DNA of 64,000 nucleotides from a virus (IMGVR_UViG_3300040810_000833:1-64000), one strand, 5' to 3'. Shown: positions 1 through 64,000, counted from the stretch's first letter. Made by a program: numbers and translations. The notes: generated from the sequence alone by a model not told the origin.

Positions 1-58
1 CGTTTTCAACCGGCCGCAGCAATCGGGCGTCTGCGGCCAGCCCATCGAACATAATTCA
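1..58 (-). repeat. Family-A repeat, truncated copy A1: first hairpin segments only (accggccgcagc ... ctgcggccagccc)
   Basis: Matches the core of copies at 476-620, 1168-1311 and 1738-1872; lies immediately downstream of the minus-strand ORF 56..343. Confidence 0.6.
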
Positions 59-343
59 GTAGCAACCCCAGCTTTCATCATCATAATCGTCATCATCAAA
101 AAGCCTATTTTCTCGACAGTCCATAGATGGATCAAGTCGAATTCCGCCAGATAGGCCAACATCTTTACCAGTCACAACGTGCATGTGTGAACCAGACGCC
201 CATTCTTTCGCCTTTTCTAGGGAAGTAAATACGGCAACTGGCTCTCCGTAGCCGTCATGGCAATAGCCCTCAAAGACAATGAATACTTCGACCGTTTCTT
301 TCACGGTGAGTTCGCGAATTATCTGTTCAGTTTTGCTTGACAT
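56..343 (-). CDS. hypothetical small protein (95 aa), acidic C-terminus
   Basis: ORF on the strand shared by neighbouring genes; family-A repeat directly downstream of its stop. Confidence 0.4.
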   Translation of the reverse strand: MSSKTEQIIRELTVKETVEVFIVFEGYCHDGYGEPVAVFTSLEKAKEWASGSHMHVVTGKDVGLSGGIRLDPSMDCRENRLFDDDDYDDESWGCY

Positions 344-475
344 AAAGACATTTCCCTCGACAAGATTTTTTGTATCCGTGGTTCAATCATACTCCTATTA
401 TCGGATATTGTCAACTACAATATTGAATGTTTTCTACTGAATTCTTATTTCATAAAAAGCCAGAGTTCTTGATTT

Positions 476-620
476 TGAGAATTTCTGGCGTCGTCTCGCT
501 GCGGCCGGTCCTTCGGCCGTTTTTCACCGGCCGCAGCGATCAAGCGTCTGCGGCCAGCCCATTCCCAGAATTGAGAAAATCCCCGCCGCTTTTCTCGGCG
601 GCGGGAATTCTGAATCTTAG
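476..620 (-). repeat. Family-A structured repeat copy A2 (~145 bp)
   Basis: Three mutually complementary segments gctgcggccgg (498-508) / ccggccgcagc (527-537) / ctgcggcc (548-555), then a GC hairpin ccccgccgcttttctcggcggcggg; the stop of gene 617..1018 lies at the repeat end. Confidence 0.8.
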
Positions 621-1018
621 AACAGCCTTTTCGGACGTCCCTTCGATACCGCACCGTCGACAAATTCTTCAAACTCGATCGATCCGGAGGATTCCACTTG
701 CTGGGCATAAATCGCAATTCTACGCTCACGTTCCTCACGGTGAGAAACGGAAGCCCTGTCACTGTTCAGCTTTTCCAGTCTCCGGAAAACCCGGTTTCCA
801 CTTACCAGCTCTCCGCTATTGTCCCGGATATCTTCCGGGAGATATTCCTGAGGAAAGTCGAGAGAAGCGAGAAAAACCAGTCCGGTATCTGCCATTAATG
901 CAGAGTAACTTCCGAAGCCCAAGTATGGCTGGCTTGAATCACCACGGACATCATCAATGGTTTTGATCAATTGTGTCATTTTCGTTTTCCCGTCAGGAGC
1001 AAAAGAAACAAAATTCAA
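617..1018 (-). CDS. hypothetical protein (133 aa)
   Basis: Minus-strand ORF whose stop codon abuts repeat A2; the overlapping plus-strand ORF 427..966 is judged spurious. Confidence 0.5.
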   Translation of the reverse strand: MNFVSFAPDGKTKMTQLIKTIDDVRGDSSQPYLGFGSYSALMADTGLVFLASLDFPQEYLPEDIRDNSGELVSGNRVFRRLEKLNSDRASVSHREERERRIAIYAQQVESSGSIEFEEFVDGAVSKGRPKRLF

Positions 1019-1167
1019 CTAAGGGGAGTCTATGCTATGTATCGACATAATGGAATGCCGAAAGCATCATTTTCGGAAAGTTTTCTGGAAAAGTACAAGC
1101 CACATCAGCCGGATTTTATGTCAAGCATCTTTTTTGATTTTTCCCATTTATGGGAGAGTTTTCCGGT

Positions 1168-1311
1168 TTCTGAGAATTTCGTTGTTCTGTCCTGCTGCGG
1201 CCGACTATCGGCCTTCTTTCAGTCGGCCGCAGCAATCAGGCGTCTGCGGCCAGCCTATCCCCAAGATTGAGAAAATCCCCGCCGCTTTTCTCGGCGGCGG
1301 GAATTAAGTCA
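1168..1311 (-). repeat. Family-A structured repeat copy A3
   Basis: gctgcggccga (1192-1202) / tcggccgcagc (1221-1231) / ctgcggcc (1242-1249) plus hairpin 1275-1299; the stop TGA of the upstream minus gene is at 1309-1311. Confidence 0.8.
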
Positions 1312-1566
1312 GAACCCGCTATGATCTTCCCAGAACTGAGAGCGGCACCCTGCGTCGACATACGCCCCGTATGTTTCTGTAGCCGACTCCTCGTTGTTAC
1401 TTTCAGGAACTTTCCCGTCATCATAGCAGAATCGACAGTAATGATCTTTACGAGTCCTTCCTCGTTTTCCAGGGTATTCGTCGACGTAACATGATTCGCC
1501 GAAATTGATACGCTCGCCACAGTTGACACACATACGGGAACGTTCTGCAGAAACTTTACGAGCCAT
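1309..1566 (-). CDS. small zinc-ribbon protein (C-x2-C ... C-x2-C), ~85 aa
   Basis: ATG at 1566 is preceded by TGGAG at 7-nt spacing; sequence CVNCGERINFGESCYVDEY...CRFCYDDG; the longer ORF 1309..1641 lacks an RBS. Confidence 0.5.
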   Translation of the reverse strand: MARKVSAERSRMCVNCGERINFGESCYVDEYPGKRGRTRKDHYCRFCYDDGKVPESNNEESATETYGAYVDAGCRSQFWEDHSGF

Positions 1567-1568
1567 CA

Positions 1569-1737
1569 ATTCGCTCCAAAAAGAACAGGGGGAAACACAA
1601 ACCACCGAGAATATACCATACATATCGACAGAACACCACAACGAATAAACAAAAAACTCAATATTATCAAATTATTCCAATAATTCAGAGCTTGAAATAT
1701 TCCCAAACATAAGACAAGTTTCCCGAGTCTGGGAATT
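1569..1737 (-). promoter_or_regulatory. AT-rich putative promoter/leader region for the zinc-ribbon gene
   Basis: ~170 bp of AT-rich non-coding DNA between repeat A4 and the gene start; no precise -35/-10 assignment possible. Confidence 0.25.
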
Positions 1738-1872
1738 TTGAATTTTCTCTTGTTCTGTCCTGCTGCGGCCGACCATCGGCCTTCTTTCAGTCGGCCGCAG
1801 CAATCAGGCGTCTGCGGCCAGCCTATCCCCAGAATTGAGAAAATCCCCACCGCTTTTCTCAGCGGCTGGGCG
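1738..1872 (-). repeat. Family-A structured repeat copy A4 (second hairpin degenerate)
   Basis: Near-identical to A3 over ~110 bp. Confidence 0.8.
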
Positions 1873-1926
1873 GGTGCTGACAATCAGCAACACACAACGA
1901 ACGAAAAGGCCGCACAGCCTTAACGA

Positions 1927-2055
1927 TTAACAACGTCGTGTACTTTGCCGCACAACCAAACGCCACAAATCAGGGCGTTCAGAACGCAGGCCGGGCAACC
2001 CGACACGCTTGATAATTTCCCGTATTTCCTTTTTTTGTCTTGATCGTATGTCCAT
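1927..2055 (-). CDS. hypothetical small basic protein (~42 aa)
   Basis: Internal ATG at 2055 is preceded by GGAAG at 7 nt; the ORF table gives a longer version, 1927..2118. Confidence 0.3.
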   Translation of the reverse strand: MDIRSRQKKEIREIIKRVGLPGLRSERPDLWRLVVRQSTRRC

Positions 2056-2328
2056 GCTGCAACTTCCTATAAAGTAAACTTGGCAATGGGATTGTACTTG
2101 TTTATCGGCAGGACACAACTCATTTATTCAGGGAAATCTCTTTTTTACTGGAAAAGTGGGGTCAATAGATAATAAGCAATTTCCCGAAAATTAGAGAGTT
2201 TTCTTGGTTTTGATAATCCACGCCGTCTCGCGGCGGCTGACACAGCAGCTTACACGGGTCAGCCGCTGCGATGAGGCATATTCGGGCACACCACATAATG
2301 GAGAGTCTTGTTGTATTGATCGTTCACG

Positions 2329-2399
2329 TACCGTTCCGTTGCGGTTATTTTCTTCAGCCTCCCATCCTGCTGGCTGATCGGCCGAATGCAGGAAACTCA
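2329..2399 (-). repeat. Family-B repeat copy B1 (degenerate stem)
   Basis: gttgcggttatttt-cttcagcc...ctgctggctgatcggccgaatgcaggaaactca; the upstream gene's stop (tca, 2397-2399) lies inside the conserved 'gaaactca' end. Confidence 0.7.
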
Positions 2400-2681
2400 G
2401 CCCTTGGAGACGTCCCAGTGTCGGCATTCCCACGTTGACTGGGTTGTGTATGGATTTCCGTGCTGTTTTGTAACAGCCAGCCTCTGGATGCTTTCTCTGC
2501 TGCTATTCAGTTTCTGACCCCTCAGTAGAAACGAGAAAGCACTCGGATTGATTTCGCGACGTTCCTTACCACGCATAATGAAGAATTCCGGAGGATCAGA
2601 AACCCCATTCCACTGATGAACTGACCAGAGAAGAATGAAGTCGTCAAAATGGAAGAACCGCATTTTGTAGATGCTGTGCAT
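2397..2681 (-). CDS. hypothetical protein (94 aa)
   Basis: ORF ending in repeat B1 in the same way as other B-associated genes. Confidence 0.4.
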   Translation of the reverse strand: MHSIYKMRFFHFDDFILLWSVHQWNGVSDPPEFFIMRGKERREINPSAFSFLLRGQKLNSSRESIQRLAVTKQHGNPYTTQSTWECRHWDVSKG

Positions 2682-2766
2682 GATAAACCCTCAAGAGTTA
2701 GACAACAGAAAACCACCAACGGGACCTTACCGGAAGTATCGGCAAATGTCCAGGCCTAACTTAAAA

Positions 2767-2782
2767 GAATTCTGCAGAATTC
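2767..2782. promoter_or_regulatory. Perfect 16-bp palindrome GAATTCTGCAGAATTC (operator-like)
   Basis: Read directly from sequence; a second identical copy is at 3638-3653 and related copies sit in C-family leaders. Confidence 0.5.
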
Positions 2783-2801
2783 TCGGTTTTGTCTGAATTG
2801 T

Positions 2802-2869
2802 CGTTTCGTTGCGGTTATTTGCTTCAGCCGACCAGCCTGCTGGCTGATCGGCCGAATGCGGGAAACTCA
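2802..2869 (-). repeat. Family-B repeat copy B2
   Basis: Imperfect hairpin gccgaccagcc-tgc-tggctgatcggc; stop of gene 2867..3052 is at the 'aactca' end. Confidence 0.8.
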
Positions 2870-3052
2870 TTTGCTATCCATCATTTGCTGATGGATATTG
2901 TCTCGGTGATCCGCATCGTCCCTGATTTCCTGCCAGAACTCTTCCCAGTCGTTCGCAAGCTGTTGTTCACGCTGGCGTTCTGCAAGCCATTCTGAATATG
3001 CTACGCACTCTTCCAGGTCTTCACACTGCAGGGAGATATCGAAACTCGACAT
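2867..3052 (-). CDS. small acidic protein (61 aa), paralog of 3739..3939
   Basis: ~70% aa identity to the 66-aa paralog (FDISLQCEDL..AYSEWLAER...DWEEFWQEIRD...NIH.QMMDSK). Confidence 0.6.
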   Translation of the reverse strand: MSSFDISLQCEDLEECVAYSEWLAERQREQQLANDWEEFWQEIRDDADHRDNIHQQMMDSK

Positions 3053-3185
3053 TCTTACAACTCCTTCAGAATTTCAATCGGGTACTGACGATCAGTACCA
3101 ACAACAGCATCATGACTAACATCGGCAGGCCTTGCAATCCATCTGGACACAATTCCGGGAGATTTTTGAGATTTGGGAATAGTTT

Positions 3186-3254
3186 CCGCCCCGTTGCGGT
3201 TATTTGCTTCAGCCGACCAGCCTGCTGGCTGATCGGCCGAATGCAGGAAACTCA
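3186..3254 (-). repeat. Family-B repeat copy B3
   Basis: Same core as B2; stop of gene 3252..3563 is inside the 'aactca' end. Confidence 0.8.
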
Positions 3255-3563
3255 ATCTAGTTCGATCGTGTACTCTACTGCACGGATATATCTGTGAAGT
3301 TTGTCCCCGATCTCTGTAATCGTTCTGCCGGTTACTCTACCGACAGACAGGAAACGTTTGATTGAGTCAGCAGCACGATTCCTGACCGTCCCATGCGTAC
3401 CGTCTTCGCTTTCAAGCAGGGAAGTGTTCGCTGCTTCATACTGTCGGACGCTTTTCGAATACCATCCATCGTTTTCTGTCCCGCAGAAGATTCTCGCAAG
3501 AGTCTCCCCGGCAGAATTCACAACAGTAACACGCAGAGCCATTGAGTACATGGTTAACTCCAT
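3252..3563 (-). CDS. hypothetical protein (103 aa)
   Basis: ORF on the minus strand between the duplicated B modules. Confidence 0.45.
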   Translation of the reverse strand: MELTMYSMALRVTVVNSAGETLARIFCGTENDGWYSKSVRQYEAANTSLLESEDGTHGTVRNRAADSIKRFLSVGRVTGRTITEIGDKLHRYIRAVEYTIELD

Positions 3564-3637
3564 TCTGGATTTTTAACAAAAGGCCACATGCAGGAACTTA
3601 CCAGAAGTATCGGCAGCTGTCCAGGCCTAGCTTGAAA

Positions 3638-3653
3638 GAATTCTGCAGAATTC
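3638..3653. promoter_or_regulatory. Second copy of the 16-bp palindrome GAATTCTGCAGAATTC
   Basis: Read directly. Confidence 0.5.
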
Positions 3654-3671
3654 CAGATCCTAGAAATTGTT

Positions 3672-3741
3672 TCCGTTTCGTTGCGGTTATTTGCTTCAGC
3701 CGACCAGCCTGCTGGCTGATCGGCCGAATGCGGGAAACTCA
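3672..3741 (-). repeat. Family-B repeat copy B4
   Basis: Identical core to B2. Confidence 0.8.
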
Positions 3742-3939
3742 TTTGCTATCCATCATCTGCCGATGGATGTTGTCTTCGTGCTCTGATTGGTCCCTGATTT
3801 CCTGCCAGAATTCCTCCCAGTCTGTAGCGAGCCGTTCCTGCCTTTTCCGTTCAGCGAGCCATTCGGAATAAGCTTCGCAATCAGACAGATCTTCACACTG
3901 CAATGAGATATCAAACGTACACAAACCGAGCATATCCAA
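3739..3939 (-). CDS. small acidic protein (66 aa), paralog of 2867..3052
   Basis: Paralogy plus the same downstream B repeat. Confidence 0.6.
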   Translation of the reverse strand: MDMLGLCTFDISLQCEDLSDCEAYSEWLAERKRQERLATDWEEFWQEIRDQSEHEDNIHRQMMDSK

Positions 3940-4063
3940 ACTCCGTTAGGGTTTCAGAATGTTGCTTACAATCAGCAACAGGATCAGCATTAGAATCAAC
4001 ATCGACCAACCTTGCAATCCACCTTGACACAATCCCGGAGAATTCCAGAGATTGGAAATTGTC

Positions 4064-4128
4064 TCCGCTTCGTGGCGGTTATTTGCTTCAGCCGACCAGC
4101 CTGATGGCTGATCGGCCGAATACAGGGG
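4064..4128 (-). repeat. Family-B repeat copy B5 (3' end diverged)
   Basis: gtggcggttatttgcttcagccgaccagcctgatggctgatcggccgaat. Confidence 0.7.
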
Positions 4129-4167
4129 TTACAATCATCACGAGCCTTGTGGTATTTTCAAATTACA

Positions 4168-4239
4168 CTCCGCTCCGTTCCGGCTTGCATCATCCAGACT
4201 GCCTGGGCAGGCAATCCGGCTTCTGCGGCTAACTCACTA
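4168..4239 (-). repeat. Family-C repeat copy C1
   Basis: ccggcttgcatca.ccagactgcc-NNG-ggcaggcaatccggc, i.e. outer stem ccggcttgc/gcaatccgg with inner stem ctgcc/ggcag and a 3-nt loop; stop of gene 4237..4443 at the 'aactca' end. Confidence 0.8.
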
Positions 4240-4443
4240 TCCGTTATTCAGTTCCTTCAGTGTCTCTCGCAACCGGGCGATCAGTAGGGGGCTGACTGGG
4301 ATTCTGATGCTTACCTGTGTCCCGTCCTCCTCGATGAAATCCAGGTGGATGCCAGGCCCGTCAGAACCACTCATCGACTCGAACACATAAGGACTGTACT
4401 CACTTGGTAACTCAACCGTCTTCTGGACTTTCACCTTCGCCAT
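4237..4443 (-). CDS. 68-aa protein, family-C gene copy 1
   Basis: Paralogs at 4612..4818 and 5412..5621 (VELPS.YSPYVFESM.GSDG.G..LDF.EEDGT.V..RIP..P.LIA.L...L). Confidence 0.6.
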   Translation of the reverse strand: MAKVKVQKTVELPSEYSPYVFESMSGSDGPGIHLDFIEEDGTQVSIRIPVSPLLIARLRETLKELNNG

Positions 4444-4506
4444 TTCGCTTGCTCCCGTAGGTAGGTTATCGTCGGGACTGCCTGAAGTCCAGGCTGTTCC
4501 CAGGGT

Positions 4507-4540
4507 GAATCCTGCAGAATCTCACAATTGAGAATCTGCG
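4507..4540. promoter_or_regulatory. Operator-like imperfect inverted repeat gaatcctgcagaatctcacaattgagaatctgc in the leader of the family-C gene
   Basis: Recurs at 4883-4912, 5310-5340 and 5684-5712; PstI-core palindrome related to the B-unit 16-mer. Confidence 0.45.
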
Positions 4541-4544
4541 GTCG

Positions 4545-4614
4545 TCGTCTCGTTCCGGCTTGCATCAGCCAGACTGCCTCGGCAGGCAATCCGGCCTTTG
4601 CAGCTAACTCACTA
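4545..4614 (-). repeat. Family-C repeat copy C2
   Basis: As C1, loop tcg. Confidence 0.8.
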
Positions 4615-4818
4615 TCCGTTGTTCAGTTCCTTCAGGGTGTCTTGGAGTCGGGCAATCAGTAGGGGGCTGACTGGGATTCTAACGCTTACCTGCGTTCCAT
4701 CCTCCTCGATGAAATCCAGGTGGATTCCAGGTCCATCAGAACCGCTCATCGACTCAAACACGTAAGGATTGTAGTCTCCGGGCATGTCCACGATCTTTTG
4801 CACTCTCATCTTCGCCAT
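4612..4818 (-). CDS. 68-aa protein, family-C gene copy 2
   Basis: ~80% identity to copy 1. Confidence 0.6.
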   Translation of the reverse strand: MAKMRVQKIVDMPGDYNPYVFESMSGSDGPGIHLDFIEEDGTQVSVRIPVSPLLIARLQDTLKELNNG

Positions 4819-4920
4819 TCGCTCGCTCCCGTAGGTAGGTTATCGTCGGGACTGCCTGAAGTCCAGGCTAGTCTCCGGGAAAGTTCTGCAGAATCTCACA
4901 ATTGAGAACCTGCAATCATC

Positions 4921-4996
4921 GTGCCGTTCCGGCCTTGCATCAGCCAGACTGCCCCGGCAGGCAATCCGGCCTCTGCGGCCAACTCAATTCAGTCTA
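4921..4996 (-). repeat. Family-C repeat copy C3
   Basis: As C1, loop ccg; follows the unrelated gene 4994..5209. Confidence 0.8.
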
Positions 4997-5209
4997 GTGC
5001 TGGCACCGATTTTCAAACTCAGTAATGAACCAGCCACGAGCGTTTAGGGCTTCGTCTGCGGTGCATCCGTCGGCAAGGCAACCGTCTTGCACGTTCAGAG
5101 AATAAGACGCCATGCACTCTTCAGGGCTTTCGTAGCAGTCGATCTGGTCCAGTGCTATTAGCAGGTTGCTGTCGACATGCTGTTGAATTGTCTGCTCGTG
5201 CCTGCTCAT
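4994..5209 (-). CDS. hypothetical acidic Cys-containing protein (71 aa) inserted in the C array
   Basis: ORF with its stop at the start of C3; no similarity to the 68-aa family. Confidence 0.45.
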   Translation of the reverse strand: MSRHEQTIQQHVDSNLLIALDQIDCYESPEECMASYSLNVQDGCLADGCTADEALNARGWFITEFENRCQH

Positions 5210-5349
5210 TGCTGTCGCCTTTCGTGGTTTGTGTTTGCTTTGGTGTTCGTGCCTCGCATGTACGCACTATATCGTCGGGACCGCTTGAAGTCCAAGCCGT
5301 TCCCCGGTTGAATCCTGCAGAATCTTACAATTGAGAACCTGCAATCGTC

Positions 5350-5414
5350 GTGTCGTTCCGGCTTGCATCAGCCAGACTGCCCCGGCAGGCAATCCGGCTT
5401 CTGCGGCTGACTCA
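5350..5414 (-). repeat. Family-C repeat copy C4
   Basis: As C3. Confidence 0.8.
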
Positions 5415-5621
5415 GTCATTCTCTGTGGATGTTCTCAGTTTCTCTTTCAATAGGGCAATCAACTCCGGCGTGATCGGGATTCTGACATTGACCGTTGTAC
5501 CGTCTTCCTCGGTGAAGTCTAGGCTGACGCCCATCCCGTCGCTGCCGTGCATCGATTCGAAGACATAGGGGCTGTAATCGCTGGGTAGCTCAACCATCTT
5601 GTGGATTTTGATTTTTGACAC
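5412..5621 (-). CDS. ~69-aa protein, family-C gene copy 3 (GTG start inferred)
   Basis: Aligns with the paralogs from a GTG at 5619-5621 (VSKIKIHKMVELPSDY vs MAKVKVQKTVELPSEY); an ATG at 5596 is the alternative start; the longer ORF 5412..5786 runs through repeat C5 and is rejected. Confidence 0.5.
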   Translation of the reverse strand: MSKIKIHKMVELPSDYSPYVFESMHGSDGMGVSLDFTEEDGTTVNVRIPITPELIALLKEKLRTSTEND

Positions 5622-5714
5622 TCGTTGCTCCCGTATGTAAGTTATCGTCGGGACCGCCTGAAGTCCAGGCTGTTCCCCGGTTGAATCCTGCAGAATCTCA
5701 CAATTGAGAAACTG

Positions 5715-5770
5715 CGATCGTCGTTTCGTTCCGGCTTGCATCAGCCAGACTGCCCCGGCAGGCAATCGGG
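5715..5770 (-). repeat. Family-C repeat copy C5 (3' part diverged)
   Basis: cgtttcgttccggcttgcatcagccagactgccccggcaggcaatcgggc. Confidence 0.7.
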
Positions 5771-6230
5771 CTAGTAGGGGAGGCACGGACGAGAGGGTGG
5801 TGGTTTTTCGTTCAAATTCAGTACCGTATTGGTCAGTATTTTCTCCGAGGGGGGTTCACCCACCACTCCCCCACCAAAATCAAATTGTACTACCCAAACT
5901 AGCCTACTCACCTACAAAGCATAAATCAGGCTATTACCGTCCCATGAGACTATTCAAGTCCCGATGGTTCGCAAAGTGCTAACTGGTAAGCGACGTTTCA
6001 ATAGTGTCTCATTACGTTGCGGTGACAAGCCTAAGTCACGATATTCGCGGTCTACGGCGACATATCCTCTATTACTAGAACGCCCTATTGCCCTGTCTCG
6101 CCGGATTGATTAGTTCCGGCGTACCAACTTCCAGCCATCCTCTAGCTCTGTCCTGCTCACTCTGAGAGGCCCGAATGCGGTCAACACGGGAAAGCTTAAC
6201 GCCGCATATTTCAGAACAGTCCTTCGATTC

Positions 6231-6656
6231 TTAGCACTCTTTTGGGGCGAGAATTGCCGCCCACGCAGGAACTCCTCGACGGAGTCTGCCTCTTAGTACA
6301 TCATAGCTAACAACGCATCGTTCGTCTCTGCTCCACTCTGAAATTGTCTTACTTTCTCCAAAACATTCAATAAATACGTTATCGACTCTATTGTTTGCAT
6401 TTTCAAGCAGGCTGACAACTCTAAGATTCTCGCGAGTATTATTGAGTCGATCTTTATCGATATGGTCTACAATCAAATCCGGGTCTGTAACGCCCAGGAC
6501 AAATCGATGCATCCGAACTTCTTTTCCTCGAACCTTAGTTAAGGCATATCCTTGGCGGTAATACCAGCTATGTCTTTTCACAGATTCGTAGTCTTGAGTA
6601 CTAACTTTTGCGAATTTTCCACCCGCATTTGCTCCATTTAAACGAATTTCAAGCAT
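6231..6656 (-). CDS. HNH homing-type endonuclease (HNH_3/AP2-like)
   Basis: HRFVLG...DHIDKDRLNNTRENLRVV...ENANN motif pattern. Confidence 0.75.
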   Translation of the reverse strand: MLEIRLNGANAGGKFAKVSTQDYESVKRHSWYYRQGYALTKVRGKEVRMHRFVLGVTDPDLIVDHIDKDRLNNTRENLRVVSLLENANNRVDNVFIECFGESKTISEWSRDERCVVSYDVLRGRLRRGVPAWAAILAPKEC

Positions 6657-6805
6657 TTTATTTTCCTTCTTGGGGGTATAATACTTTATCTTTTACTGAA
6701 AGTGGAAAAACATGAAAGCAATTCCAGAAAGCGGCGTCTCTGAAATGGTTAAAGCAGATTTATCTGTTCCAGACCCGCCAACAAATATAGCAATGGGAAT
6801 AATTA

Positions 6806-7303
6806 ATGAGCCCAACACAAGAGCAGATAAAGACGATCCTAAGAGTAATTGATAGGATTGCTCCGTCTTACGTATTTGGATTCTACGAAGTTGACGACAT
6901 AAAACAGGAGTCATACATTATATGCCATGAAGCACTACAGAGGTGGGATCAAATCCGTCCTTTGGAAAATTTCTTATCAAAAAACCTATCAAATCGACTG
7001 AAAACGCTGATTAGGGATAGGTACTCAAGGGCGACGACTACGTCGGCAAGGCATGCTGAGCTTAATGAAAGAAAGAAACGACTTGTTGACTTGAGACCGG
7101 CAAGCGGAAATTATGAACCTGTTAAAGACTTTGAGAGCGTAATGTTGACAAGAGAAGCAATTGAGCATGCGAGAACAAAAGTTGACCCAAAAACAAGGAA
7201 CGACTTAGATCGAGTACTTAGCGGGGTTTCAATCCCAGCAGTAAAAAGAAGAAGACTTTACAACAAAATACGGGAGATCTTAGGTGAAAGTTGGACGCCT
7301 TAG
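6806..7303 (+). CDS. sigma-70-family-like protein (putative phage sigma factor)
   Basis: Region-2-like IKQESYIICHEALQRWD; C-terminal segment AVKRRRLYNKIREIL is possibly HTH-like. Confidence 0.4.
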   Translation: MSPTQEQIKTILRVIDRIAPSYVFGFYEVDDIKQESYIICHEALQRWDQIRPLENFLSKNLSNRLKTLIRDRYSRATTTSARHAELNERKKRLVDLRPASGNYEPVKDFESVMLTREAIEHARTKVDPKTRNDLDRVLSGVSIPAVKRRRLYNKIREILGESWTP

Positions 7304-8075
7304 TAAGGAAGAATGGAAGTTCATAGAAGATAATGCTGATGGACTTGCCGCCTCCGCAATAGCACACCACCTTAACAGATCTGTTGAGTCGATTGAGAAA
7401 CATCTAGCAAAAATTGGGAAAACCCCAGACAAAACACAGAATTTTGCTGTCCAAGCAGAATACGACATAAAGTCGCGTGCCTACTGGCGGGAGATTCGCA
7501 GTCAGTTCTCTGCGGATGAGATTGAGCTGTTCTTGTCATTGTGGACTGAAATCGTTGCTCAGTTTAGAAAAGACGTCCTGCCGACAGAAGAGCTTCAGAT
7601 CATCGACTTGATTAAACTCGAAATTCTCATGAATAGAGACCTTCGAGAACAAAGCGAGACCATGGAGAGCGTCAGACGCTATGAGGCTGAGTGTGACGCA
7701 GAGAAAGCCAAGCCCCCAGGGGAAAAGGACGCCGAAAGAATCTTCGTCTTAGAGAGGCAAATAGCGAGCCTCAGAGCGGGCAGAGAAGCCTTAGCTAGAG
7801 ACTATAAGGATCTTCACAGCAAAAAGGCCTCACTAAACAAAGACCTGAAAGCTACTCGTGAGCAACGTATTGAAAAACTTGAAAATAACAGAGAAACTCT
7901 AGCGGCACTTGTTACTAGAATATTGAGAGATCCAGACTTCTTTGAAGAAGAGGGGAAGTTAATTGAGAAGATGAGACTAGCTATGGAGCAGGAAAGGGAC
8001 AGACTTTCTGATTATCATACATATGAAGACGGAACTGTTGACCAACCTTTTCTGACGCCGGATACTGTTAAATGA
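7284..8075 (+). CDS. HTH plus long coiled-coil protein (263 aa), unknown function
   Basis: GTG start with a GGGAGA RBS; N-terminal LSKEEWKFIEDNADGLAASAIAHHLNRSVESIEKHLAKI is HTH-like, the rest is charged coiled-coil. Confidence 0.45.
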   Translation: MKVGRLSKEEWKFIEDNADGLAASAIAHHLNRSVESIEKHLAKIGKTPDKTQNFAVQAEYDIKSRAYWREIRSQFSADEIELFLSLWTEIVAQFRKDVLPTEELQIIDLIKLEILMNRDLREQSETMESVRRYEAECDAEKAKPPGEKDAERIFVLERQIASLRAGREALARDYKDLHSKKASLNKDLKATREQRIEKLENNRETLAALVTRILRDPDFFEEEGKLIEKMRLAMEQERDRLSDYHTYEDGTVDQPFLTPDTVK

Positions 8076-8349
8076 GACTTCTCTTTTTACAGAATTGTGG
8101 GATGATGGATTTTATGAGGAGTGAGATGAGTAGAACGCCATCAGGCAGGCAGGAGGCAAGAGTTCGCAGTACGTGTGACGGTTTTTCTTTATCCGAAGAC
8201 AGCCGAACTCCCATAACAAAGAAATCGTCTATATTTTATTTCCCCCTTGTGAGTATGTAGAGAAGCCAGCCGATCTCCTTTACTTGTTTAACAATGCATA
8301 GAAGAAGAAATGAAACTTCAGTCTAGTATCGCTTTAGAGAGGTTGCAGA

Positions 8350-8958
8350 ATGGCTCGCGTGTTAGTAGCTTGTGAATTTAGCGGAATTGTAAGAGACGCC
8401 TTTCGCAAACGAGGTCATGATGCATGGTCTTGCGACTTAGAACCAGCAAGCGAATCGCAATACAGTCAATTTCATCTTCATCAAGACGTAAAGGGGGTTC
8501 TTGATCAGAAGTGGGATATTATCATTGCCCATCCTCCATGCACATATCTTTCTAATTCTGGAGTATGTCATCTACATACGCAAGAAGGAAGATGGGAGCG
8601 GATGAATGATGGTTGTGATTTCTTTAGCCTGTTTCTAAACCTAGACTGCGAAAAGGTTTGCATTGAGAACCCAATTCAGCACAGGTATGCTAGAGAGAGA
8701 ATAAGAAAATACGATCAGATAATACAGCCCTACCACTTTGGGCATCCAGAAAGTAAGGCTATTTGTTTATGGCTCAAGGGTCTTCCTCCATTAGTTCATA
8801 CTAATGATGTAAAAGCCTATATGATGACTCTTCCAAAAAAAGATCGTCAAAGAAATCATTACATGAGTCCAGGTAAAGACCGTGGCAAGTTGCGAAGTAT
8901 CTTTTTCACCGGAATAGCAGATGCTATGGCAGAACAATGGGGAGGTCAAAATGAATGA
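8350..8958 (+). CDS. minimal C5-cytosine-methyltransferase-like protein (motifs FSG / PPC / ENP)
   Basis: VLVACEFSGIVRDAF (motif I-like), IIIAHPPCTYLSNSG (PC motif IV-like), CIENPIQH (ENV motif VI-like); 202 aa with no evident target-recognition domain. Confidence 0.45.
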   Translation: MARVLVACEFSGIVRDAFRKRGHDAWSCDLEPASESQYSQFHLHQDVKGVLDQKWDIIIAHPPCTYLSNSGVCHLHTQEGRWERMNDGCDFFSLFLNLDCEKVCIENPIQHRYARERIRKYDQIIQPYHFGHPESKAICLWLKGLPPLVHTNDVKAYMMTLPKKDRQRNHYMSPGKDRGKLRSIFFTGIADAMAEQWGGQNE

Positions 8959-10228
8959 TTTTTCAGTAAAAATAGGAAGGCGAAGTTTACTAAAGGCTGG
9001 ATTTCTTGCTGCTGCAATGCCAAAGATTTTCGCGGACATTAAGGATTTTGAGAGCGTTGAGGGTCCAGCCAAAAGTGTAATCTTTATCTATCTACCTGGC
9101 GGTATTGCCGCACAAGAAAGTTTTGACCCGAAACCATTAGCCCCTACTGAGTACAAGGGTGCTATGAGTAGCATCCAAACAAGTATTCCGGGTGTGTTTT
9201 TCAATGAAAAACTCGCAATGACATCAAAGCTTGCTGATAAGCTCACGATAATTCGAAGCATGACTCATGGAGAGGCTGCACATGAGCGTGGAACGCATAA
9301 TGTTTTTACTGGCTACAGACCGAGTCCAGCACTCAGCTATCCATCGATCGGCTCAGTTGTTAGTCATGAATTTGGCTCTAGAAACAATCTTCCCCCTTAT
9401 ATTTGCATTCCTAACAAACCAAATGAATTCGCTGGCACTGGTTATCTCAGTAGTTCCTATGGTGCTTTCAGTTTAGGTTCTGACCCCGCTAGAGATGACT
9501 TTAAAGTTAGGGATCTTGCAAGCGAAATTGGAAATGCGAGGTTCTCAAGACGTCGAAGCACGCTGGATTTGATAAACGGCGGCTTCATAGAAGAGAACAA
9601 AAACGCCGACAATGTCAACGCCATGAATTCATTTTACGAAAGGGCGTATGAGCTTATCTCAAGCGTGGAGGCACAAGAGGCATTTAAGCTAGAGAAAGAG
9701 TCCGCAGAGACGCGAGAAAGATACGGGAAAAACACAGCTGGAGCAAGAATGCTTCTTGCCCGCAGACTTGTAGAAGCTGGTGCAAGGTTTGTGACACTAA
9801 CATACGGAAGTTGGGATATGCATGACGATATCGCCAACGGAATTAACAAACAGATGCCGTCATTCGACCAAGGGTTTTCTGCCCTAATCTCCGATCTCTC
9901 TGATAGAGGTATGTTTGACTCTACGATGGTTTGTGTTGTTTCTGAGTTTGGCAGGACTCCAAAGATTAATAACACTTCTGGGAGAGATCATTGGCCCCGA
10001 GTATTTAGTTCAGTCCTCGCGGGCGGTGGATTTAAGGGCGGGATGGTGTATGGTAAATCAGACTCTACTGGTTCAGAGCCAGAAGAGAACGCCGTGGAAA
10101 TACCGCACTGGGCCGGAACTATCTACAGTCAAATTGGAATAAATCCAGATAAAGAGTTGATGGCTCCTGGTGATAGACCTATCGAAATAGTTGACTTCGC
10201 CAAGGTCATTAAAGAAATAATTCAATGA
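8951..10228 (+). CDS. DUF1501-family protein with a twin-arginine (Tat) signal
   Basis: RBS GGGAGG then ATG 8951; GRRSLLKAGFLAAAMP Tat motif; C-terminal RDHWP...GGGFKGGMVYGKSDSTGSEP typical of DUF1501 (sulfatase-like fold). Confidence 0.7.
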   Translation: MNDFSVKIGRRSLLKAGFLAAAMPKIFADIKDFESVEGPAKSVIFIYLPGGIAAQESFDPKPLAPTEYKGAMSSIQTSIPGVFFNEKLAMTSKLADKLTIIRSMTHGEAAHERGTHNVFTGYRPSPALSYPSIGSVVSHEFGSRNNLPPYICIPNKPNEFAGTGYLSSSYGAFSLGSDPARDDFKVRDLASEIGNARFSRRRSTLDLINGGFIEENKNADNVNAMNSFYERAYELISSVEAQEAFKLEKESAETRERYGKNTAGARMLLARRLVEAGARFVTLTYGSWDMHDDIANGINKQMPSFDQGFSALISDLSDRGMFDSTMVCVVSEFGRTPKINNTSGRDHWPRVFSSVLAGGGFKGGMVYGKSDSTGSEPEENAVEIPHWAGTIYSQIGINPDKELMAPGDRPIEIVDFAKVIKEIIQ

Positions 10229-10494
10229 GAAATTACAACTGCCCAGCATATAAAACGGCAAGATCTAAATCCCTAAGGAGGGACGGTAAATCTTGTCAAA
10301 TGCCGGGATGTTCCTCAAAAAAAAGGCTGCAGTCTCATCATATTATGACTTGGTCTGAAGCACCCTCACTTAGATTTGATGCTGATAACTTGATAACCCT
10401 ATGTAAGTCGTGCCATGATTCAATTAAGGGCCAAGAAGGCCACTATCAAGCACTTTTTATGGGTATAGTTCATGCAAATAATAAGAGACACTAG
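10225..10494 (+). CDS. HNH endonuclease (small)
   Basis: CQMPGC...SHHIMTWSE...DNLITLCKSCHDSIKG. Confidence 0.8.
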   Translation: MRNYNCPAYKTARSKSLRRDGKSCQMPGCSSKKRLQSHHIMTWSEAPSLRFDADNLITLCKSCHDSIKGQEGHYQALFMGIVHANNKRH

Positions 10495-10975
10495 AGAAAA
10501 GCAAGGCTGGGAATTTGTTTTCTACGACGACGTAGAATCAATAGTTTCAAAAAAGATAGACTGCGGAGACTACACGACAGCCTTACTAAAAGACGAGGTT
10601 GTGTTCGAAAGAAAGGCATCCGTTGTTGAAATTGCCACAAATTTAGGCATAACATCCAACAGGGAAAGATTCTACAGAGAGTGCGAAAGGATGAAGTCGT
10701 TAAAGCGGGCATACATCATTTGCGAATTCCAAGAGAATCAAGTTCTTTCATTTCCAACAGAGGATGACCGTGCCGTTATTGAAAGAGAGCGGAAGTTTTC
10801 AAAAAACAAAGAAGGGGTAAAGGTAAGATTAAACGGAAGATACCTAAGAAAACTCCTAGCAGACCTTGAGCGTAGCTACCCAAATATAGAAGTGGTATTT
10901 GCCGGTAGTAGAGATGCTGCGGAAAAGTTTACCCACGACATGCTAAAGTACTGGGAAAAAAGAAAGCTCTCCTAA
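10472..10975 (+). CDS. ERCC4-type (XPF/Mus81/Hef-like) nuclease domain protein
   Basis: IRDTREK ... DCGDY ... VVFERKAS ... NRERFYRECERM, matching the ERCC4 D-x-RE / GDY / ERK signature. Confidence 0.55.
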   Translation: MQIIRDTREKQGWEFVFYDDVESIVSKKIDCGDYTTALLKDEVVFERKASVVEIATNLGITSNRERFYRECERMKSLKRAYIICEFQENQVLSFPTEDDRAVIERERKFSKNKEGVKVRLNGRYLRKLLADLERSYPNIEVVFAGSRDAAEKFTHDMLKYWEKRKLS

Positions 10976-10976
10976 A

Positions 10977-11504
10977 ATGGAATGGATCTCTTCTTTATTC
11001 TATTCCCTCGCCAATTTTCTTCCTCGTCTTCTCAATCTAACAGAAGATATGGTATGTATAAGAATGAATGGCTCTAAACATAAAAGATTAAAGCCAGGAT
11101 ATCACATATACACCCCACTCATTCATGAAATAAGAACAGCGTACATAACTAGACAAGAACTAGACTTACCAGAGCAAATTCTTACCACTAAGGATCAACA
11201 GGCAGTACTGGTATCTGCCTCCCTTGTTTACCGTGTAGTAGATCCAGTTAAGGCACTGATTCAAACACAAAATTACTCAGATACCGTCATAGAAGTAGCA
11301 CAAAAGAGTGTTAAGTCCATGGTGACGCATAGCGATTTAAGAGACGTCATAGTGGAAAATGAAGACTTCGACGAAGAGTTTAGGTCTCGCATTATGTCCG
11401 ATATAGAGGAGTACGGACTGGAGATAGACGAGGCGTTCTTAACTTCAGCAGTTGCAACAAATCCATATCATGTATCTGGGCTATACATTAACATGAGTTC
11501 ATAA
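10977..11504 (+). CDS. SPFH/band-7 domain protein
   Basis: LKPGYHIYTPLIHEIR...TKDQQAVLVSASLVYRVVDPVKAL...VTHSDLRDVI pattern typical of stomatin/prohibitin-like domains. Confidence 0.5.
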   Translation: MEWISSLFYSLANFLPRLLNLTEDMVCIRMNGSKHKRLKPGYHIYTPLIHEIRTAYITRQELDLPEQILTTKDQQAVLVSASLVYRVVDPVKALIQTQNYSDTVIEVAQKSVKSMVTHSDLRDVIVENEDFDEEFRSRIMSDIEEYGLEIDEAFLTSAVATNPYHVSGLYINMSS

Positions 11505-13522
11505 TGTCAAAAAACAAACACAACCATAAGGCTGTAATCAGGCAGCTAAATGACGCTTGGTTGAATCTTAATGTTTCTCACGATTTAGTAATTAACCCAT
11601 TTGATAGACTGAGAACAGACGATCCTGATGAATTCTACAAGAGGCTGACCTGCCTCTTTATGAATCCTGATTACTTTTGTTTTGTCTGCAAGCATGTGCT
11701 AAACGTCGAGCTGTTGCCGATGCAGGCCTTGATACTGAGGGAAATGTGGATCAGAAAATTCCCGATGCTTGTCGGGAGTCGAGGTCTTGGAAAGACGTTC
11801 TTGCTGTCCCTATACTGCATGCTCCGTGCAGCACTAATGCCCGGAAGAAAAATTGTGGTCGTTGGTGCTGCCTTCCGTCAGTCGAAGTTTCTTCACGATT
11901 ACATGGAAACGATCTGGAAGAATGCTCCTGTACTCAGGGATATGTGCGACGGTAACAGCGGCCCTAGACGCGATGTCGACATGTGCAAAATGACTATCAA
12001 TGGCAGCACGATCGTCGCCCTGCCCATTGGTGATGGTCAGAAGATTAGAGGTCAGCGAGCTAATGATATCGTCGCTGACGAATTTGCTAGTATGTCAAGG
12101 GAAATCTTCGAGAATGTTATTGCTGGCTTTGCTGCTGTTTCTGCGTCTCCGGTGAGTAACGTGAAAATGATCGCGAAGGAGAAAATGGCTCAGGAAATAG
12201 GTTTTGATCTTTCTACTTTAACGTCAAAAAAACCAGAGCTTCAGAATGTAAGCAATCAAATCATACTGTCGGGAACCGCTTACTATGATTTCAATCACTT
12301 CTCTGAATACTGGAAAAGATGGAAGGCTATCATAGAGACTAAGGGTGATTACAAGGCTATATCAAACTCTGTCTTTAATGGAGAGCCTGTGCCCGAATCT
12401 TTTAATTGGCGTGATTATTCCATAATGAGAATACCTGTTGACCTTATCCCTAACGGCTTTATGGATGAAGGGCAAATCGCTAGATCTAAGGCCACTGTCC
12501 ATAATGGTATTTATCTTATGGAGTTTGGTGCGGTATTCACAAAAGACAGTCAAGGGTTCTTCAAAAGAAGCTTGATTGAGTCCTGCATTGGTACAGATCA
12601 GAGGCCTATACAGCTTCCTTCTGGGTCAGTATATTTTGACCCCCTTCTAAGGGGCGGTAAAGGCAAGAAGTATGTGATGGCTATTGACCCAGCCTCGGAA
12701 GTTGACAACTTTAGCATCATCATACTTGAGGTTCATCCAGACCATAGAAGGATTGTATATTGCTGGACAACGACGAGGAAAGACCACACAGAGAGAGTCA
12801 AGAAAGGTTTGACTAAAGATAATAACTTCTACTCTTACTGTGCTAGAAAAATAAGGGACTTGATGAAGCTGTTCTCAGTTGTCCATATTGCGATGGACTC
12901 GCAGGGCGGTGGCTACCAAGTTTCTGAGGCATTGCATGATTCATCCAAAATAGGTGATGGAGAATCGCCAATCTGGCCAGTTATAGATCCGGACGACCCG
13001 AAAGATACAGATGATGAGCAGGGACTTCATCTCTTAGAATTATGCCAGTTCGCAAAATATGATTGGTATAGGGAAGCCAATCACGGACTAAGGAAAGACT
13101 TTGAGGATCGAATATTGTTATTTCCAAGATTCGATCCAGTCACTATTGGGTTGTCTATAGAGCAGGACAAGGCAAATGATCGCGTTTACGATACGCTTGA
13201 AGACTGTGTACTTGAGATAGAGGACCTAAAAGACGAACTATCCCTTATCGAGATCACGCAGAGCGTTAACGGGAGAGAGCGATGGGATACTCCCGAAGTC
13301 AAGGTTGGTGTTGGCAAGAAAGAACGCATGAGAAAAGACAGGTACTCTGCTCTCATGATGGCAAACATGGCCGCAAGAACTATAAACTTCTATGAGAAAC
13401 CGGCAGAATACATTTCTTATGGTGGTTTTGCAAGACAGGAAAGCAGTAACTCAGACAAGGAACGCTCAACTTACAGTGGGCCACTGTGGTTTACACAGCA
13501 CATGAATGGGCTGTATGATTAA
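11504..13522 (+). CDS. terL: terminase large subunit
   Basis: Walker A VGSRGLGKTFL, Walker B IVADEFASM; 672 aa; directly upstream of the portal. Confidence 0.85.
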   Translation: MSKNKHNHKAVIRQLNDAWLNLNVSHDLVINPFDRLRTDDPDEFYKRLTCLFMNPDYFCFVCKHVLNVELLPMQALILREMWIRKFPMLVGSRGLGKTFLLSLYCMLRAALMPGRKIVVVGAAFRQSKFLHDYMETIWKNAPVLRDMCDGNSGPRRDVDMCKMTINGSTIVALPIGDGQKIRGQRANDIVADEFASMSREIFENVIAGFAAVSASPVSNVKMIAKEKMAQEIGFDLSTLTSKKPELQNVSNQIILSGTAYYDFNHFSEYWKRWKAIIETKGDYKAISNSVFNGEPVPESFNWRDYSIMRIPVDLIPNGFMDEGQIARSKATVHNGIYLMEFGAVFTKDSQGFFKRSLIESCIGTDQRPIQLPSGSVYFDPLLRGGKGKKYVMAIDPASEVDNFSIIILEVHPDHRRIVYCWTTTRKDHTERVKKGLTKDNNFYSYCARKIRDLMKLFSVVHIAMDSQGGGYQVSEALHDSSKIGDGESPIWPVIDPDDPKDTDDEQGLHLLELCQFAKYDWYREANHGLRKDFEDRILLFPRFDPVTIGLSIEQDKANDRVYDTLEDCVLEIEDLKDELSLIEITQSVNGRERWDTPEVKVGVGKKERMRKDRYSALMMANMAARTINFYEKPAEYISYGGFARQESSNSDKERSTYSGPLWFTQHMNGLYD

Positions 13523-13583
13523 TTTGTGGAGTATACATTCCTATAATTCAAATGTAATTCAAATTCATTTAATTTAGGAATAT

Positions 13584-15710
13584 TTGATGTCAAGCAAAAG
13601 CCCAGTACAGACACGAGAGCAAGAACCTCCCTATTTTATGTTCACCAAACCGGAGGATTTGTCTCGTGCTTTTGGAAATATTGAAAGCTATCAAGGAATT
13701 GTAAGAAACCCGAGCGAGCGTTCATTCCTGTCGACAGCTGCGTCGAGGCGTTCATACATAGATATTGAACCAAACATATCTGTAAGAACGGATTTCAACA
13801 AGAACGACTACTATAGATTTAGGCCTCTTGAGCAGCCAGGGACTCAACATCTTCAGTCCATGGCAATGTCCATGAATGCCTATGACAAAGTCGGAATCAT
13901 TAAAAATGTGATCGACTTGATGGGCGATTTCGGTTCTCAAGGTATCAGCCTAAATCATCAAAATAAGAGTATTGAAAGATTCTATAGGCGGTGGTGGCAT
14001 AAGATAGGTGGTGTTGAGCGTTCAGAACGCTTCTTGAATAACCTATATCGATGCGGCAATGTAGTTATTTACCGCAGATACGCAAAGCTAACGGCAACAA
14101 TGCGGAAGCAAATGACTAAAGCTGCGGACATTGTTGTTCCCGAGAAACAAGCCGTTATAAAAAGGCATATTCCCGTTGTTTATGACTTCCTAAACCCAAT
14201 GACGATTGATGTTGTTGGAGGACAAGCTGCTGCGTTTGCCGGTCATAAAAAATACAAGATGAGAATATCTCGCAACGTCTTGCGTCAATTACATGCTGAC
14301 AAATCCATGCTGGGGCAGTTGCCGGAATATCTAAGGCGTGCAATACAAAGTGAAAAGCCAGACGTTGAGCTTGATTCCAACGACATTCGCGTATTTCATT
14401 ACAAAAAAGACGATTGGAGTCTGTGGGCAAATCCATTAGTTAGCCCAATCCTAGACGACATAATCATGCTGGAAAAGATGAAGTTGGCTGATATGAGTGC
14501 CTTGGATGGTGCGATATCAAGCATTCGTCTGTGGAGATTAGGAAACCTTGAACACAAGATTCTTCCAAGTAAGGGATCTATTAATAAACTCAGGGATGTA
14601 TTAGCCGCAAATACTGGTGGTGGAACAATGGACTTAGTTTGGGGTCCAGAAATTGACTTCAAAGAATCTAATAGTCAGGTTTATAAGTTCCTCGGCAGCG
14701 AAAAGTATCAGCCTGTACTTAACAGTATCTATGCAGGTCTTGGAATTCCCCCAACACTAACAGGAATTGCTGGTCAGTCTGGCGGGTATACAAATAACTT
14801 CATATCGCTGAAGACACTAATAGACCGCCTTGAATATGGAAGATCGTTGCTGAATCAGTTTTGGCAAGCTGAGATTGAGTACATACAAAAGGCAATGGGT
14901 TTCGCTAAACCGGCAACAATACACTATGACCATATGATGCTATCTGATGAAACGGCAGAAAAGAATCTTCTAGTCCGGCTTGCCGAGGAAGACATCATCT
15001 CAATAGAAACGCTGAGAGAACGAATCGGCGAAGACAACGCGATTGAAGAAAAGAGGATTTCGCAAGAACGCAAAAAGAGAGAGTCGGGTAAAATTCCTCC
15101 CAAGGCAGATCCATATCACAATGCGAATACGGAGTCGGAATATAAGAAGATCGCCCTACAGCGTGGAGAAATATCTATCACGGATGTCGTAGATATCGTT
15201 CCAACGGCACCAAAAATTCACAACCAAGAAGGTTCTAGAGATCCTAACAAAACAAACAGGACATCTCCAAACCCAGATGGTGGCCGACCACAGTTTCAAA
15301 AAGACCAAGAAAAGAGAAAGCGTAAAGAGGTTAAACCGAAGACCACCCCAACGACGACGGCGGAGGTTATTGTCTGGAGTCAAGAAGCACAAAGAACAAT
15401 ATCGAATCTAATAAACCCAGCAATTCTTGCACAATACGGAAAAACAGATCTTAGGTCACTCACTAGATCAGAACTCACGCAGCTGGAAAATATTAAATTC
15501 CGTGTGCTTTGCAGCCTTAATCCTTTCGAGCAGATAAATGAACAGAGGGTGTTTGATATTCTTAATTCTGGTGCCCGTATTGACTCTTCTTTTACTGAAT
15601 TGAAGGCTAGTACTGTTGCCTCGTTCCTAGAAAGAAACGGTAGACAGCCAACAGTAGAAGACATAAGGTCAATCAACTCCACGGCATACGCATTTATTGT
15701 TCTGTTGTAA
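13584..15710 (+). CDS. portal protein (putative)
   Basis: 708-aa ORF immediately after terL; synteny; no motif diagnostic by eye. Confidence 0.55.
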   Translation: MMSSKSPVQTREQEPPYFMFTKPEDLSRAFGNIESYQGIVRNPSERSFLSTAASRRSYIDIEPNISVRTDFNKNDYYRFRPLEQPGTQHLQSMAMSMNAYDKVGIIKNVIDLMGDFGSQGISLNHQNKSIERFYRRWWHKIGGVERSERFLNNLYRCGNVVIYRRYAKLTATMRKQMTKAADIVVPEKQAVIKRHIPVVYDFLNPMTIDVVGGQAAAFAGHKKYKMRISRNVLRQLHADKSMLGQLPEYLRRAIQSEKPDVELDSNDIRVFHYKKDDWSLWANPLVSPILDDIIMLEKMKLADMSALDGAISSIRLWRLGNLEHKILPSKGSINKLRDVLAANTGGGTMDLVWGPEIDFKESNSQVYKFLGSEKYQPVLNSIYAGLGIPPTLTGIAGQSGGYTNNFISLKTLIDRLEYGRSLLNQFWQAEIEYIQKAMGFAKPATIHYDHMMLSDETAEKNLLVRLAEEDIISIETLRERIGEDNAIEEKRISQERKKRESGKIPPKADPYHNANTESEYKKIALQRGEISITDVVDIVPTAPKIHNQEGSRDPNKTNRTSPNPDGGRPQFQKDQEKRKRKEVKPKTTPTTTAEVIVWSQEAQRTISNLINPAILAQYGKTDLRSLTRSELTQLENIKFRVLCSLNPFEQINEQRVFDILNSGARIDSSFTELKASTVASFLERNGRQPTVEDIRSINSTAYAFIVLL

Positions 15711-15772
15711 AATCTCAAAAAAAACAGATAATAATATTTTTTTGGAGTATTAAGCACTTAGAAAGGTTAATT

Positions 15773-17191
15773 ATGAGCATAAATTTGTTCCAGCACGAAA
15801 TAAATGACGGTCTTGGTGATCGTTTATCTAAAGAAAATTCGGTAGCCTTCGAGTGCGAAATACTTGGTTCGGCTTCTGAAGTCCCGGTTGATCAATCAGA
15901 GGTTAATCAAGCCTTGGCTTTTCTTGATGTTGATCAAGGGGCGGATCTTTACCGACTTAATTCAGTGTTGGTTTCTTCCGGCTGGAATAAAAACGATGAT
16001 GTTTTTTCTGCCGCTGATTTGTGGAAGGCAAGAAAAACCCCAATCCACAAACCTTTCAATTACATGCATGATGATTCTGATATCATTGGTCATATTGTCG
16101 CTTCTATGGCTATGGACGAATCTGGGCTTCGTCTTAGTGAAGAGATGTCAGACGAAGATATTCCAGAGCATATAGACATAATTACAAGTGCCGTTATATA
16201 CAAAACGCGAGCAAGTGCAGAGCAGCGACAAAGAATCGCTGAGTTAATTTCTGGGATAGAGCAGGGCAAATGGTCTGTCTCCATGGAGTGCTTTTTTAAT
16301 CATTTTGATTATGCAATTACCAGTCCCGATGAATCACAAAGAGTTCTAGCACGAAGCGAAGAATCCGCCTTCTTAACGAAGCATCTTAGGGTTTATGGCG
16401 GAACCGGAGAATTTCAAGGCCACAAAATTGGCAGACTTCTTAGGGGGTTTGCCTTTTCTGGTAAAGGGCTTGTTTCTAAACCAGCAAATCCCAGAAGTAT
16501 CATATTTAATCGAAAAACTAACCCCTTTGATACAAAGGCAGAGTTAGAAATAAACACATTCTTAAGTGCTACGGAGGTTGATATGGCAGATCCACAAGAG
16601 CAGACAGAAGAGCTTGGCCGACTACAGTCAGAAATTACAACTCTGAATGAGTCGATTCAAGCCACTGCTGATGCTCACAATTCTACAGTCGCAGATCTTA
16701 CGCAGAGGATTTCAGATCTTGAGCAGACGCTTGCGGCAATGGAAGATGAAAAGAAGAAAATGAAAAAAAAGCAAGATGAAACAGAAGAAGAAAATACCGC
16801 CCTTAAAAAAGGGATGAAAGGTATGCAGAGAAGAGCAAAACTAGAAAAAGCCGGTGCCTCGGACGAAGAACTGGAATCTGTTCTTGCTCAGTTTGAGGAT
16901 TCTTCTGATGAACAATTCGACGCAGTCGTTGCATTAATACAAAAGAATTCAGACGCATCAGCAGCTATCGCGGATTCGCCAGAGCAATCCTCTGACGCTT
17001 CTGAGTCCTCTGCGTCTGAAATTTCTGACGATGAAGACGAAGAAGTTGTTGTTGCTTCAGACCTTGATGACGCCGAGTCCATTGAGTCTCCGTCATTCGC
17101 TAATCCTAGTGACGAAAACCAAGAGGAGCAAAGTATTGCTACTGCGGCCGAATGGTTTAGTTCAAACATTCTTAGAACAACTCGAAAGTGA
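15773..17191 (+). CDS. scaffolding protein (possibly with an N-terminal prohead-protease-like region)
   Basis: Central coiled coil (LQSEITTLNESIQ...EDEKKKMKKKQDETEEEN) and a highly acidic Ser/Asp/Glu C-terminus; position between portal and capsid. Confidence 0.5.
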   Translation: MSINLFQHEINDGLGDRLSKENSVAFECEILGSASEVPVDQSEVNQALAFLDVDQGADLYRLNSVLVSSGWNKNDDVFSAADLWKARKTPIHKPFNYMHDDSDIIGHIVASMAMDESGLRLSEEMSDEDIPEHIDIITSAVIYKTRASAEQRQRIAELISGIEQGKWSVSMECFFNHFDYAITSPDESQRVLARSEESAFLTKHLRVYGGTGEFQGHKIGRLLRGFAFSGKGLVSKPANPRSIIFNRKTNPFDTKAELEINTFLSATEVDMADPQEQTEELGRLQSEITTLNESIQATADAHNSTVADLTQRISDLEQTLAAMEDEKKKMKKKQDETEEENTALKKGMKGMQRRAKLEKAGASDEELESVLAQFEDSSDEQFDAVVALIQKNSDASAAIADSPEQSSDASESSASEISDDEDEEVVVASDLDDAESIESPSFANPSDENQEEQSIATAAEWFSSNILRTTRK

Positions 17192-17206
17192 TAAAGGGGT
17201 AAAGTT

Positions 17207-17659
17207 ATGGCTTTAAAAGGTGATCGTCACGAGCTAGATACAGATATTTCATACTTCATGAATGAAACGGCTACTCGTGGGGTTATGGTGTCCGTAAGCA
17301 CTCAGGGTTCTGGTGCTGCTATGGACAGTTCTTCTTCTGTCGCGACTGTAGCGGCTGAAGCTTCCGGTTCAAAACCGCTTGGTATTCTCCTTAATGACGT
17401 TGTGAACATCGACCAAACTCGACAACACATCAACTGGCATAAGGACGAAGTCCAGCAGGGTAGCAAGGTCACTATCTTGACAAAAGGGTTTGTTGTTACC
17501 GATCAAATCGACGGAACACCAACTGCTGGTCAGGTAGCTTACATTGCTGATAGTGGTAAAATTTCTGGCAGCCAAGATGGTACGGCGTCAGCGATCGGTA
17601 GATTCCTTTCCACGAAGGATGCCGATGGTTATGCCAAAGTTTCAATTAACCTTCCTTGA
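17207..17659 (+). CDS. head decoration / small capsid-associated protein (putative)
   Basis: 150-aa ORF with a strong RBS between the scaffold and MCP genes. Confidence 0.3.
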   Translation: MALKGDRHELDTDISYFMNETATRGVMVSVSTQGSGAAMDSSSSVATVAAEASGSKPLGILLNDVVNIDQTRQHINWHKDEVQQGSKVTILTKGFVVTDQIDGTPTAGQVAYIADSGKISGSQDGTASAIGRFLSTKDADGYAKVSINLP

Positions 17660-17680
17660 TGAAATCGGGAGAAATCATAA

Positions 17681-18691
17681 ATGACACTACAGACTAAACC
17701 TAGTCCAGAAGTTCTGGACATGATTCAAAGATCAGCATCTTCTGATCGTGCTGTTGCTACTCAGGCGATGAATGAGTTGGCTATGGCTATCCAAACTCCT
17801 TTGCGACAGGGCGTTCTTGTTGGAGATATTGCCTCTAACATTTATGAACGTGTTCAGGTTGCTCCTGGTGCTTCTACAGAATTTCCTTTAGACCTTCTGT
17901 CTCCAGGGGAAGAATCTGACTTTGTCGCGTACGTTGCACCGTCTCACGGTAGAATCCCTGAACGAACGGTTGAGGGCGACTATGTGATGATCCCAACCTA
18001 CACGATTACCAACTCCGTTGACTGGCTGCAGCGATATGCTCGCGAAGCTAGATGGGACATTGTTGGGCGTGCTACTCAGGTTCTTGAGGCTGGGTTTGTC
18101 AAGAAAATGAATGATGATGGTTGGCATACAGTACTTGCTGCTGGTGTTGACAGAAACATTCTCGTCTATGACGCCGACGCTCAGGCTGGTCAGTTCACCA
18201 AGCGTCTCGTTTCTCTAATGAAGGTCGTTATGCGAAGAAACGCTGGGGGTAACAGTGCCTCCGTTAAGCGTGGTCAGCTTACCGACATCTACATCTCTCC
18301 AGAAGGTGTGGAAGAAATGAGAAACTGGGGTATCGATCAGCTGGACGAGGTTTCTCGAAGAGAAATCTATGTCGCCAACGATGCCGCTGGCTCTGTTTCT
18401 CGCGTGTTTGGTGTTAACCTGCATGCGATTGATGAACTTGGCGAAGGTCAAGAATATCAAACATACTTCTCTAATAGTCTAAGTGGTACTCTCGGCCCTA
18501 ATAGTGACGTAGAGCTTGTTGTCGGACTTGACCTGTCTGCAAATGACTCGTTCATGATGCCGATCAAGCAGGAAGTTACTGTTTATGACGCTGACGACCT
18601 CCGTAGACAGCAGAGAGCTGGTCTGTATGGTTTTGCAGAGCTTGGCTTTGGCGTTCTCGACAATCGTCGAGTTCTGCTTGGTAGCTTCTGA
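17681..18691 (+). CDS. major capsid protein (putative)
   Basis: 336 aa, RBS present, synteny, followed by a strong intrinsic terminator. Confidence 0.55.
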   Translation: MTLQTKPSPEVLDMIQRSASSDRAVATQAMNELAMAIQTPLRQGVLVGDIASNIYERVQVAPGASTEFPLDLLSPGEESDFVAYVAPSHGRIPERTVEGDYVMIPTYTITNSVDWLQRYAREARWDIVGRATQVLEAGFVKKMNDDGWHTVLAAGVDRNILVYDADAQAGQFTKRLVSLMKVVMRRNAGGNSASVKRGQLTDIYISPEGVEEMRNWGIDQLDEVSRREIYVANDAAGSVSRVFGVNLHAIDELGEGQEYQTYFSNSLSGTLGPNSDVELVVGLDLSANDSFMMPIKQEVTVYDADDLRRQQRAGLYGFAELGFGVLDNRRVLLGSF

Positions 18692-18713
18692 GGTTCAGAA
18701 TATAGAGCATATG

Positions 18714-18747
18714 AAGGCGGGCAAGTTTTTTGCCCGCCTTTTCTTTT
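18714..18747 (+). terminator. Rho-independent terminator after the MCP gene
   Basis: aaGGCGGGCAAgttttTTGCCCGCCttttctttt: 9-bp GC stem plus T-tract. Confidence 0.8.
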
Positions 18748-18795
18748 GGATGGTGTATAGACAAATAGAATCCGTCGCATCTAAAAGGGTACAGA

Positions 18796-21204
18796 ATGAC
18801 AGTAAAATTAGGTAATAGAGTCAAAGAATCAACCCTCACGTCTGGCACCGAGAGCATTGTTCTTGCTGGAGCAATCCCTGGGTATCAAGCGTTTTCTTCT
18901 GTTCTTTCTAGCGGCGATCAAACCTTTTACACGATTGAAAACACTCCCAACTGGGAGGTTGGCGTCGGTACATTCCTTGGAGGGGTAATTTCCCGAGATG
19001 AGGTCCTTAGCAGCTCCTCTGGCGGCTCCAAGATTTCATTATCAGGTCAGAGTTATATCTTCATCGCTTATCCGTCAGAAAGATCAGTTCGCCTTGACTC
19101 TAACGGTGCCGTTTTTGCGAAAGACGGTATTTATTTAGAAACAGGGGTGCCTATAGGCACAGGAAACGCTCTGTACAATAACCAAGGAAATCTGTACTTT
19201 AATGGGTCTCTTATTGGTGGCTCTGGGACAGCTTATAGTGCTGGCGACGGGATTGATCTCTCCGGCACGCAGTTTAGCGTAGACGGTACAGTAGCTAGGT
19301 CTGGTGACAGCATCAGCATATTTTCAAATGATTCTAGGTACACCGTTTTGCCAGCCGGTGGCACAGCGGGTCAAGAATTGTATAAGGTTGCAGACACAGG
19401 CGTTGATGTTGCTTGGAAAGACAACTATTCTGTCGAGCTAAGAGAGGTGGCTCAAAACGATACAGCCAGCGATATAACCAGGGGTACACTTGTTATGTCA
19501 GACGGTGCTTCTGGCGATACAATAAAAATCGCACCGGCTGTTACAAATGGGTCTGTTGAAGCTAGGTATATCCTTGGTCTTGCCACTGAAACAATCCCAG
19601 CCAACGGTGGTCGGGGTGATGTTACATTTTTTGGCCCGTTTAAAGGATACGACACAAGCCTGTACAGCGTTGGCACCGTGCTTTATAACGACCCGAACAA
19701 CGACGGCCAACTAAGTTCTTCGGTTCCAACCTCGCCAGAACTCTCTATGTCTGTGGCTATAGTTACTAAGGTCGGGAATAGCTCTTCTGGTAGATTGTTT
19801 GTTAGGATGTGGACGCAACAAGAAGGGCTTCATGAACTACATGATGTTGCGATCGATGCGGCTTCTAGTGGGGACGGCATTAAGTACACAGGATCAACCT
19901 GGGTTCCTGATTCCAACTTGATTCACAGCGGAGACAACGTTAGCGTGCTCAACAATGACGCCGGGTACCTGACTTCGCATCCGTCGGTTTCTGCCGCAAG
20001 CGGCAGCGACAACTCCGGCAGAACATATATACAGGACGTATTCCTCGACCAATACGGGCACGTAACCGAGCTTGTAACAGCGACAGAGACCGTGGTAGAC
20101 ACAGACACGACCTATACTGCAGGCACCGGACTGTCGCTGGTCGGGACTGAATTCAATATCGACCAAACAGTCGTGCAGTCCGGAGACAACGTTAGCGTGC
20201 TCAACAATGACGCCGGGTACCTGACTTCGCATCCGTCGGTTTCTGCCGCAAGCGGCAGCGACAACTCCGGCAGAACATATATACAGGACGTATTCCTCGA
20301 CCAATACGGGCATGTAACCGGGCTTGTAACAGCGACAGAGACCGTGGTAGACACAGACACGACCTACACTGCAGGCACTGGACTGTCGTTGGTCGGGACT
20401 GAGTTTAGTATTGACTCTTCAGTTCTTCAGTTTTCTGACTTGACTTCTGGATCTATTACTTCAGGCACAGGAGATATAGATTTATCCCAAGGGTCTACAG
20501 GAGATGTATTAACTCAACAGAGCGACGGATCATTAGCTATGTCCGCTCCCGCAGGCGGTGGAATCGGCGGCAGCACTGGGGCCACGGATAACGCAGTGTT
20601 GCGGGCTGATGGCACTGATGACAAAACGCTACAGGGGTCGGTGGCCACGATTGATGACGCCGGAAATCTGACAGCGGCAAAGTTATCTGCGGTTAGTTTT
20701 GTGCAGACAAACTGGGGCTGGTTTTATCGCGGAACCACCGCAATGATGACGCTTGATCCTAATCGAGTTAGGGTAAACAACTTCCCAATCACCGGGCTGT
20801 CGCAGCTCAATTGGAGCACTCCGGGCCAGGTTGATCTGCAACCAGTCGCAGCGGATCATCTGTCACAGCATCGCAGCACCAACCCCCAGACGTTTTCGAT
20901 CGCCAACACCTACACCAGCACCACAAGTTATGAACGTCTAGAAATCGGCTGGGATACGAACGTTGCGACAATCAACACGACGGCGGGTAGTGCTGGAGGT
21001 GCAGTTCGAGATCTACACATACAAAACTGTATAAAGATCAACGGTCAAAATGAAGCGGTCGAAGAAATCGTTTTCAAGGTCTATTCTGACGCAACTCGCC
21101 CCGCAGCAGGCACTGCTGGTCGGATAATATACAACTCGGATGATGGCAACCTGAATATCGACAACGGCACCAACTGGATTCTGCCTGACGGAACTACAAC
21201 GTAA
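18796..21204 (+). CDS. fibre protein with tandem repeats (head or tail fibre)
   Basis: 802 aa, Ser/Thr/Gly-rich; contains two near-identical 84-aa units plus older diverged copies (GDGIDLSGTQFSVDG / GTGLSLVGTEFNID). Confidence 0.5.
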   Translation: MTVKLGNRVKESTLTSGTESIVLAGAIPGYQAFSSVLSSGDQTFYTIENTPNWEVGVGTFLGGVISRDEVLSSSSGGSKISLSGQSYIFIAYPSERSVRLDSNGAVFAKDGIYLETGVPIGTGNALYNNQGNLYFNGSLIGGSGTAYSAGDGIDLSGTQFSVDGTVARSGDSISIFSNDSRYTVLPAGGTAGQELYKVADTGVDVAWKDNYSVELREVAQNDTASDITRGTLVMSDGASGDTIKIAPAVTNGSVEARYILGLATETIPANGGRGDVTFFGPFKGYDTSLYSVGTVLYNDPNNDGQLSSSVPTSPELSMSVAIVTKVGNSSSGRLFVRMWTQQEGLHELHDVAIDAASSGDGIKYTGSTWVPDSNLIHSGDNVSVLNNDAGYLTSHPSVSAASGSDNSGRTYIQDVFLDQYGHVTELVTATETVVDTDTTYTAGTGLSLVGTEFNIDQTVVQSGDNVSVLNNDAGYLTSHPSVSAASGSDNSGRTYIQDVFLDQYGHVTGLVTATETVVDTDTTYTAGTGLSLVGTEFSIDSSVLQFSDLTSGSITSGTGDIDLSQGSTGDVLTQQSDGSLAMSAPAGGGIGGSTGATDNAVLRADGTDDKTLQGSVATIDDAGNLTAAKLSAVSFVQTNWGWFYRGTTAMMTLDPNRVRVNNFPITGLSQLNWSTPGQVDLQPVAADHLSQHRSTNPQTFSIANTYTSTTSYERLEIGWDTNVATINTTAGSAGGAVRDLHIQNCIKINGQNEAVEEIVFKVYSDATRPAAGTAGRIIYNSDDGNLNIDNGTNWILPDGTTT
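19930..20433 (+). repeat. Near-perfect 252-bp tandem duplication (2 units) inside the fibre gene
   Basis: Units 19930-20181 and 20182-20433 differ at only a handful of positions. Confidence 0.9.
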
Positions 21205-21283
21205 TTGATTTTTAAAACAACACTCGCAACAGTACTTTTGTGAAAATAAAACTAAGCTTATAAATAAAAAACAGGAGAAGAAA

Positions 21284-21694
21284 ATGCTTTCATCAGCCAA
21301 AGTGGAAGTTTTAGAAAACACAGTAAATTATGAAGAATTTGCAAAAAACAAATGCTTGACAATAAACAGCTGCATCGACAGTATTTACAGAAACTGGGTT
21401 AATTCTTACGAAGAGTTCTATGGGATAAACCCCAATGGGGGAAGCAGGCATTCTAGCGAAGAATTTGAAAGGATATTAAGGTTTATACCAGTCGCAAGCC
21501 TTGTTAAAATTTTAAGAAACTCTTCATCGTTTATTGAACTGATAGACACTATAGCACCAGGTGAACTGCCAAACAAGTACAGATCACCAGCCTTTGAAGT
21601 TTCTTTTTCTAGTTCGGGGGTGGTTGTTGGCCCACTAAAACCCGGATGGCAAGAAAAGGAATCAACGCAGGAAGAAGAGCCAAATGTTTTGTGA
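21284..21694 (+). CDS. hypothetical protein (136 aa)
   Basis: ORF with RBS aggagaag. Confidence 0.4.
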   Translation: MLSSAKVEVLENTVNYEEFAKNKCLTINSCIDSIYRNWVNSYEEFYGINPNGGSRHSSEEFERILRFIPVASLVKILRNSSSFIELIDTIAPGELPNKYRSPAFEVSFSSSGVVVGPLKPGWQEKESTQEEEPNVL

Positions 21695-21768
21695 CTCACC
21701 AATTTGCGACAAGCCGTTTTCGTCCGTGGTATCGGTAATAATACTCAATGGAGAAGTCTTTTATTTTA

Positions 21769-21803
21769 ACTTCGACTTGTCGCTGTCGAAATCCTTTGTT
21801 TTA
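21769..21803 (+). terminator. Possible terminator hairpin (cttcgac-ttgtcgctg-tcgaa + tcctttgtttt)
   Basis: 6-bp stem followed by a T-rich tract. Confidence 0.35.
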
Positions 21804-21849
21804 AACATAACTCCATCTTTTGGAACAGTAGTTTACTTGTGAGGAAATA

Positions 21850-22155
21850 ATGGCAAGCGAAATTCACGTCGGCGACATTGGCACCCAGTTAATCGCAACT
21901 GTAAAAAACGGAACCTCTGTCGTTGATATCTCCTCTGCATCCTCTCTAGTTATAACACTGAGAAAGCCAGACGGCGAATCATATGAAAAAACAGCACTAC
22001 TTCACTCTGACGGAACTGACGGCAAAATGTATTACGTTTCTGTACCCGGGGACTTCAGTGCTCCCGGAAAATACAAAATACAAGGACGTGTATCTATAGA
22101 CGGGGCGACTTATTCAAGCAGCATAGAGTCCTTCACTGTTTACTGCAATATATGA
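21850..22155 (+). CDS. hypothetical structural protein (101 aa), possibly Ig-like
   Basis: Beta-rich composition; RBS gaggaaataATG. Confidence 0.4.
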   Translation: MASEIHVGDIGTQLIATVKNGTSVVDISSASSLVITLRKPDGESYEKTALLHSDGTDGKMYYVSVPGDFSAPGKYKIQGRVSIDGATYSSSIESFTVYCNI

Positions 22156-22163
22156 GGTGATTT

Positions 22164-22691
22164 ATGTCTTGGCAAGGCGAAATGTCCACAATTGTACGAC
22201 ACCTAATCTCCGATTTGGATTCTTCGAATTATACATACAGTGATTCCAGAATAGAGACTTCTATTTTGGTAGCGGCACAGATCGTTTTGGTTGAGGTTCA
22301 ATTTGAAAACACCTACACTGTCGACGTAGAGCAATGCTACTTAAATCCAGACCCGACAGACCCAAAAACAGGTTTGGCGACAGCAAATAAGGATGATGGT
22401 TTCATTAACCTTGTTTCGCTAAAATCGGCATGTATAATTCTTGGTAGCGAAATGAAGACTCAGTCGAGAAACGCTATCAGGATTACTGACGGACCTAGCA
22501 CCATGGACTTTACGGCCGTTGCTGCAAACACAAAGTTTCTTTATGAGTTTGCATGCAAGCAATACGATGAATACAAATTTAACTACGCCGCAGGAAACAC
22601 CCCTGTCGGAAAAGCAATACTTAGCCCTTACTCACCAGGCAGCGACATGATCTATCGTCAAGACAACGTCAGCCGCCAATACATAAGGTAA
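22164..22691 (+). CDS. hypothetical head-tail connector region protein (175 aa)
   Basis: ORF, synteny. Confidence 0.4.
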   Translation: MSWQGEMSTIVRHLISDLDSSNYTYSDSRIETSILVAAQIVLVEVQFENTYTVDVEQCYLNPDPTDPKTGLATANKDDGFINLVSLKSACIILGSEMKTQSRNAIRITDGPSTMDFTAVAANTKFLYEFACKQYDEYKFNYAAGNTPVGKAILSPYSPGSDMIYRQDNVSRQYIR

Positions 22692-22697
22692 TTTATC

Positions 22698-22901
22698 ATG
22701 GCAGACGTCATAACAAAAGCAGTACCAGCAAACGATTACAACAATGGAGGCCTTTTGGTTTCTAACGGCGGGATAGATTTAATAACTGACAATTCAAAGA
22801 TAGATCCGAAGGTTAATAAGGTCGATCAAATCAACGTACAGAGTGGTGTGCTTGACAGCAGATTCGACGACGTAAGATATTATACTGGCGACATTGCATG
22901 A
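22698..22901 (+). CDS. hypothetical small protein (67 aa)
   Basis: ORF translationally coupled to the next gene (ATGA overlap). Confidence 0.35.
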   Translation: MADVITKAVPANDYNNGGLLVSNGGIDLITDNSKIDPKVNKVDQINVQSGVLDSRFDDVRYYTGDIA

Positions 22902-23374
22902 CTTTTGAGATACCCTCAGAGGTTTTATCAAAATACACAGAGGCTGCAGATGCTATGCTAAGCACGAGCGGTTTTGGCACGCCTTGTAAAATAATTTATG
23001 TTGATAAAATATCAACCACGGAAACAAACCTTCCTGATTTTAGGAAAAGAAATAGCATGCACCCGTCAGGCGGCGGTGGGTCTTTTTCTCGCGGGGTTCA
23101 ATCATATAAAACCGTAGAGGTTTCTGACAGTATTACACTTCGCGTCTATTGGGATCAAAAGGATTTCAAGAAGTTTGGAAACGTACAGGTCCCTGACGGA
23201 GCCATTATGACGATAGGTAAATACTCAGACTTAGAGAAAATACAAAAGGCAACCGCATTAGTCATAGACTCCGAAAGAACAAACCATACGGAGTGGAGGT
23301 TTGAAAAAAAATCAGAGCCAACAATTCATGGCTTGACTCAAAATTATTTCATGTGCGTTTGGATTAGAGCATAA
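22898..23374 (+). CDS. hypothetical protein (158 aa)
   Basis: ORF, coupled. Confidence 0.4.
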   Translation: MTFEIPSEVLSKYTEAADAMLSTSGFGTPCKIIYVDKISTTETNLPDFRKRNSMHPSGGGGSFSRGVQSYKTVEVSDSITLRVYWDQKDFKKFGNVQVPDGAIMTIGKYSDLEKIQKATALVIDSERTNHTEWRFEKKSEPTIHGLTQNYFMCVWIRA

Positions 23375-24051
23375 TGTCTAAATTTGCCAGCACAAGAATC
23401 ACCGCAGGAATTTCCCTGAAGAATGGAGGGGCACAACTCCAAGAAATAATAAAGCGTGACATTGCAGACAGGGCATTTAGAAATAAGTCTTTAATAGCAT
23501 CGACGATATCGCCTATCGTTCAACAGCTGGTTTCTCGGCAGATAAGAAATTCCCCTACCGTTACATCGCTGACGTCTGGAATTCTCAGGGATGAATTCGG
23601 ACTGAACGCTGCGGACGCAGAGACAACAACCTCAGACATCATTTCTGAGTTAACATCAAGAATTTCTGTAGCGGCTAATGGAAGATCGGGTCTTTATGCT
23701 CTTGGTTTTTCCATCCGGATGTTTCCAGTGACTGAGGAATTGATCAAAAAAATAACAACAGGGCAGTATGTTAGCAGCAGAGGTAAAAACGTTCAATGGT
23801 TGGAGTGGTTGCTCACTAGAGGTGGAGAGGTTATTCTTCCAGAGTATCGCCTTTTTAATGATGCTGCTGGAAGCACTAGGTCTGGCGGCGACTCGATCAT
23901 GATCGCTAGTGGTCGTAAAAGAGACGCCTTCCGTATTGATCACGAATATTCTGGCACTATTGATGATAATTTTATTACGCGATCAATAGAAGAGGTTCAT
24001 CCGCAGATTATTCAGATAATAGCTAACGCCGTGGTGGGGAGCATAAAATGA
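23374..24051 (+). CDS. hypothetical protein (225 aa), possible tail-completion/neck
   Basis: ORF, coupled. Confidence 0.4.
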   Translation: MSKFASTRITAGISLKNGGAQLQEIIKRDIADRAFRNKSLIASTISPIVQQLVSRQIRNSPTVTSLTSGILRDEFGLNAADAETTTSDIISELTSRISVAANGRSGLYALGFSIRMFPVTEELIKKITTGQYVSSRGKNVQWLEWLLTRGGEVILPEYRLFNDAAGSTRSGGDSIMIASGRKRDAFRIDHEYSGTIDDNFITRSIEEVHPQIIQIIANAVVGSIK

Positions 24052-24983
24052 GTAGATTAAAAGGTTTTGAAGTATTTGGAGACTCCACAGTCACCAATGA
24101 TGTTCGCGAGAATCTAATCTCTCATTTTGACTATGGTTTGTTGGAGAAGGGTGCTTATCAAAACGTTACACTTGGAGAGGCGACCGACTATGGAGGAATT
24201 CCATCTGTTTTACGTTCCGTGTCAGACCCTAGATTTACAGACGGTCAAGTGTGGGAGGGTGCTAGAAGCAACTGGATTTGGGAGTCTGGGCTTGGTGCAT
24301 TTACAAACAGCACCACCGCCTACCCTGGCGTTTCTGGCATTTATGTAAATGATGTGTTTTATGAACCATCAGAGACGGGATCTTACTCATACCATATTAA
24401 TCACCCTCTCGGCAGGGTTGTTTTCGATTCTCCAATATCTGCCGCTTCTAGTGTTAAGTGTGAGTACAGCTATAAATACGTGAATGTGTGTCAGGTTGAT
24501 GGGATTGGCTGGTTTCAGGAAATACAAAGACAGTCCGAGCATTCAGAGGACACACAAACCCCACTTCCATTATCTCAAAATAGAATTCAACTTCCTGCAA
24601 TCGGTATAGAGCTTGTCAATTCCAGAAGTATGAAGCCTTTTGCACTTGGTGGCGGTCAATATGTTCCAACAAACTTTCTGTTTCACTGTGTCGCGGAAAA
24701 CAGTTATATAAGAGATCATTTGCTTGATATAGTTACTCTTCAAAAAGAGAGTATATTTAATACATATAGTTCGGACTTAATAGCTGCCGCCAATGCATTT
24801 CCTTTGGGGTATGATGGCGTTCCTGTGTCTGGGGCTATGTCCTACCCAAGCCTTGTTTCCAGTTACCCCGGACCAAAAATAAGAATAGTTGATGTTTCCA
24901 TTGACTCAAATTATTCTTTGGGAACAAATCTATATGTTGGCACCGCCAAAGTGTCCACTGAGTGTATTCTTTTTGGTGTATAA
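24048..24983 (+). CDS. hypothetical structural protein (311 aa)
   Basis: ORF, coupled. Confidence 0.4.
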   Translation: MSRLKGFEVFGDSTVTNDVRENLISHFDYGLLEKGAYQNVTLGEATDYGGIPSVLRSVSDPRFTDGQVWEGARSNWIWESGLGAFTNSTTAYPGVSGIYVNDVFYEPSETGSYSYHINHPLGRVVFDSPISAASSVKCEYSYKYVNVCQVDGIGWFQEIQRQSEHSEDTQTPLPLSQNRIQLPAIGIELVNSRSMKPFALGGGQYVPTNFLFHCVAENSYIRDHLLDIVTLQKESIFNTYSSDLIAAANAFPLGYDGVPVSGAMSYPSLVSSYPGPKIRIVDVSIDSNYSLGTNLYVGTAKVSTECILFGV

Positions 24984-25026
24984 TAACTTGAATTCTGAAA
25001 AATTTCTCTAATACGGAGTTTGAAAT

Positions 25027-26265
25027 ATGGCTTATCCTACCAACACAAATAATAGGGTTTTTTACGCGACTCAGGCTGTCGCTATTGGCGATCATAACGC
25101 GACTGGCGTCCTTGATAGCTGGCCGGGGTCTGGTGCAACAGCACTAGATGGCAATGGCGAGTTAATGGTGATGCATGGCCTTCAATCTATCGGCGTTTCT
25201 ACAAACTTTAACCTAGACCCAATCTTTGAGCTTGGTCAGCTTTCTCTGTATGAAAACTACGAAGAAATTCCTGATATTGAGCTTACATTCGAAAAGGTTC
25301 TAGACGGGTACACACTTACTTATCATGCGGGCACTGTCTCTGCGGCGAACCCAACACTGACTGGTCGTGCAAACGCAAGAGCGGATATCCGTGCTGTTAT
25401 TGGTTATGATACAGAAAGTGCGATTGTTGCTGGTGGAAGCAACAGCGGCTTGGCAGAGCTTTATTGCCCTGGTATGTACTTGAGTTCCGAATCCATCAGT
25501 CTTTCTACCGATGGAAACTTTACAGAAAGCACAACTTTTGTCGGTAATGATAAACGATGGCTGTCTGACGCTGCAGGCCTTCTGATTCAAGACGCGAACG
25601 GAACGCTTGCTGACGTTTTTGATGCGAACGTTTTTGGCAGCGATACTCCGCAGGGTGTTGGTAATAGTGTCCTAAGACGACAGAACGTTGTGGTTGGGTC
25701 AACCGGAATTGCACTTGGTGCTGCGTCTCAATACTTCAGGACGGTTGTCCCAGACTTCATCGAGGGTACATCTACTGGAGCTATCGGAATTGAAGGTTCG
25801 GCGGCAGGAACCGGGCTGAATCAAAGGTGTTCATACATTCCTGCTGGTGGCGGGGTTTATGTCAACTCTTTCTCTGTCAGTGTTGATCTTGGTAGAGAGT
25901 CTATCAATCAACTTGGAAAGAAAGCACCTTATACTCGATACGTCAATTTTCCAGTAGAAGTTACATCTGAGATCGAGGTAACTGCAACTGCTGGTGATAA
26001 TATCGACGCATACGAAGAAGGCCAACCGTCACTAGGTGGAAAAAACCTTACTGACCACTCGCTTCAGTTTGTTACTGATGACAGTATGGTTGTCTCGCTT
26101 GGAAACAAAAACAAGGTTACGAGCGTCAGCTATGGCGGTGGCGATGCTGGTGGCGGAAATGCTACAAACACTTACTCGATGAGTAACTACAACGACTTCG
26201 TGTTGCTTCATTCCGGCGACCCAATCTCACTCTCCGGTTCTAGTTACTTCAAGAACTGGTTCTGA
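25027..26265 (+). CDS. major tail (tube) protein (putative)
   Basis: 412 aa with a strong RBS, positioned before the chaperone-sized genes and the tape measure; no sheath-sized gene is present. Confidence 0.45.
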   Translation: MAYPTNTNNRVFYATQAVAIGDHNATGVLDSWPGSGATALDGNGELMVMHGLQSIGVSTNFNLDPIFELGQLSLYENYEEIPDIELTFEKVLDGYTLTYHAGTVSAANPTLTGRANARADIRAVIGYDTESAIVAGGSNSGLAELYCPGMYLSSESISLSTDGNFTESTTFVGNDKRWLSDAAGLLIQDANGTLADVFDANVFGSDTPQGVGNSVLRRQNVVVGSTGIALGAASQYFRTVVPDFIEGTSTGAIGIEGSAAGTGLNQRCSYIPAGGGVYVNSFSVSVDLGRESINQLGKKAPYTRYVNFPVEVTSEIEVTATAGDNIDAYEEGQPSLGGKNLTDHSLQFVTDDSMVVSLGNKNKVTSVSYGGGDAGGGNATNTYSMSNYNDFVLLHSGDPISLSGSSYFKNWF

Positions 26266-26278
26266 CGTAAAGACACAT

Positions 26279-26299
26279 AGCCCTAGCTGTTCTAGGGCT
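26279..26299 (+). terminator. Hairpin agccctag-ctgtt-ctagggct (weak terminator candidate)
   Basis: 8-bp stem but no T-tract. Confidence 0.25.
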
Positions 26300-26312
26300 T
26301 AGGAAACCCAAG

Positions 26313-27329
26313 ATGGAAAAGATAGATCTAGCAAATTTGCTAGTTTCTGGAATTGTTATTGTAAGGGCCGGATCAAAATACATACAGATAATTCCAGCAT
26401 CCGCAAGGCGTAAAACCCTTGCGGATTTTTTTGCACAGGAATGTTACGAAGAGTGTTTACTCTCTGGCTTATGGTCTACGCAGGACTCTATTGATTTAGC
26501 TATTGAGAGGGGTATTGTCACCCAAGAAGAAATTGACTCAATAAGCGGTATCGAAAAAACTGTTGAGCAGATGAAGGTTGATTACTTCAAGAAATTCTAC
26601 GATGAGTCAAGAAAGACAGTCATTAAAAGAGCAATTCACGGCGAAATGGAAAAGATAGCTGATATATCTTCCCGAAGGGATAGCTTTGTTGACGTAACCG
26701 CTGAGTATTTAAAGTCTTATGCATACACACAATATTTAGTTGAGCACAGCTCGTTGCTTCTTGATGGATCTCCTGTAAAAGATGGATGCAGCTTTCAATT
26801 GATATCTAGGGCGTACATGAACGCAGTTCAAGATATATCGTCTAGGTTGAGGGATTTAGCCAAGTCTACGGAATGGAGAGTGCTTTGGCAGTGCTTGAAA
26901 GAGGGCATGTTCGACAATAAACCTTCCTCTTTTACTGGGTTTCAGACTTCTATAATCTCTTGGTCACATTACTATGATGGGATTAACCAATCCCCAGATC
27001 GCCCAACGGAAGATGTTATACAGGATGATATTGCTATAGATGGATGGTCTATAAATGAGCGGATAAAGAGGGAAGAAGAAGACAAAAAGAAACAAAACGA
27101 ATCTTCACTATCAGACAGAACGTCTGGTGCCGGAGAAATACTAATACCCGCGAGAACAAAAGAACAAATGAAGAATGTGTATGATATGAACGACGCCCGA
27201 GGCAAGGCGAAATTAAGGTCTTTGGGTAGGGATTTATCATCAAATGGTGTATTAGAAGATAGTCAATTGACTTTTAATAGGAGGGAAATACAAATGGAAT
27301 CTAATCAATTAAATAACAGGAGAAGATAA
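26313..27329 (+). CDS. hypothetical acidic protein (338 aa), possible tail assembly chaperone
   Basis: Position upstream of TMP; acidic C-terminal half. Confidence 0.35.
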   Translation: MEKIDLANLLVSGIVIVRAGSKYIQIIPASARRKTLADFFAQECYEECLLSGLWSTQDSIDLAIERGIVTQEEIDSISGIEKTVEQMKVDYFKKFYDESRKTVIKRAIHGEMEKIADISSRRDSFVDVTAEYLKSYAYTQYLVEHSSLLLDGSPVKDGCSFQLISRAYMNAVQDISSRLRDLAKSTEWRVLWQCLKEGMFDNKPSSFTGFQTSIISWSHYYDGINQSPDRPTEDVIQDDIAIDGWSINERIKREEEDKKKQNESSLSDRTSGAGEILIPARTKEQMKNVYDMNDARGKAKLRSLGRDLSSNGVLEDSQLTFNRREIQMESNQLNNRRR

Positions 27330-27634
27330 TGGAAAGGAAGAATAGAGCCGCTCTGCAAAAATCAAAAAGAAGGTTGCAGTCAGAGGCCTCTAAGCGGATT
27401 ACGACCACGATGATCGGAGCTATAGCTAGTGTCGAAAAACATCTCAAAAGTTTTTGGGATGTGGATAATCCGGATCAAGAACAAATCAGGATGGCGGATG
27501 CGTTTGAAGAAATGCGTACCGAGATTCTTAATAAAGGCAATACTCAGGTAAGAGCCATGAGAGAATTGCTTGATTCTTATGATGTCTCAAGCACAAGAAT
27601 GACATATACAGAACTGCCAGTACGCAGAGTTTGA
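27329..27634 (+). CDS. hypothetical protein (101 aa)
   Basis: ORF, coupled start. Confidence 0.35.
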   Translation: MERKNRAALQKSKRRLQSEASKRITTTMIGAIASVEKHLKSFWDVDNPDQEQIRMADAFEEMRTEILNKGNTQVRAMRELLDSYDVSSTRMTYTELPVRRV

Positions 27635-27670
27635 TTTTCACTAATGGAATTAAAAAGGGGATAAGACAAG

Positions 27671-28522
27671 ATGGATAACAGGTTTACGGTCGATGGAAAA
27701 GATTACTTCATTAAGAGGTCTAATGATTCAGTTGCTACGGCGGCACAGCGTGTCTATGCAAAGTCATTTGCAGAGGCCGTGACTGATGGTGCTTTGCTGC
27801 GGCAAACCCTTGATTCTCACATGAGAAAACAGGGCCTTTGGAGTGACGAAAAGGAAAGTGAGTACAAACAACTCGCCAAAGAAGTTGCTGATCTTGAATA
27901 CGCAATCAAAAGTGGCTCACTCAAAAAAGCATCCGAACTAAGAGAAACCTCCATTAAACTAAAGAGAGTAAGAAACAAGATCGCTTCTCTTCTTCTTCAG
28001 CGTAATGAAATGGACTCGGTTACGGCGGAGGCGATGGCTGAAAACGAAAGGTTTGACTACCTATTATCTCAGTCAATTTATGACTATGAAACACAGAAGC
28101 CGGTGTTTTCTTCCCTCGCAGACTACAAGGAGCGAAAGAATGATCCTGGAGTTTTTGAATTAGCACAGAAATATGCTAATTATGCCTATGGCTTGGACGA
28201 AGACCATGAGTCTGGGCTCGTTGAGAATAGAATGCTTCGCCGCCTTGGACTTCTTAATGAAGACAACCTGCTCACCGACAGGAATGGCAACAGGGTTGAC
28301 TACGATGGTAATAGAATTGACGAAGACGGAATGCGTGTTGGTGAAGATGATGAGAGAGTAGATATAAACAACAGACCTTTTATCGATAACGATGCCGTCG
28401 ATTCAATAGAGTTTGAAGATGACCTTCCTCAGAAAACTGAAGAGGCGGAATCGGTAAACGAGACCAATCAGGAAAGCAAACCCAAAAGAAGAAGATCAAA
28501 AAGAACAACACCTGACTCCTGA
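27671..28522 (+). CDS. hypothetical acidic protein (283 aa)
   Basis: ORF with RBS; Asp/Glu-rich C-terminus. Confidence 0.4.
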   Translation: MDNRFTVDGKDYFIKRSNDSVATAAQRVYAKSFAEAVTDGALLRQTLDSHMRKQGLWSDEKESEYKQLAKEVADLEYAIKSGSLKKASELRETSIKLKRVRNKIASLLLQRNEMDSVTAEAMAENERFDYLLSQSIYDYETQKPVFSSLADYKERKNDPGVFELAQKYANYAYGLDEDHESGLVENRMLRRLGLLNEDNLLTDRNGNRVDYDGNRIDEDGMRVGEDDERVDINNRPFIDNDAVDSIEFEDDLPQKTEEAESVNETNQESKPKRRRSKRTTPDS

Positions 28523-28532
28523 GGGGTTATAA

Positions 28533-31500
28533 ATGGCTGAATACAACCTTAGTGTTGAGATGAATCTCCAAAAACCTAGTGCGGCCAACCTTGCGAAAGT
28601 GAGGCAGTCGCTTGAGGATGCTCTTGGAAATATAGACCTACGGATTACTCCAGGAGGTGCTGCCAAGACAAAGTCGGAAATTCAAGCGATCGACAAGGCT
28701 ATTCAGTCTACCAATAGTTCCGCAAAACAACTGACCGTTAATCTTGGGAGTTTTCAAGAACTTCTCTCAAGAACGATAATGATCACGGTCCTGAATAAAG
28801 TGGTCGGGGCTATTTCGAACGCGAACAGAGAAGCTCTAAGGTTTGAATCCGAGCTTGCTAAGTTGGCACAGGTTACTAGAAAAACAACTAGCGAAATCAA
28901 GGCAAACTCCCAAGAGCTAATCAGTATATCGCGTACTTACAACATCGCTTCATCTAAAGTTGCACAGCTTACAAGAACTCTGTCTCAAACAGGTTTGAGC
29001 CTAAGGGAAGCTACTAAAGGTGCAGAGATATTAGCAAAAACAAGCCTTCTGGCAACATTCGACAGTTTGTCGTCAACTACAGAAGGCTTCATTGCTATCA
29101 TGAACACATTCCAGTTTACTGTACAGCAGACTGGTGATGCATTGGAAGCTATTAACGCAATTTCTAAACGATACGCCGTTGAGTCTTCCGACCTTGTTGC
29201 CGCCGTCGTTAGAACTGGTGGTGTGTTCAGTACTGCTGGTGGTCAAATTAATGAATTACTAGCCGCGATCACGACGGTTAGATCTACAACCCGAGAAAGT
29301 TCCGAGACTATCTCGACTGGTTTCAAAACAATCTTCGGTAGACTTCAAAGACCTAAAACAATCCAATACTTCAGAGATCTTGGAATAGAACTCGAACGTG
29401 GTGGTAAGTTTATTGGTCCTTGGGAAGCTATTATCAAGATTGGTAAAGATCTAGAGTCGCTAAATATTAGGCCGGGTGACCTTAGATTCGCCGAGGTTGT
29501 TGAACAAATCGGTGGTATTCGTCAGCTATCCAAAGTGGTTCCTCTTTTAACGAGAACCGCTACCCTTGAGAGAGCATTGGCAGACGCAAATAATGCAGAG
29601 AAGGAATCTGCGGAGGACTTGGCGAAGGCACGAGAAACCCTTGCGTTCAAACTTGGCCAGCTTCAGAAAAACTTCTCGTCGTTAATTAACGAGATGGTTT
29701 CCAGTGACCAGTTTCAATTTATGGCTAAGGGCTTTATTTCTATCGCGAACGCCGTGATTGAGGTAACAAGAGCATTAACTGCCATGAAGCCATTGATGCC
29801 GCTCTTGGCGTTTGGTGTTGCTCGTGGGGCCTTCCAGTTCTTCTCTGGCGGTGGTGGTCGTGGTGTTAAGTCTTTACTTGGATTCAATCGTGGTGGATTG
29901 GTTCCGGGTGTTGGTGATAGCGATACTGTTCCTGCAATGCTTGCTCCTGGCGAGTTTGTAATTAGGAAGAGGGCCGTCAAGGCTATTGGCGTTGAGAGTC
30001 TTTCTAAAATTAATAAGTACGCCCAAGGCGGACCTGTTGAGGGAATCCCTGCATTGTTGACGCCTGGGGAGTTTGTTGTTAATCAAAAATCTGCCCAAGC
30101 TTATGGATATGGCAAGCTTAACAAAATAAATAAGTACGCACAGGGAGGACCTGTCGAGGTACAGAGATTTAGTACTGGTAATACAGGAGATGGGGTTAAG
30201 CCTAAGAGAAAGAAAAAGAAAGGAAGTAAAAGCGATTGGGTACAGCTTGATAACCCGCGACAAAAAGTCGTTGATATTGGGGATGCTCTGGAAGAAGGCG
30301 TGTACGAGGCTACGATGAGAGGTTTTACAAGAGCCTTTGGCACCGAGGCGGAAAAGGCCCGTATGGAAGGACAAGGGCGGAGAGCCCGCCCGGAAGCAAA
30401 AAATCGAGGGGGATTGCCGGAGCCGAGAGAGGGTGAATCGAGAGCGGCAATTGCCACCGAGAAAAAAATACAGAAGTATGGCTTTAGCAAAAGCAATAGC
30501 CCCTATTTTAACGATATACAACAAATGGAATCGGCGGGCAAATACTTCGATATGGTAAAAGGGAAAGGTGCGTTCACGGAAAAAGAAGCGAAGAGGTTAA
30601 GGAAAAAAGACCCGGTCGGATTTTCCATGTTTGAGAGACTTTCTTCAGAACAGGGGTATGACTATAGCAAAAAGAAAGGATCTGAAAAAAAACCTAAGGG
30701 TGGTCGTGATTATCTAGCTATGTCATTTATGATGTCTAGCTTAGCACAACTAGGAAAGCAATATGATGAAAACGGAAAAGCTCTAGATACCTTTTCGAAC
30801 TCGATGATTGATGCTGTTTCTCAGGTCAGTCTTTTTGTTGGTACTTTATCTTCTGTCGGTATAGATTTTGGCGGGGTGCTGAGCAATACATTTGAAAGAG
30901 TTGGCAAGTTTGGTAGCAAATCTCGTGGACTTGTTTCTTCCGCCCCTGGGGGTAGTGCCTCTTCTGTTGCTGGTTCGCTCCTCGCCGCTGCTGCCGCTGC
31001 CGCTGTGATTGGAACTACATTCAAAGAAATAAGAAAGTGGACTTATGACATCGCTGGGGCAGAGAAAGTAAGACAAAAAGCGATTGAGGCTGGCAATGAA
31101 ACCGTTGCACTTTCTGCCGCTGATGATATCATAGCTAGTAGACAGTTTGGTTCTTCTGCTATGAATATGTCTATAGCAGGTGGTGCTTCGGTCGGTGGAC
31201 TAGCTGGGTTTGCGATAGCGGGTCCGATCGGTGCTGCTGTAGGTGCCTTTGTTGGAGGTCTTACTGCTTCGGCAGATGCAATATCTGCATGGGCCAGTGA
31301 TTCTGATGAGACACTCAGACAGCAAACGATTGCGGGGGTGGCTGTTGCGTCAACAAATCGAGCTATCGCTAAGTCAAATAGACAAAGGGCAGACCTAGAA
31401 AAGCAGGGAAACACAGCTCAGATTGAGAAGAATAGCCTTGATATTATTGCGGCCCAAAGGGATTCTGAGGCTGCGGTAAGCGACCTTGAGGGACAGATTA

Positions 31501-34376
31501 ATAAGCAAGAAGGTTCCACACTAAAAAGTTTGACATTTGGGCTTCTTGGTGGTGCGACTGAAGAAGAAAAGAAGGCACTTGAAGCACTAAAAGGTGCCAC
31601 GGAAGACTCTGCCGGAGCATTTAAGCAGATTGAAGATGATATAATTCGCCAGATCTCTACTGTCCAGTCTCAGACTGGTGCCGTTAAGACTTGGGGTGAT
31701 GCACTCAGTGCTGGCGGTCCAGTCCTTGCTAAATATATTGAATACTTAGAACAATCAGACCCGAAGGTTGCGGAAGAATTCAAAGAAGCTTTGCTTAGTG
31801 CAGCAAAAACGGCCGACGTCGAAAGAACAGCTAGGATTAAGGCTTTTAATGAGTTTCGAGCAGAGCAGAATCTTATTAGAGCCAGGTTCATTGTTCAGTC
31901 TAGATTGAACGACTCTATGATGATGGTTGTTCAATCATCTGATAGACTTAATGAGTCATTCTCTTTAATGAGCAAAGCTGTTGATTTTACAGCACGGTCT
32001 TCATTCTCCGACGAGAGGGCCTCTAGTATATCTGATATTACTCAGATTGACAACCCAAGAAATATGACTAGAGTTTTGTCTATGGTCAGTCGACTATCTA
32101 ACAGAACTCCGGGGATGGGTGCTGCTGTTTCTGAGGTTCAAAGGGCTTCCGCTGTGCAAAAACAGATTGCTGGTGCTGGCGGGATTGCCGACCAGATAGT
32201 TAGCACCATGAGTCAGAATATAGAGGTTAACGAAGGAGAGTTGCAGGCAGAGGTTGATGATGCCGCTAAAAGAATTGCATCTTTTGCGTCTCAAAAAGAG
32301 ATCGACAACTTTAAGATTAGGTATGGAAAATTACTAAAAGAAACCGGAGGTGCAACCTCTCAGTCTGACGTTCAAGATTTACTGGAAGAACTTTTTGTTA
32401 AGCCGATTCAGCCAATAGCTGATAAGGCCGCAGAAACTTATCGACGCCAGATTGATGCACTGAATAAGTTTTCCGAAGGTCTTCGCTCTGTAAGTGAAAT
32501 TTTTGATCAGATGTCAACGAAGCGGGTTGAGGCGTTCTCAAGCCGTGCTGATTTTCGTGCATCGTTTAACAAAATAGCAACTGGGAGAACTGCTGGTCCG
32601 TTGCAGGGTAGAGCAGATGACATCGAACGCCAAAGAATTTCTCTTGGCACGGTAGGTCTTGGTGGTCTTGCTGGTGATACAACTGGGATCGGACAGACGA
32701 TTAGACGGCTTCAGGGCGAAATAGATCAACAGAACACGACTTGGGAAAAGTTTGGAGCAACTACAAAAGAAGATATTTTGCTCCAAGAGCAGAGGCAGAG
32801 AAAAATCGATTTGCTCAACAGAGCATTAGATAGTCAAATTCAGTCTTTTGGAAAGCTAAAAGAGGCTGCACTTGAAGTTGCTGCGGTAGAAAAAGAGATC
32901 GCGAAGCAAAGACAGGAAGAACTTCTTGGTGATATCGGCAAAGACCCGGAGACTTTATTTAAAGAGTCTCAAGCTAGGGTATTGACCGGAAGGGCACTGA
33001 GTGGAAACTTTGACATTAGACAGCTTTCGAGTCAGTTTGCTATGGCTCGCGGAAACATGTTTGGACCAGAAGCGTTTCGCCAAATTAGCGAAATGCAGCG
33101 ACTGGTTCTGGATCAAATCGGTCAGATTGCACAAGGAACAACCCCCGAAGCGGCGAAAGCGTCTGATTTGCTTGCCGCAATAGCCAATCAAGAATCCCTG
33201 TTACGCACACAGAGAGATCTTGGTGTTGCTGGGGGATCTGCATCCGTACTCGGGCGGGGTGCGGCACAAGCACTTGCACAGGATCAAGCGAGGATTCAAG
33301 GAAGAAGATCTGAGGACATTACCATAGGTAGATCAAGAACAACATCCCGTGGATTGGCGGCACTTAGCTTGGCTGGAAGAGCGAACCAAGCCGAGCAAGC
33401 GGCTCGCAACGAAGAGATATTAAACCTCTCGAATCAATCTGCAATACTTATCGATCACTTCAAGAAAATGTCTGTCGAGGTTGAGAACTTGACCGGCCTA
33501 TACGGAAGAATGTCTGGCGTACTAAAGGGCTCTCCACTAGCTCCTGATGGGCAGCAACAACAACAGGGACGGCAACAACAGCCTGCACAGAGAATAGACT
33601 TTGTTTCTGAGTCTATTCGTCAAAATGCACAGCAAAGAAGGAGTGAATCAAATAGGAGTTTCAAGAAATATAACCAAAAAAAACATGAAGGTTTGACGGC
33701 CGAAGATATAAAGGTTTTTCAAAGTCAGTTTGGGGCAATTGCACCAGAGGAATTTGCTAGGCAGACAATTAATAGCCAAGCACGGGGTCGAGTTTTGGGT
33801 CTTATAAACGCACGCCAAGAACAAAGAACGACTAACGTGGATAAGTATTTTGGCAATAAATCAGGGGGAAGATTCCAAGAGGATCAATACCTCGCAATAA
33901 ATCGGCAGGCCGATAAAGAACGCATGATGCTCGATCAGCGTGGTCCTCAAGGATTTATTGAAGGACTTCAGCGTGCAGAGCGAATGCGGCGTGAAATGGA
34001 GACGCGACAAGAGGAGAATCGGCGGAGACAACAAATGACGCAGGGTTATAATCCTAGTGGTGGTCAAGCCCCATCCGCAATAAGACCTGCCGCTCCTGCA
34101 CTTGGCGGGATGTCAAACACCTTTAACGCAGATCAGCTAAGGATGATTCAGTCGGCGTTGGCACCGTTTGTAAATGCGGTGCAGATGTTGAAGCGGATGC
34201 CGACGACTATCGACGTTGCAGTAAACGATGTGAGCGTTTCTGTAAACCACAACGGACTTGAGGTATTCTCGCAAATCGAAACGAAAGTGACCGAGATGAT
34301 TACTCAAAACACGGCAAAAGCCCTGATAGATTATGACAGAAATATTCACTCTGGCGAGGTATTGGCTTTTAGTTAA
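28533..34376 (+). CDS. tail tape measure protein
   Basis: 1947 aa, largely alpha-helical and low-complexity, Gly/Ala-rich hydrophobic segments, internal repeats; canonical position. Confidence 0.8.
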   Translation: MAEYNLSVEMNLQKPSAANLAKVRQSLEDALGNIDLRITPGGAAKTKSEIQAIDKAIQSTNSSAKQLTVNLGSFQELLSRTIMITVLNKVVGAISNANREALRFESELAKLAQVTRKTTSEIKANSQELISISRTYNIASSKVAQLTRTLSQTGLSLREATKGAEILAKTSLLATFDSLSSTTEGFIAIMNTFQFTVQQTGDALEAINAISKRYAVESSDLVAAVVRTGGVFSTAGGQINELLAAITTVRSTTRESSETISTGFKTIFGRLQRPKTIQYFRDLGIELERGGKFIGPWEAIIKIGKDLESLNIRPGDLRFAEVVEQIGGIRQLSKVVPLLTRTATLERALADANNAEKESAEDLAKARETLAFKLGQLQKNFSSLINEMVSSDQFQFMAKGFISIANAVIEVTRALTAMKPLMPLLAFGVARGAFQFFSGGGGRGVKSLLGFNRGGLVPGVGDSDTVPAMLAPGEFVIRKRAVKAIGVESLSKINKYAQGGPVEGIPALLTPGEFVVNQKSAQAYGYGKLNKINKYAQGGPVEVQRFSTGNTGDGVKPKRKKKKGSKSDWVQLDNPRQKVVDIGDALEEGVYEATMRGFTRAFGTEAEKARMEGQGRRARPEAKNRGGLPEPREGESRAAIATEKKIQKYGFSKSNSPYFNDIQQMESAGKYFDMVKGKGAFTEKEAKRLRKKDPVGFSMFERLSSEQGYDYSKKKGSEKKPKGGRDYLAMSFMMSSLAQLGKQYDENGKALDTFSNSMIDAVSQVSLFVGTLSSVGIDFGGVLSNTFERVGKFGSKSRGLVSSAPGGSASSVAGSLLAAAAAAAVIGTTFKEIRKWTYDIAGAEKVRQKAIEAGNETVALSAADDIIASRQFGSSAMNMSIAGGASVGGLAGFAIAGPIGAAVGAFVGGLTASADAISAWASDSDETLRQQTIAGVAVASTNRAIAKSNRQRADLEKQGNTAQIEKNSLDIIAAQRDSEAAVSDLEGQINKQEGSTLKSLTFGLLGGATEEEKKALEALKGATEDSAGAFKQIEDDIIRQISTVQSQTGAVKTWGDALSAGGPVLAKYIEYLEQSDPKVAEEFKEALLSAAKTADVERTARIKAFNEFRAEQNLIRARFIVQSRLNDSMMMVVQSSDRLNESFSLMSKAVDFTARSSFSDERASSISDITQIDNPRNMTRVLSMVSRLSNRTPGMGAAVSEVQRASAVQKQIAGAGGIADQIVSTMSQNIEVNEGELQAEVDDAAKRIASFASQKEIDNFKIRYGKLLKETGGATSQSDVQDLLEELFVKPIQPIADKAAETYRRQIDALNKFSEGLRSVSEIFDQMSTKRVEAFSSRADFRASFNKIATGRTAGPLQGRADDIERQRISLGTVGLGGLAGDTTGIGQTIRRLQGEIDQQNTTWEKFGATTKEDILLQEQRQRKIDLLNRALDSQIQSFGKLKEAALEVAAVEKEIAKQRQEELLGDIGKDPETLFKESQARVLTGRALSGNFDIRQLSSQFAMARGNMFGPEAFRQISEMQRLVLDQIGQIAQGTTPEAAKASDLLAAIANQESLLRTQRDLGVAGGSASVLGRGAAQALAQDQARIQGRRSEDITIGRSRTTSRGLAALSLAGRANQAEQAARNEEILNLSNQSAILIDHFKKMSVEVENLTGLYGRMSGVLKGSPLAPDGQQQQQGRQQQPAQRIDFVSESIRQNAQQRRSESNRSFKKYNQKKHEGLTAEDIKVFQSQFGAIAPEEFARQTINSQARGRVLGLINARQEQRTTNVDKYFGNKSGGRFQEDQYLAINRQADKERMMLDQRGPQGFIEGLQRAERMRREMETRQEENRRRQQMTQGYNPSGGQAPSAIRPAAPALGGMSNTFNADQLRMIQSALAPFVNAVQMLKRMPTTIDVAVNDVSVSVNHNGLEVFSQIETKVTEMITQNTAKALIDYDRNIHSGEVLAFS
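29940..30175 (+). repeat. Two tandem 117-bp (39-aa) repeats inside the TMP (PGEFV...KINKYAQGGPVE)
   Basis: Read directly. Confidence 0.85.
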
Positions 34377-34391
34377 TAAAGGAAAACAAAA

Positions 34392-35912
34392 GTGCCAGTA
34401 AAGATCAACGACATATTTATATCTCCAGCCCCGGTAGTTACAATTGGGAAAACGTATATTCAGAATATGTACTCTGGGCCAATCGGTGCAGAATATAGCA
34501 TATTTCTCAACGGAGACCTTGTCGCTTGGAAGGGAAATCCAGAATCTTCCGGCTCAACACCTACAGTCAGTCAAGAAACTGCAACATCTTATGGCAACTT
34601 CGATTCCGATGACGAGCCAATTAATACATCACTTGGTGTAGATGGATATCTCGGCTCGATAATTAAAAAACAAGAGCATCTTAGGGAGCTTTTGGTTGAC
34701 CATGGTAGTGGTATAAAATTAGAGATCACAGGCTTTGATACCGCTACTGACGAAGCTGACAATAGAGGGATTACCGCCTATTGCACCCTTACTGATCTGA
34801 ATTTCGATGACAAGACAAGATGGACTAACGGGTGCGGATACTCTGTTTCCTTAACTACGTCAAAGCTTACAAAACCTGCAAACGTTGGGTTGTTTGGCGA
34901 TGATTCAACAGAGGACAACTTTGGGTACTACGTATCAGACGCACAAAATGAGTGGTCTATAAGTGAAGATGAAGAGCATACTGCAACCATAGGGAGTTCG
35001 ACAGACCAAAAGAAAATATACTCAGTGTCACATAACGTGTCGGCGATCGGACAGAAGACTTATGAGAACGGGGTCTTAATAAATGCGATTCATGAGGCGA
35101 GTGGCTATGTGCATAATGTCATTGGTTTAGGTTCTGGCGAAATGACCAATCCGAGCGGTCCATTCAGCTTCTTAGGATTCCCAGAAGGGTACTCGGTTTA
35201 CAACAGGAAAGTAACGGAGAGTATCAACCCATTTACCGGCCAGTACGGGATTGATGAACAATTTATCATGGGTCCATCTGGACAAGCAGCCAAGGAGGTA
35301 GTCCAGATCAGTATAGAAAATGACCTCAGCCCATTAACAAAAGTTTCGATTAACGGCACTATTACAGGCTTTAACTCTTCTGGAGTTCAGGATGGTGCTG
35401 TTAACAGGTATGATAATGCTCTTTCGTATTGGGACTCCGTTAGCGGATCAATATACGACAGAGCTAACAGCGAGGCGGGGTCGTGTTCGTTGAATCCTGT
35501 GTTTCTTTCTAGGGCGATTGGGAGAAATCCACAAGAGGGAACTATCTCTTATTCGTTTAATTATGACAATAGACCAGCGAATGTAATAACCAACGCAAGA
35601 ACTGAAGACATACAGGTTTCAGACACTTATCCGGGTCAGATAATAAACGTTGTTCCAGTAATTGGTAGAAGCCAGCCAATAATCCAATACCTAAATTCAC
35701 GCAGTGAATACAAGAGGTCTTTGCAGATTAATGCCACAATGGATATGGGTGCCGACTGTCTTCCACAAAAACCTCCTGCGTCAGAGCTTGCTACAATATT
35801 TGAGACATATAAACCACAAGGAACAAAAGTCTATTATGGACCCCCAACAGACAGTTGGAATCCAAAGACTGGGCAATACTCTTACAATGTAGAATGGACA
35901 TACGAGGGATAA
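34392..35912 (+). CDS. distal tail protein (putative)
   Basis: 506-aa ORF immediately after TMP; GTG start with an aaagga RBS. Confidence 0.4.
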   Translation: MPVKINDIFISPAPVVTIGKTYIQNMYSGPIGAEYSIFLNGDLVAWKGNPESSGSTPTVSQETATSYGNFDSDDEPINTSLGVDGYLGSIIKKQEHLRELLVDHGSGIKLEITGFDTATDEADNRGITAYCTLTDLNFDDKTRWTNGCGYSVSLTTSKLTKPANVGLFGDDSTEDNFGYYVSDAQNEWSISEDEEHTATIGSSTDQKKIYSVSHNVSAIGQKTYENGVLINAIHEASGYVHNVIGLGSGEMTNPSGPFSFLGFPEGYSVYNRKVTESINPFTGQYGIDEQFIMGPSGQAAKEVVQISIENDLSPLTKVSINGTITGFNSSGVQDGAVNRYDNALSYWDSVSGSIYDRANSEAGSCSLNPVFLSRAIGRNPQEGTISYSFNYDNRPANVITNARTEDIQVSDTYPGQIINVVPVIGRSQPIIQYLNSRSEYKRSLQINATMDMGADCLPQKPPASELATIFETYKPQGTKVYYGPPTDSWNPKTGQYSYNVEWTYEG

Positions 35913-35915
35913 AAA

Positions 35916-38900
35916 ATGGTAGAGCCTTTTGGAAGTGACTCCGCAACAGGAACTCCTAATCTTGACGTACAGAAGTTTTTAGGCTTGACGGTTCTTGAGA
36001 TTAGAACAAATTCAAGCTGGGATTCGCAAGGTGGAGATTGCACAATAACTCTCATACAAGATGATGGCGAAACACTGGAAAACGCCATCGTTGGCTCCCC
36101 GAGATATTTTGAAATTGTCGACAAAGATCAGAACCCTATTTTCCGCTTTTACGGAATATTGGATGAACTAAACAGGAACTCGTCTCCTAACTCAAAGACG
36201 TATACAGCCACACTTCGATCTCCGACACTTCTCCTTGAGTCCTGCCCCGTGATCACAGAGGGGTTTACCGGGCATGGCGGTGCTCAAGAAGCGTATGGCC
36301 CAAATATTTCATCCAAGCTTGATTTTGGCTCAAATAATTCAAACGTAAATGCGTCGAATATGTTCAATGTATTCAATGTGTTTGGGCTTTACGAAAATTC
36401 TGAATACGGGGCAATCCCAAGTGCATTATCGGTAAATGGAAAAACTACAGGGTTTGGCTCTTCCGCAATAACGAGCGACGGGATTAGCGTCAACTACTTT
36501 GGTTATGCCATCGACCACTTAGTTAATGGGGGTGCAGGGTCTCCAGAGCTTGGTGGTAATATTCTATACGGTGCAACAACATACAACGGAGTTGGAGATC
36601 CAAGCAGTGCCTATGCCTACAACTTTGACATACTAGGCTTCTTAGATCAGATAAAAGACTTTATACCAAATGATTATAGAGTCACCGCCACTGACCTTAT
36701 GGGGTTCATATCAGAGATATGCGATACCATCAATCATGTATTTTATGTGGACTTATTAAAGCCTTCAGGGGAAGGCAGTCAATATTTTGGTGATGGTCAT
36801 ACCTCAACAAAGATTCCAGTGCTGACGCACAACAATACAATTTATGGTGGGCAAATTGTCGTAATTACACAAAACAGGAATGTCACCAGCCCCAAAAAAT
36901 TCCCACTCGCCGGATATGTCATCGGCAAAGAGATATCAGACAAGAGTTCGGGTAGTGGCCAACTTGCTGATCTACCACTCGATATAGGGCTTTCTGGCTC
37001 TGTTCACCCAGATGGACCTCCAGTCGCCAGTGCTCCGTTTGGTGGTAATTATCCAACAGAAGAAATATCTGTGGATGATACCGAAAGATTGAAGTCCTCA
37101 AACCTAACCGTCAATCTAAATAAAGGTGCTTCGTGTTCCAAATTTATCGTTGGTGGATTTCAGTCTAGAGTAAACTACATAAAGAGCGTTAATACAGACA
37201 ATGTTTCACCACCAGGTACTTGGCAGGCGGAGGGCGTAGATTCCGACCCTAGTCATGATGTTTATTGCTACTGGGGAGACATCAATGTGCAGGCAAGAAA
37301 TATAGCTACCCCAAACAATCCGATGCAGAGGAATGTTCCTGTATTGACGCCACTGATAAGCCCGCATGTAATTCAGTATTCGTCACAGCCAAATTCTAAC
37401 ATTAGGTATATCAGTGACATTGTTGTTGTTGATTGCTTCGATATCTTTGGAAGATTCACTTCAGATTCGTCGGCCGGTTATCCACCAGTGTTTGAGGATG
37501 GATTGTATTTGGCGAGCGTTGGAGAGCTGGAGGCGGCAGCTAGGTCCTATCCATCATGGGAAGATTGGATGAGTACCAACAAGGGGTCTAAACTAGGAAG
37601 GCTGTCTAGTATCTTCCCCGCCGCGATTAGGACTAGGTATCGGGACTTCAGGGGTGTTGGTTATACATACCTTGGGAAATCTGTTCAGTCACAGGCTAAT
37701 CACTGGATAGGATTATACAATACGAGTTCATCAAGTACTGGCAGGAAGCCTATATGTGATACCTCGGAACTCTCTGGCGTTGCCGGTGGAATCGCTGGTG
37801 TGGGGTTTGTTGCTTTTACCGAGCTGTTGGTGCAGAGGTTAAGAGAGATATACGACACCCATTACGGAAAAACGTATGCGGTCAAGATGCCAGCCTATTC
37901 CCTTCGCAGCAACCCAGAGTATACACCTGGAGAAGTTCAGGACTACGTTGTCCCATCATGGGATATTAGCCAAGATGGTTATCTAGATCCTTCAAAGTGG
38001 GATGAATATCAAACGCCACAAGGGGAATTCCTATCTGGCGGAAGGATCAAAGCCTATGCCAATTTTGAAACAAACTCATCCACAGTTCGAGAAATACATT
38101 GCAATAATTATATAGATTACGTTCCAGACTCTAGAGTTTGGAGTCCGACAAACCAGACGAGATTTTTCAAAAAATTCACAGAATATTCGAACAATACATA
38201 CACTAGGCCAGTTAGTTACGACGGGGTATTCAATGTAGTATCTGTCCCTGTAACTGTAAGAGAGGACTATGTTACATTGCCTAGTGCGTACTTCTCTATT
38301 TACAGTCCTCACACAGCAATACAGCCAGGGTTTAAGACTTTCGCTCAATCTATAGACATCGATTCAGAAATGGGTAATGTTCGACCGTTTTTGCTGGGGC
38401 TTGAACTCTCCTACTTAGACGCCGGAGGGATTCCGTTTGCTGTTGTTGAGCTACAAAACAGAGTTTATTCTCCGCTTGCAGACATAAATCAGATGGAAGA
38501 GTCTCCAACCTGCTCATTCGGCGATGAACCCAACGATGCTAGGAGGCTCAAGCAATATAAAAAATCACTGAACAGTGCAGCAAATACAAACGAAGTTACT
38601 TCCAACTCGACACCATTTGTTTCCCATCCTTCGGGTTTTGGAATACCTCAAGAGTCAACTAGATATGTTTATGGACCTTGGATTACTCAAACCTCTTTGG
38701 CTTACGGGGCAAAAGTTGAGTATGAGCAAATTGAAGAACTTAGGCCGGAAAATTACATGAGCTACGACACCATGAACACCGTTGGTCAGCTTCGTGCGAA
38801 TTCAGTGGAAAACTTTGACTTTCTTTATGTTGAGCAGGCATCAATTGCTATACCCGGACTTCCGAAAATCACGAATATAGGCCTTTCGTTGGTTGAGAAT

Positions 38901-39050
38901 GGACCCTTGGTTTCAGACATTTCATTTAGCCTTTCGGCAAACGAAGTCACGACGAATTATGGAATGAAAACATTTGCACCTAAATTTGGTCGAATTGGAA
39001 AATATTATGCGGATAGGATTACAAAGCTTGCGTCAAGGCTCAAGAGTTAA
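35916..39050 (+). CDS. tail hub / tail-associated protein (putative)
   Basis: 1044 aa, position after the distal tail protein. Confidence 0.4.
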   Translation: MVEPFGSDSATGTPNLDVQKFLGLTVLEIRTNSSWDSQGGDCTITLIQDDGETLENAIVGSPRYFEIVDKDQNPIFRFYGILDELNRNSSPNSKTYTATLRSPTLLLESCPVITEGFTGHGGAQEAYGPNISSKLDFGSNNSNVNASNMFNVFNVFGLYENSEYGAIPSALSVNGKTTGFGSSAITSDGISVNYFGYAIDHLVNGGAGSPELGGNILYGATTYNGVGDPSSAYAYNFDILGFLDQIKDFIPNDYRVTATDLMGFISEICDTINHVFYVDLLKPSGEGSQYFGDGHTSTKIPVLTHNNTIYGGQIVVITQNRNVTSPKKFPLAGYVIGKEISDKSSGSGQLADLPLDIGLSGSVHPDGPPVASAPFGGNYPTEEISVDDTERLKSSNLTVNLNKGASCSKFIVGGFQSRVNYIKSVNTDNVSPPGTWQAEGVDSDPSHDVYCYWGDINVQARNIATPNNPMQRNVPVLTPLISPHVIQYSSQPNSNIRYISDIVVVDCFDIFGRFTSDSSAGYPPVFEDGLYLASVGELEAAARSYPSWEDWMSTNKGSKLGRLSSIFPAAIRTRYRDFRGVGYTYLGKSVQSQANHWIGLYNTSSSSTGRKPICDTSELSGVAGGIAGVGFVAFTELLVQRLREIYDTHYGKTYAVKMPAYSLRSNPEYTPGEVQDYVVPSWDISQDGYLDPSKWDEYQTPQGEFLSGGRIKAYANFETNSSTVREIHCNNYIDYVPDSRVWSPTNQTRFFKKFTEYSNNTYTRPVSYDGVFNVVSVPVTVREDYVTLPSAYFSIYSPHTAIQPGFKTFAQSIDIDSEMGNVRPFLLGLELSYLDAGGIPFAVVELQNRVYSPLADINQMEESPTCSFGDEPNDARRLKQYKKSLNSAANTNEVTSNSTPFVSHPSGFGIPQESTRYVYGPWITQTSLAYGAKVEYEQIEELRPENYMSYDTMNTVGQLRANSVENFDFLYVEQASIAIPGLPKITNIGLSLVENGPLVSDISFSLSANEVTTNYGMKTFAPKFGRIGKYYADRITKLASRLKS

Positions 39051-39074
39051 TCTATAATATAATTGAGGAAACAA

Positions 39075-40103
39075 ATGGCAGATACAAACAATATTGATGT
39101 AAATTCTTCATCCCCCGACAATCTATTCATCGTCGGGAAGACTGTTAATATCTATGCGGACTACAATGAAGGCCAGCACTCCAAGTTAGTCAATGGAGTT
39201 TCTGTGTCGATCACTACTCCAGATAATGCCATTTATGACATCGGAGAAGATCACGAAAACGTTGGTTCGGTCAGTCTTGATGCGATATTTTCTCCATACA
39301 CAACGGAAAGCGGACACCAAAGTCTTCCATACTGGGAAAACCCAGACAGTGGAGCCGCTATCCCGACAAACGTGGAGTTGAATCCGTTTTTCCCTCTTGG
39401 CGTCGGGGGTTCGGGGGCGTTAACATATTATGAGTCCGGCTCAAACATAGCAGCATTTAATTCGCTCTCGGCTGTTGGTGACGGAAGTCAAGAAGACATG
39501 TCTCCCTACGCACAGATTCATGACTACGGAACCGTAGGTTCGTTCGCTCGTGGAGTTGGTCTAAGATCTCCTGTTGTAATTACTGGGCCGGGTTATGGGA
39601 TGGATGGAAACCCAGTCCCTCCAGACACTGGGACTATATATTATGACTCTAGCGGAAACCCAGTCGCCACTGGCGACCCCACGAAGTTTTCTCCGGACGC
39701 ATTTACAAACCCGAACAAATGGAAGTCTGGCCCTGTAGATTTGAGATGGGATAACTCAAGAAAAGTATGGTCAGCATCTGGAAAAGAAGGGGTTAAGCAT
39801 ATCGGGTTTCGTATAGACTCAATTTCAGACGGTGCAACTTCCGCACTATGCTCTTATGATACATGGGACGATGGTTATTCAGAATCGGATGTTCCTGGCG
39901 ACTTGAATACAATAGCTGGAATAACACCTCCGCTTGGAGTTGTCGAGGTTCATGATGCGAATGGCTGCTTTTTTGATGAACCAGCAGATGAACTTTTTGA
40001 CAGAAGGGGGTATGCCCATTATGTAAAACCAAGAAATGGAACTGCTAGGTGGGAAGTAACAAGTTTGTGCTGTAGAAGGCTACAGTGCTCTGAAGGAAAT
40101 TAA
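39075..40103 (+). CDS. baseplate/fibre-associated protein (hypothetical)
   Basis: ATG 39075 with a GAGGA RBS; the ORF table's 39063 start is TTG with no RBS. Confidence 0.4.
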   Translation: MADTNNIDVNSSSPDNLFIVGKTVNIYADYNEGQHSKLVNGVSVSITTPDNAIYDIGEDHENVGSVSLDAIFSPYTTESGHQSLPYWENPDSGAAIPTNVELNPFFPLGVGGSGALTYYESGSNIAAFNSLSAVGDGSQEDMSPYAQIHDYGTVGSFARGVGLRSPVVITGPGYGMDGNPVPPDTGTIYYDSSGNPVATGDPTKFSPDAFTNPNKWKSGPVDLRWDNSRKVWSASGKEGVKHIGFRIDSISDGATSALCSYDTWDDGYSESDVPGDLNTIAGITPPLGVVEVHDANGCFFDEPADELFDRRGYAHYVKPRNGTARWEVTSLCCRRLQCSEGN

Positions 40104-40105
40104 TA

Positions 40106-42232
40106 ATGGTAGATAAGGGTAGGGACGAGTATTGCTGCTGTAACGGATGTCAATGCAAACCGGAACCATCGTCACTTTCTGTTTCTGGAGGTACGGACGA
40201 ACAAATAGCACTATCCACTACATGGAGAAGATTTTGCTGCTCCTGTGTTCCTAAGTATGCGTGCGTCACAATCGATGATGGAATTTCAATAAACCAGTAT
40301 GACTACACCCTTTATTACCCCCCGTCATCACCCGCACAAGACTTGGATCAAGCACTTTATGTGCCTGCTAATTCACAGACCGTATACGCTGGGTCATATG
40401 GTGTCATAGATCTTAACTTCCATTTTAAAATAGATAATAACAAGTGTTATTTTGGAATAGTCAGCACATCACTTGGCATTGCTGTAGACGACATAACAAA
40501 CGCTGTGGAAATAGGATCTTCGGCAAGGCAGTCGCCAGATTATTTTTGCAAGACTTTAAGTACGCAGGGGAATGGGTACACATCATTCAGTATAGGCTCT
40601 TTAACGATATCTATTGCTGCGGCAGACCACGAACCAATAGCCGGTAGAAGAAATTGTTATGACGCATCCGGAAATATCGTCTACGACGACAGCCCGTTAA
40701 GAAATATGTGCTGTAACTGTTCCTGTATATGCGATTGTATGTTTTTAGATTATGGCGGTACGCTTCTAATTCTTGATGAAAATGATGAGATTGTAGACAA
40801 TCAAGTAGCAATTCAAGACTTTGCGTGCTTATCTAACAATGAAAATCCATGCACTGCCGAGTGGAGTTTTCCGCTCGGCGTAACTTTGTCAATCAGACCA
40901 GAGTATGACAAGTGCATACTGGAGCGTTTAATTGCATGCTGGAAGATGGAAGAGCTTTCTGGAGTCAGGTATGACTCCTACAAGAACAGAGATCTCGCTG
41001 AGGTTAATCCCGTTGGCCAGACGGTCGGTAAAGTAGGAAATGCGGCAGATTTTGATCCGACACTTAGTGCTTCATTGGTGCTTAATGATACAGAACCACT
41101 TGAAAGAATAAGATTTTACGACAACGATGGATCAATACTTTTATGGTGTAAGATAGACTCAATATCCGAAGATATGTGCATTCTATCCAAGTACACGGAC
41201 GATGTTGCGGAATCACTTTACGAACTTTCGTTTGATTCTACCCAGAATAAGTTTGTTTTTACTGTGTCAAACGGGACTCAAGAATATTCAGTGTCGTCAA
41301 GTTATACAGGCGGAATTTCTTCAGGTGTTTGGTATCAGATATATGTAGAAATTGATAATTCAGAGAAGAAGATTTTAATCAAGGTTGGTGATGATCCATC
41401 AGTCGCAACCTCGTTTACTGGAAATCTTCAGAATGTGAGCCCCTCGCTCTATATTGGCCAGAGTGGAAAAACTTCTCCACGATATCTGAATGGTGCTGTC
41501 GACCAAGTCTTGGTATGGGATAAGTGCTGGAATAAATCTTCTATAGCATGCTGCACAAACATTGATGATTACGCCGCAAGAATAGCTAGTATAGATCAGG
41601 CTGGTGGACAGATAGAACTAAATTTCAACACGTCGTCACCAAATGATATACTAACATGCTCTCAGGATAATAGATGCTATGCACATCTTGACATTGGGGA
41701 ACTCGACATAATCACGACGCCAACCCCGATATTGCTCGGGGAAATACTGCAGAATACAACATGTCCAAAGCCCATTTTGAGATGGGAGCTTACTCATGCG
41801 GCTGATCAATATTCATCAACGCCGTATCCAGTCGTGTTCACAATAATCTGCAAAAGCTGTGGTCAAATACCATCAATTCACATTGATGACTGCTGTCCAA
41901 ACGGAAGAACGAACTACCCAACATCGCTGATAGCCGATATAACGACTGATTGTGAAAACTGTTCATCGATTAGTATGAGTCTTATGTGGAGCGATGTTAA
42001 TCAATATTATTCTGGAACCGCCAAGTTGTGCGGGCAGGATCTTACAATACAGACTATGTGCCCATTCACATCAGCTAGTGTAGACTGGGGCACATGCATA
42101 ACAGGAGCGTCGTTAAGTGGAGGTTCTTGCGATCCAGTTTTAATCTCTGGGTCGGTTGCTTCTTTTGGGTTGGGTTGTTGCCCTTCCGATCCAACACAGT
42201 CGGTCACTCTAAACATCACGATCCATGAATAA
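40106..42232 (+). CDS. Cys-rich receptor-binding / tail fibre protein with a LamG (concanavalin-like lectin) domain
   Basis: SGVWYQIYVEIDNSEKKILIKVGDD...LYIGQSG...YLNGAVDQVLVWDKCW is a typical LamG_3 pattern; CCCNGCQCKP and other Cys clusters. Confidence 0.6.
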   Translation: MVDKGRDEYCCCNGCQCKPEPSSLSVSGGTDEQIALSTTWRRFCCSCVPKYACVTIDDGISINQYDYTLYYPPSSPAQDLDQALYVPANSQTVYAGSYGVIDLNFHFKIDNNKCYFGIVSTSLGIAVDDITNAVEIGSSARQSPDYFCKTLSTQGNGYTSFSIGSLTISIAAADHEPIAGRRNCYDASGNIVYDDSPLRNMCCNCSCICDCMFLDYGGTLLILDENDEIVDNQVAIQDFACLSNNENPCTAEWSFPLGVTLSIRPEYDKCILERLIACWKMEELSGVRYDSYKNRDLAEVNPVGQTVGKVGNAADFDPTLSASLVLNDTEPLERIRFYDNDGSILLWCKIDSISEDMCILSKYTDDVAESLYELSFDSTQNKFVFTVSNGTQEYSVSSSYTGGISSGVWYQIYVEIDNSEKKILIKVGDDPSVATSFTGNLQNVSPSLYIGQSGKTSPRYLNGAVDQVLVWDKCWNKSSIACCTNIDDYAARIASIDQAGGQIELNFNTSSPNDILTCSQDNRCYAHLDIGELDIITTPTPILLGEILQNTTCPKPILRWELTHAADQYSSTPYPVVFTIICKSCGQIPSIHIDDCCPNGRTNYPTSLIADITTDCENCSSISMSLMWSDVNQYYSGTAKLCGQDLTIQTMCPFTSASVDWGTCITGASLSGGSCDPVLISGSVASFGLGCCPSDPTQSVTLNITIHE

Positions 42233-42515
42233 ATATTGTGAATGTGAAGAGCCGGGGTTTTGCGAAAGACATCAAATTTATAAAAATGATCATTACTTTT
42301 CTATATGTCAAGGCAATGCAATGGATTTAGATTGTGGTGCTAAATTTTGGATAGGGTGGGAGCGTGGGAGGCTTGGTGCGGTAGCACCCAAGAATCCAAT
42401 ATTAAATGTATCTTCCTTCTGTGTCGATACGGATAAACCAATAAGCACACCGTGCAAACCATGCCAAGGAAATAATAAGGAGGTACTTTATGCCAAAAAA
42501 GCAAACACCTTGTGA
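42225..42515 (+). CDS. small Cys-rich protein (96 aa), paralogous N-terminus with the next gene
   Basis: CECEEPGFCERHQIYKNDHYFSIC vs CECPLSGYCNRHGVEKNESEYRLC. Confidence 0.45.
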   Translation: MNKYCECEEPGFCERHQIYKNDHYFSICQGNAMDLDCGAKFWIGWERGRLGAVAPKNPILNVSSFCVDTDKPISTPCKPCQGNNKEVLYAKKANTL

Positions 42516-42861
42516 GTGCCCACTATCTGGGTACTGCAATAGGCATGGGGTTGAAAAGAACGAGTCCGAGTATAGGCTTTGTTCTCGTGATCTTAGGTAT
42601 TTCAATTTATGGGAATCAAGAGCTGGCGGAAAATCTTATCCACCAGTCCGTAAACAAGCGACAAACTTTATTAAGTCTGCCACCAAGCACCTGCTCCACG
42701 GAATGAAAAAAGCCGATGAGGAACTTACTAACTCAAGAATGTCTATCTGTCTATCTTGCAGCAAATATGACAAAACAAAAGAGAGATGCATGGAATGCGG
42801 ATGCGTCGTTCCACTCAAAGCAGCTTGGTTAAGCTCTTCATGCCCAGATGGCAAATGGTAG
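42490..42861 (+). CDS. small Cys-rich protein (123 aa) with a C-terminal C-x2-C...C-x-C cluster
   Basis: See the previous entry; CLSCSKYDKTKERCMECGC. Confidence 0.45.
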   Translation: MPKKQTPCECPLSGYCNRHGVEKNESEYRLCSRDLRYFNLWESRAGGKSYPPVRKQATNFIKSATKHLLHGMKKADEELTNSRMSICLSCSKYDKTKERCMECGCVVPLKAAWLSSSCPDGKW

Positions 42862-42905
42862 AACTAAATAGAAAACTCGGGGTTCACATTTGAGGTTTTA
42901 TACTT

Positions 42906-43139
42906 TTATTCTTTCTTCTCCGCCTCCTCCAATTCCGAGTTTAGGTAGGATTGGAAAAGGCTTGAGGATGCTATTGAATACAGCCTCAAAAAATAAACAG
43001 CATCACTCTGCTTTTCCGTCAGGTCACCCCCATTGGCCACAGCCTCTAAATCCTCAGAAAAAGCAACCAAACGCTCAGTCACCTGACTCACCTCGTGCAA
43101 AACCTCCTCCCATTCTTGGGAGAATTTCTGTGTGTTCAT
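42906..43139 (-). CDS. hypothetical acidic protein (77 aa)
   Basis: ORF at the convergent junction. Confidence 0.3.
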   Translation of the reverse strand: MNTQKFSQEWEEVLHEVSQVTERLVAFSEDLEAVANGGDLTEKQSDAVYFLRLYSIASSSLFQSYLNSELEEAEKKE

Positions 43140-43377
43140 TGCTTCCGGTCTCTATTCAAAAACAAAAACGAAAAAATCAAAATAATAGCGGATATGAAAA
43201 TTGACGCAAGCACACTTTCAATTACATCATTTCCCACAATTCCGACCTCCACCCCTCTACCCTGTCCGGCCGCTGTCCATCGCAGCGACCGGAAAGCAAT
43301 CAAAACACATATCAGTCACGATCGTGACGACGGTTGACCCCGCATAATGCGGCGGTCAGTCCAACACCCCTTTTGCG

Positions 43378-43767
43378 TCAGGGGCCGAATGTGTAATTCT
43401 TACCTAAACGCATCCAATCCATCCCGTCTGGATTTTTCAAAAATTCCCAGTGACGCTCCAGATTCTCTAGGTACTCGTCGTGCCCAAGCGGCTCAGGCGT
43501 CCACGGATCAATTTCCCAGAAATTGTTGGGGGGCCAAGGTTCCTCAACGATCCAGTCCTCTGGGTTGTATGGAACAAGATCAACCCATGTCGATGGCCCA
43601 TACGGGTCGTATGAGACAACAAAGTCAGAAATCGGTGGCTCTGGGACATAGTTGTAGACATCGTACCCATTACCCATAAATAATTCAAGAACTAACCCAG
43701 CACTTGCACTGCCGGTACTAACAGGCAGTAAACTCAACATCAACATCAACACTCTCCACGATTTCAT
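43378..43767 (-). CDS. secreted small protein (signal peptide)
   Basis: MKSWRVLMLMLSLLPVSTGSASAG signal-peptide-like N-terminus; Trp/Pro-rich mature part. Confidence 0.5.
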   Translation of the reverse strand: MKSWRVLMLMLSLLPVSTGSASAGLVLELFMGNGYDVYNYVPEPPISDFVVSYDPYGPSTWVDLVPYNPEDWIVEEPWPPNNFWEIDPWTPEPLGHDEYLENLERHWEFLKNPDGMDWMRLGKNYTFGP

Positions 43768-43845
43768 TTTCTAACCCCTTTTATAGAACTAAAACCAAAA
43801 AATAAGAGTCACAGCAACTCAGACGAACGACAAACTGATTTTTAT

Positions 43846-44268
43846 TTACTGCGAACCTCTTCCACGACTGTACTTGTGCCATCCGTTATGACCGAGAGTG
43901 ATTGTGTCACCTCTGTTTCTTGCGGCCTCTACTTCGTCCGGCGTTGGTCTTTTGGGAAACAGGTTATCCGTTCCATCGTCGAGTACGCCATAAGTCTTTT
44001 TGAACCACTGTAGCGGCCCGTCTGTCACCACCTTCTCAAAGAACTCAGCCTCTTTCTCTTTTCCTGTATTCGGGTCCGTGTACTTGCTGCGTCTTGTCCT
44101 ATAAGAAACATTTCCGCCAGAAACAAGCTTACCATCGATAACCGCCGATGGAGTGTCTTCATAAATCTCTTGAAAAGAAGAAAGTTTTCTAAACGCATCC
44201 TTGTCGTTTGAGGCCTCAAACTCAGTTGTGATTCTTCCGTCTGCAGTTGTATAAACAAACTTTTTCAT
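43846..44268 (-). CDS. hypothetical protein (140 aa)
   Basis: ORF. Confidence 0.4.
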   Translation of the reverse strand: MKKFVYTTADGRITTEFEASNDKDAFRKLSSFQEIYEDTPSAVIDGKLVSGGNVSYRTRRSKYTDPNTGKEKEAEFFEKVVTDGPLQWFKKTYGVLDDGTDNLFPKRPTPDEVEAARNRGDTITLGHNGWHKYSRGRGSQ

Positions 44269-44984
44269 TCTTTACCTTTCTTTATTTCTTCTGGAATTGG
44301 CTTTACGCCCTGCTTGTATTCATTGATTCTCTGTGTCATTTTCTTGGCGATTTCATGTGGTACGGCTTTTATTGTTGGGTATGTGTTTTCTCCGCTATTG
44401 ATAAACTGAACAACATCTACACCCAGCTTTTCGCACTGGCTTGTAATGTATCTTTCCTGATCCGCATTGATCAATCTATGGTCATCATCTGGTGATCTAT
44501 TGCTTCTAGCTCCCTCTTTTTCTGAGTGCTTCTTGTCTGTTAGTTTAGAGCATTCTTCTGCAGCCACTTGCCGTAATTTTAGTGCTTTTCTTAACGCTCT
44601 GGCTTCTGCCCTAGTGACCGCCATCGCAGCACCAAACACCTCAAAAGGAGAGTCTGTGTTATGGGCAGAGGAGTCGGCAGCGTCCGAGTAGACAACGGGT
44701 AGCGATTTATTGTCTGTCTGTATGGTAACTTCGTAAACGGCGAAGGTTTTTCCTATTGGTGTATCATCAGGATGATGAAATAGATTTTTAACTTCGCCTT
44801 TGACGATCGTACCAATCAGTAGTTCTGTAACCCTCCTCAATCCAGCGACTTTGGGTTTTGCGTCCCTTCCTTCCCCCACGAGTTCATCCGGAGCGAAAAA
44901 ACTCATTACGTGATCATTCCACTCCGGATCTGTCTGCAATATTTCCTTTTTGTTCTCTTCGTCAGATTCTGACTGCTTGCCCAT
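44265..44984 (-). CDS. hypothetical protein (239 aa)
   Basis: ORF, coupled. Confidence 0.4.
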   Translation of the reverse strand: MGKQSESDEENKKEILQTDPEWNDHVMSFFAPDELVGEGRDAKPKVAGLRRVTELLIGTIVKGEVKNLFHHPDDTPIGKTFAVYEVTIQTDNKSLPVVYSDAADSSAHNTDSPFEVFGAAMAVTRAEARALRKALKLRQVAAEECSKLTDKKHSEKEGARSNRSPDDDHRLINADQERYITSQCEKLGVDVVQFINSGENTYPTIKAVPHEIAKKMTQRINEYKQGVKPIPEEIKKGKE

Positions 44985-45813
44985 CCTTTACCTCGATTTC
45001 TATTAAACTGTCCTGTTCCTTCCCATCTGCAATAGCAGACACCTCTTGTATAATACATTGTAGCAGAATTGACATCTTTGTTCTTGAAATACTTTTGTCA
45101 ATTTGCCTGACTCTAAGTATTTTATATCCATGGCTTATCAGAATACCCTGTTTCGCCACGTCCGCTTGTTGTTGTTTTGTTAACTTTTCTTGGCCCCAGA
45201 TCGGCTCAAAGTGCTGCGGTCCATCAATCTCAATTGCGGTTCTTATTTCCGGAATGAATATGTCAACTTCAAGATTGCTACCGGGGGCGAGGCCTGACTT
45301 ATGAAATTCTACTTGATAGCCGTTATCCCGAAGACCCTCCATAATGAAACGCTCTGTTTTTGATCCTTCTTTACTCGCCCTTCTAACTTGCTCTAGTGCC
45401 AAAGCTCTAATTTCAGCCTGTTTTTCTGGACCTAGTTTTTTCCAGTTGTCTTTGCTGATCTGAGCCATTCGTTCCTTTTCGGCGTCAGTCATCCTGCTGT
45501 AGGCTTCTGCCCTAGCAGATCCTATGCTGTCCTTATGTTCTTGTGACAGCTTTTTTCCTTCCGTTGGATGCATGGCAGCACCAGACTCTAGGGCGACCTT
45601 TTGTGCGTCAGAGTAGCTTCTTCGATCGATACCCAAAAAGTTTAGTGCCCGCAATACTTTTTGCGGGTAGGTGTTAAGCTTCTTGGCGATTTGGTAGCTG
45701 CTCATGTTTTGATGAACATACATCTCTGTAATAACTAATCTGTTTTTTCTAGCAAATTCCATAACTTCTCCAGTTCGAATGATTCTAATATTCCATGAGG
45801 CAATCGCCCACAA
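44962..45813 (-). CDS. HTH + DUF559/Vsr-like (PD-(D/E)xK) endonuclease domain protein, homing-endonuclease-like
   Basis: N-terminal HTH (SSYQIAKKLNTYPQKVLRALNFLGI); C-terminal EVDIFIPEIRTAIEIDGPQHF ... GYKILRVRQ, which resembles the DUF559 pattern D..IP....aIE.DG..H / ..V.R. Confidence 0.45.
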   Translation of the reverse strand: MWAIASWNIRIIRTGEVMEFARKNRLVITEMYVHQNMSSYQIAKKLNTYPQKVLRALNFLGIDRRSYSDAQKVALESGAAMHPTEGKKLSQEHKDSIGSARAEAYSRMTDAEKERMAQISKDNWKKLGPEKQAEIRALALEQVRRASKEGSKTERFIMEGLRDNGYQVEFHKSGLAPGSNLEVDIFIPEIRTAIEIDGPQHFEPIWGQEKLTKQQQADVAKQGILISHGYKILRVRQIDKSISRTKMSILLQCIIQEVSAIADGKEQDSLIEIEVKDGQAVRI

Positions 45814-46214
45814 AGTCTGTAAAAGGGAGTGACATGGTCTTCTGACCTAAGAAAGACAGTGAGTCTTTCGTCGGTTAGTAATGAGTGCATAAACTCATAA
45901 TTTAACTCAGTAAACATCCAGTCAAGATCATAAAGGTATAGCACTTTCCTAGATGACGCAGCAGACCCGACTACTTTAGCCGCATTATTTATTGTTGTGC
46001 CTATTAATACACCATCGCAAAACGAGTGTACCTCTTCAGGGTTAACAATCGCCGTGTTTACATGAATAAATTCATTGGTAATATCTGCCGATGTTACTGA
46101 AATTTCCTCCAATGTCGAGGAGGTTATTCTCTCGATAGATTTGAACAACTCTCGATTTGCTTGAGAGAATCCAGTGTTGTCTAGAAAAATCATCGTTTTC
46201 ATTTTGTTCCCCAT
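45735..46214 (-). CDS. hypothetical protein (159 aa)
   Basis: ORF. Confidence 0.4.
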   Translation of the reverse strand: MGNKMKTMIFLDNTGFSQANRELFKSIERITSSTLEEISVTSADITNEFIHVNTAIVNPEEVHSFCDGVLIGTTINNAAKVVGSAASSRKVLYLYDLDWMFTELNYEFMHSLLTDERLTVFLRSEDHVTPFYRLCGRLPHGILESFELEKLWNLLEKTD

Positions 46215-46948
46215 GCACTCTTTTTGTTTTCGATTACAGTGCTTACCATATTACTCAAACCTACCCGCCTAAGGAATTCGATCATTCTGTCGTGACTTGT
46301 ATGAGCATCTTTGACGTCATCCCTAGATATTCCCGCAAAGAATTTGTCCCCTTTTATCGCTTTTGCTATATCTTGGTAAAATTGCCCTGGGTTTTGAAAC
46401 ACCACGGGGTTTCCGCCGGACGCGATGATGTTAAGTAGCCTGTACTTATCTGTAGGCATTGTGACGGCAGCTTTTGCCGATCTAATAATTACATCTTGAC
46501 TCACTGACGCCCCATTAAGTGATCCGCAATATCCGGAAACAAATGCCGGTCTCTTCTCGAAGAATTTAAACACAAATTCAGATTCTGTAAGTATCTTCAA
46601 TCCTTCCCCAAAAACCATTGGGTTACCTATATACACGACATCGCAAAAATAAATCGGAGATAATTCTTGCTGTTTTGACTGTGGCAAATAGGCAAACGGT
46701 TCTATTTTAGCGACATCTAGGTATAAAGACCGAGCATTGCTTTTGCTTGGTAGCTGTGTCTTTTTGTTAAAAATAACAACATCTGGTTTAGTTGCTTTAA
46801 GGATGCTTCTTGTTGCTTTTGTGTCACTTGATCTTTCTTGATTCGAGAATAACACTTGATGCTGTCCATTCGCCTCTAAGCACGAGGCTAGTCGGTTAAA
46901 TAAACTATACATAGGTTGGTCTTTAAATCCATGCACAAGCAATTTCAT
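46199..46948 (-). CDS. hypothetical protein, possibly a glycosyltransferase-like (GT-B C-terminal-like) domain
   Basis: Weak RLLNIIASGGNPVVF motif; uncertain. Confidence 0.3.
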   Translation of the reverse strand: MKLLVHGFKDQPMYSLFNRLASCLEANGQHQVLFSNQERSSDTKATRSILKATKPDVVIFNKKTQLPSKSNARSLYLDVAKIEPFAYLPQSKQQELSPIYFCDVVYIGNPMVFGEGLKILTESEFVFKFFEKRPAFVSGYCGSLNGASVSQDVIIRSAKAAVTMPTDKYRLLNIIASGGNPVVFQNPGQFYQDIAKAIKGDKFFAGISRDDVKDAHTSHDRMIEFLRRVGLSNMVSTVIENKKSAWGTK

Positions 46949-47673
46949 TCCAGTCCTCCTATCGGTTTTATGTTTATGCTATCCCTATTGTCAATGTAAA
47001 AATCAAAGACTTCAGACGCTTTGTTTAGTAGTTCGTAAATACTTAAAAATCCATACTCTGGCGAGTTGCATAACAGCTTAAAAACGTCATAGTTCTCTGA
47101 CGATATGTATGCAATCTCCGACCAAACATCCTCTAGCCCGTAAGATATATTTACTACCGATCCGTTGTTGTGGCAAATTCCAAGATTTTGATGGGAACGC
47201 ATCCTGCAGTGACTGTAAAGAAAAGACTTGGTAGTTTTTATCGGGGATAGCGTGCTTTCGTTAAAAGTTCTATCACCGTGGATGATGTATGTTGGGCCTT
47301 TTGTAGAAGCATTAATTCCAAGCCTCAGGCTTTCTAGCGAGCTGGTAGTTTCGTGACATTGGTTTTCGACAAGCCTAATGTCCCTATGTCTAGATATCGC
47401 ATAAGCAATTGTATCGCTAGAGTCAAACCCAACGACAAGTATAATTTCGGAGCGTGGATATTTTTTTCTTATTGTCTCTATCTGTCTATCGATTACGCAT
47501 TGATTTGGTCCATCGGTGCATAATGCTGGCGAGCACTGTCTTCCATTCTGTGTCACATAACCGGCAGAAAGTATAACAAAACTCAATTCTCTTTCTGTTT
47601 CATTTCTTCTAGTACCGCAAATATGCATTGATTTTCGCACACTAAAAAACCCTAGAAAGAACCTTCGGGACAT
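46945..47673 (-). CDS. putative sugar-phosphate nucleotidyltransferase-like protein
   Basis: FVILSAGY..NGRQ (L-x-x-G-x-G-x-R-like) and YIIHGD motifs; low certainty; true start may be internal. Confidence 0.35.
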   Translation of the reverse strand: MSRRFFLGFFSVRKSMHICGTRRNETERELSFVILSAGYVTQNGRQCSPALCTDGPNQCVIDRQIETIRKKYPRSEIILVVGFDSSDTIAYAISRHRDIRLVENQCHETTSSLESLRLGINASTKGPTYIIHGDRTFNESTLSPIKTTKSFLYSHCRMRSHQNLGICHNNGSVVNISYGLEDVWSEIAYISSENYDVFKLLCNSPEYGFLSIYELLNKASEVFDFYIDNRDSINIKPIGGLE

Positions 47674-48220
47674 GTATTGTTCTGACGCATGACGAAAAAA
47701 TCACACCAAGATCTTCTTCGGAAACCTCTTCTTTTGATAAAACTTCTGACGTTATGAGTCTTTTTGACATAAATAATGCAGGTGTGCTCATGTTCACTAC
47801 TGGCGGGGACCTTCTATACATCCTAATGCCACCCTGTGTATGGTCTCCGTACACAATGTCGTTTTCTAGGTTAGAAAACCAGTCCTCTATCGCCGACAAT
47901 TCCACCAGATGATTAGCTCTTAGAATACAGAATCCAGAGGTCTTATAATGGTTATCATCACCATTAAAAACGCTTTGAAGTACAGACTTAACGGCAGAGT
48001 CTTTGGTGGTTTCCACGCACCCGACTCCGTTCGGGATTTCAAGTTTTTCGCCGCTCGCATTGAATACATTTATGACCACGCTAACGTCGGCAGCAGCAGG
48101 GCGAATGAGTCCCAGTATTTTACCCCAGTCCTCCGCCGATTCAATGATGTAGTCAAGAGCTATAGGATTCATTAATCTGCTCCCATTTCCTAATGAACTC
48201 GTCGCCACCCCCCTGAACAC
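47642..48220 (-). CDS. hypothetical protein (192 aa)
   Basis: ORF. Confidence 0.4.
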   Translation of the reverse strand: MFRGVATSSLGNGSRLMNPIALDYIIESAEDWGKILGLIRPAAADVSVVINVFNASGEKLEIPNGVGCVETTKDSAVKSVLQSVFNGDDNHYKTSGFCILRANHLVELSAIEDWFSNLENDIVYGDHTQGGIRMYRRSPPVVNMSTPALFMSKRLITSEVLSKEEVSEEDLGVIFSSCVRTIHVPKVLSRVF

Positions 48221-48899
48221 TCCTTAGTTTTTCAGCGATCGACATTCCGATGTCTCCACGAAAGGCCTTATATGCTATCGCTGACGTAACTGCCATATGA
48301 TAGCTGTCATCAATCGGTTCTACATGAAGGATACGTTCAAGATTTAAATTCACCGCACAATTGACCTTATCGATCATTAATGGATCTATCTCCATCGAAG
48401 ATCTAACGACGAACATATAGCCGTTTTTACAACGCTTAAATGCCTCTTTGATTATCTGCTCTGGTTCAAAAACAAAGCATTTAACGCAAGAATACTCAGC
48501 AAACGAAAGTTCTTTTTTACAGATTTCTTGTATTCTAGAAGGCTTTATCTGTGAATGTGCAACAACGATCTTGAATCTTGAGATATTTTTTGTGACAGAA
48601 AGAGCCTTGGCGGTATTGACTAGACTGTCTTCGTCTTCTGCGACGATAATGATGCATCCGCGAATATAAACTTCTTTTTTTAATTCGCTAAGCGTCAAGT
48701 CTAAATCATCAGGGTAAGAACCTTTATTTCTTCTGTACTGACAGACTCTATGTATTACCGGACCTTCTCCATCTATTGATGGCGTAACCTTGGCACCGGC
48801 CTGTATAAACCTTTCCAGTATGCCAATGCTGCAGTCACTCGTTTTTGAGTCATAAAAATCACAGTTTCTGCAAACTGTGGCTAGTTTTAATTCAGCCAT
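48153..48899 (-). CDS. putative GT-A-like glycosyltransferase with an N-terminal zinc ribbon
   Basis: CRNCDFYDSKTSDC...C; GCIIIVAEDEDS resembles a GT2 N-terminal beta-strand plus acidic motif; uncertain. Confidence 0.3.
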   Translation of the reverse strand: MAELKLATVCRNCDFYDSKTSDCSIGILERFIQAGAKVTPSIDGEGPVIHRVCQYRRNKGSYPDDLDLTLSELKKEVYIRGCIIIVAEDEDSLVNTAKALSVTKNISRFKIVVAHSQIKPSRIQEICKKELSFAEYSCVKCFVFEPEQIIKEAFKRCKNGYMFVVRSSMEIDPLMIDKVNCAVNLNLERILHVEPIDDSYHMAVTSAIAYKAFRGDIGMSIAEKLRSVQGGGDEFIRKWEQINESYSS

Positions 48900-50542
48900 T
48901 TCTCCTCGCAGTCTATAAGTTTTGATCTATCGTTTCTTACTGATTCCCAGATGTTGTAATTATCAAGCCTTCTTCTAAAGAAGTTAAGTAGCTTTTCTCT
49001 TGTTAGCGGAGTTTTTACTGAGTCCGAAATTGGTGAGTTTTCTGTCGAAAAGAATCCGTCAAAAGACCCTCCAGTAACCCCTCTATTGAGATCCCTATGA
49101 AGGGACGCGACAAACTGAGAATTTTTATGCGACTCATTATATAGATAATTGTCAGACACGAACTGCATAAACGCAGCATTTGATAATTCATTCACAGGAT
49201 TGTTTGGCGTCTGAATGATCCGAGTCGGCTGCTTCCAATCGGCATACTCAGAACGATCTATTATATCAGACCAAACCCCCGCTGATTTTTCCCAGCTGTA
49301 GTTTTCTTCAAATTGACGCCTAGTTGATCTCGCTAGTTCTATCTGCTGATCTTTTGTCTTTTTTAAGAAGAACAACCTAAATGTATTCAGAATCGATTCT
49401 TTTTCTGGAGTCGCTCTATAACACCCCGTCTCTAATTCTTTGTATAGGGATTGTACCTTTAGGGGATATGCACCAGCCCTGTAAATAAGGTCATCCATCG
49501 CTGAATATTCAACAGATGCTAATGGAATTCCACAAGCCGCTGCTTCAACCTGCGGCAGGCCAAACCCTTCAGAGTTAGCACATTGAATATAGAAGTCGAA
49601 CAAGTTATAGATCTTTGCCAGCGTCTCATCGCTAACTCCAGACCCGACACTGGATGGTCTTGAGTCAAACTTTTTACATTTCCCGCACCGCCTTGCGGCA
49701 TCTCTAAAGTAGCAAACCTCTAAGTTTTTGCACGAACTGCAAACATAAGAAAACAAAACGCGAGACGAGATATTGTATTCGTTTAGTAGACTAGCTATAT
49801 TCCAGCCGTTATCAGGATAGCTTGTATGGCAGTATAAATAAGTGTTGGTCAACCCTGATGAATGAATGTATTCGGAAAAAGCTTCAAACAGTAAAGGATA
49901 GAGTTTCCGTCTTTGGTTACGCATGACGGTGCCAATTATTTTAACATTATTGTCAACGCCGAATTCTTCACGTATAGACGCCTTGTCCATAGGCCTGAAA
50001 CAATCAGATGCTGACGGAGAGGCCACTCCACATAGGTTCAGAGAGCTTCCAGCTTGTTTTTTTAGGACGTTGCTCGCCCATTCTGAATAGGTTAGTAGGT
50101 AATCAACATCACTAAATACACTCAGCCACTCATTATTTTGGGGGGCTGCGTCGACAGTAGGCATCCATGCCCACTGAAAGATTCGCCTAAACGGAGAGTG
50201 GTATATGAATGAATCCATCCAGTAATCACGGATCGAAAGAACAATATCTGGTTCAAAGTCTAGGCACACCCTCTCAAAACGCCAAGACCCGAACTGGTTA
50301 ACCTTTGACGAGTCGTATACACTGCAATGCTCTTTGTTGGACCCCTCTGGCATATTTGGGTAGTTACGCCATTTTATTGAACTTCTTCTGTCGTCATCAA
50401 CGCCGCCATAGCCAGAAAGCTCTGCCAGGTCGTATTTGCCAGAGTCGTGCAACCTATTCATGATTTCTCTTGTATAGGTCGCATAACCCGTACTAAGATA
50501 ACTAGCCTCTGTAACAAAGAGTACTCGTTTTTTTCTAGGCAT
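48887..50542 (-). CDS. glycosyltransferase family 1/4 (GT-B) with an inserted Cys-rich segment
   Basis: EGFGLPQVEAAACGIPLASV (E-x7-E motif), KRVLFVTEASYLSTGYATYT N-terminus; CSSCKNLEVC...CGKCKKF insertion. Confidence 0.75.
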   Translation of the reverse strand: MPRKKRVLFVTEASYLSTGYATYTREIMNRLHDSGKYDLAELSGYGGVDDDRRSSIKWRNYPNMPEGSNKEHCSVYDSSKVNQFGSWRFERVCLDFEPDIVLSIRDYWMDSFIYHSPFRRIFQWAWMPTVDAAPQNNEWLSVFSDVDYLLTYSEWASNVLKKQAGSSLNLCGVASPSASDCFRPMDKASIREEFGVDNNVKIIGTVMRNQRRKLYPLLFEAFSEYIHSSGLTNTYLYCHTSYPDNGWNIASLLNEYNISSRVLFSYVCSSCKNLEVCYFRDAARRCGKCKKFDSRPSSVGSGVSDETLAKIYNLFDFYIQCANSEGFGLPQVEAAACGIPLASVEYSAMDDLIYRAGAYPLKVQSLYKELETGCYRATPEKESILNTFRLFFLKKTKDQQIELARSTRRQFEENYSWEKSAGVWSDIIDRSEYADWKQPTRIIQTPNNPVNELSNAAFMQFVSDNYLYNESHKNSQFVASLHRDLNRGVTGGSFDGFFSTENSPISDSVKTPLTREKLLNFFRRRLDNYNIWESVRNDRSKLIDCEEKWLN

Positions 50543-51005
50543 GTTGCTTGATTCTTATCTTTGCTCTCTTGATTAATTGCGAAACTCTTGTATTGCTTAT
50601 CCCAAGGTTTGAAGCTACTTCTCTATGCGTGAGCCCGTTGTATTTCATAGTCACCACACGCCTTAGATCCGGTTCGGCGTCAGGGCCAACAAAATCTTCA
50701 AGATCGAGATGCTCTTCCGAATAACCACAATTAAAGGCGGATTCGATTGATAAAATTTTCTTGGAAGATTTGCCTGCTCTTGCAATTTCTTTGAGCATCG
50801 CGTTTCTAGATACATGGTAAACAAATGTTGTTTCTGCCCCCCTCGATCTGTCATATTTTTCCACGTTTTCAATTAAAGCCAAAAAGCCAGACTGGGCCAA
50901 GTCGTCGGGATGGTTCGAGTCATCACTTAGCTTGTGTGCAATACTCCATACTAGGTCACTATGTCTTTCAATTAACTCATGTGATTTCATTAAAAATCTC
51001 CTCAA
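50535..51005 (-). CDS. ECF-type sigma-70 family sigma factor
   Basis: Region 2 (DLAQSGFLALIENVEKYD) and region 4 HTH (REVASNLGISNTRVSQLIKRAKIRIK). Confidence 0.75.
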   Translation of the reverse strand: MRRFLMKSHELIERHSDLVWSIAHKLSDDSNHPDDLAQSGFLALIENVEKYDRSRGAETTFVYHVSRNAMLKEIARAGKSSKKILSIESAFNCGYSEEHLDLEDFVGPDAEPDLRRVVTMKYNGLTHREVASNLGISNTRVSQLIKRAKIRIKQHA

Positions 51006-51322
51006 ATAATTTCAAAATCATTTATCCTGAAGGTAACTATTCCTTCTTCAACTTTTGCCGTAGCATCTTTTATCAATATCCTGTCTCCCGGAATCAAATT
51101 TTCCTCGATAAAATCTGCTGCTGAACCCCAAATCGTGCAATCTATAATAGACTCGTCGGTTCTTCTTGCTTGATTTGCCCGTTTATTGAAAACCCTTACC
51201 GAAAACAATAGCCCGTCACACTGCTCTCCCTGTGCAAGCTCTTCATCTGATAGCGGTGTTCCATCTCCATGGATGGCTGTTTGACTCCCAACATGTTCAC
51301 CAAAAAATGTACATCTGTTCAT
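51002..51322 (-). CDS. OB-fold nucleic-acid-binding protein (SSB-like or detached polymerase OB domain)
   Basis: IDCTIWGSAADFIEENLIPGDRILIKDA layout resembles an SSB OB core; own RBS (TAGGAGGctgatATG). Confidence 0.35.
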   Translation of the reverse strand: MNRCTFFGEHVGSQTAIHGDGTPLSDEELAQGEQCDGLLFSVRVFNKRANQARRTDESIIDCTIWGSAADFIEENLIPGDRILIKDATAKVEEGIVTFRINDFEII

Positions 51323-51331
51323 ATCAGCCTC

Positions 51332-52894
51332 CTAAATTTCAAAAATGCGATCAACTATGAATGAATTTCTTTCGGCGTCCTTTATCTCGCCAGAGAGTAG
51401 CACGGTAGACCTCTCGTATATTATAGCCTTGTTCTGCTCGTACAAGTCTGGAAATATTACAATATTCTCCAGTTCTCCAGAATTGTCTTCCGCAGAAGCA
51501 AAAGCCATCAAATCCCCATTGCTTGTTCTGTGCTCTCGGAGTCTTGTAATCATTGCGGCGACGATGCAATTTCCACGTCTACCTTCGTTCACCTGTAGAC
51601 ATGTAGCGTTTGCGTGAGACGCATTTGAGCACGCCGTTAACTCCGAGTAGTTTATTGCATGACCTAAAAGACGTTCTTCTTCTCGGGCGTAAGTAACTGG
51701 ACTATCGCTCAGGTCTCTTCCGGGATTCTGGAGTCTCAACAGAATCTCTTGAACCTTATTCATTCTGCTGATACGTGAGATAAATCCACCCTCTTTCTTT
51801 AGACCTTTCCCTAAGAAACGCTCAACAAGTTCAGTTACAGACATGTCAAGGACGTTGAAGTATTCGCGAATGGAATTAATTTCTCCGTTAGTTAAGCCTT
51901 CGCTTATGCACTCAAAATCATGAAGCATTCGTGTCCTACTCTGACCAAAACCAGAAAATGCACCAGAGGAGATAAGACTTTTGACAGCCCGTTTATTTAC
52001 ATCTGTAAGGACGTGCATTAAAAGGAGGGTCCAATTGAATCTTTCTACCGGAATTCCAATGTCTTTAATTTTTTTTCTCAATTTGGCAACGTCTGAAGAC
52101 CCAACGTTTTTTATATTGCATAAACCAAAGGATATTATATGCTCGCCATCCTCGATCGACATCGTGAAATCTTCTTCGAGAAGTCTAATACTTGGACCTC
52201 TAAACAAAATCCCCTCCGACATAGCCGCGAGGATAAGCTGTCTTTTCTCAAGGTCTGGGTTGATTTTTTCCTTTGCGTCACGTAGCCACTCCCTAGTAAA
52301 TTTAAGAAACCTATAGTATCTTAGATATGCTGACCAGTAAGAAATTTTTGCATAAGCCACTGCGTGTGATTTATTGAATGAGTATCTAGCTGATTTCTCA
52401 ATCATGTCAAACACTTTGGTAGAAACATCGTTCGGTATACCATTTGAGGAGGCACCCTCTAGAAATTTAACCCTGATTTGACTCATTAGGTCAGCTTTCT
52501 TTTTACCGATCGCCTTTCTGAGATCATCCGCCTCCTTTAGGTTAAAACCAGCCATTTTCACGGCGATTTCCATCGCTTGCTCCTGATACACAATGACCCC
52601 ATATGTATTATCTACAACAGAGTCAATTGACGGGTGCAGTGATGGAACTTCATCCTTACCGTTCTTTCTGTCGGCGTAATGCTGCGTCATGGACTTTCCG
52701 TCCTGCTTCGCCTTTAATGTTCCAGGCCTTATGACACTAATTACATCCGCTAGTTCAAGTATTGATGTCGGCTTGATTGCTTTGCACCAGTGCTTACCAA
52801 GGCTCCCCTCAATTTGAAAACAGCCTTTTACGCGACCCTCGCCAAACATTCTCCATACATCTTGATTAGATTCATCTGCTTCGGTAATATTCAT
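51332..52894 (-). CDS. dnaE: DNA polymerase III alpha subunit (DnaE), C-terminal fragment (fingers / beta-binding region)
   Basis: KGCFQIEGSLGK...VISVIRPGTLKAK...TYGVIVYQEQAMEIA...LRKAIGKKK aligns with E. coli DnaE AVFQLESRGMKDL...ALFRPGP...YGIILYQEQVMQIA...LRRAMGKKK. Confidence 0.85.
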   Translation of the reverse strand: MNITEADESNQDVWRMFGEGRVKGCFQIEGSLGKHWCKAIKPTSILELADVISVIRPGTLKAKQDGKSMTQHYADRKNGKDEVPSLHPSIDSVVDNTYGVIVYQEQAMEIAVKMAGFNLKEADDLRKAIGKKKADLMSQIRVKFLEGASSNGIPNDVSTKVFDMIEKSARYSFNKSHAVAYAKISYWSAYLRYYRFLKFTREWLRDAKEKINPDLEKRQLILAAMSEGILFRGPSIRLLEEDFTMSIEDGEHIISFGLCNIKNVGSSDVAKLRKKIKDIGIPVERFNWTLLLMHVLTDVNKRAVKSLISSGAFSGFGQSRTRMLHDFECISEGLTNGEINSIREYFNVLDMSVTELVERFLGKGLKKEGGFISRISRMNKVQEILLRLQNPGRDLSDSPVTYAREEERLLGHAINYSELTACSNASHANATCLQVNEGRRGNCIVAAMITRLREHRTSNGDLMAFASAEDNSGELENIVIFPDLYEQNKAIIYERSTVLLSGEIKDAERNSFIVDRIFEI

Positions 52895-53562
52895 TTAATC
52901 GCCCTGAGTGAATTCTTAAAGGTAAGCCCGGATGCAAATCTTCTCAGATGGTGTTGCGTTCTACAAAAAACTTCTGCGGTCATTATTACGTCAGACATTG
53001 CGTCATGTGCAACACCCTTCGCATAACCCATATGTCCGCGAATCAGGTTATCGGCAGATAGCGAGTTTACTTCCTTGTTGTTTTCGAACAGGCAAAACAT
53101 AATTGACAAAAGGTCAACGCTATAAAACCTATTGAAGATATTTGGCCTTCCGTCCTTCTCTGGACCAAACTCTCTACACAACCTAGCTGCAATTACGGAG
53201 TCAAACTTATCTATATTGTACCCAACGGAAATTGGAGTATTCCAGTCGTTTTTCTTATAATTGTGTTCATCCACATAGGCCGCAAAGTTTTGCCAAACAG
53301 ACTTTGGTGACGGTGCATCCCTGAGCATCTCCTCCGTCTTTCCATGTATATTTATCGACTCTTGTGTGAGTGGATCAACACCCATTTCTGAACATTTCGC
53401 ATGATCAAACTCTGGTCTGATTAAAGACTGGAACTCAGACGCCTGTTTAATTTCAAGTTTTCGCCCATTTATCGCAACTGCTGCAATTTGCACCGCTTGG
53501 GTTGTGCTTGGGTTCGCTGATGTAGTTTCAAAGTCGTAAACAATATAATCTCTGTAATTCAC
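52891..53562 (-). CDS. DnaQ-like 3'-5' exonuclease (DEDDh, epsilon-like)
   Basis: Exo I YDFETT; Exo III H-x-A-x-x-D (GVAHDAMSDV); 223 aa. Confidence 0.8.
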   Translation of the reverse strand: MNYRDYIVYDFETTSANPSTTQAVQIAAVAINGRKLEIKQASEFQSLIRPEFDHAKCSEMGVDPLTQESINIHGKTEEMLRDAPSPKSVWQNFAAYVDEHNYKKNDWNTPISVGYNIDKFDSVIAARLCREFGPEKDGRPNIFNRFYSVDLLSIMFCLFENNKEVNSLSADNLIRGHMGYAKGVAHDAMSDVIMTAEVFCRTQHHLRRFASGLTFKNSLRAIK

Positions 53563-53572
53563 AAATTACCCC

Positions 53573-55390
53573 TTATTCTTCTGATGTTCTTGCTATCTTT
53601 CCAAGTATTGATAACCCGAGGATATCAAACTTAACACAACCAATAGATTCTAAGTCGTTCATTTCCATACCGGCAATCTTCTCAGAGCCTCTAGACGCCT
53701 TTACCATTGGACATATATCATCTAAATTGTCTGATGCAATTACAACGCCAGCGGCATGCTTTCCCTGTGTCTTAAAGATGCCTTCCATACGCATGGCTTG
53801 ATTGAACTCTCTTGCATATTGCCCCTCTATGACACCCTCGCTATTGATCCAGCAATAGTCGGCCAATGACTCCCTATCATTTTCTAGCGTCCATCTAATA
53901 ACTGAAGGGTCTTCCATTTCCTCCAGAAGGTCTGAAATGGCAGACTCCGACTGAATAGCCTCTGTTATTCTATTCATTTCGTCGAACGTGCATGACTCGT
54001 TTGTTCTCAAAACCTCTTTTAATATTGATCTTCCAGCAAGCCTTCCAAATGTTAGCATTTGGCAGACCCTTGAGTCTCCGTATTTTCCTCTAAGGTACTT
54101 AATTACTTCGTCTCTATATTCTGGAGGAAAGTCGACATCAATATCAGGAAGTGATACATGATCCTCTGTATTTCTACCCTCATTATAAAACCGCTCAAAA
54201 ATCAAACCATATTCGATTGGATCAATTAACGTAATACCCGTCAGGTAACAAACTAACGATCCACCTCCAGAACCCCTGCCGGGTCCAACTAAGCACCCAA
54301 GACGTTTGAAGTGATTCACGTAGTCTTGTACAATCAGAAAGTACCCAGCCAGTTCCGCCTTCTCAATTACGGAAAGTTCGCTAAGTACCCTGTCCCTATA
54401 GATACTAATCTTTTCCTTGGGTATTTTGTTGAGCAGTAACTTTTTCCATCCATCTCTGCAGAGTTGCTTCAGGTATTCGTTCTCCGATTCGCCGTTCGGC
54501 GTTTCAAAGTGCGGAAGGCGTGGGCGTGAGAGTATTTCAATGTCTTCACACAACCCAACAACCTCTTCAAGGTTTGCTCTTGCTGTCTCGTTGTACCACT
54601 CGGTAATCTGAGCCATTGATTTGATATTGTAAGAACTTCTTCTGATAAACTTCAGTAGGTTTATATCTTGGGTCTCGTCTATTTTTTCAGCCAGTTTTCG
54701 TAGAGTTGTCTTCAGTCTTACACACACAAGAACTCTGTGATCAACAGCGTCTGTTCGATCGGGGTAGTAACTTGACGTATCTGGTATGACGCAATCTAAG
54801 CCATGCAACATGTCGCCAAGAACCGAGATCACTGGAAAGCTATCGTCACCAGGGCTTAAATCTATTTCGACGTAATAGTGTGAGAATATAGATCTTGCAT
54901 TAGAAATATAGGCGTCAAGATCCCATTCGCTGCTTATACAGCCGCTAACAGAGTCTGCGTCTAGTGCGTTGAAGACGCACTCCAAGCTGCTAAACATATT
55001 GTGGAAAAGTCGACTTCCGACATACCCATCGATGCACACAAAATTTGATGGTGTTATCGATGACAGCAGATTATCAAACGGTATTTTTGGGCATTTGTCA
55101 TGATTTTCTTCTGAGTTAGCAATTGAAGTGACGTTGAGTAACTCACGCCACGCCTCTTTATTCCTGCATATCAGCGTGATTGAACCACCGTCAGACAATA
55201 CAATTTCTGACCCTATGATTGGCTTGATTCCGTTCTTTTTACAGCATTGAATAAACTTTACGCAGCCGCTGATTGTCGCGAAGTCTGTCAGACCTGCATA
55301 GCAATACCCAAGCTCTTTGGCTTTCCCAACTATCTGTTCGACCCTTGACGTCGACAACGTTAAAGAGTAGTGACTTTTGTTTCTAAGCAT
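53573..55390 (-). CDS. dnaE: DNA polymerase III alpha subunit (DnaE), N-terminal fragment (PHP + palm/thumb)
   Basis: PHP-like N-terminus (LTDFATISGCVKFIQCCKKNGIKPIIGSEI); catalytic PDIDVDF motif; ends at the conserved KFDILGLSILG segment. Confidence 0.85.
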   Translation of the reverse strand: MLRNKSHYSLTLSTSRVEQIVGKAKELGYCYAGLTDFATISGCVKFIQCCKKNGIKPIIGSEIVLSDGGSITLICRNKEAWRELLNVTSIANSEENHDKCPKIPFDNLLSSITPSNFVCIDGYVGSRLFHNMFSSLECVFNALDADSVSGCISSEWDLDAYISNARSIFSHYYVEIDLSPGDDSFPVISVLGDMLHGLDCVIPDTSSYYPDRTDAVDHRVLVCVRLKTTLRKLAEKIDETQDINLLKFIRRSSYNIKSMAQITEWYNETARANLEEVVGLCEDIEILSRPRLPHFETPNGESENEYLKQLCRDGWKKLLLNKIPKEKISIYRDRVLSELSVIEKAELAGYFLIVQDYVNHFKRLGCLVGPGRGSGGGSLVCYLTGITLIDPIEYGLIFERFYNEGRNTEDHVSLPDIDVDFPPEYRDEVIKYLRGKYGDSRVCQMLTFGRLAGRSILKEVLRTNESCTFDEMNRITEAIQSESAISDLLEEMEDPSVIRWTLENDRESLADYCWINSEGVIEGQYAREFNQAMRMEGIFKTQGKHAAGVVIASDNLDDICPMVKASRGSEKIAGMEMNDLESIGCVKFDILGLSILGKIARTSEE

Positions 55391-55432
55391 AGTTTTCTCG
55401 AATTCTTGTTGGTTTGTACTTTATTGTGTGAT

Positions 55433-56443
55433 TCATTTGTCGCTTTCCTCAAGCCTTCCACCGCCAGCACCATACTTGCCAATTTTATTCAGATTGGCGT
55501 GATTGGCGACTACATAATCCATCCCTTTTGATCGTATCATCCTGTGGAAGTGTTGGCAAGTACTCATTCCAGTATTTTCATATTCTTGGGAAAATCTACA
55601 CAATCGTCGGCACTTGAAGTCAGTATGACTAGGAGATATTTGACTCGGGAGTTTTTTTCTCTTTATTTCTTCGAACTTCTCTCGTAGCATCTGTTCAGCT
55701 TTTTCGTAGTCTTCATCACCAAAAACAATATCGAAAACGCCGCCGTGATTAACATAATAAATGGAAACATAAAACGTCCTATCTGGGAAAATATTTCTTA
55801 ATGCATAGTAGTATAGCAGCAGCTGCTTGTCTTCACACAGGTCTTCATATGTTTTTTCCTTTCCTGTCGCCCAGTTCTTTCTTTGTCCGGTCTTGTAGTC
55901 AAGAACCTGAAAATACATACCTTCTTCGCGTATAATTACGTCAACCGTCCCCTTGAGAGATAAGTATCCATCAAAAACAGTATCGCCAACCTCGTAATGG
56001 TACTTGGCCCAATCTTTTCTTATTTCAAAATCAAAGAATTGCTCTGTCGCCTCTATGTTTTGATTTCTTGGGTCCATCACACCACCATTAAATGCTAACG
56101 CCTTCTCTACCCATCGAACACATTGGCGAAAGTCGGCCTCTTCAAGGCCAACGTCTTCCTCGTGGCTTTTGTAGTAATCAAAACAAACCCTTGTTACAAA
56201 ATCAATATTGTCGCATTCAGAAAAAGTCATATCCTGAATATCGTCGTTTTTTAGTTTTCTCTTCCTGTTTCTCTGGGCTATGGATTTATCTGCAAGAACC
56301 TGCATAACGCGATGAAAAATTGTTCCCATCACCGCCTTTTTGTTGGTTTTGTCTTTCATCCCAAGGACGTATTGGAAAAAGTATTTCATTTGACACATTT
56401 CGTAGGTGCCTAGAGATGAAGACCTATGGTAACAAATTATCAT
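55433..56443 (-). CDS. Cas4/RecB-family PD-(D/E)xK exonuclease with Fe-S cluster cysteines
   Basis: VLDYKTGQRK (DYKTG), QLLLYYYAL (QhxxY motif), N-terminal Cys plus C-terminal C-x4-C-x14-C (CRRLCRFSQEYENTGMSTC). Confidence 0.65.
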   Translation of the reverse strand: MIICYHRSSSLGTYEMCQMKYFFQYVLGMKDKTNKKAVMGTIFHRVMQVLADKSIAQRNRKRKLKNDDIQDMTFSECDNIDFVTRVCFDYYKSHEEDVGLEEADFRQCVRWVEKALAFNGGVMDPRNQNIEATEQFFDFEIRKDWAKYHYEVGDTVFDGYLSLKGTVDVIIREEGMYFQVLDYKTGQRKNWATGKEKTYEDLCEDKQLLLYYYALRNIFPDRTFYVSIYYVNHGGVFDIVFGDEDYEKAEQMLREKFEEIKRKKLPSQISPSHTDFKCRRLCRFSQEYENTGMSTCQHFHRMIRSKGMDYVVANHANLNKIGKYGAGGGRLEESDK

Positions 56444-56458
56444 TTATGTTCCTAACTA

Positions 56459-57352
56459 TTATCTAAGTTCAAATCGTTTTGGGGAAGTTGTAAATTCTCC
56501 ATCCCTATTTCTTTTCTGGCTCCCAAAGTTTTTCATCCTTTGTATACATCCAAGCCTTACGAGTTCATTTAGTAATGACTCGCACGACTCTTCGATCGTC
56601 ATTGATTGGTTTTCGATGACAGCATCAAATTTATCGTATCTGTCTAGCTGTGTCTCGCTCTCGTGAGAGCTTTGGTGTAAAGACCTTTTTAACCTAATGA
56701 CCTTTCCGCCAGCATTTTGGACCGCTTTCGCCTCGTTGACAAATCTGCAGTCAGATATTACAGCGATTGGTGGTGCATCCTCAGCAATCCTAGATATACA
56801 GTTATCAACCCACACCGGCTCATAAATCTTACGCATAACATCTGTACCAAAAAATTGCATGAATTCACGAGCAGTCATTGGGCCTGGGGTATGATACACA
56901 AACCCAAATTCACTTGGGTCTGTATTACCATTCTTAAAAGCAGGTCTGTCAACATAAACGCCCGGCATATTTTCCCACAGTAAATGCTCTTGTAGTTGGT
57001 TCTTTTGCTCGTCAGTTCCGTACAAACATTCGTAAGGAATTCTAAAAAGCGTCATGCAAATCTCTTTCAGTGAATCTGCAAAGTTGTACTCTCTGACAAA
57101 CGGCCATATATTATCCTCGGCATATCTGTAAAACTGGTGACTCCTTTGCGAGAGATCCATAAACCCTTCTGTCGAAGCCTGTTTTCCATTCTCGTCGGTG
57201 TAATCGAATTTAACAAAAAACTCCCCAGTTTCTGGGTGAATCGAAAAGCTATTGATCGATTCGCTTCGAAGCATTTCATAACCATGAATGAAATTAGAAA
57301 GAGTCCCTTTTCCGGACTGCTTTTTCCCGCACAGTGCTATTATCACAGTCAT
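56459..57352 (-). CDS. deoxynucleoside monophosphate kinase-like (T4 gp1-like) P-loop kinase
   Basis: N-terminal IIALCGKKQSGKGTLSNFI vs T4 gp1 IFLSGVKRSGKDTTADFI; ISDCRFVNEAKAVQNAGGKVIRLKR vs T4 VPDTRQDHEMDAARAMGATVIHVVR. Confidence 0.55.
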   Translation of the reverse strand: MTVIIALCGKKQSGKGTLSNFIHGYEMLRSESINSFSIHPETGEFFVKFDYTDENGKQASTEGFMDLSQRSHQFYRYAEDNIWPFVREYNFADSLKEICMTLFRIPYECLYGTDEQKNQLQEHLLWENMPGVYVDRPAFKNGNTDPSEFGFVYHTPGPMTAREFMQFFGTDVMRKIYEPVWVDNCISRIAEDAPPIAVISDCRFVNEAKAVQNAGGKVIRLKRSLHQSSHESETQLDRYDKFDAVIENQSMTIEESCESLLNELVRLGCIQRMKNFGSQKRNRDGEFTTSPKRFELR

Positions 57353-58398
57353 CAGTATTTACCTTTTATCTGAGGCTTTATGTCCGAGTCTATCTCTTCT
57401 ACCGACATATCACCAATATCATTGAATTCGCCTAACGCAACTCTACTCACAGTAAACAACGTTCCGAGTCTATTCTCAATGTCTTGATAGCAGTTATTTC
57501 CAGCATCATCATTGTCTGTTATTACAACGATGTTAGAAACTCCAGTTGACTGTATTAAGAACTCTTGAGAGTCGCTTAGTTTTGACCCAAAAATTCCTAC
57601 CGCGTTTCTTATTCCAGCTTCCCACAATCGTATTACATCACCAGCCCCTTCGACAACTATTATAGTCGCAGTCTCTTTAATTCGTTTTATTGCTTTGCCG
57701 TGATTATACAAAAAGTTTGATTTACTGAACCCCTTCTGATTTATCCACTTGGAGGAATTCTGTCTTGCCGACCTCCCGATACAGCCGACCATATATGTAT
57801 CATCAGAATCATAAACCGGAAACACGATGCGTCCGTACATCTTGCTTTCACGGGCAATACAAAGTCCGACATCAAATTCATTCAGTGCTTCTTCCGTGAA
57901 GCCTCTTGATAGATAGTACTGTGATGGAAAAGTCAGATACCTACGTACACGATCCCTGGTTATTTTTCTCCCCTCAGTTCTTGATTTTCTTTTGGTTTTT
58001 CTTTTTGTGGCGGTCGACTGATTTTTGGTATTCAGTTCTACGCCAGAGCAAAACTCCTCACAGAAATCAATGACTTCGCGAAACACTAACTGCTTCCCTC
58101 TCTTCTTTTCCAGAAGCATCCATGTTAACGATATAACGTCCTTTCCGGGTTTTTCATCATGGCATGACCTTGTATTGCAAAACCAACGACCATACCTACC
58201 CTGTTGGGATTCATCAATATTAATGTTGAACGCCGAAGAATTATCGCCCTCATGAACGGGACAGCACCCAACCAGTAAATCATCGCACTCAAAAAATGAA
58301 TCAGATAAATCAAAGTACTCTAGTAAATCAGAAAAGCGTCTCATCATTTTGATTCGCAGATTGCGAATCTTCTGATTCCGGGAAACCTCTTGTTGCAT
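57352..58398 (-). CDS. DNA primase (DnaG-like zinc-binding + TOPRIM)
   Basis: CPVHEGDNSSAF...CNTRSCH zinc motif; TOPRIM E-G-x-x-D (IIVVEGAGDV) and D-x-D (VVITDNDDAGN). Confidence 0.8.
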   Translation of the reverse strand: MQQEVSRNQKIRNLRIKMMRRFSDLLEYFDLSDSFFECDDLLVGCCPVHEGDNSSAFNINIDESQQGRYGRWFCNTRSCHDEKPGKDVISLTWMLLEKKRGKQLVFREVIDFCEEFCSGVELNTKNQSTATKRKTKRKSRTEGRKITRDRVRRYLTFPSQYYLSRGFTEEALNEFDVGLCIARESKMYGRIVFPVYDSDDTYMVGCIGRSARQNSSKWINQKGFSKSNFLYNHGKAIKRIKETATIIVVEGAGDVIRLWEAGIRNAVGIFGSKLSDSQEFLIQSTGVSNIVVITDNDDAGNNCYQDIENRLGTLFTVSRVALGEFNDIGDMSVEEIDSDIKPQIKGKY

Positions 58399-59800
58399 TT
58401 CTATTTAACTCCCTAATTGTACCAAGTTCTTCAATTCTCGCCAAGGAACCATCCATATTGAGGCATATGTATCCATCATCACCTATACCGGGTCCATGCC
58501 TAGAAACAACAGGGATCAGCTTTTTGTTTCCATTGCTTATTCCGTCTGACATTATTTCTTCTTCGGTTTTGTTCTTAAATATTGAAAATGACGTACATAA
58601 CCAAACAAGCCTATCAGACCCAGAGACGACGTCTGTTGTTTCTTTTGTTATTCCATCCCTGTTTAATTGCACGAACGACAAGCATGGACAGTCGTTCTCA
58701 ACACAGAAGTTATGTAGAGCGGTTATCTGAAACCCAAGTACTTGAAACTCGGCGAGATTGCTGCTAATACTAGAAGACGTCATCAATTTGAGGTAATCAT
58801 AAATAATTACACAATCCTTCAGCCTCCCGTTTTCATCGTACCCGACTTTTTTTAGAAGCCATCTCTTCATTATGGAAAGTGTCTCGTCGAATGGCCTGCC
58901 AGCAATACTCACATAGTCATACGGTATTGAAGACATTTTTTCTACAGCCGAATTGACCGCATCAACATTCGACTGATTCGAAAAGAATGAACCCGAAGCC
59001 ACGCTATTTATTTCAACGCCGCTTAGGTTGGCGGTAATTCTATTCCAATGATCCTCCGTGCTCATTTCTGTATCGAGCATTAAAACTGGTATTCCATACT
59101 TCGTAGTTATGTTCAATGCGACATTGTCTGCTAATACAGACTTGCCAGTTTTTGGTCTAGCAGCTATTAGATCTACACATTTTCGCCTCAAACCTCCGCC
59201 GATAGATTGATCAAAAGCGGCATATCCTGTCGGTATTCCAATCGACTTTCCTTTGTTTTGCTTTACGTGCTCTATGTATTCACGTATTCCATCCCCTATC
59301 GACCGTGGTGAAAAATCATCCTCACGCATAAACGACATGCAAATATCTTGAATTGGAGATTCTACCATAGACAGTATCGATGCTATGGTCTCTTCTCCAG
59401 TAACCGAGTTCTCAAGATCGGTATAAATCCCACGCAGGCTTTGCTGGAGGGTCCTCGCGAACTGCAATCTTTTCAAGATCTTTGCGTGATGTTCCACCGA
59501 CTCAAGTCTGATTGGTGTGTTTATCAGTCCATTGAGGTGATGCAAAACTTCGTCCCGTTCCACGATCTGGTCAAGACCTAGCGTCCTAGCCGAAGAAAGG
59601 ATGTCAGTAAGGGACGTAGATTCTCTCTCATTTAGAGAATGCCTTGCACATTTAAACAGAACCTTGTTTTGTTCAAGGGTGAAGCTCTCTTCATCAACAT
59701 AAAGATCAACCTCAAGCAAGCACTCCCTACCGTGCTGTATTATTCCCGAGAGAACAGATCTTTCTGATGGTATGTTTGATTTTGTGAGTTCTTTACCCAT
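58328..59800 (-). CDS. DnaB-family replicative helicase
   Basis: IPTGYAAFDQSIGGGLRRKCVDLIAARPKTGKSVLADNVALNI (Walker A within the DnaB C-terminal-domain context). Confidence 0.8.
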   Translation of the reverse strand: MGKELTKSNIPSERSVLSGIIQHGRECLLEVDLYVDEESFTLEQNKVLFKCARHSLNERESTSLTDILSSARTLGLDQIVERDEVLHHLNGLINTPIRLESVEHHAKILKRLQFARTLQQSLRGIYTDLENSVTGEETIASILSMVESPIQDICMSFMREDDFSPRSIGDGIREYIEHVKQNKGKSIGIPTGYAAFDQSIGGGLRRKCVDLIAARPKTGKSVLADNVALNITTKYGIPVLMLDTEMSTEDHWNRITANLSGVEINSVASGSFFSNQSNVDAVNSAVEKMSSIPYDYVSIAGRPFDETLSIMKRWLLKKVGYDENGRLKDCVIIYDYLKLMTSSSISSNLAEFQVLGFQITALHNFCVENDCPCLSFVQLNRDGITKETTDVVSGSDRLVWLCTSFSIFKNKTEEEIMSDGISNGNKKLIPVVSRHGPGIGDDGYICLNMDGSLARIEELGTIRELNRNATRGFPESEDSQSANQNDETLF

Positions 59801-59801
59801 A

Positions 59802-60383
59802 TTATCGACCCGATCTTGATTGGCATCGTGTGCATGAATAATTTGCTTTTGCCAGTATAGGGTTTGTTTCCTCAGACCTACCGCAGTTTGTACATGTTGC
59901 CGTGACTGGCTTATAAGCCGGTCGCGGCCGTCTCACGAATTCTTGATTTCTGTCTTGTATTGCATCGTATCCATGCTGGCTTTTTACCTCCCTATCTAGA
60001 CCAGTCATAGAATCAAACTTATTTTCCCTGACCCTCGCCGGTTGATCTTTTATTTTGGTTGTCTCTGTGCGTTTGGCTGTCTTTTTTTTGGTTGCTTTCT
60101 TGGCTCTCTTGGCTTTCTTCTTTGGTGTTTCAGGATTCTTTTCAGCAATGGAATCAACACCCATGATTGATACTTGAAGATCCTTGATGGCACGCATCAC
60201 ATCAGTGTACTGATTGGGAGTTGTTGGTGATGGCTCTTTCTCCAATTCAATTTCTTCTCCACTCAGCTGACAATAGACACACGCCACACTTTCCCAGCAC
60301 TTATTATTTATCGCCTCTCTTAGGGTTGTTATTGAGTTTGTCAAGTCTTCAATTAGTTCATTTAAGTTTGATGTTGTGCTCAT
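59802..60383 (-). CDS. hypothetical basic protein with a C-terminal zinc ribbon
   Basis: Lys-rich centre; CTNCGRSEE...CTRCQ. Confidence 0.4.
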   Translation of the reverse strand: MSTTSNLNELIEDLTNSITTLREAINNKCWESVACVYCQLSGEEIELEKEPSPTTPNQYTDVMRAIKDLQVSIMGVDSIAEKNPETPKKKAKRAKKATKKKTAKRTETTKIKDQPARVRENKFDSMTGLDREVKSQHGYDAIQDRNQEFVRRPRPAYKPVTATCTNCGRSEETNPILAKANYSCTRCQSRSGR

Positions 60384-60883
60384 TGAAATCTCCTAGCGTT
60401 ACCAAAATCCTGAAAAGTATTAACTCTACGTTTTATGTCTTTGCATTCATCTTCAGTTAATTGAATTGCTGCATATATCCTTATTCTTATCTTGTTTAGT
60501 GTTGCGGCGTAAGTGTTTTCTGAAATTATAGCCTGCTTCTTGACTTCGGCTGGCATCCATTTGTCGTAATCCATCCAAGACTTAGAGAATACATAGTTCA
60601 ATCCATCTTCACACCACGAGTACTGACTCCTGAGCGTAGCAACTTTTTTTTGCAAGTAACTTGCATAGTTCATTAGTGTCGCGGCATATGCAAAGCATTC
60701 ACTTTGATCCAGATGCATTATAGTCGAAGTGTCGAGCGACAATATCTCTCTACACCGCTCCTCATCGTAAGAAGAGTAAATTCGATCAGCACAAAATCCT
60801 TCGATCCATTGGGTTATATTCAATAGGCCAGGATAGGATGAAAGATCAATGTCCTCGCCTATGATTTCAACATCTCTGTCCAT
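60380..60883 (-). CDS. hypothetical protein (167 aa)
   Basis: ORF, coupled. Confidence 0.4.
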   Translation of the reverse strand: MDRDVEIIGEDIDLSSYPGLLNITQWIEGFCADRIYSSYDEERCREILSLDTSTIMHLDQSECFAYAATLMNYASYLQKKVATLRSQYSWCEDGLNYVFSKSWMDYDKWMPAEVKKQAIISENTYAATLNKIRIRIYAAIQLTEDECKDIKRRVNTFQDFGNARRFQ

Positions 60884-61275
60884 TTTTTTCTTTCGTTGTA
60901 TGGGAGTACTATCAATCTTATATCGTTAAGATTGCACCAATCCGCTTTGTCGCGATCACGCATCTTCGCGTTTACAAACTCCATCTGACTCCTGTAAAAG
61001 AAGTGGGACATTTTGTAGTGCTGCTCTCCATGAACTTCAATAACTGTCATCAAATCGGGGATAAAAAAATCGGCATAAAGAAGAGACTTCATGCCAAATT
61101 TTTTAGATCCTGGGAGGGTTACTTCCTCGTACACGGAGTTATTAGGCCATACTTGACTTATTATAAGCCTAGCCTCTCTGTGTAATGAGGATGTTTTTTT
61201 CCTGAACTTTCTGTTTCTATTTTTCGCGTAGTTGAATTTGTGTTGCTTTCCGTCAAATCCAGTAACACTAATCAT
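60859..61275 (-). CDS. DUF559/Vsr-like endonuclease domain protein (homing-endonuclease-like)
   Basis: ADFFIPDLMTVIEVHGEQHY ... DIRLIVLPY; shares the [DF]FIP..T.IE[VI].G.QH[YF] motif with 44962..45813. Confidence 0.45.
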   Translation of the reverse strand: MISVTGFDGKQHKFNYAKNRNRKFRKKTSSLHREARLIISQVWPNNSVYEEVTLPGSKKFGMKSLLYADFFIPDLMTVIEVHGEQHYKMSHFFYRSQMEFVNAKMRDRDKADWCNLNDIRLIVLPYNERKKWTEMLKS

Positions 61276-62311
61276 TCTGCAAGAAATCCTGCACTCTTTT
61301 TCTTACTTCCCTATATATGTCTTGACGCTCAGACAAAAAGTCATATATCTTTGACTGCCCTTGAAATTTTGGTGACTGCTCAAACTCTTCCATCTCTGAA
61401 AGAAACGGTATTGAGTACCATGCACCAGCTTTATCGACTATCCCAAAAGACTCGGCAAGTTCTATAACTTCTTTTTCTTTGTCAATACCCTTGCCGTATC
61501 TAATGTAGCTGATACAATCTGTGCCAGAGGCACCTAGTGATGAACACGCAATGTCCCAATGTACCAACTGTCCTATTTTCTTTCCGCCCTCTTCCCATGG
61601 TTCAATTCTAGCAATATCAATACGAGTGTCTGCTTGGTATTGCACCATCTTTCCGCAGTCTGGAACTTTGACTTTTCCATACCCAGAGGTGTTTGTGATA
61701 TAGTGCGTAATTATAAGGACAATGATCCTGTTGTTTACTACAGATTGTGCATTTTTCTTTATCCAGTGAGATAAAAGCTTGGGGAGACTCGCACGTATTG
61801 TAGCGGAAGCACTTTCGTCAAGCTCCGCCCTTGGTACTAAGCTTGAGCATGAATCTATAACTAGGACAGAACCAGCATTTTCTTTTCTTTTGATCAACCC
61901 CTCGGCGATATTTAGGAAGTCCTCCGCAGAAAGCTGCTCGCCATCATCTGGGCTATGCACGATGTTAATTTTTTCTATATCGAGCCCATCAATACCGACA
62001 AGATTATAGGCCTTTAGCCTACTCTCTCCGTCGAGGTATATCACATTTCGACCATCCTTCTGTGCATTGCTGCATATCTGGAGGCATGTAGTTGTTTTTC
62101 CAGTTTTAGGGTCTCCTGATACTATTGTCCAGCTTCCCTCAAGAATGCCACCATTTAGTGCAATATCAAGTCGTGGGCCAACGCTTAAAACACCTAAGTC
62201 CTTCTTTGCTTCTATCAGTTCAGATCCGCGAGAGACAACATGCCCAAAAGCCTTTCTTATTTTTTCATCAGTGCTTAGGTCAAGTCTTTTATCTTTTTTG
62301 TCTTTTGGCAT
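61268..62311 (-). CDS. RecA-family recombinase (UvsX/Sak4-like)
   Basis: LDIALNGGILEGSWTIVSGDPKTGKTTTCLQICSNAQKDGRNVIYLDGE aligns with the RecA L2 / Walker A region. Confidence 0.7.
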   Translation of the reverse strand: MPKDKKDKRLDLSTDEKIRKAFGHVVSRGSELIEAKKDLGVLSVGPRLDIALNGGILEGSWTIVSGDPKTGKTTTCLQICSNAQKDGRNVIYLDGESRLKAYNLVGIDGLDIEKINIVHSPDDGEQLSAEDFLNIAEGLIKRKENAGSVLVIDSCSSLVPRAELDESASATIRASLPKLLSHWIKKNAQSVVNNRIIVLIITHYITNTSGYGKVKVPDCGKMVQYQADTRIDIARIEPWEEGGKKIGQLVHWDIACSSLGASGTDCISYIRYGKGIDKEKEVIELAESFGIVDKAGAWYSIPFLSEMEEFEQSPKFQGQSKIYDFLSERQDIYREVRKRVQDFLQND

Positions 62312-62775
62312 TATAGGCCTTTCATCTTGTTTTTACCTTTACTGAATGGCTTAGAAATTTCTTGCCTCTGAGAATCTTGAGTTTGTATCAATACTCTATC
62401 GGCGTAATATCTTTCAAACCTCTCAATAATTGGTATCAATTTCTTGTCTTGTAGTTTGAATATAAACCTAGCTTCTGGAGATTGAAGTGCTTGAGATACG
62501 CACTGTACTCTATACCTTTGTAAGAGCCTAGACGCCTGTATTACCTGCCCCTTATACGCTCCGTTCAGCTTGTTTCCCGTTAGCCAAAACTGTTCAGGGT
62601 TTCTACCTGAATTAAAGTGATTGCTACGCTTTTCAAAAATCAATTCAGCTAAATAATTGGGCGGCGTTATGTAGCCGCCCTTGAACTTGGATTTGAATGG
62701 ATGCGTTTCGCTCTGAGGGTGCTCCCTAGTCGTCCGCCTTTTTGAGTGGGGTGTGGATGTGCCCTCTTTTGTCAT
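62311..62775 (-). CDS. hypothetical protein (154 aa)
   Basis: ORF; no recognisable motif. Confidence 0.35.
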   Translation of the reverse strand: MTKEGTSTPHSKRRTTREHPQSETHPFKSKFKGGYITPPNYLAELIFEKRSNHFNSGRNPEQFWLTGNKLNGAYKGQVIQASRLLQRYRVQCVSQALQSPEARFIFKLQDKKLIPIIERFERYYADRVLIQTQDSQRQEISKPFSKGKNKMKGL

Positions 62776-63112
62776 AACCCTTTTTAACCCCTTTCGGATT
62801 TTCTTGTTCTGCCGCAGCCCGTGTCATCACAGCGAATCCTTTTTTTGGATCTCTAACCATAAAGTTTGTGTTTTGTTCGGCAGATGCCTTGTTGATGACA
62901 ACCATATCTAGGCTCACTCCTAGTTCTTCAGCTTTCATTTTATCTGTGTCTTGTGAGTTTTGTAGATAAAACAGCTCTGCCTTAGTTAGAGTTCTTTTGC
63001 TGTCATCATTTTCTGCGGGTGTTTTATCTAGATTGGATGTGTCATTAACACTCGCTTGATTTTCTTCTGGCTGTTCTTTCTTCTTCCTGTTGGTTGTTTT
63101 CCTTGGTGGCAT
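62726..63112 (-). CDS. hypothetical protein with a basic N-terminus (128 aa)
   Basis: ORF. Confidence 0.35.
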   Translation of the reverse strand: MPPRKTTNRKKKEQPEENQASVNDTSNLDKTPAENDDSKRTLTKAELFYLQNSQDTDKMKAEELGVSLDMVVINKASAEQNTNFMVRDPKKGFAVMTRAAAEQENPKGVKKGYDKRGHIHTPLKKADD

Positions 63113-63238
63113 ATTTTATATTCCTTCCGTTAGGTATTGATATTTTTACGTCGGCGTATGCATGACGTATTGATTGATTTTTTTCTGCACGACTCTGTGC
63201 TGCTTCATTCAGCATGACGATTGTTTCTAGACACCACA

Positions 63239-63580
63239 TTATGCACCCCTTATAAATCTGTCCTTTTGTTTTTCATTCATTGAGTTGATTTTGCGATGCA
63301 TTTCTCTTCTCGCCTGCTTCATCGGGTCTTTTTTCTGATCAGCTTCTCTGAGTCTTCGCTCCTCAACTTCGCTAGAACCTAGCCGTTTCGCGTTTCTCTC
63401 AGACAGCTGCCCTATTGTTGTTGGATCGCCCCGAACAAATACCATCGGTGCAGATATCAACCTTTCCATGGATGCAGAACCGCACCTTTCGCAATCTATT
63501 ATAGGAGGTTCTGTCAGCCCCTGACTGACGTCTTTTAATTGGAACTGACAGTTTTCACAAAAATAATCATAACAAGGCAT
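63239..63580 (-). CDS. FmdB-family zinc-ribbon protein
   Basis: MPCYDYFCENCQF...CERCGS matches the FmdB MP-x-Y-x-Y-x-C-x2-C ... C-x2-CG pattern. Confidence 0.55.
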   Translation of the reverse strand: MPCYDYFCENCQFQLKDVSQGLTEPPIIDCERCGSASMERLISAPMVFVRGDPTTIGQLSERNAKRLGSSEVEERRLREADQKKDPMKQARREMHRKINSMNEKQKDRFIRGA

Positions 63581-63582
63581 TA

Positions 63583-64000
63583 CTAAAAATCTCCATGTTC
63601 CAGTGCTCTCAAGACTCTGCCAATAATACCGTTTCTTTGTATATCCTCGTAGCTCAGGGTGCAGACTCCGACACCCTCCACCGTTTTTAGTTTATTCGTT
63701 AAAACAGATAGACCATTCTGTCCACCAATGTCTGACTGCTTAACGTCGCCATTGATAACTATTTTAGAGTCTCTACCCATTCGTGTTATGAACATTTTTA
63801 ATTGTTCTAGGGTACAGTTTTGAGCTTCGTCAAGGATCATGCATGATCGATTAAAGGTCGCACCACGCATGACCTCTAAAGGCTCATACCGGATTCTTCC
63901 ATTGTTTAGGTGATTTCCATAATTTGCCTGACCAAGAAAAGACCTTATATTTTCTTCTATAGGTTTTAGGTATGGGGCTATCTTCTCATGCATCTCTCCA
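63583..64000 (-). CDS. phoH: PhoH-like ATPase, C-terminal part (gene start lies beyond the window end)
   Basis: ILDEAQNCTLEQLKMFITRMGRDSKIVINGDVKQSD is a PhoH signature. Confidence 0.75.
   Translation of the reverse strand, partial: GEMHEKIAPYLKPIEENIRSFLGQANYGNHLNNGRIRYEPLEVMRGATFNRSCMILDEAQNCTLEQLKMFITRMGRDSKIVINGDVKQSDIGGQNGLSVLTNKLKTVEGVGVCTLSYEDIQRNGIIGRVLRALEHGDF

What the first reader, a model, noticed from the sequence alone, without database searches (positions are those of the whole stretch)
51332..55390. DnaE (Pol III alpha) split into two genes within the palm domain, with a DnaQ-like proofreading exonuclease gene in the gap
The N-fragment (605 aa) ends at the conserved KFD(I/F)LGL motif, and the C-fragment (520 aa) begins just before the G(C/V)FQ(I/L)E(G/S) motif. 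The break is therefore inside the palm. Two catalytic Asp are on one polypeptide (PDIDVDF), and the region that holds the third acidic residue in E. coli is on the other. Precisely at the break there is a separate-frame, translationally coupled gene for a complete epsilon-like DEDDh exonuclease. All three ORFs overlap or abut (53573/53562; 52894/52891). No intein residues flank the break. The arrangement resembles a PolC-like design, with the exonuclease intercalated in the polymerase, but made from separate polypeptides. The active site would have to be assembled in trans.
Basis: partly seen in the sequence, partly recalled or inferred. Interest (0 to 1): 0.7.

Follow-up and report, generated by a model that had tools for sequence, protein, structure and literature searches.

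The report
Two-piece phage DnaE with embedded proofreader gene
This phage, like roughly 200 related uncultured phage contigs, encodes its bacterial-type replicative DNA polymerase as two separate proteins with the proofreading exonuclease gene between them, a conserved intein-free design that I did not find described in the papers searched.

Summary
On the minus strand lie DnaE-N (53573-55390, 605 aa: PHP, palm, thumb), a DEDDh exonuclease (52891-53562, 223 aa) and DnaE-C (51332-52894, 520 aa: fingers, HhH, probable OB). A 10-nt spacer and a 4-nt ATGA overlap separate them.

It is not a sequencing error. The N-Exo-C order recurs in 186 of 209 related viral-contig loci at 30-97% identity. About 141 of the 150 best 50%-identity cluster representatives end 12-35 residues after the KxDxLG motif. 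All three genes are under purifying selection (dN/dS 0.05-0.24).

No intein, intron or conserved frame relation could rejoin the halves. The two fragments together align collinearly with unsplit DnaE, with nothing missing.

The third catalytic Asp (E. coli D555, Taq D618) is D589 in KFDILGL, so the whole Asp triad sits on DnaE-N. The cut lies about 10-25 residues into the fingers domain, not inside the palm. What is supplied in trans is the fingers domain, including the Arg/Lys pair that binds dNTP.

The PHP metal site is degenerate, which fits a separate proofreader. The PolC analogy is only loose.

Verdict: a new variant of known kinds. I found no description of it in the papers searched.

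The parts
53573..55390 (-). DnaE-N: PHP domain plus palm and thumb of a DnaE-type Pol III alpha (605 aa). It carries all three catalytic Asp.
   Evidence: ORF. Pfam PHP and DNA_pol3_alpha 1-260/260. Maps to positions 9-570 of the 1146-position NCBIfam DnaE model PRK05673. Aligns to Taq and E. coli alpha. dN/dS 0.048 against L001.
54137..54145 (-). Codons for D416-I-D418 of the PDIDVDF motif, the first two catalytic Asp.
   Evidence: Align to Taq D463/D465. D418 and D420 are invariant and D416 is at least 90% conserved in 49 N fragments.
53624..53626 (-). Codon for D589 in KFDILGL, the third catalytic Asp (Taq D618, E. coli D555).
   Evidence: Alignment. Invariant in alignment A1. E. coli D401/D403/D555 per PMC3919608. 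Codon read directly.
53563..53572 (-). 10-nt spacer between the DnaE-N stop (TAA) and the Exo GTG start. It has an AAGGGG Shine-Dalgarno-like run.
   Evidence: Sequence. In most relatives of the L001-L026 set the Exo ATG instead overlaps the end of DnaE-N by 11-14 nt.
52891..53562 (-). DnaQ-like DEDDh 3'-5' exonuclease, 223 aa. Catalytic residues are D10, E12, D121, H186 and D191.
   Evidence: Pfam RNase_T. PHROG 'DNA polymerase exonuclease subunit'. The five residues are at least 99% conserved in 167 homologues. AlphaFold pLDDT 93. Foldseek matches to DEDDh exonucleases with TM about 0.7. dN/dS 0.24.
52891..52894 (-). ATGA overlap of the Exo stop codon and the DnaE-C start codon.
   Evidence: Sequence. 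Overlaps or short gaps at this junction recur in relatives.
51332..52894 (-). DnaE-C: fingers, HhH (beta-binding-domain region) and probable OB fold of Pol III alpha, 520 aa.
   Evidence: Pfam DNA_pol3_finger 21-166/166 and HHH_6. Maps to positions 585-1050/1146 of PRK05673. Aligns to Taq 656-958 and weakly to the OB region. dN/dS 0.23.
52514..52519 (-). Codons for R126-K127 of the LRKAIGKKK motif, the fingers residues equivalent to E. coli R709/R710 that contact the incoming dNTP.
   Evidence: Align to Taq R766/R767. Role of E. coli R709/R710 as stated in PMC4374717. The motif is more than 90% conserved in 121 C fragments.
55433..56443 (-). PD-(D/E)XK nuclease gene, a conserved upstream neighbour of the module.
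   Evidence: Pfam PDDEXK_1. A homologue was detected upstream of DnaE-N in nearly all loci whose flank reaches far enough.
51002..51322 (-). Small SSB-like OB-fold protein gene, a conserved downstream neighbour.
   Evidence: Weak Pfam SSB match below the curated cut-off. The homologous gene in the Tara loci carries PF00436. Syntenic in the L001-L026 set.

Best explanation
This is a functional, evolutionarily old three-gene replicase core of an uncultured tailed-phage lineage. The DnaE-type Pol III alpha is made as two polypeptides. The cut falls in a length-variable stretch just after the palm/fingers boundary. DnaE-N holds a catalytically dead PHP domain, the palm with the complete Asp triad, and the thumb. 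DnaE-C holds the fingers with the dNTP-binding basic residues, the HhH DNA-binding domain and the OB fold. The two pieces associate non-covalently to rebuild a normal alpha fold. The gene between them encodes the proofreading 3'-5' exonuclease, the functional equivalent of epsilon, which is needed because the PHP metal site is lost. The three cistrons are co-transcribed and probably translationally coupled, giving matched amounts and assembly near the ribosome.

Shown here: the anatomy, its conservation, purifying selection, intact catalytic residues, and the absence of inteins, introns or any conserved frame relation.

Inferred: non-covalent assembly, the proofreading role, and translational coupling.
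For: - ORFs and domains are as described.
- The Asp triad is on DnaE-N and the fingers Arg/Lys on DnaE-C.
- Concatenated N+C aligns collinearly with unsplit relatives P0037, P0075, P0140, P0019 and P0133, with no missing or extra residues.
- The N-Exo-C order occurs in 186 of 209 viral-contig loci. Another 15 are cut by contig ends but are consistent with it. The Tara Oceans contigs show full synteny: DnaB, primase, DNMK, PD-(D/E)XK, N, Exo, C, SSB, sigma factor, glycosyltransferases.
- About 135-141 of the 150 best 50%-cluster representatives stop 12-35 aa after KxDxLG.
- dN/dS is 0.048 for N, 0.24 for Exo and 0.23 for C.
- The DEDDh residues are at least 99% conserved in 167 exonucleases, and the exonuclease model is confident.
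- Positions aligned to Mtb PHP residues H8, H10, D17 and the His of TDH, which I take from memory to be metal ligands, are R3, K5, L12 and F37.
- Junction architecture varies between lineages (overlaps of 4-17 nt, short gaps, extra small ORFs), yet three separate ORFs are always kept.
- There is experimental precedent that split phage enzymes work in trans: T4-like gp43 43A/43B and Aeh1 NrdA (PMC2988022).
Against: - There is no expression, proteomic or biochemical evidence. Every relative is metagenomic.
- I found no recognisable clamp-binding motif in DnaE-C, and no clamp or clamp-loader gene in the window. How processivity is achieved is unknown.
- The exonuclease scores below every curated NCBIfam epsilon cut-off, and epsilon is not among the 50 best Foldseek matches listed. 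It is DnaQ-like, not a demonstrated epsilon orthologue.
- The window covers only part of the genome, so a second polymerase elsewhere cannot be excluded.
Confidence: 0.8

Rival explanations
1. Sequencing or assembly artefact, or a recent pseudogene: two indels broke a normal dnaE.
For: A few relatives are unsplit (P0037 1102 aa, P0075 1151 aa, P0140 1133 aa). The nearest GenBank phage sequences are also unsplit (1164 aa).
Against: A complete 223-aa exonuclease gene, not a frameshift, separates the halves. The arrangement recurs in 186 independent metagenomic loci at 30-97% identity, with different junction sequences. dN/dS is well below 1 in all three ORFs.
Confidence: 0.01
2. The halves are rejoined covalently by a split intein, by RNA splicing of an intron that carries the Exo ORF, or by ribosomal bypass or frameshifting.
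For: DnaE is the classic host of split inteins. In this same phage clade, L113/L114 carry a split intein plus a Vsr-like homing endonuclease at another dnaE site. L001, L002 and L036 carry an insertion at RPG|T59, shown to be an HNH intein in L001 and by sequence in L002. In the window, DnaE-N and DnaE-C happen to be in the same reading frame.
Against: Pfam finds no Hint/intein domain on DnaE-N or DnaE-C. The N tail and C head align residue-for-residue with unsplit DnaE, leaving no room for intein halves. Rfam finds nothing in 50500-56000 even at E<=1. Non-coding space is only 10 nt. The frame relation of N and C is not conserved in relatives. Bypassing about 680 nt would be unprecedented.
Confidence: 0.03
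3. The exonuclease gene is a passenger. It was a selfish or accidental insertion that split dnaE and has no functional tie to the polymerase, or the fragments act independently.
For: The gap behaves as an insertion hot spot. It holds an Endonuclease VII-type gene in L011/L012, a conserved 70-85 aa ORF in about 133 loci, and more than 5 kb of metabolic genes in L085. One representative has DnaE-N fused to a cpYpsA domain. In L113 the Exo gene sits upstream of an alpha that is unsplit at this site.
Against: Exo stays adjacent to dnaE in both arrangements. Its DEDDh site is at least 99% conserved. The PHP proofreading site is lost, so a separate proofreader is functionally expected. It has no homing-endonuclease fold or motifs. 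DnaE-N and DnaE-C co-occur in every locus long enough to show both, apart from the insertion cases.
Confidence: 0.08
4. The module is an accessory repair or translesion polymerase, and the phage replicates with another enzyme (its own elsewhere in the genome, or the host's).
For: Only 64 kb of a genome that may exceed 100 kb is visible. Jumbo phages carrying a minimal split Pol III also encode a family B replicase (PMC7824862). No tau-binding C-terminal domain or clamp motif was found.
Against: The module lies in a conserved block with the DnaB helicase, DnaG-type primase, SSB-like protein, RecA and dNMP kinase. It has full DnaE architecture plus a proofreader, unlike error-prone DnaE2. No other polymerase was seen in the window.
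Confidence: 0.08

Closest known systems
E. coli-type Pol III core (alpha-epsilon-theta)
   Same: A DnaE-type alpha with a non-catalytic PHP domain, sharing the LR... and TDF substitutions seen in E. coli. A separate DEDDh proofreading subunit. Most relatives also encode a third small protein of 70-85 aa next to the exonuclease gene.
   Different: Alpha is two polypeptides. The genes are contiguous and coupled rather than scattered. The exonuclease scores below the epsilon family cut-offs. The small ORF has no Pfam match, including to theta, and is absent from the window. No tau-binding domain or recognisable clamp motif was found.
PolC of Firmicutes
   Same: A DnaQ-like exonuclease coding sequence lies inside the polymerase coding region.
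   Different: In PolC the exonuclease is a domain of the same chain inserted within the PHP domain, and the OB fold is N-terminal (PMC3919608). Here the exonuclease is a separate gene at the palm/fingers boundary. DnaE-N and DnaE-C match DnaE models far better than PolC models.
Cyanobacterial split DnaE and metagenomic 'fractured genes' (split intein with or without a free-standing homing endonuclease; Dassa et al. 2009, PMC2677866)
   Same: dnaE is encoded as two genes. In fractured genes another gene sits between the halves. Relatives L113/L114 are true examples at another site.
   Different: There are no intein halves at this break, so no protein ligation. The intervening gene is a DEDDh exonuclease, not a homing endonuclease. 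The break site is different.
Split family B polymerase gp43 (43A/43B) of Aeromonas phages 25 and 44RR, and split NrdA of phage Aeh1 (reviewed in PMC2988022)
   Same: An essential phage replication enzyme is cut into two cistrons by inserted DNA. The polypeptides reassemble non-covalently and are active.
   Different: The polymerase family is different (B, not C). The insert there is a homing endonuclease or an untranslated spacer. Those splits are confined to a few phages, whereas this one is fixed across a very large clade.
Minimal split Pol III alpha module of group 2.2 jumbo phages (Iyer et al. 2021, PMC7824862)
   Same: A C-family catalytic module is divided into two proteins that are predicted to reconstitute the enzyme.
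   Different: That version is minimal, lacking the PHP, HhH and OB domains. Its genes are far apart, it accompanies a family B replicase, and it has no associated exonuclease gene. The version here is a full-length DnaE architecture.

Membership tests
DnaE-type DNA polymerase III alpha (C-family) | N-terminal PHP domain | tested here: met
   Pfam PHP E=3.9e-18 on DnaE-N residues 2-129. The metal ligands are largely replaced.
DnaE-type DNA polymerase III alpha (C-family) | Pol-beta-like palm with three catalytic Asp (E. coli D401, D403, D555) | tested here: met
   D416, D418 and D589 align to Taq D463, D465 and D618. They are invariant or nearly invariant in 49 homologues. Reference residues from PMC3919608.
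DnaE-type DNA polymerase III alpha (C-family) | Fingers domain with the GxFQxE, RPG, YQEQ, LRxAxGKKK and FNKSH motifs | tested here: met
   All are on DnaE-C. Pfam DNA_pol3_finger E=7e-40. Motif conservation shown.
DnaE-type DNA polymerase III alpha (C-family) | HhH / beta-binding domain followed by a C-terminal OB fold | tested here: inconclusive
   HHH_6 is met (E=5.9e-8). The OB fold is seen only as a weak alignment of residues 442-510 to the Taq OB region. Unsplit relatives show Pfam tRNA_anti-codon OB matches. No clamp-binding motif was recognised.
DnaE-type DNA polymerase III alpha (C-family) | Single polypeptide reaching the curated full-length score (NCBIfam DnaE equivalogs) | tested here: not met
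   There are two polypeptides. Against PRK05673 (cut-off 1002) N scores 354.6 bits and C 268.4 bits. Only the sum for the superfamily model TIGR00594 (335.9+248.2) would exceed its 434 cut-off.
DnaQ / epsilon proofreading exonuclease | DEDDh catalytic motifs ExoI, ExoII and ExoIII | tested here: met
   D10, E12, D121, H186 and D191 are at least 99% conserved in 167 sequences. Pfam RNase_T E=7e-15.
DnaQ / epsilon proofreading exonuclease | DnaQ-like RNase H-type fold | tested here: met
   AlphaFold model pLDDT 93, pTM 0.90. Foldseek hits to DinG-N, ExoI, RNase T, DnaQ domains and the PolC exonuclease domain, E about 1e-10, TM about 0.7.
DnaQ / epsilon proofreading exonuclease | Curated epsilon family score (TIGR00573, TIGR01406, PRK models) | tested here: not met
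   The best matches are 29-39 bits against cut-offs of 71-266. This is a superfamily member, not a demonstrated epsilon orthologue.
DnaQ / epsilon proofreading exonuclease | C-terminal segment that binds the alpha PHP domain, plus a clamp-binding motif | not testable with these tools
   A conserved C-terminal tail (...RKNFKNAF in relatives, TFKNSL in the window) exists. Its partner is unknown.
PolC-type polymerase | Exonuclease domain inserted in the PHP domain of the same polypeptide, with an N-terminal OB fold | tested here: not met
   The exonuclease is a separate ORF located after the palm. PolC models score only 26-48 bits. PolC architecture per PMC3919608.
Split-intein 'fractured gene' (Dassa et al. 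2009) | N- and C-intein halves flanking the break | tested here: not met
   No Hint/intein Pfam hit on DnaE-N or DnaE-C. Collinear alignment with unsplit DnaE leaves no extra residues.
Split-intein 'fractured gene' (Dassa et al. 2009) | Free-standing homing endonuclease gene between the halves | tested here: not met
   The intervening gene is a DEDDh exonuclease. For contrast, L113 has a NUMOD3/DUF559 endonuclease between split-intein halves at another site.
Endonuclease-split phage genes (gp43 43A/43B, Aeh1 nrdA) | Contiguous gene cut into two cistrons whose products reassemble | tested here: inconclusive
   The two-cistron structure is met. Reassembly cannot be tested computationally here. 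Precedent is in PMC2988022.
Minimal split Pol III of jumbo phages (Iyer et al. 2021) | Only the nucleotidyltransferase and template-binding subdomains, encoded by distant genes, alongside a PolB | tested here: not met
   Here the full PHP, palm, thumb, fingers and HhH architecture is present and the genes are adjacent. Description from PMC7824862.

The most novel reading that the evidence does not exclude
An obligately multi-piece C-family replicase has been the fixed, ancestral state of a very large uncultured phage clade with marine representatives. Contigs reach about 240 kb, and some relatives are binned with Flavobacteriales MAGs. The piece order is DnaE-N, then a small 70-85 aa protein in most lineages, then the DnaQ-like exonuclease, then DnaE-C. 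No intein is involved. Gene order would mirror assembly order: the PHP-bearing N piece recruits the exonuclease before the fingers piece closes the active site. The few unsplit relatives would be secondary re-fusions in which the small-ORF/Exo cassette moved upstream. This would be the first natural intein-free split of Pol III alpha, and it would offer a ready-made system for asking how palm and fingers communicate.
Probability: 0.45. Interest if true: 0.65.

Novelty: new variant of a known kind. Interest (0 to 1): 0.55.

Why it matters
Pol III alpha is one of the best-studied replicases, and it is normally a single chain of about 1,100-1,200 residues. The only natural splits I know of or found are healed by inteins (cyanobacteria, 'fractured genes') or concern a minimal module in jumbo phages.

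A widespread, selected, intein-free cut at the palm/fingers boundary, with the proofreader gene in the gap, has several consequences:
- It shows that this boundary is a natural permissive site.
- It gives a natural two-piece enzyme for studying fingers closure and polymerase-exonuclease coupling.
- It marks a large phage clade by a simple gene-order signature, which is useful for annotation. Gene callers will label these ORFs as 'partial' DnaE.
- It shows that this dnaE locus attracts inteins and homing endonucleases.

It also corrects the tempting but wrong idea that the catalytic triad itself is divided.

Tried and rejected
- Megablast of the region against GenBank phages found no match. tblastn found only relatives at 30% identity or less, so no cultured representative could be named.
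- The Croceibacter phage P2559S exonuclease hit has no adjacent dnaE, so it is irrelevant.
- An Rfam scan for introns and ribozymes across 50500-56000 found nothing at E<=1.
- Promoter and terminator scans gave nothing above shuffled expectation and no terminator at the junctions.
- I looked for a beta-clamp-binding motif in DnaE-C and found none that is conserved. The conserved Exo C-terminal tail resembles a clamp motif only loosely, so I make no claim about it.
- I looked for a homologue of the conserved small gap ORF in the window. The only hit was unconvincing (E=0.0018).
- Pfam finds nothing for the small ORF, including theta.
- A viral-contig search with unsplit P0140 found no relatives. 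Relatives of unsplit P0075 all have matches spanning about 0.9 kb more than the query, and those I classified are split.
- The tree is neighbour-joining without support values, so the polarity of split versus re-fusion is tentative.
- Literature searches found no description of this arrangement. The library lacks most subscription journals, so absence is not proof.

Full report
**1. What is in the window**

On the minus strand there are three consecutive ORFs:
- 53573-55390, 605 aa, here called DnaE-N.
- 52891-53562, 223 aa with a GTG start, here called Exo.
- 51332-52894, 520 aa, here called DnaE-C.

The DnaE-N stop (TAA) is followed by ten bases (ggggtaattt) containing a Shine-Dalgarno-like run, and then the Exo GTG. 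The Exo stop and the DnaE-C start overlap as ATGA.

Pfam places a PHP domain and a complete DNA_pol3_alpha model (1-260 of 260) on DnaE-N. It places RNase_T on Exo, and DNA_pol3_finger (profile positions 21-166) plus HHH_6 on DnaE-C. PHROGs and NCBIfam agree. DnaE-N covers positions 9-570 and DnaE-C positions 585-1050 of a 1146-position DnaE model.

**2. Where exactly the cut is**

Alignment to solved Pol III alpha structures shows DnaE-N residue 596 on Taq 625 and E. coli 562. DnaE-C residue 14 falls on Taq 656, and residue 16 on E. coli 599.

The two fragments joined end to end align collinearly with unsplit relatives (P0037, P0075, P0140, P0019, P0133). No residues are missing or added. The cut falls in a stretch whose length varies among those relatives.

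The catalytic aspartates of E. coli alpha are D401, D403 and D555 (PMC3919608). In the Taq alignment these are D463, D465 and D618. They correspond to D416, D418 and D589 of DnaE-N, and D589 is the Asp of KFDILGL. These positions are invariant or nearly so in 49 N fragments.

The fingers are supplied in trans. They include R126/K127 of the LRKAIGKKK motif, which align to Taq R766/R767. They correspond by motif to E. coli R709/R710, which contact the incoming dNTP according to PMC4374717. FNKSH and the other universal fingers motifs are also on DnaE-C, and all are conserved in 121 C fragments. The cut is best described as lying about 10-25 residues into the fingers domain, not inside the palm.

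**3. Not an artefact**

A search of IMG/VR with Exo gave 26 loci. All those long enough to show both flanks have the N-Exo-C order, at 44-92% Exo identity.

A search with an alignment of divergent N fragments matched more than 586 stretches. The 80 loci kept, at 40-56% N identity, almost all show PD-(D/E)XK, N, Exo, C. Searches starting from the rare unsplit relatives again returned mostly split loci.

The overall classification of 209 loci, a few of them duplicate contigs, is:
- 186 have N-Exo-C.
- 15 are cut by a contig end but are consistent with it.
- 4 have other genes inserted after N.
- 2 (L037, L040) have N and Exo but no DnaE-C match in the flank held.
- 2 have Exo upstream of an alpha that is unsplit at this site.

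Tara Oceans contigs show the whole module in synteny with the window.

Independently, an exhaustive HMMER search of 1.8 billion cluster representatives found that about 135-141 of the 150 best hits (35-53% identity) are 560-670 aa proteins ending 12-35 residues after KxDxLG. Some are about 1000 aa because they carry inteins.

Against the closest relative, L001, dN/dS is 0.048 for DnaE-N, 0.24 for Exo and 0.23 for DnaE-C. Junction sequences differ between lineages, with overlaps of 4-17 nt, short spacers or extra small ORFs. Three separate reading frames are always kept.

**4. No covalent rejoining**

- Neither fragment has a Hint/intein domain, and the collinear alignment leaves no room for intein halves.
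- Rfam finds no intron or other RNA family.
- Only 10 non-coding bases exist in the window's locus.
- DnaE-N and DnaE-C share a reading frame in the window, but not in relatives.

Trans-splicing, RNA splicing and ribosomal bypass are therefore very unlikely. Non-covalent assembly is the remaining explanation. It has experimental precedent in split gp43 and NrdA of T4-like phages (PMC2988022).

**5. The gene in the gap**

Exo has the five DEDDh residues D10, E12, D121, H186 and D191, each at least 99% conserved in 167 homologues spanning 30-92% identity. Its AlphaFold model is confident, with pLDDT 93. The model matches DEDDh exonucleases, including DnaQ domains and the PolC exonuclease domain.

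It scores below every curated epsilon cut-off. I therefore call it DnaQ-like rather than an epsilon orthologue.

All 116 homologous clusters are stand-alone proteins of about 226-230 aa. None is fused to a polymerase.

The PHP domain of DnaE-N has R3, K5, L12 and F37 where M. tuberculosis DnaE1 has His, His, Asp and His. It shares the LR... and TDF substitutions of E. coli alpha. That the Mtb PHP is the active proofreader and that these aligned residues are metal ligands is from my own knowledge. PMC3919608 documents the nine-residue site and its decay in Proteobacteria and Bacteroidetes. A dead PHP site makes a separate proofreader functionally expected.

**6. Evolution and surroundings**

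The gene block contains RecA, DnaB, a DnaG-type primase, a dNMP kinase, a PD-(D/E)XK nuclease, N-Exo-C, an SSB-like protein, a sigma factor and a glycosyltransferase. Structural genes on the other strand mark a tailed phage. No GenBank phage is closer than about 30% identity, and the nearest ones have an unsplit 1164-aa DnaE.

An outgroup-rooted neighbour-joining tree puts the few unsplit relatives in two small clades nested among split ones (no support values). In L113, which is unsplit at this site, a small ORF plus Exo lie directly upstream of dnaE. The simplest reading is one ancient split followed by a few re-fusions through a single rearrangement. This is tentative.

The locus is a hot spot for mobile elements:
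- An insertion at RPG|T59 of DnaE-C in L001, L002 and L036. It is an HNH-containing intein by Pfam in L001 and by sequence in L002.
- An Endonuclease VII-type gene between Exo and DnaE-C in L011/L012.
- A split intein plus a Vsr-like endonuclease in L113/L114.
- LAGLIDADG inteins in N fragments.
- A further ATGA-coupled split of DnaE-C in L022.

These are documented. Other phage lineages split dnaE elsewhere (L028; the PHROG families).

**7. Comparison with what is known**

The module works most like an E. coli-type Pol III core, with alpha, a separate DEDDh proofreader and perhaps a small third subunit in relatives, but with alpha in two chains.

It resembles PolC only in that exonuclease coding sequence is embedded in polymerase coding sequence. 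The insertion point and the covalent status both differ.

It differs from cyanobacterial split DnaE and from 'fractured genes' (PMC2677866) in lacking inteins and a homing endonuclease. It differs from the minimal split Pol III of jumbo phages (PMC7824862) in having the full DnaE architecture and adjacent genes.

Three full-text searches found no description of this arrangement. The library is incomplete, so I rate it a new variant of a known kind rather than claiming priority.

**8. Limits**

Everything about assembly, activity and coupling is inferred. I found no clamp-binding motif, clamp or clamp loader. The host is unknown; relatives are binned with Flavobacteriales, SAR202 and Pirellulaceae MAGs, which is only a weak hint. 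The window shows only part of the genome.

Noticed in passing
L001 6843-7646; also L002 and L036. The empty site in the window is T59 of DnaE-C, 52718-52720.: The closest relative (92-97% identical) carries a 268-aa in-frame intein (Cys1 ... His-Asn | Cys+1) with an HNH endonuclease domain, inserted at the RPG|T/C motif of the fingers. The window has the uninvaded allele, with Thr in place of the +1 Cys.
   Followed up: partly
L012 (and L011), about 6675-7085: A 136-aa Endonuclease VII-type (HNH-like) free-standing gene sits between Exo and DnaE-C. It is probably a homing endonuclease using the junction as its landing site.
   Followed up: partly
L113/L114 4064-9687: An alternative arrangement: an 83-aa ORF, then Exo, then a DnaE that is continuous across the palm/fingers boundary. 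This DnaE is 'fractured' at the position of the FNKSH motif (here SFNR|C) by a split intein, with a NUMOD3/DUF559 (Vsr-like) endonuclease gene between the halves. It is a textbook Dassa-type fractured gene.
   Followed up: partly
L030 5750-6004, L085 6899-7126, L113 4064-4315, and about 133 loci in all: A conserved 70-85 aa ORF lies between DnaE-N and Exo in most distant relatives (consensus ...LSIC.INDFY...YQVHS..FS.LYEDIDEA.DKF.EI+RKI+). It has no Pfam family and no convincing homologue in the window. It could be a fourth, theta-like subunit.
   Followed up: partly
L022 6678-8254: DnaE-C is split again at about residue 283, between the fingers and the HhH/OB part. There is an AAGGAG Shine-Dalgarno sequence and an ATGA stop/start overlap. 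This is either a three-piece alpha or a single frameshift error.
   Followed up: no
L085 (also L086, L091) 6899-11200: After DnaE-N and the small ORF come more than 4 kb of ORFs that, by their sequences alone (no domain search run), look like metabolic genes: a glyoxalase-like protein, an aldehyde dehydrogenase-like protein, an amidinotransferase-like protein and an aminotransferase-like protein. No Exo or DnaE-C match lies within the 5 kb of downstream flank held.
   Followed up: no
L028 (NCBI GCA_040384025.1, 131-kb contig) 6001-12657: A phage with a 41%-identical Exo splits dnaE at a different point. A 350-aa piece (PHP plus the start of the palm) and a 790-aa piece are separated by eight small genes, and Exo lies upstream. 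PHROG families phrog_13169 and phrog_12219 suggest this second split type is also recurrent.
   Followed up: no
Protein P0049 (762 aa, from the representative search): An N fragment ending at the usual break is fused to a circularly permuted YpsA (SLOG) domain. Either a different gene occupies the gap or this is a gene-call fusion.
   Followed up: no
window 44962-45813 (-): A 283-aa ORF has weak DUF559 / MTES_1575 (Vsr-like endonuclease) matches. It may be a free-standing homing endonuclease of the family seen in fractured genes.
   Followed up: no
window 1-6000: GC content is 0.48-0.53 here against about 0.42-0.45 elsewhere, and there are few long ORFs. The composition differs from the rest of the window.
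   Followed up: no
Exo C-terminus: window 52894-52960, and homologues: The last ~10 residues form a conserved basic/aromatic tail ([KR]KNFKNAF in most relatives, GLTFKNSL in the window) at the extreme C-terminus. It is a candidate docking peptide for the PHP domain or a clamp. Its similarity to clamp-binding motifs is loose.
   Followed up: partly
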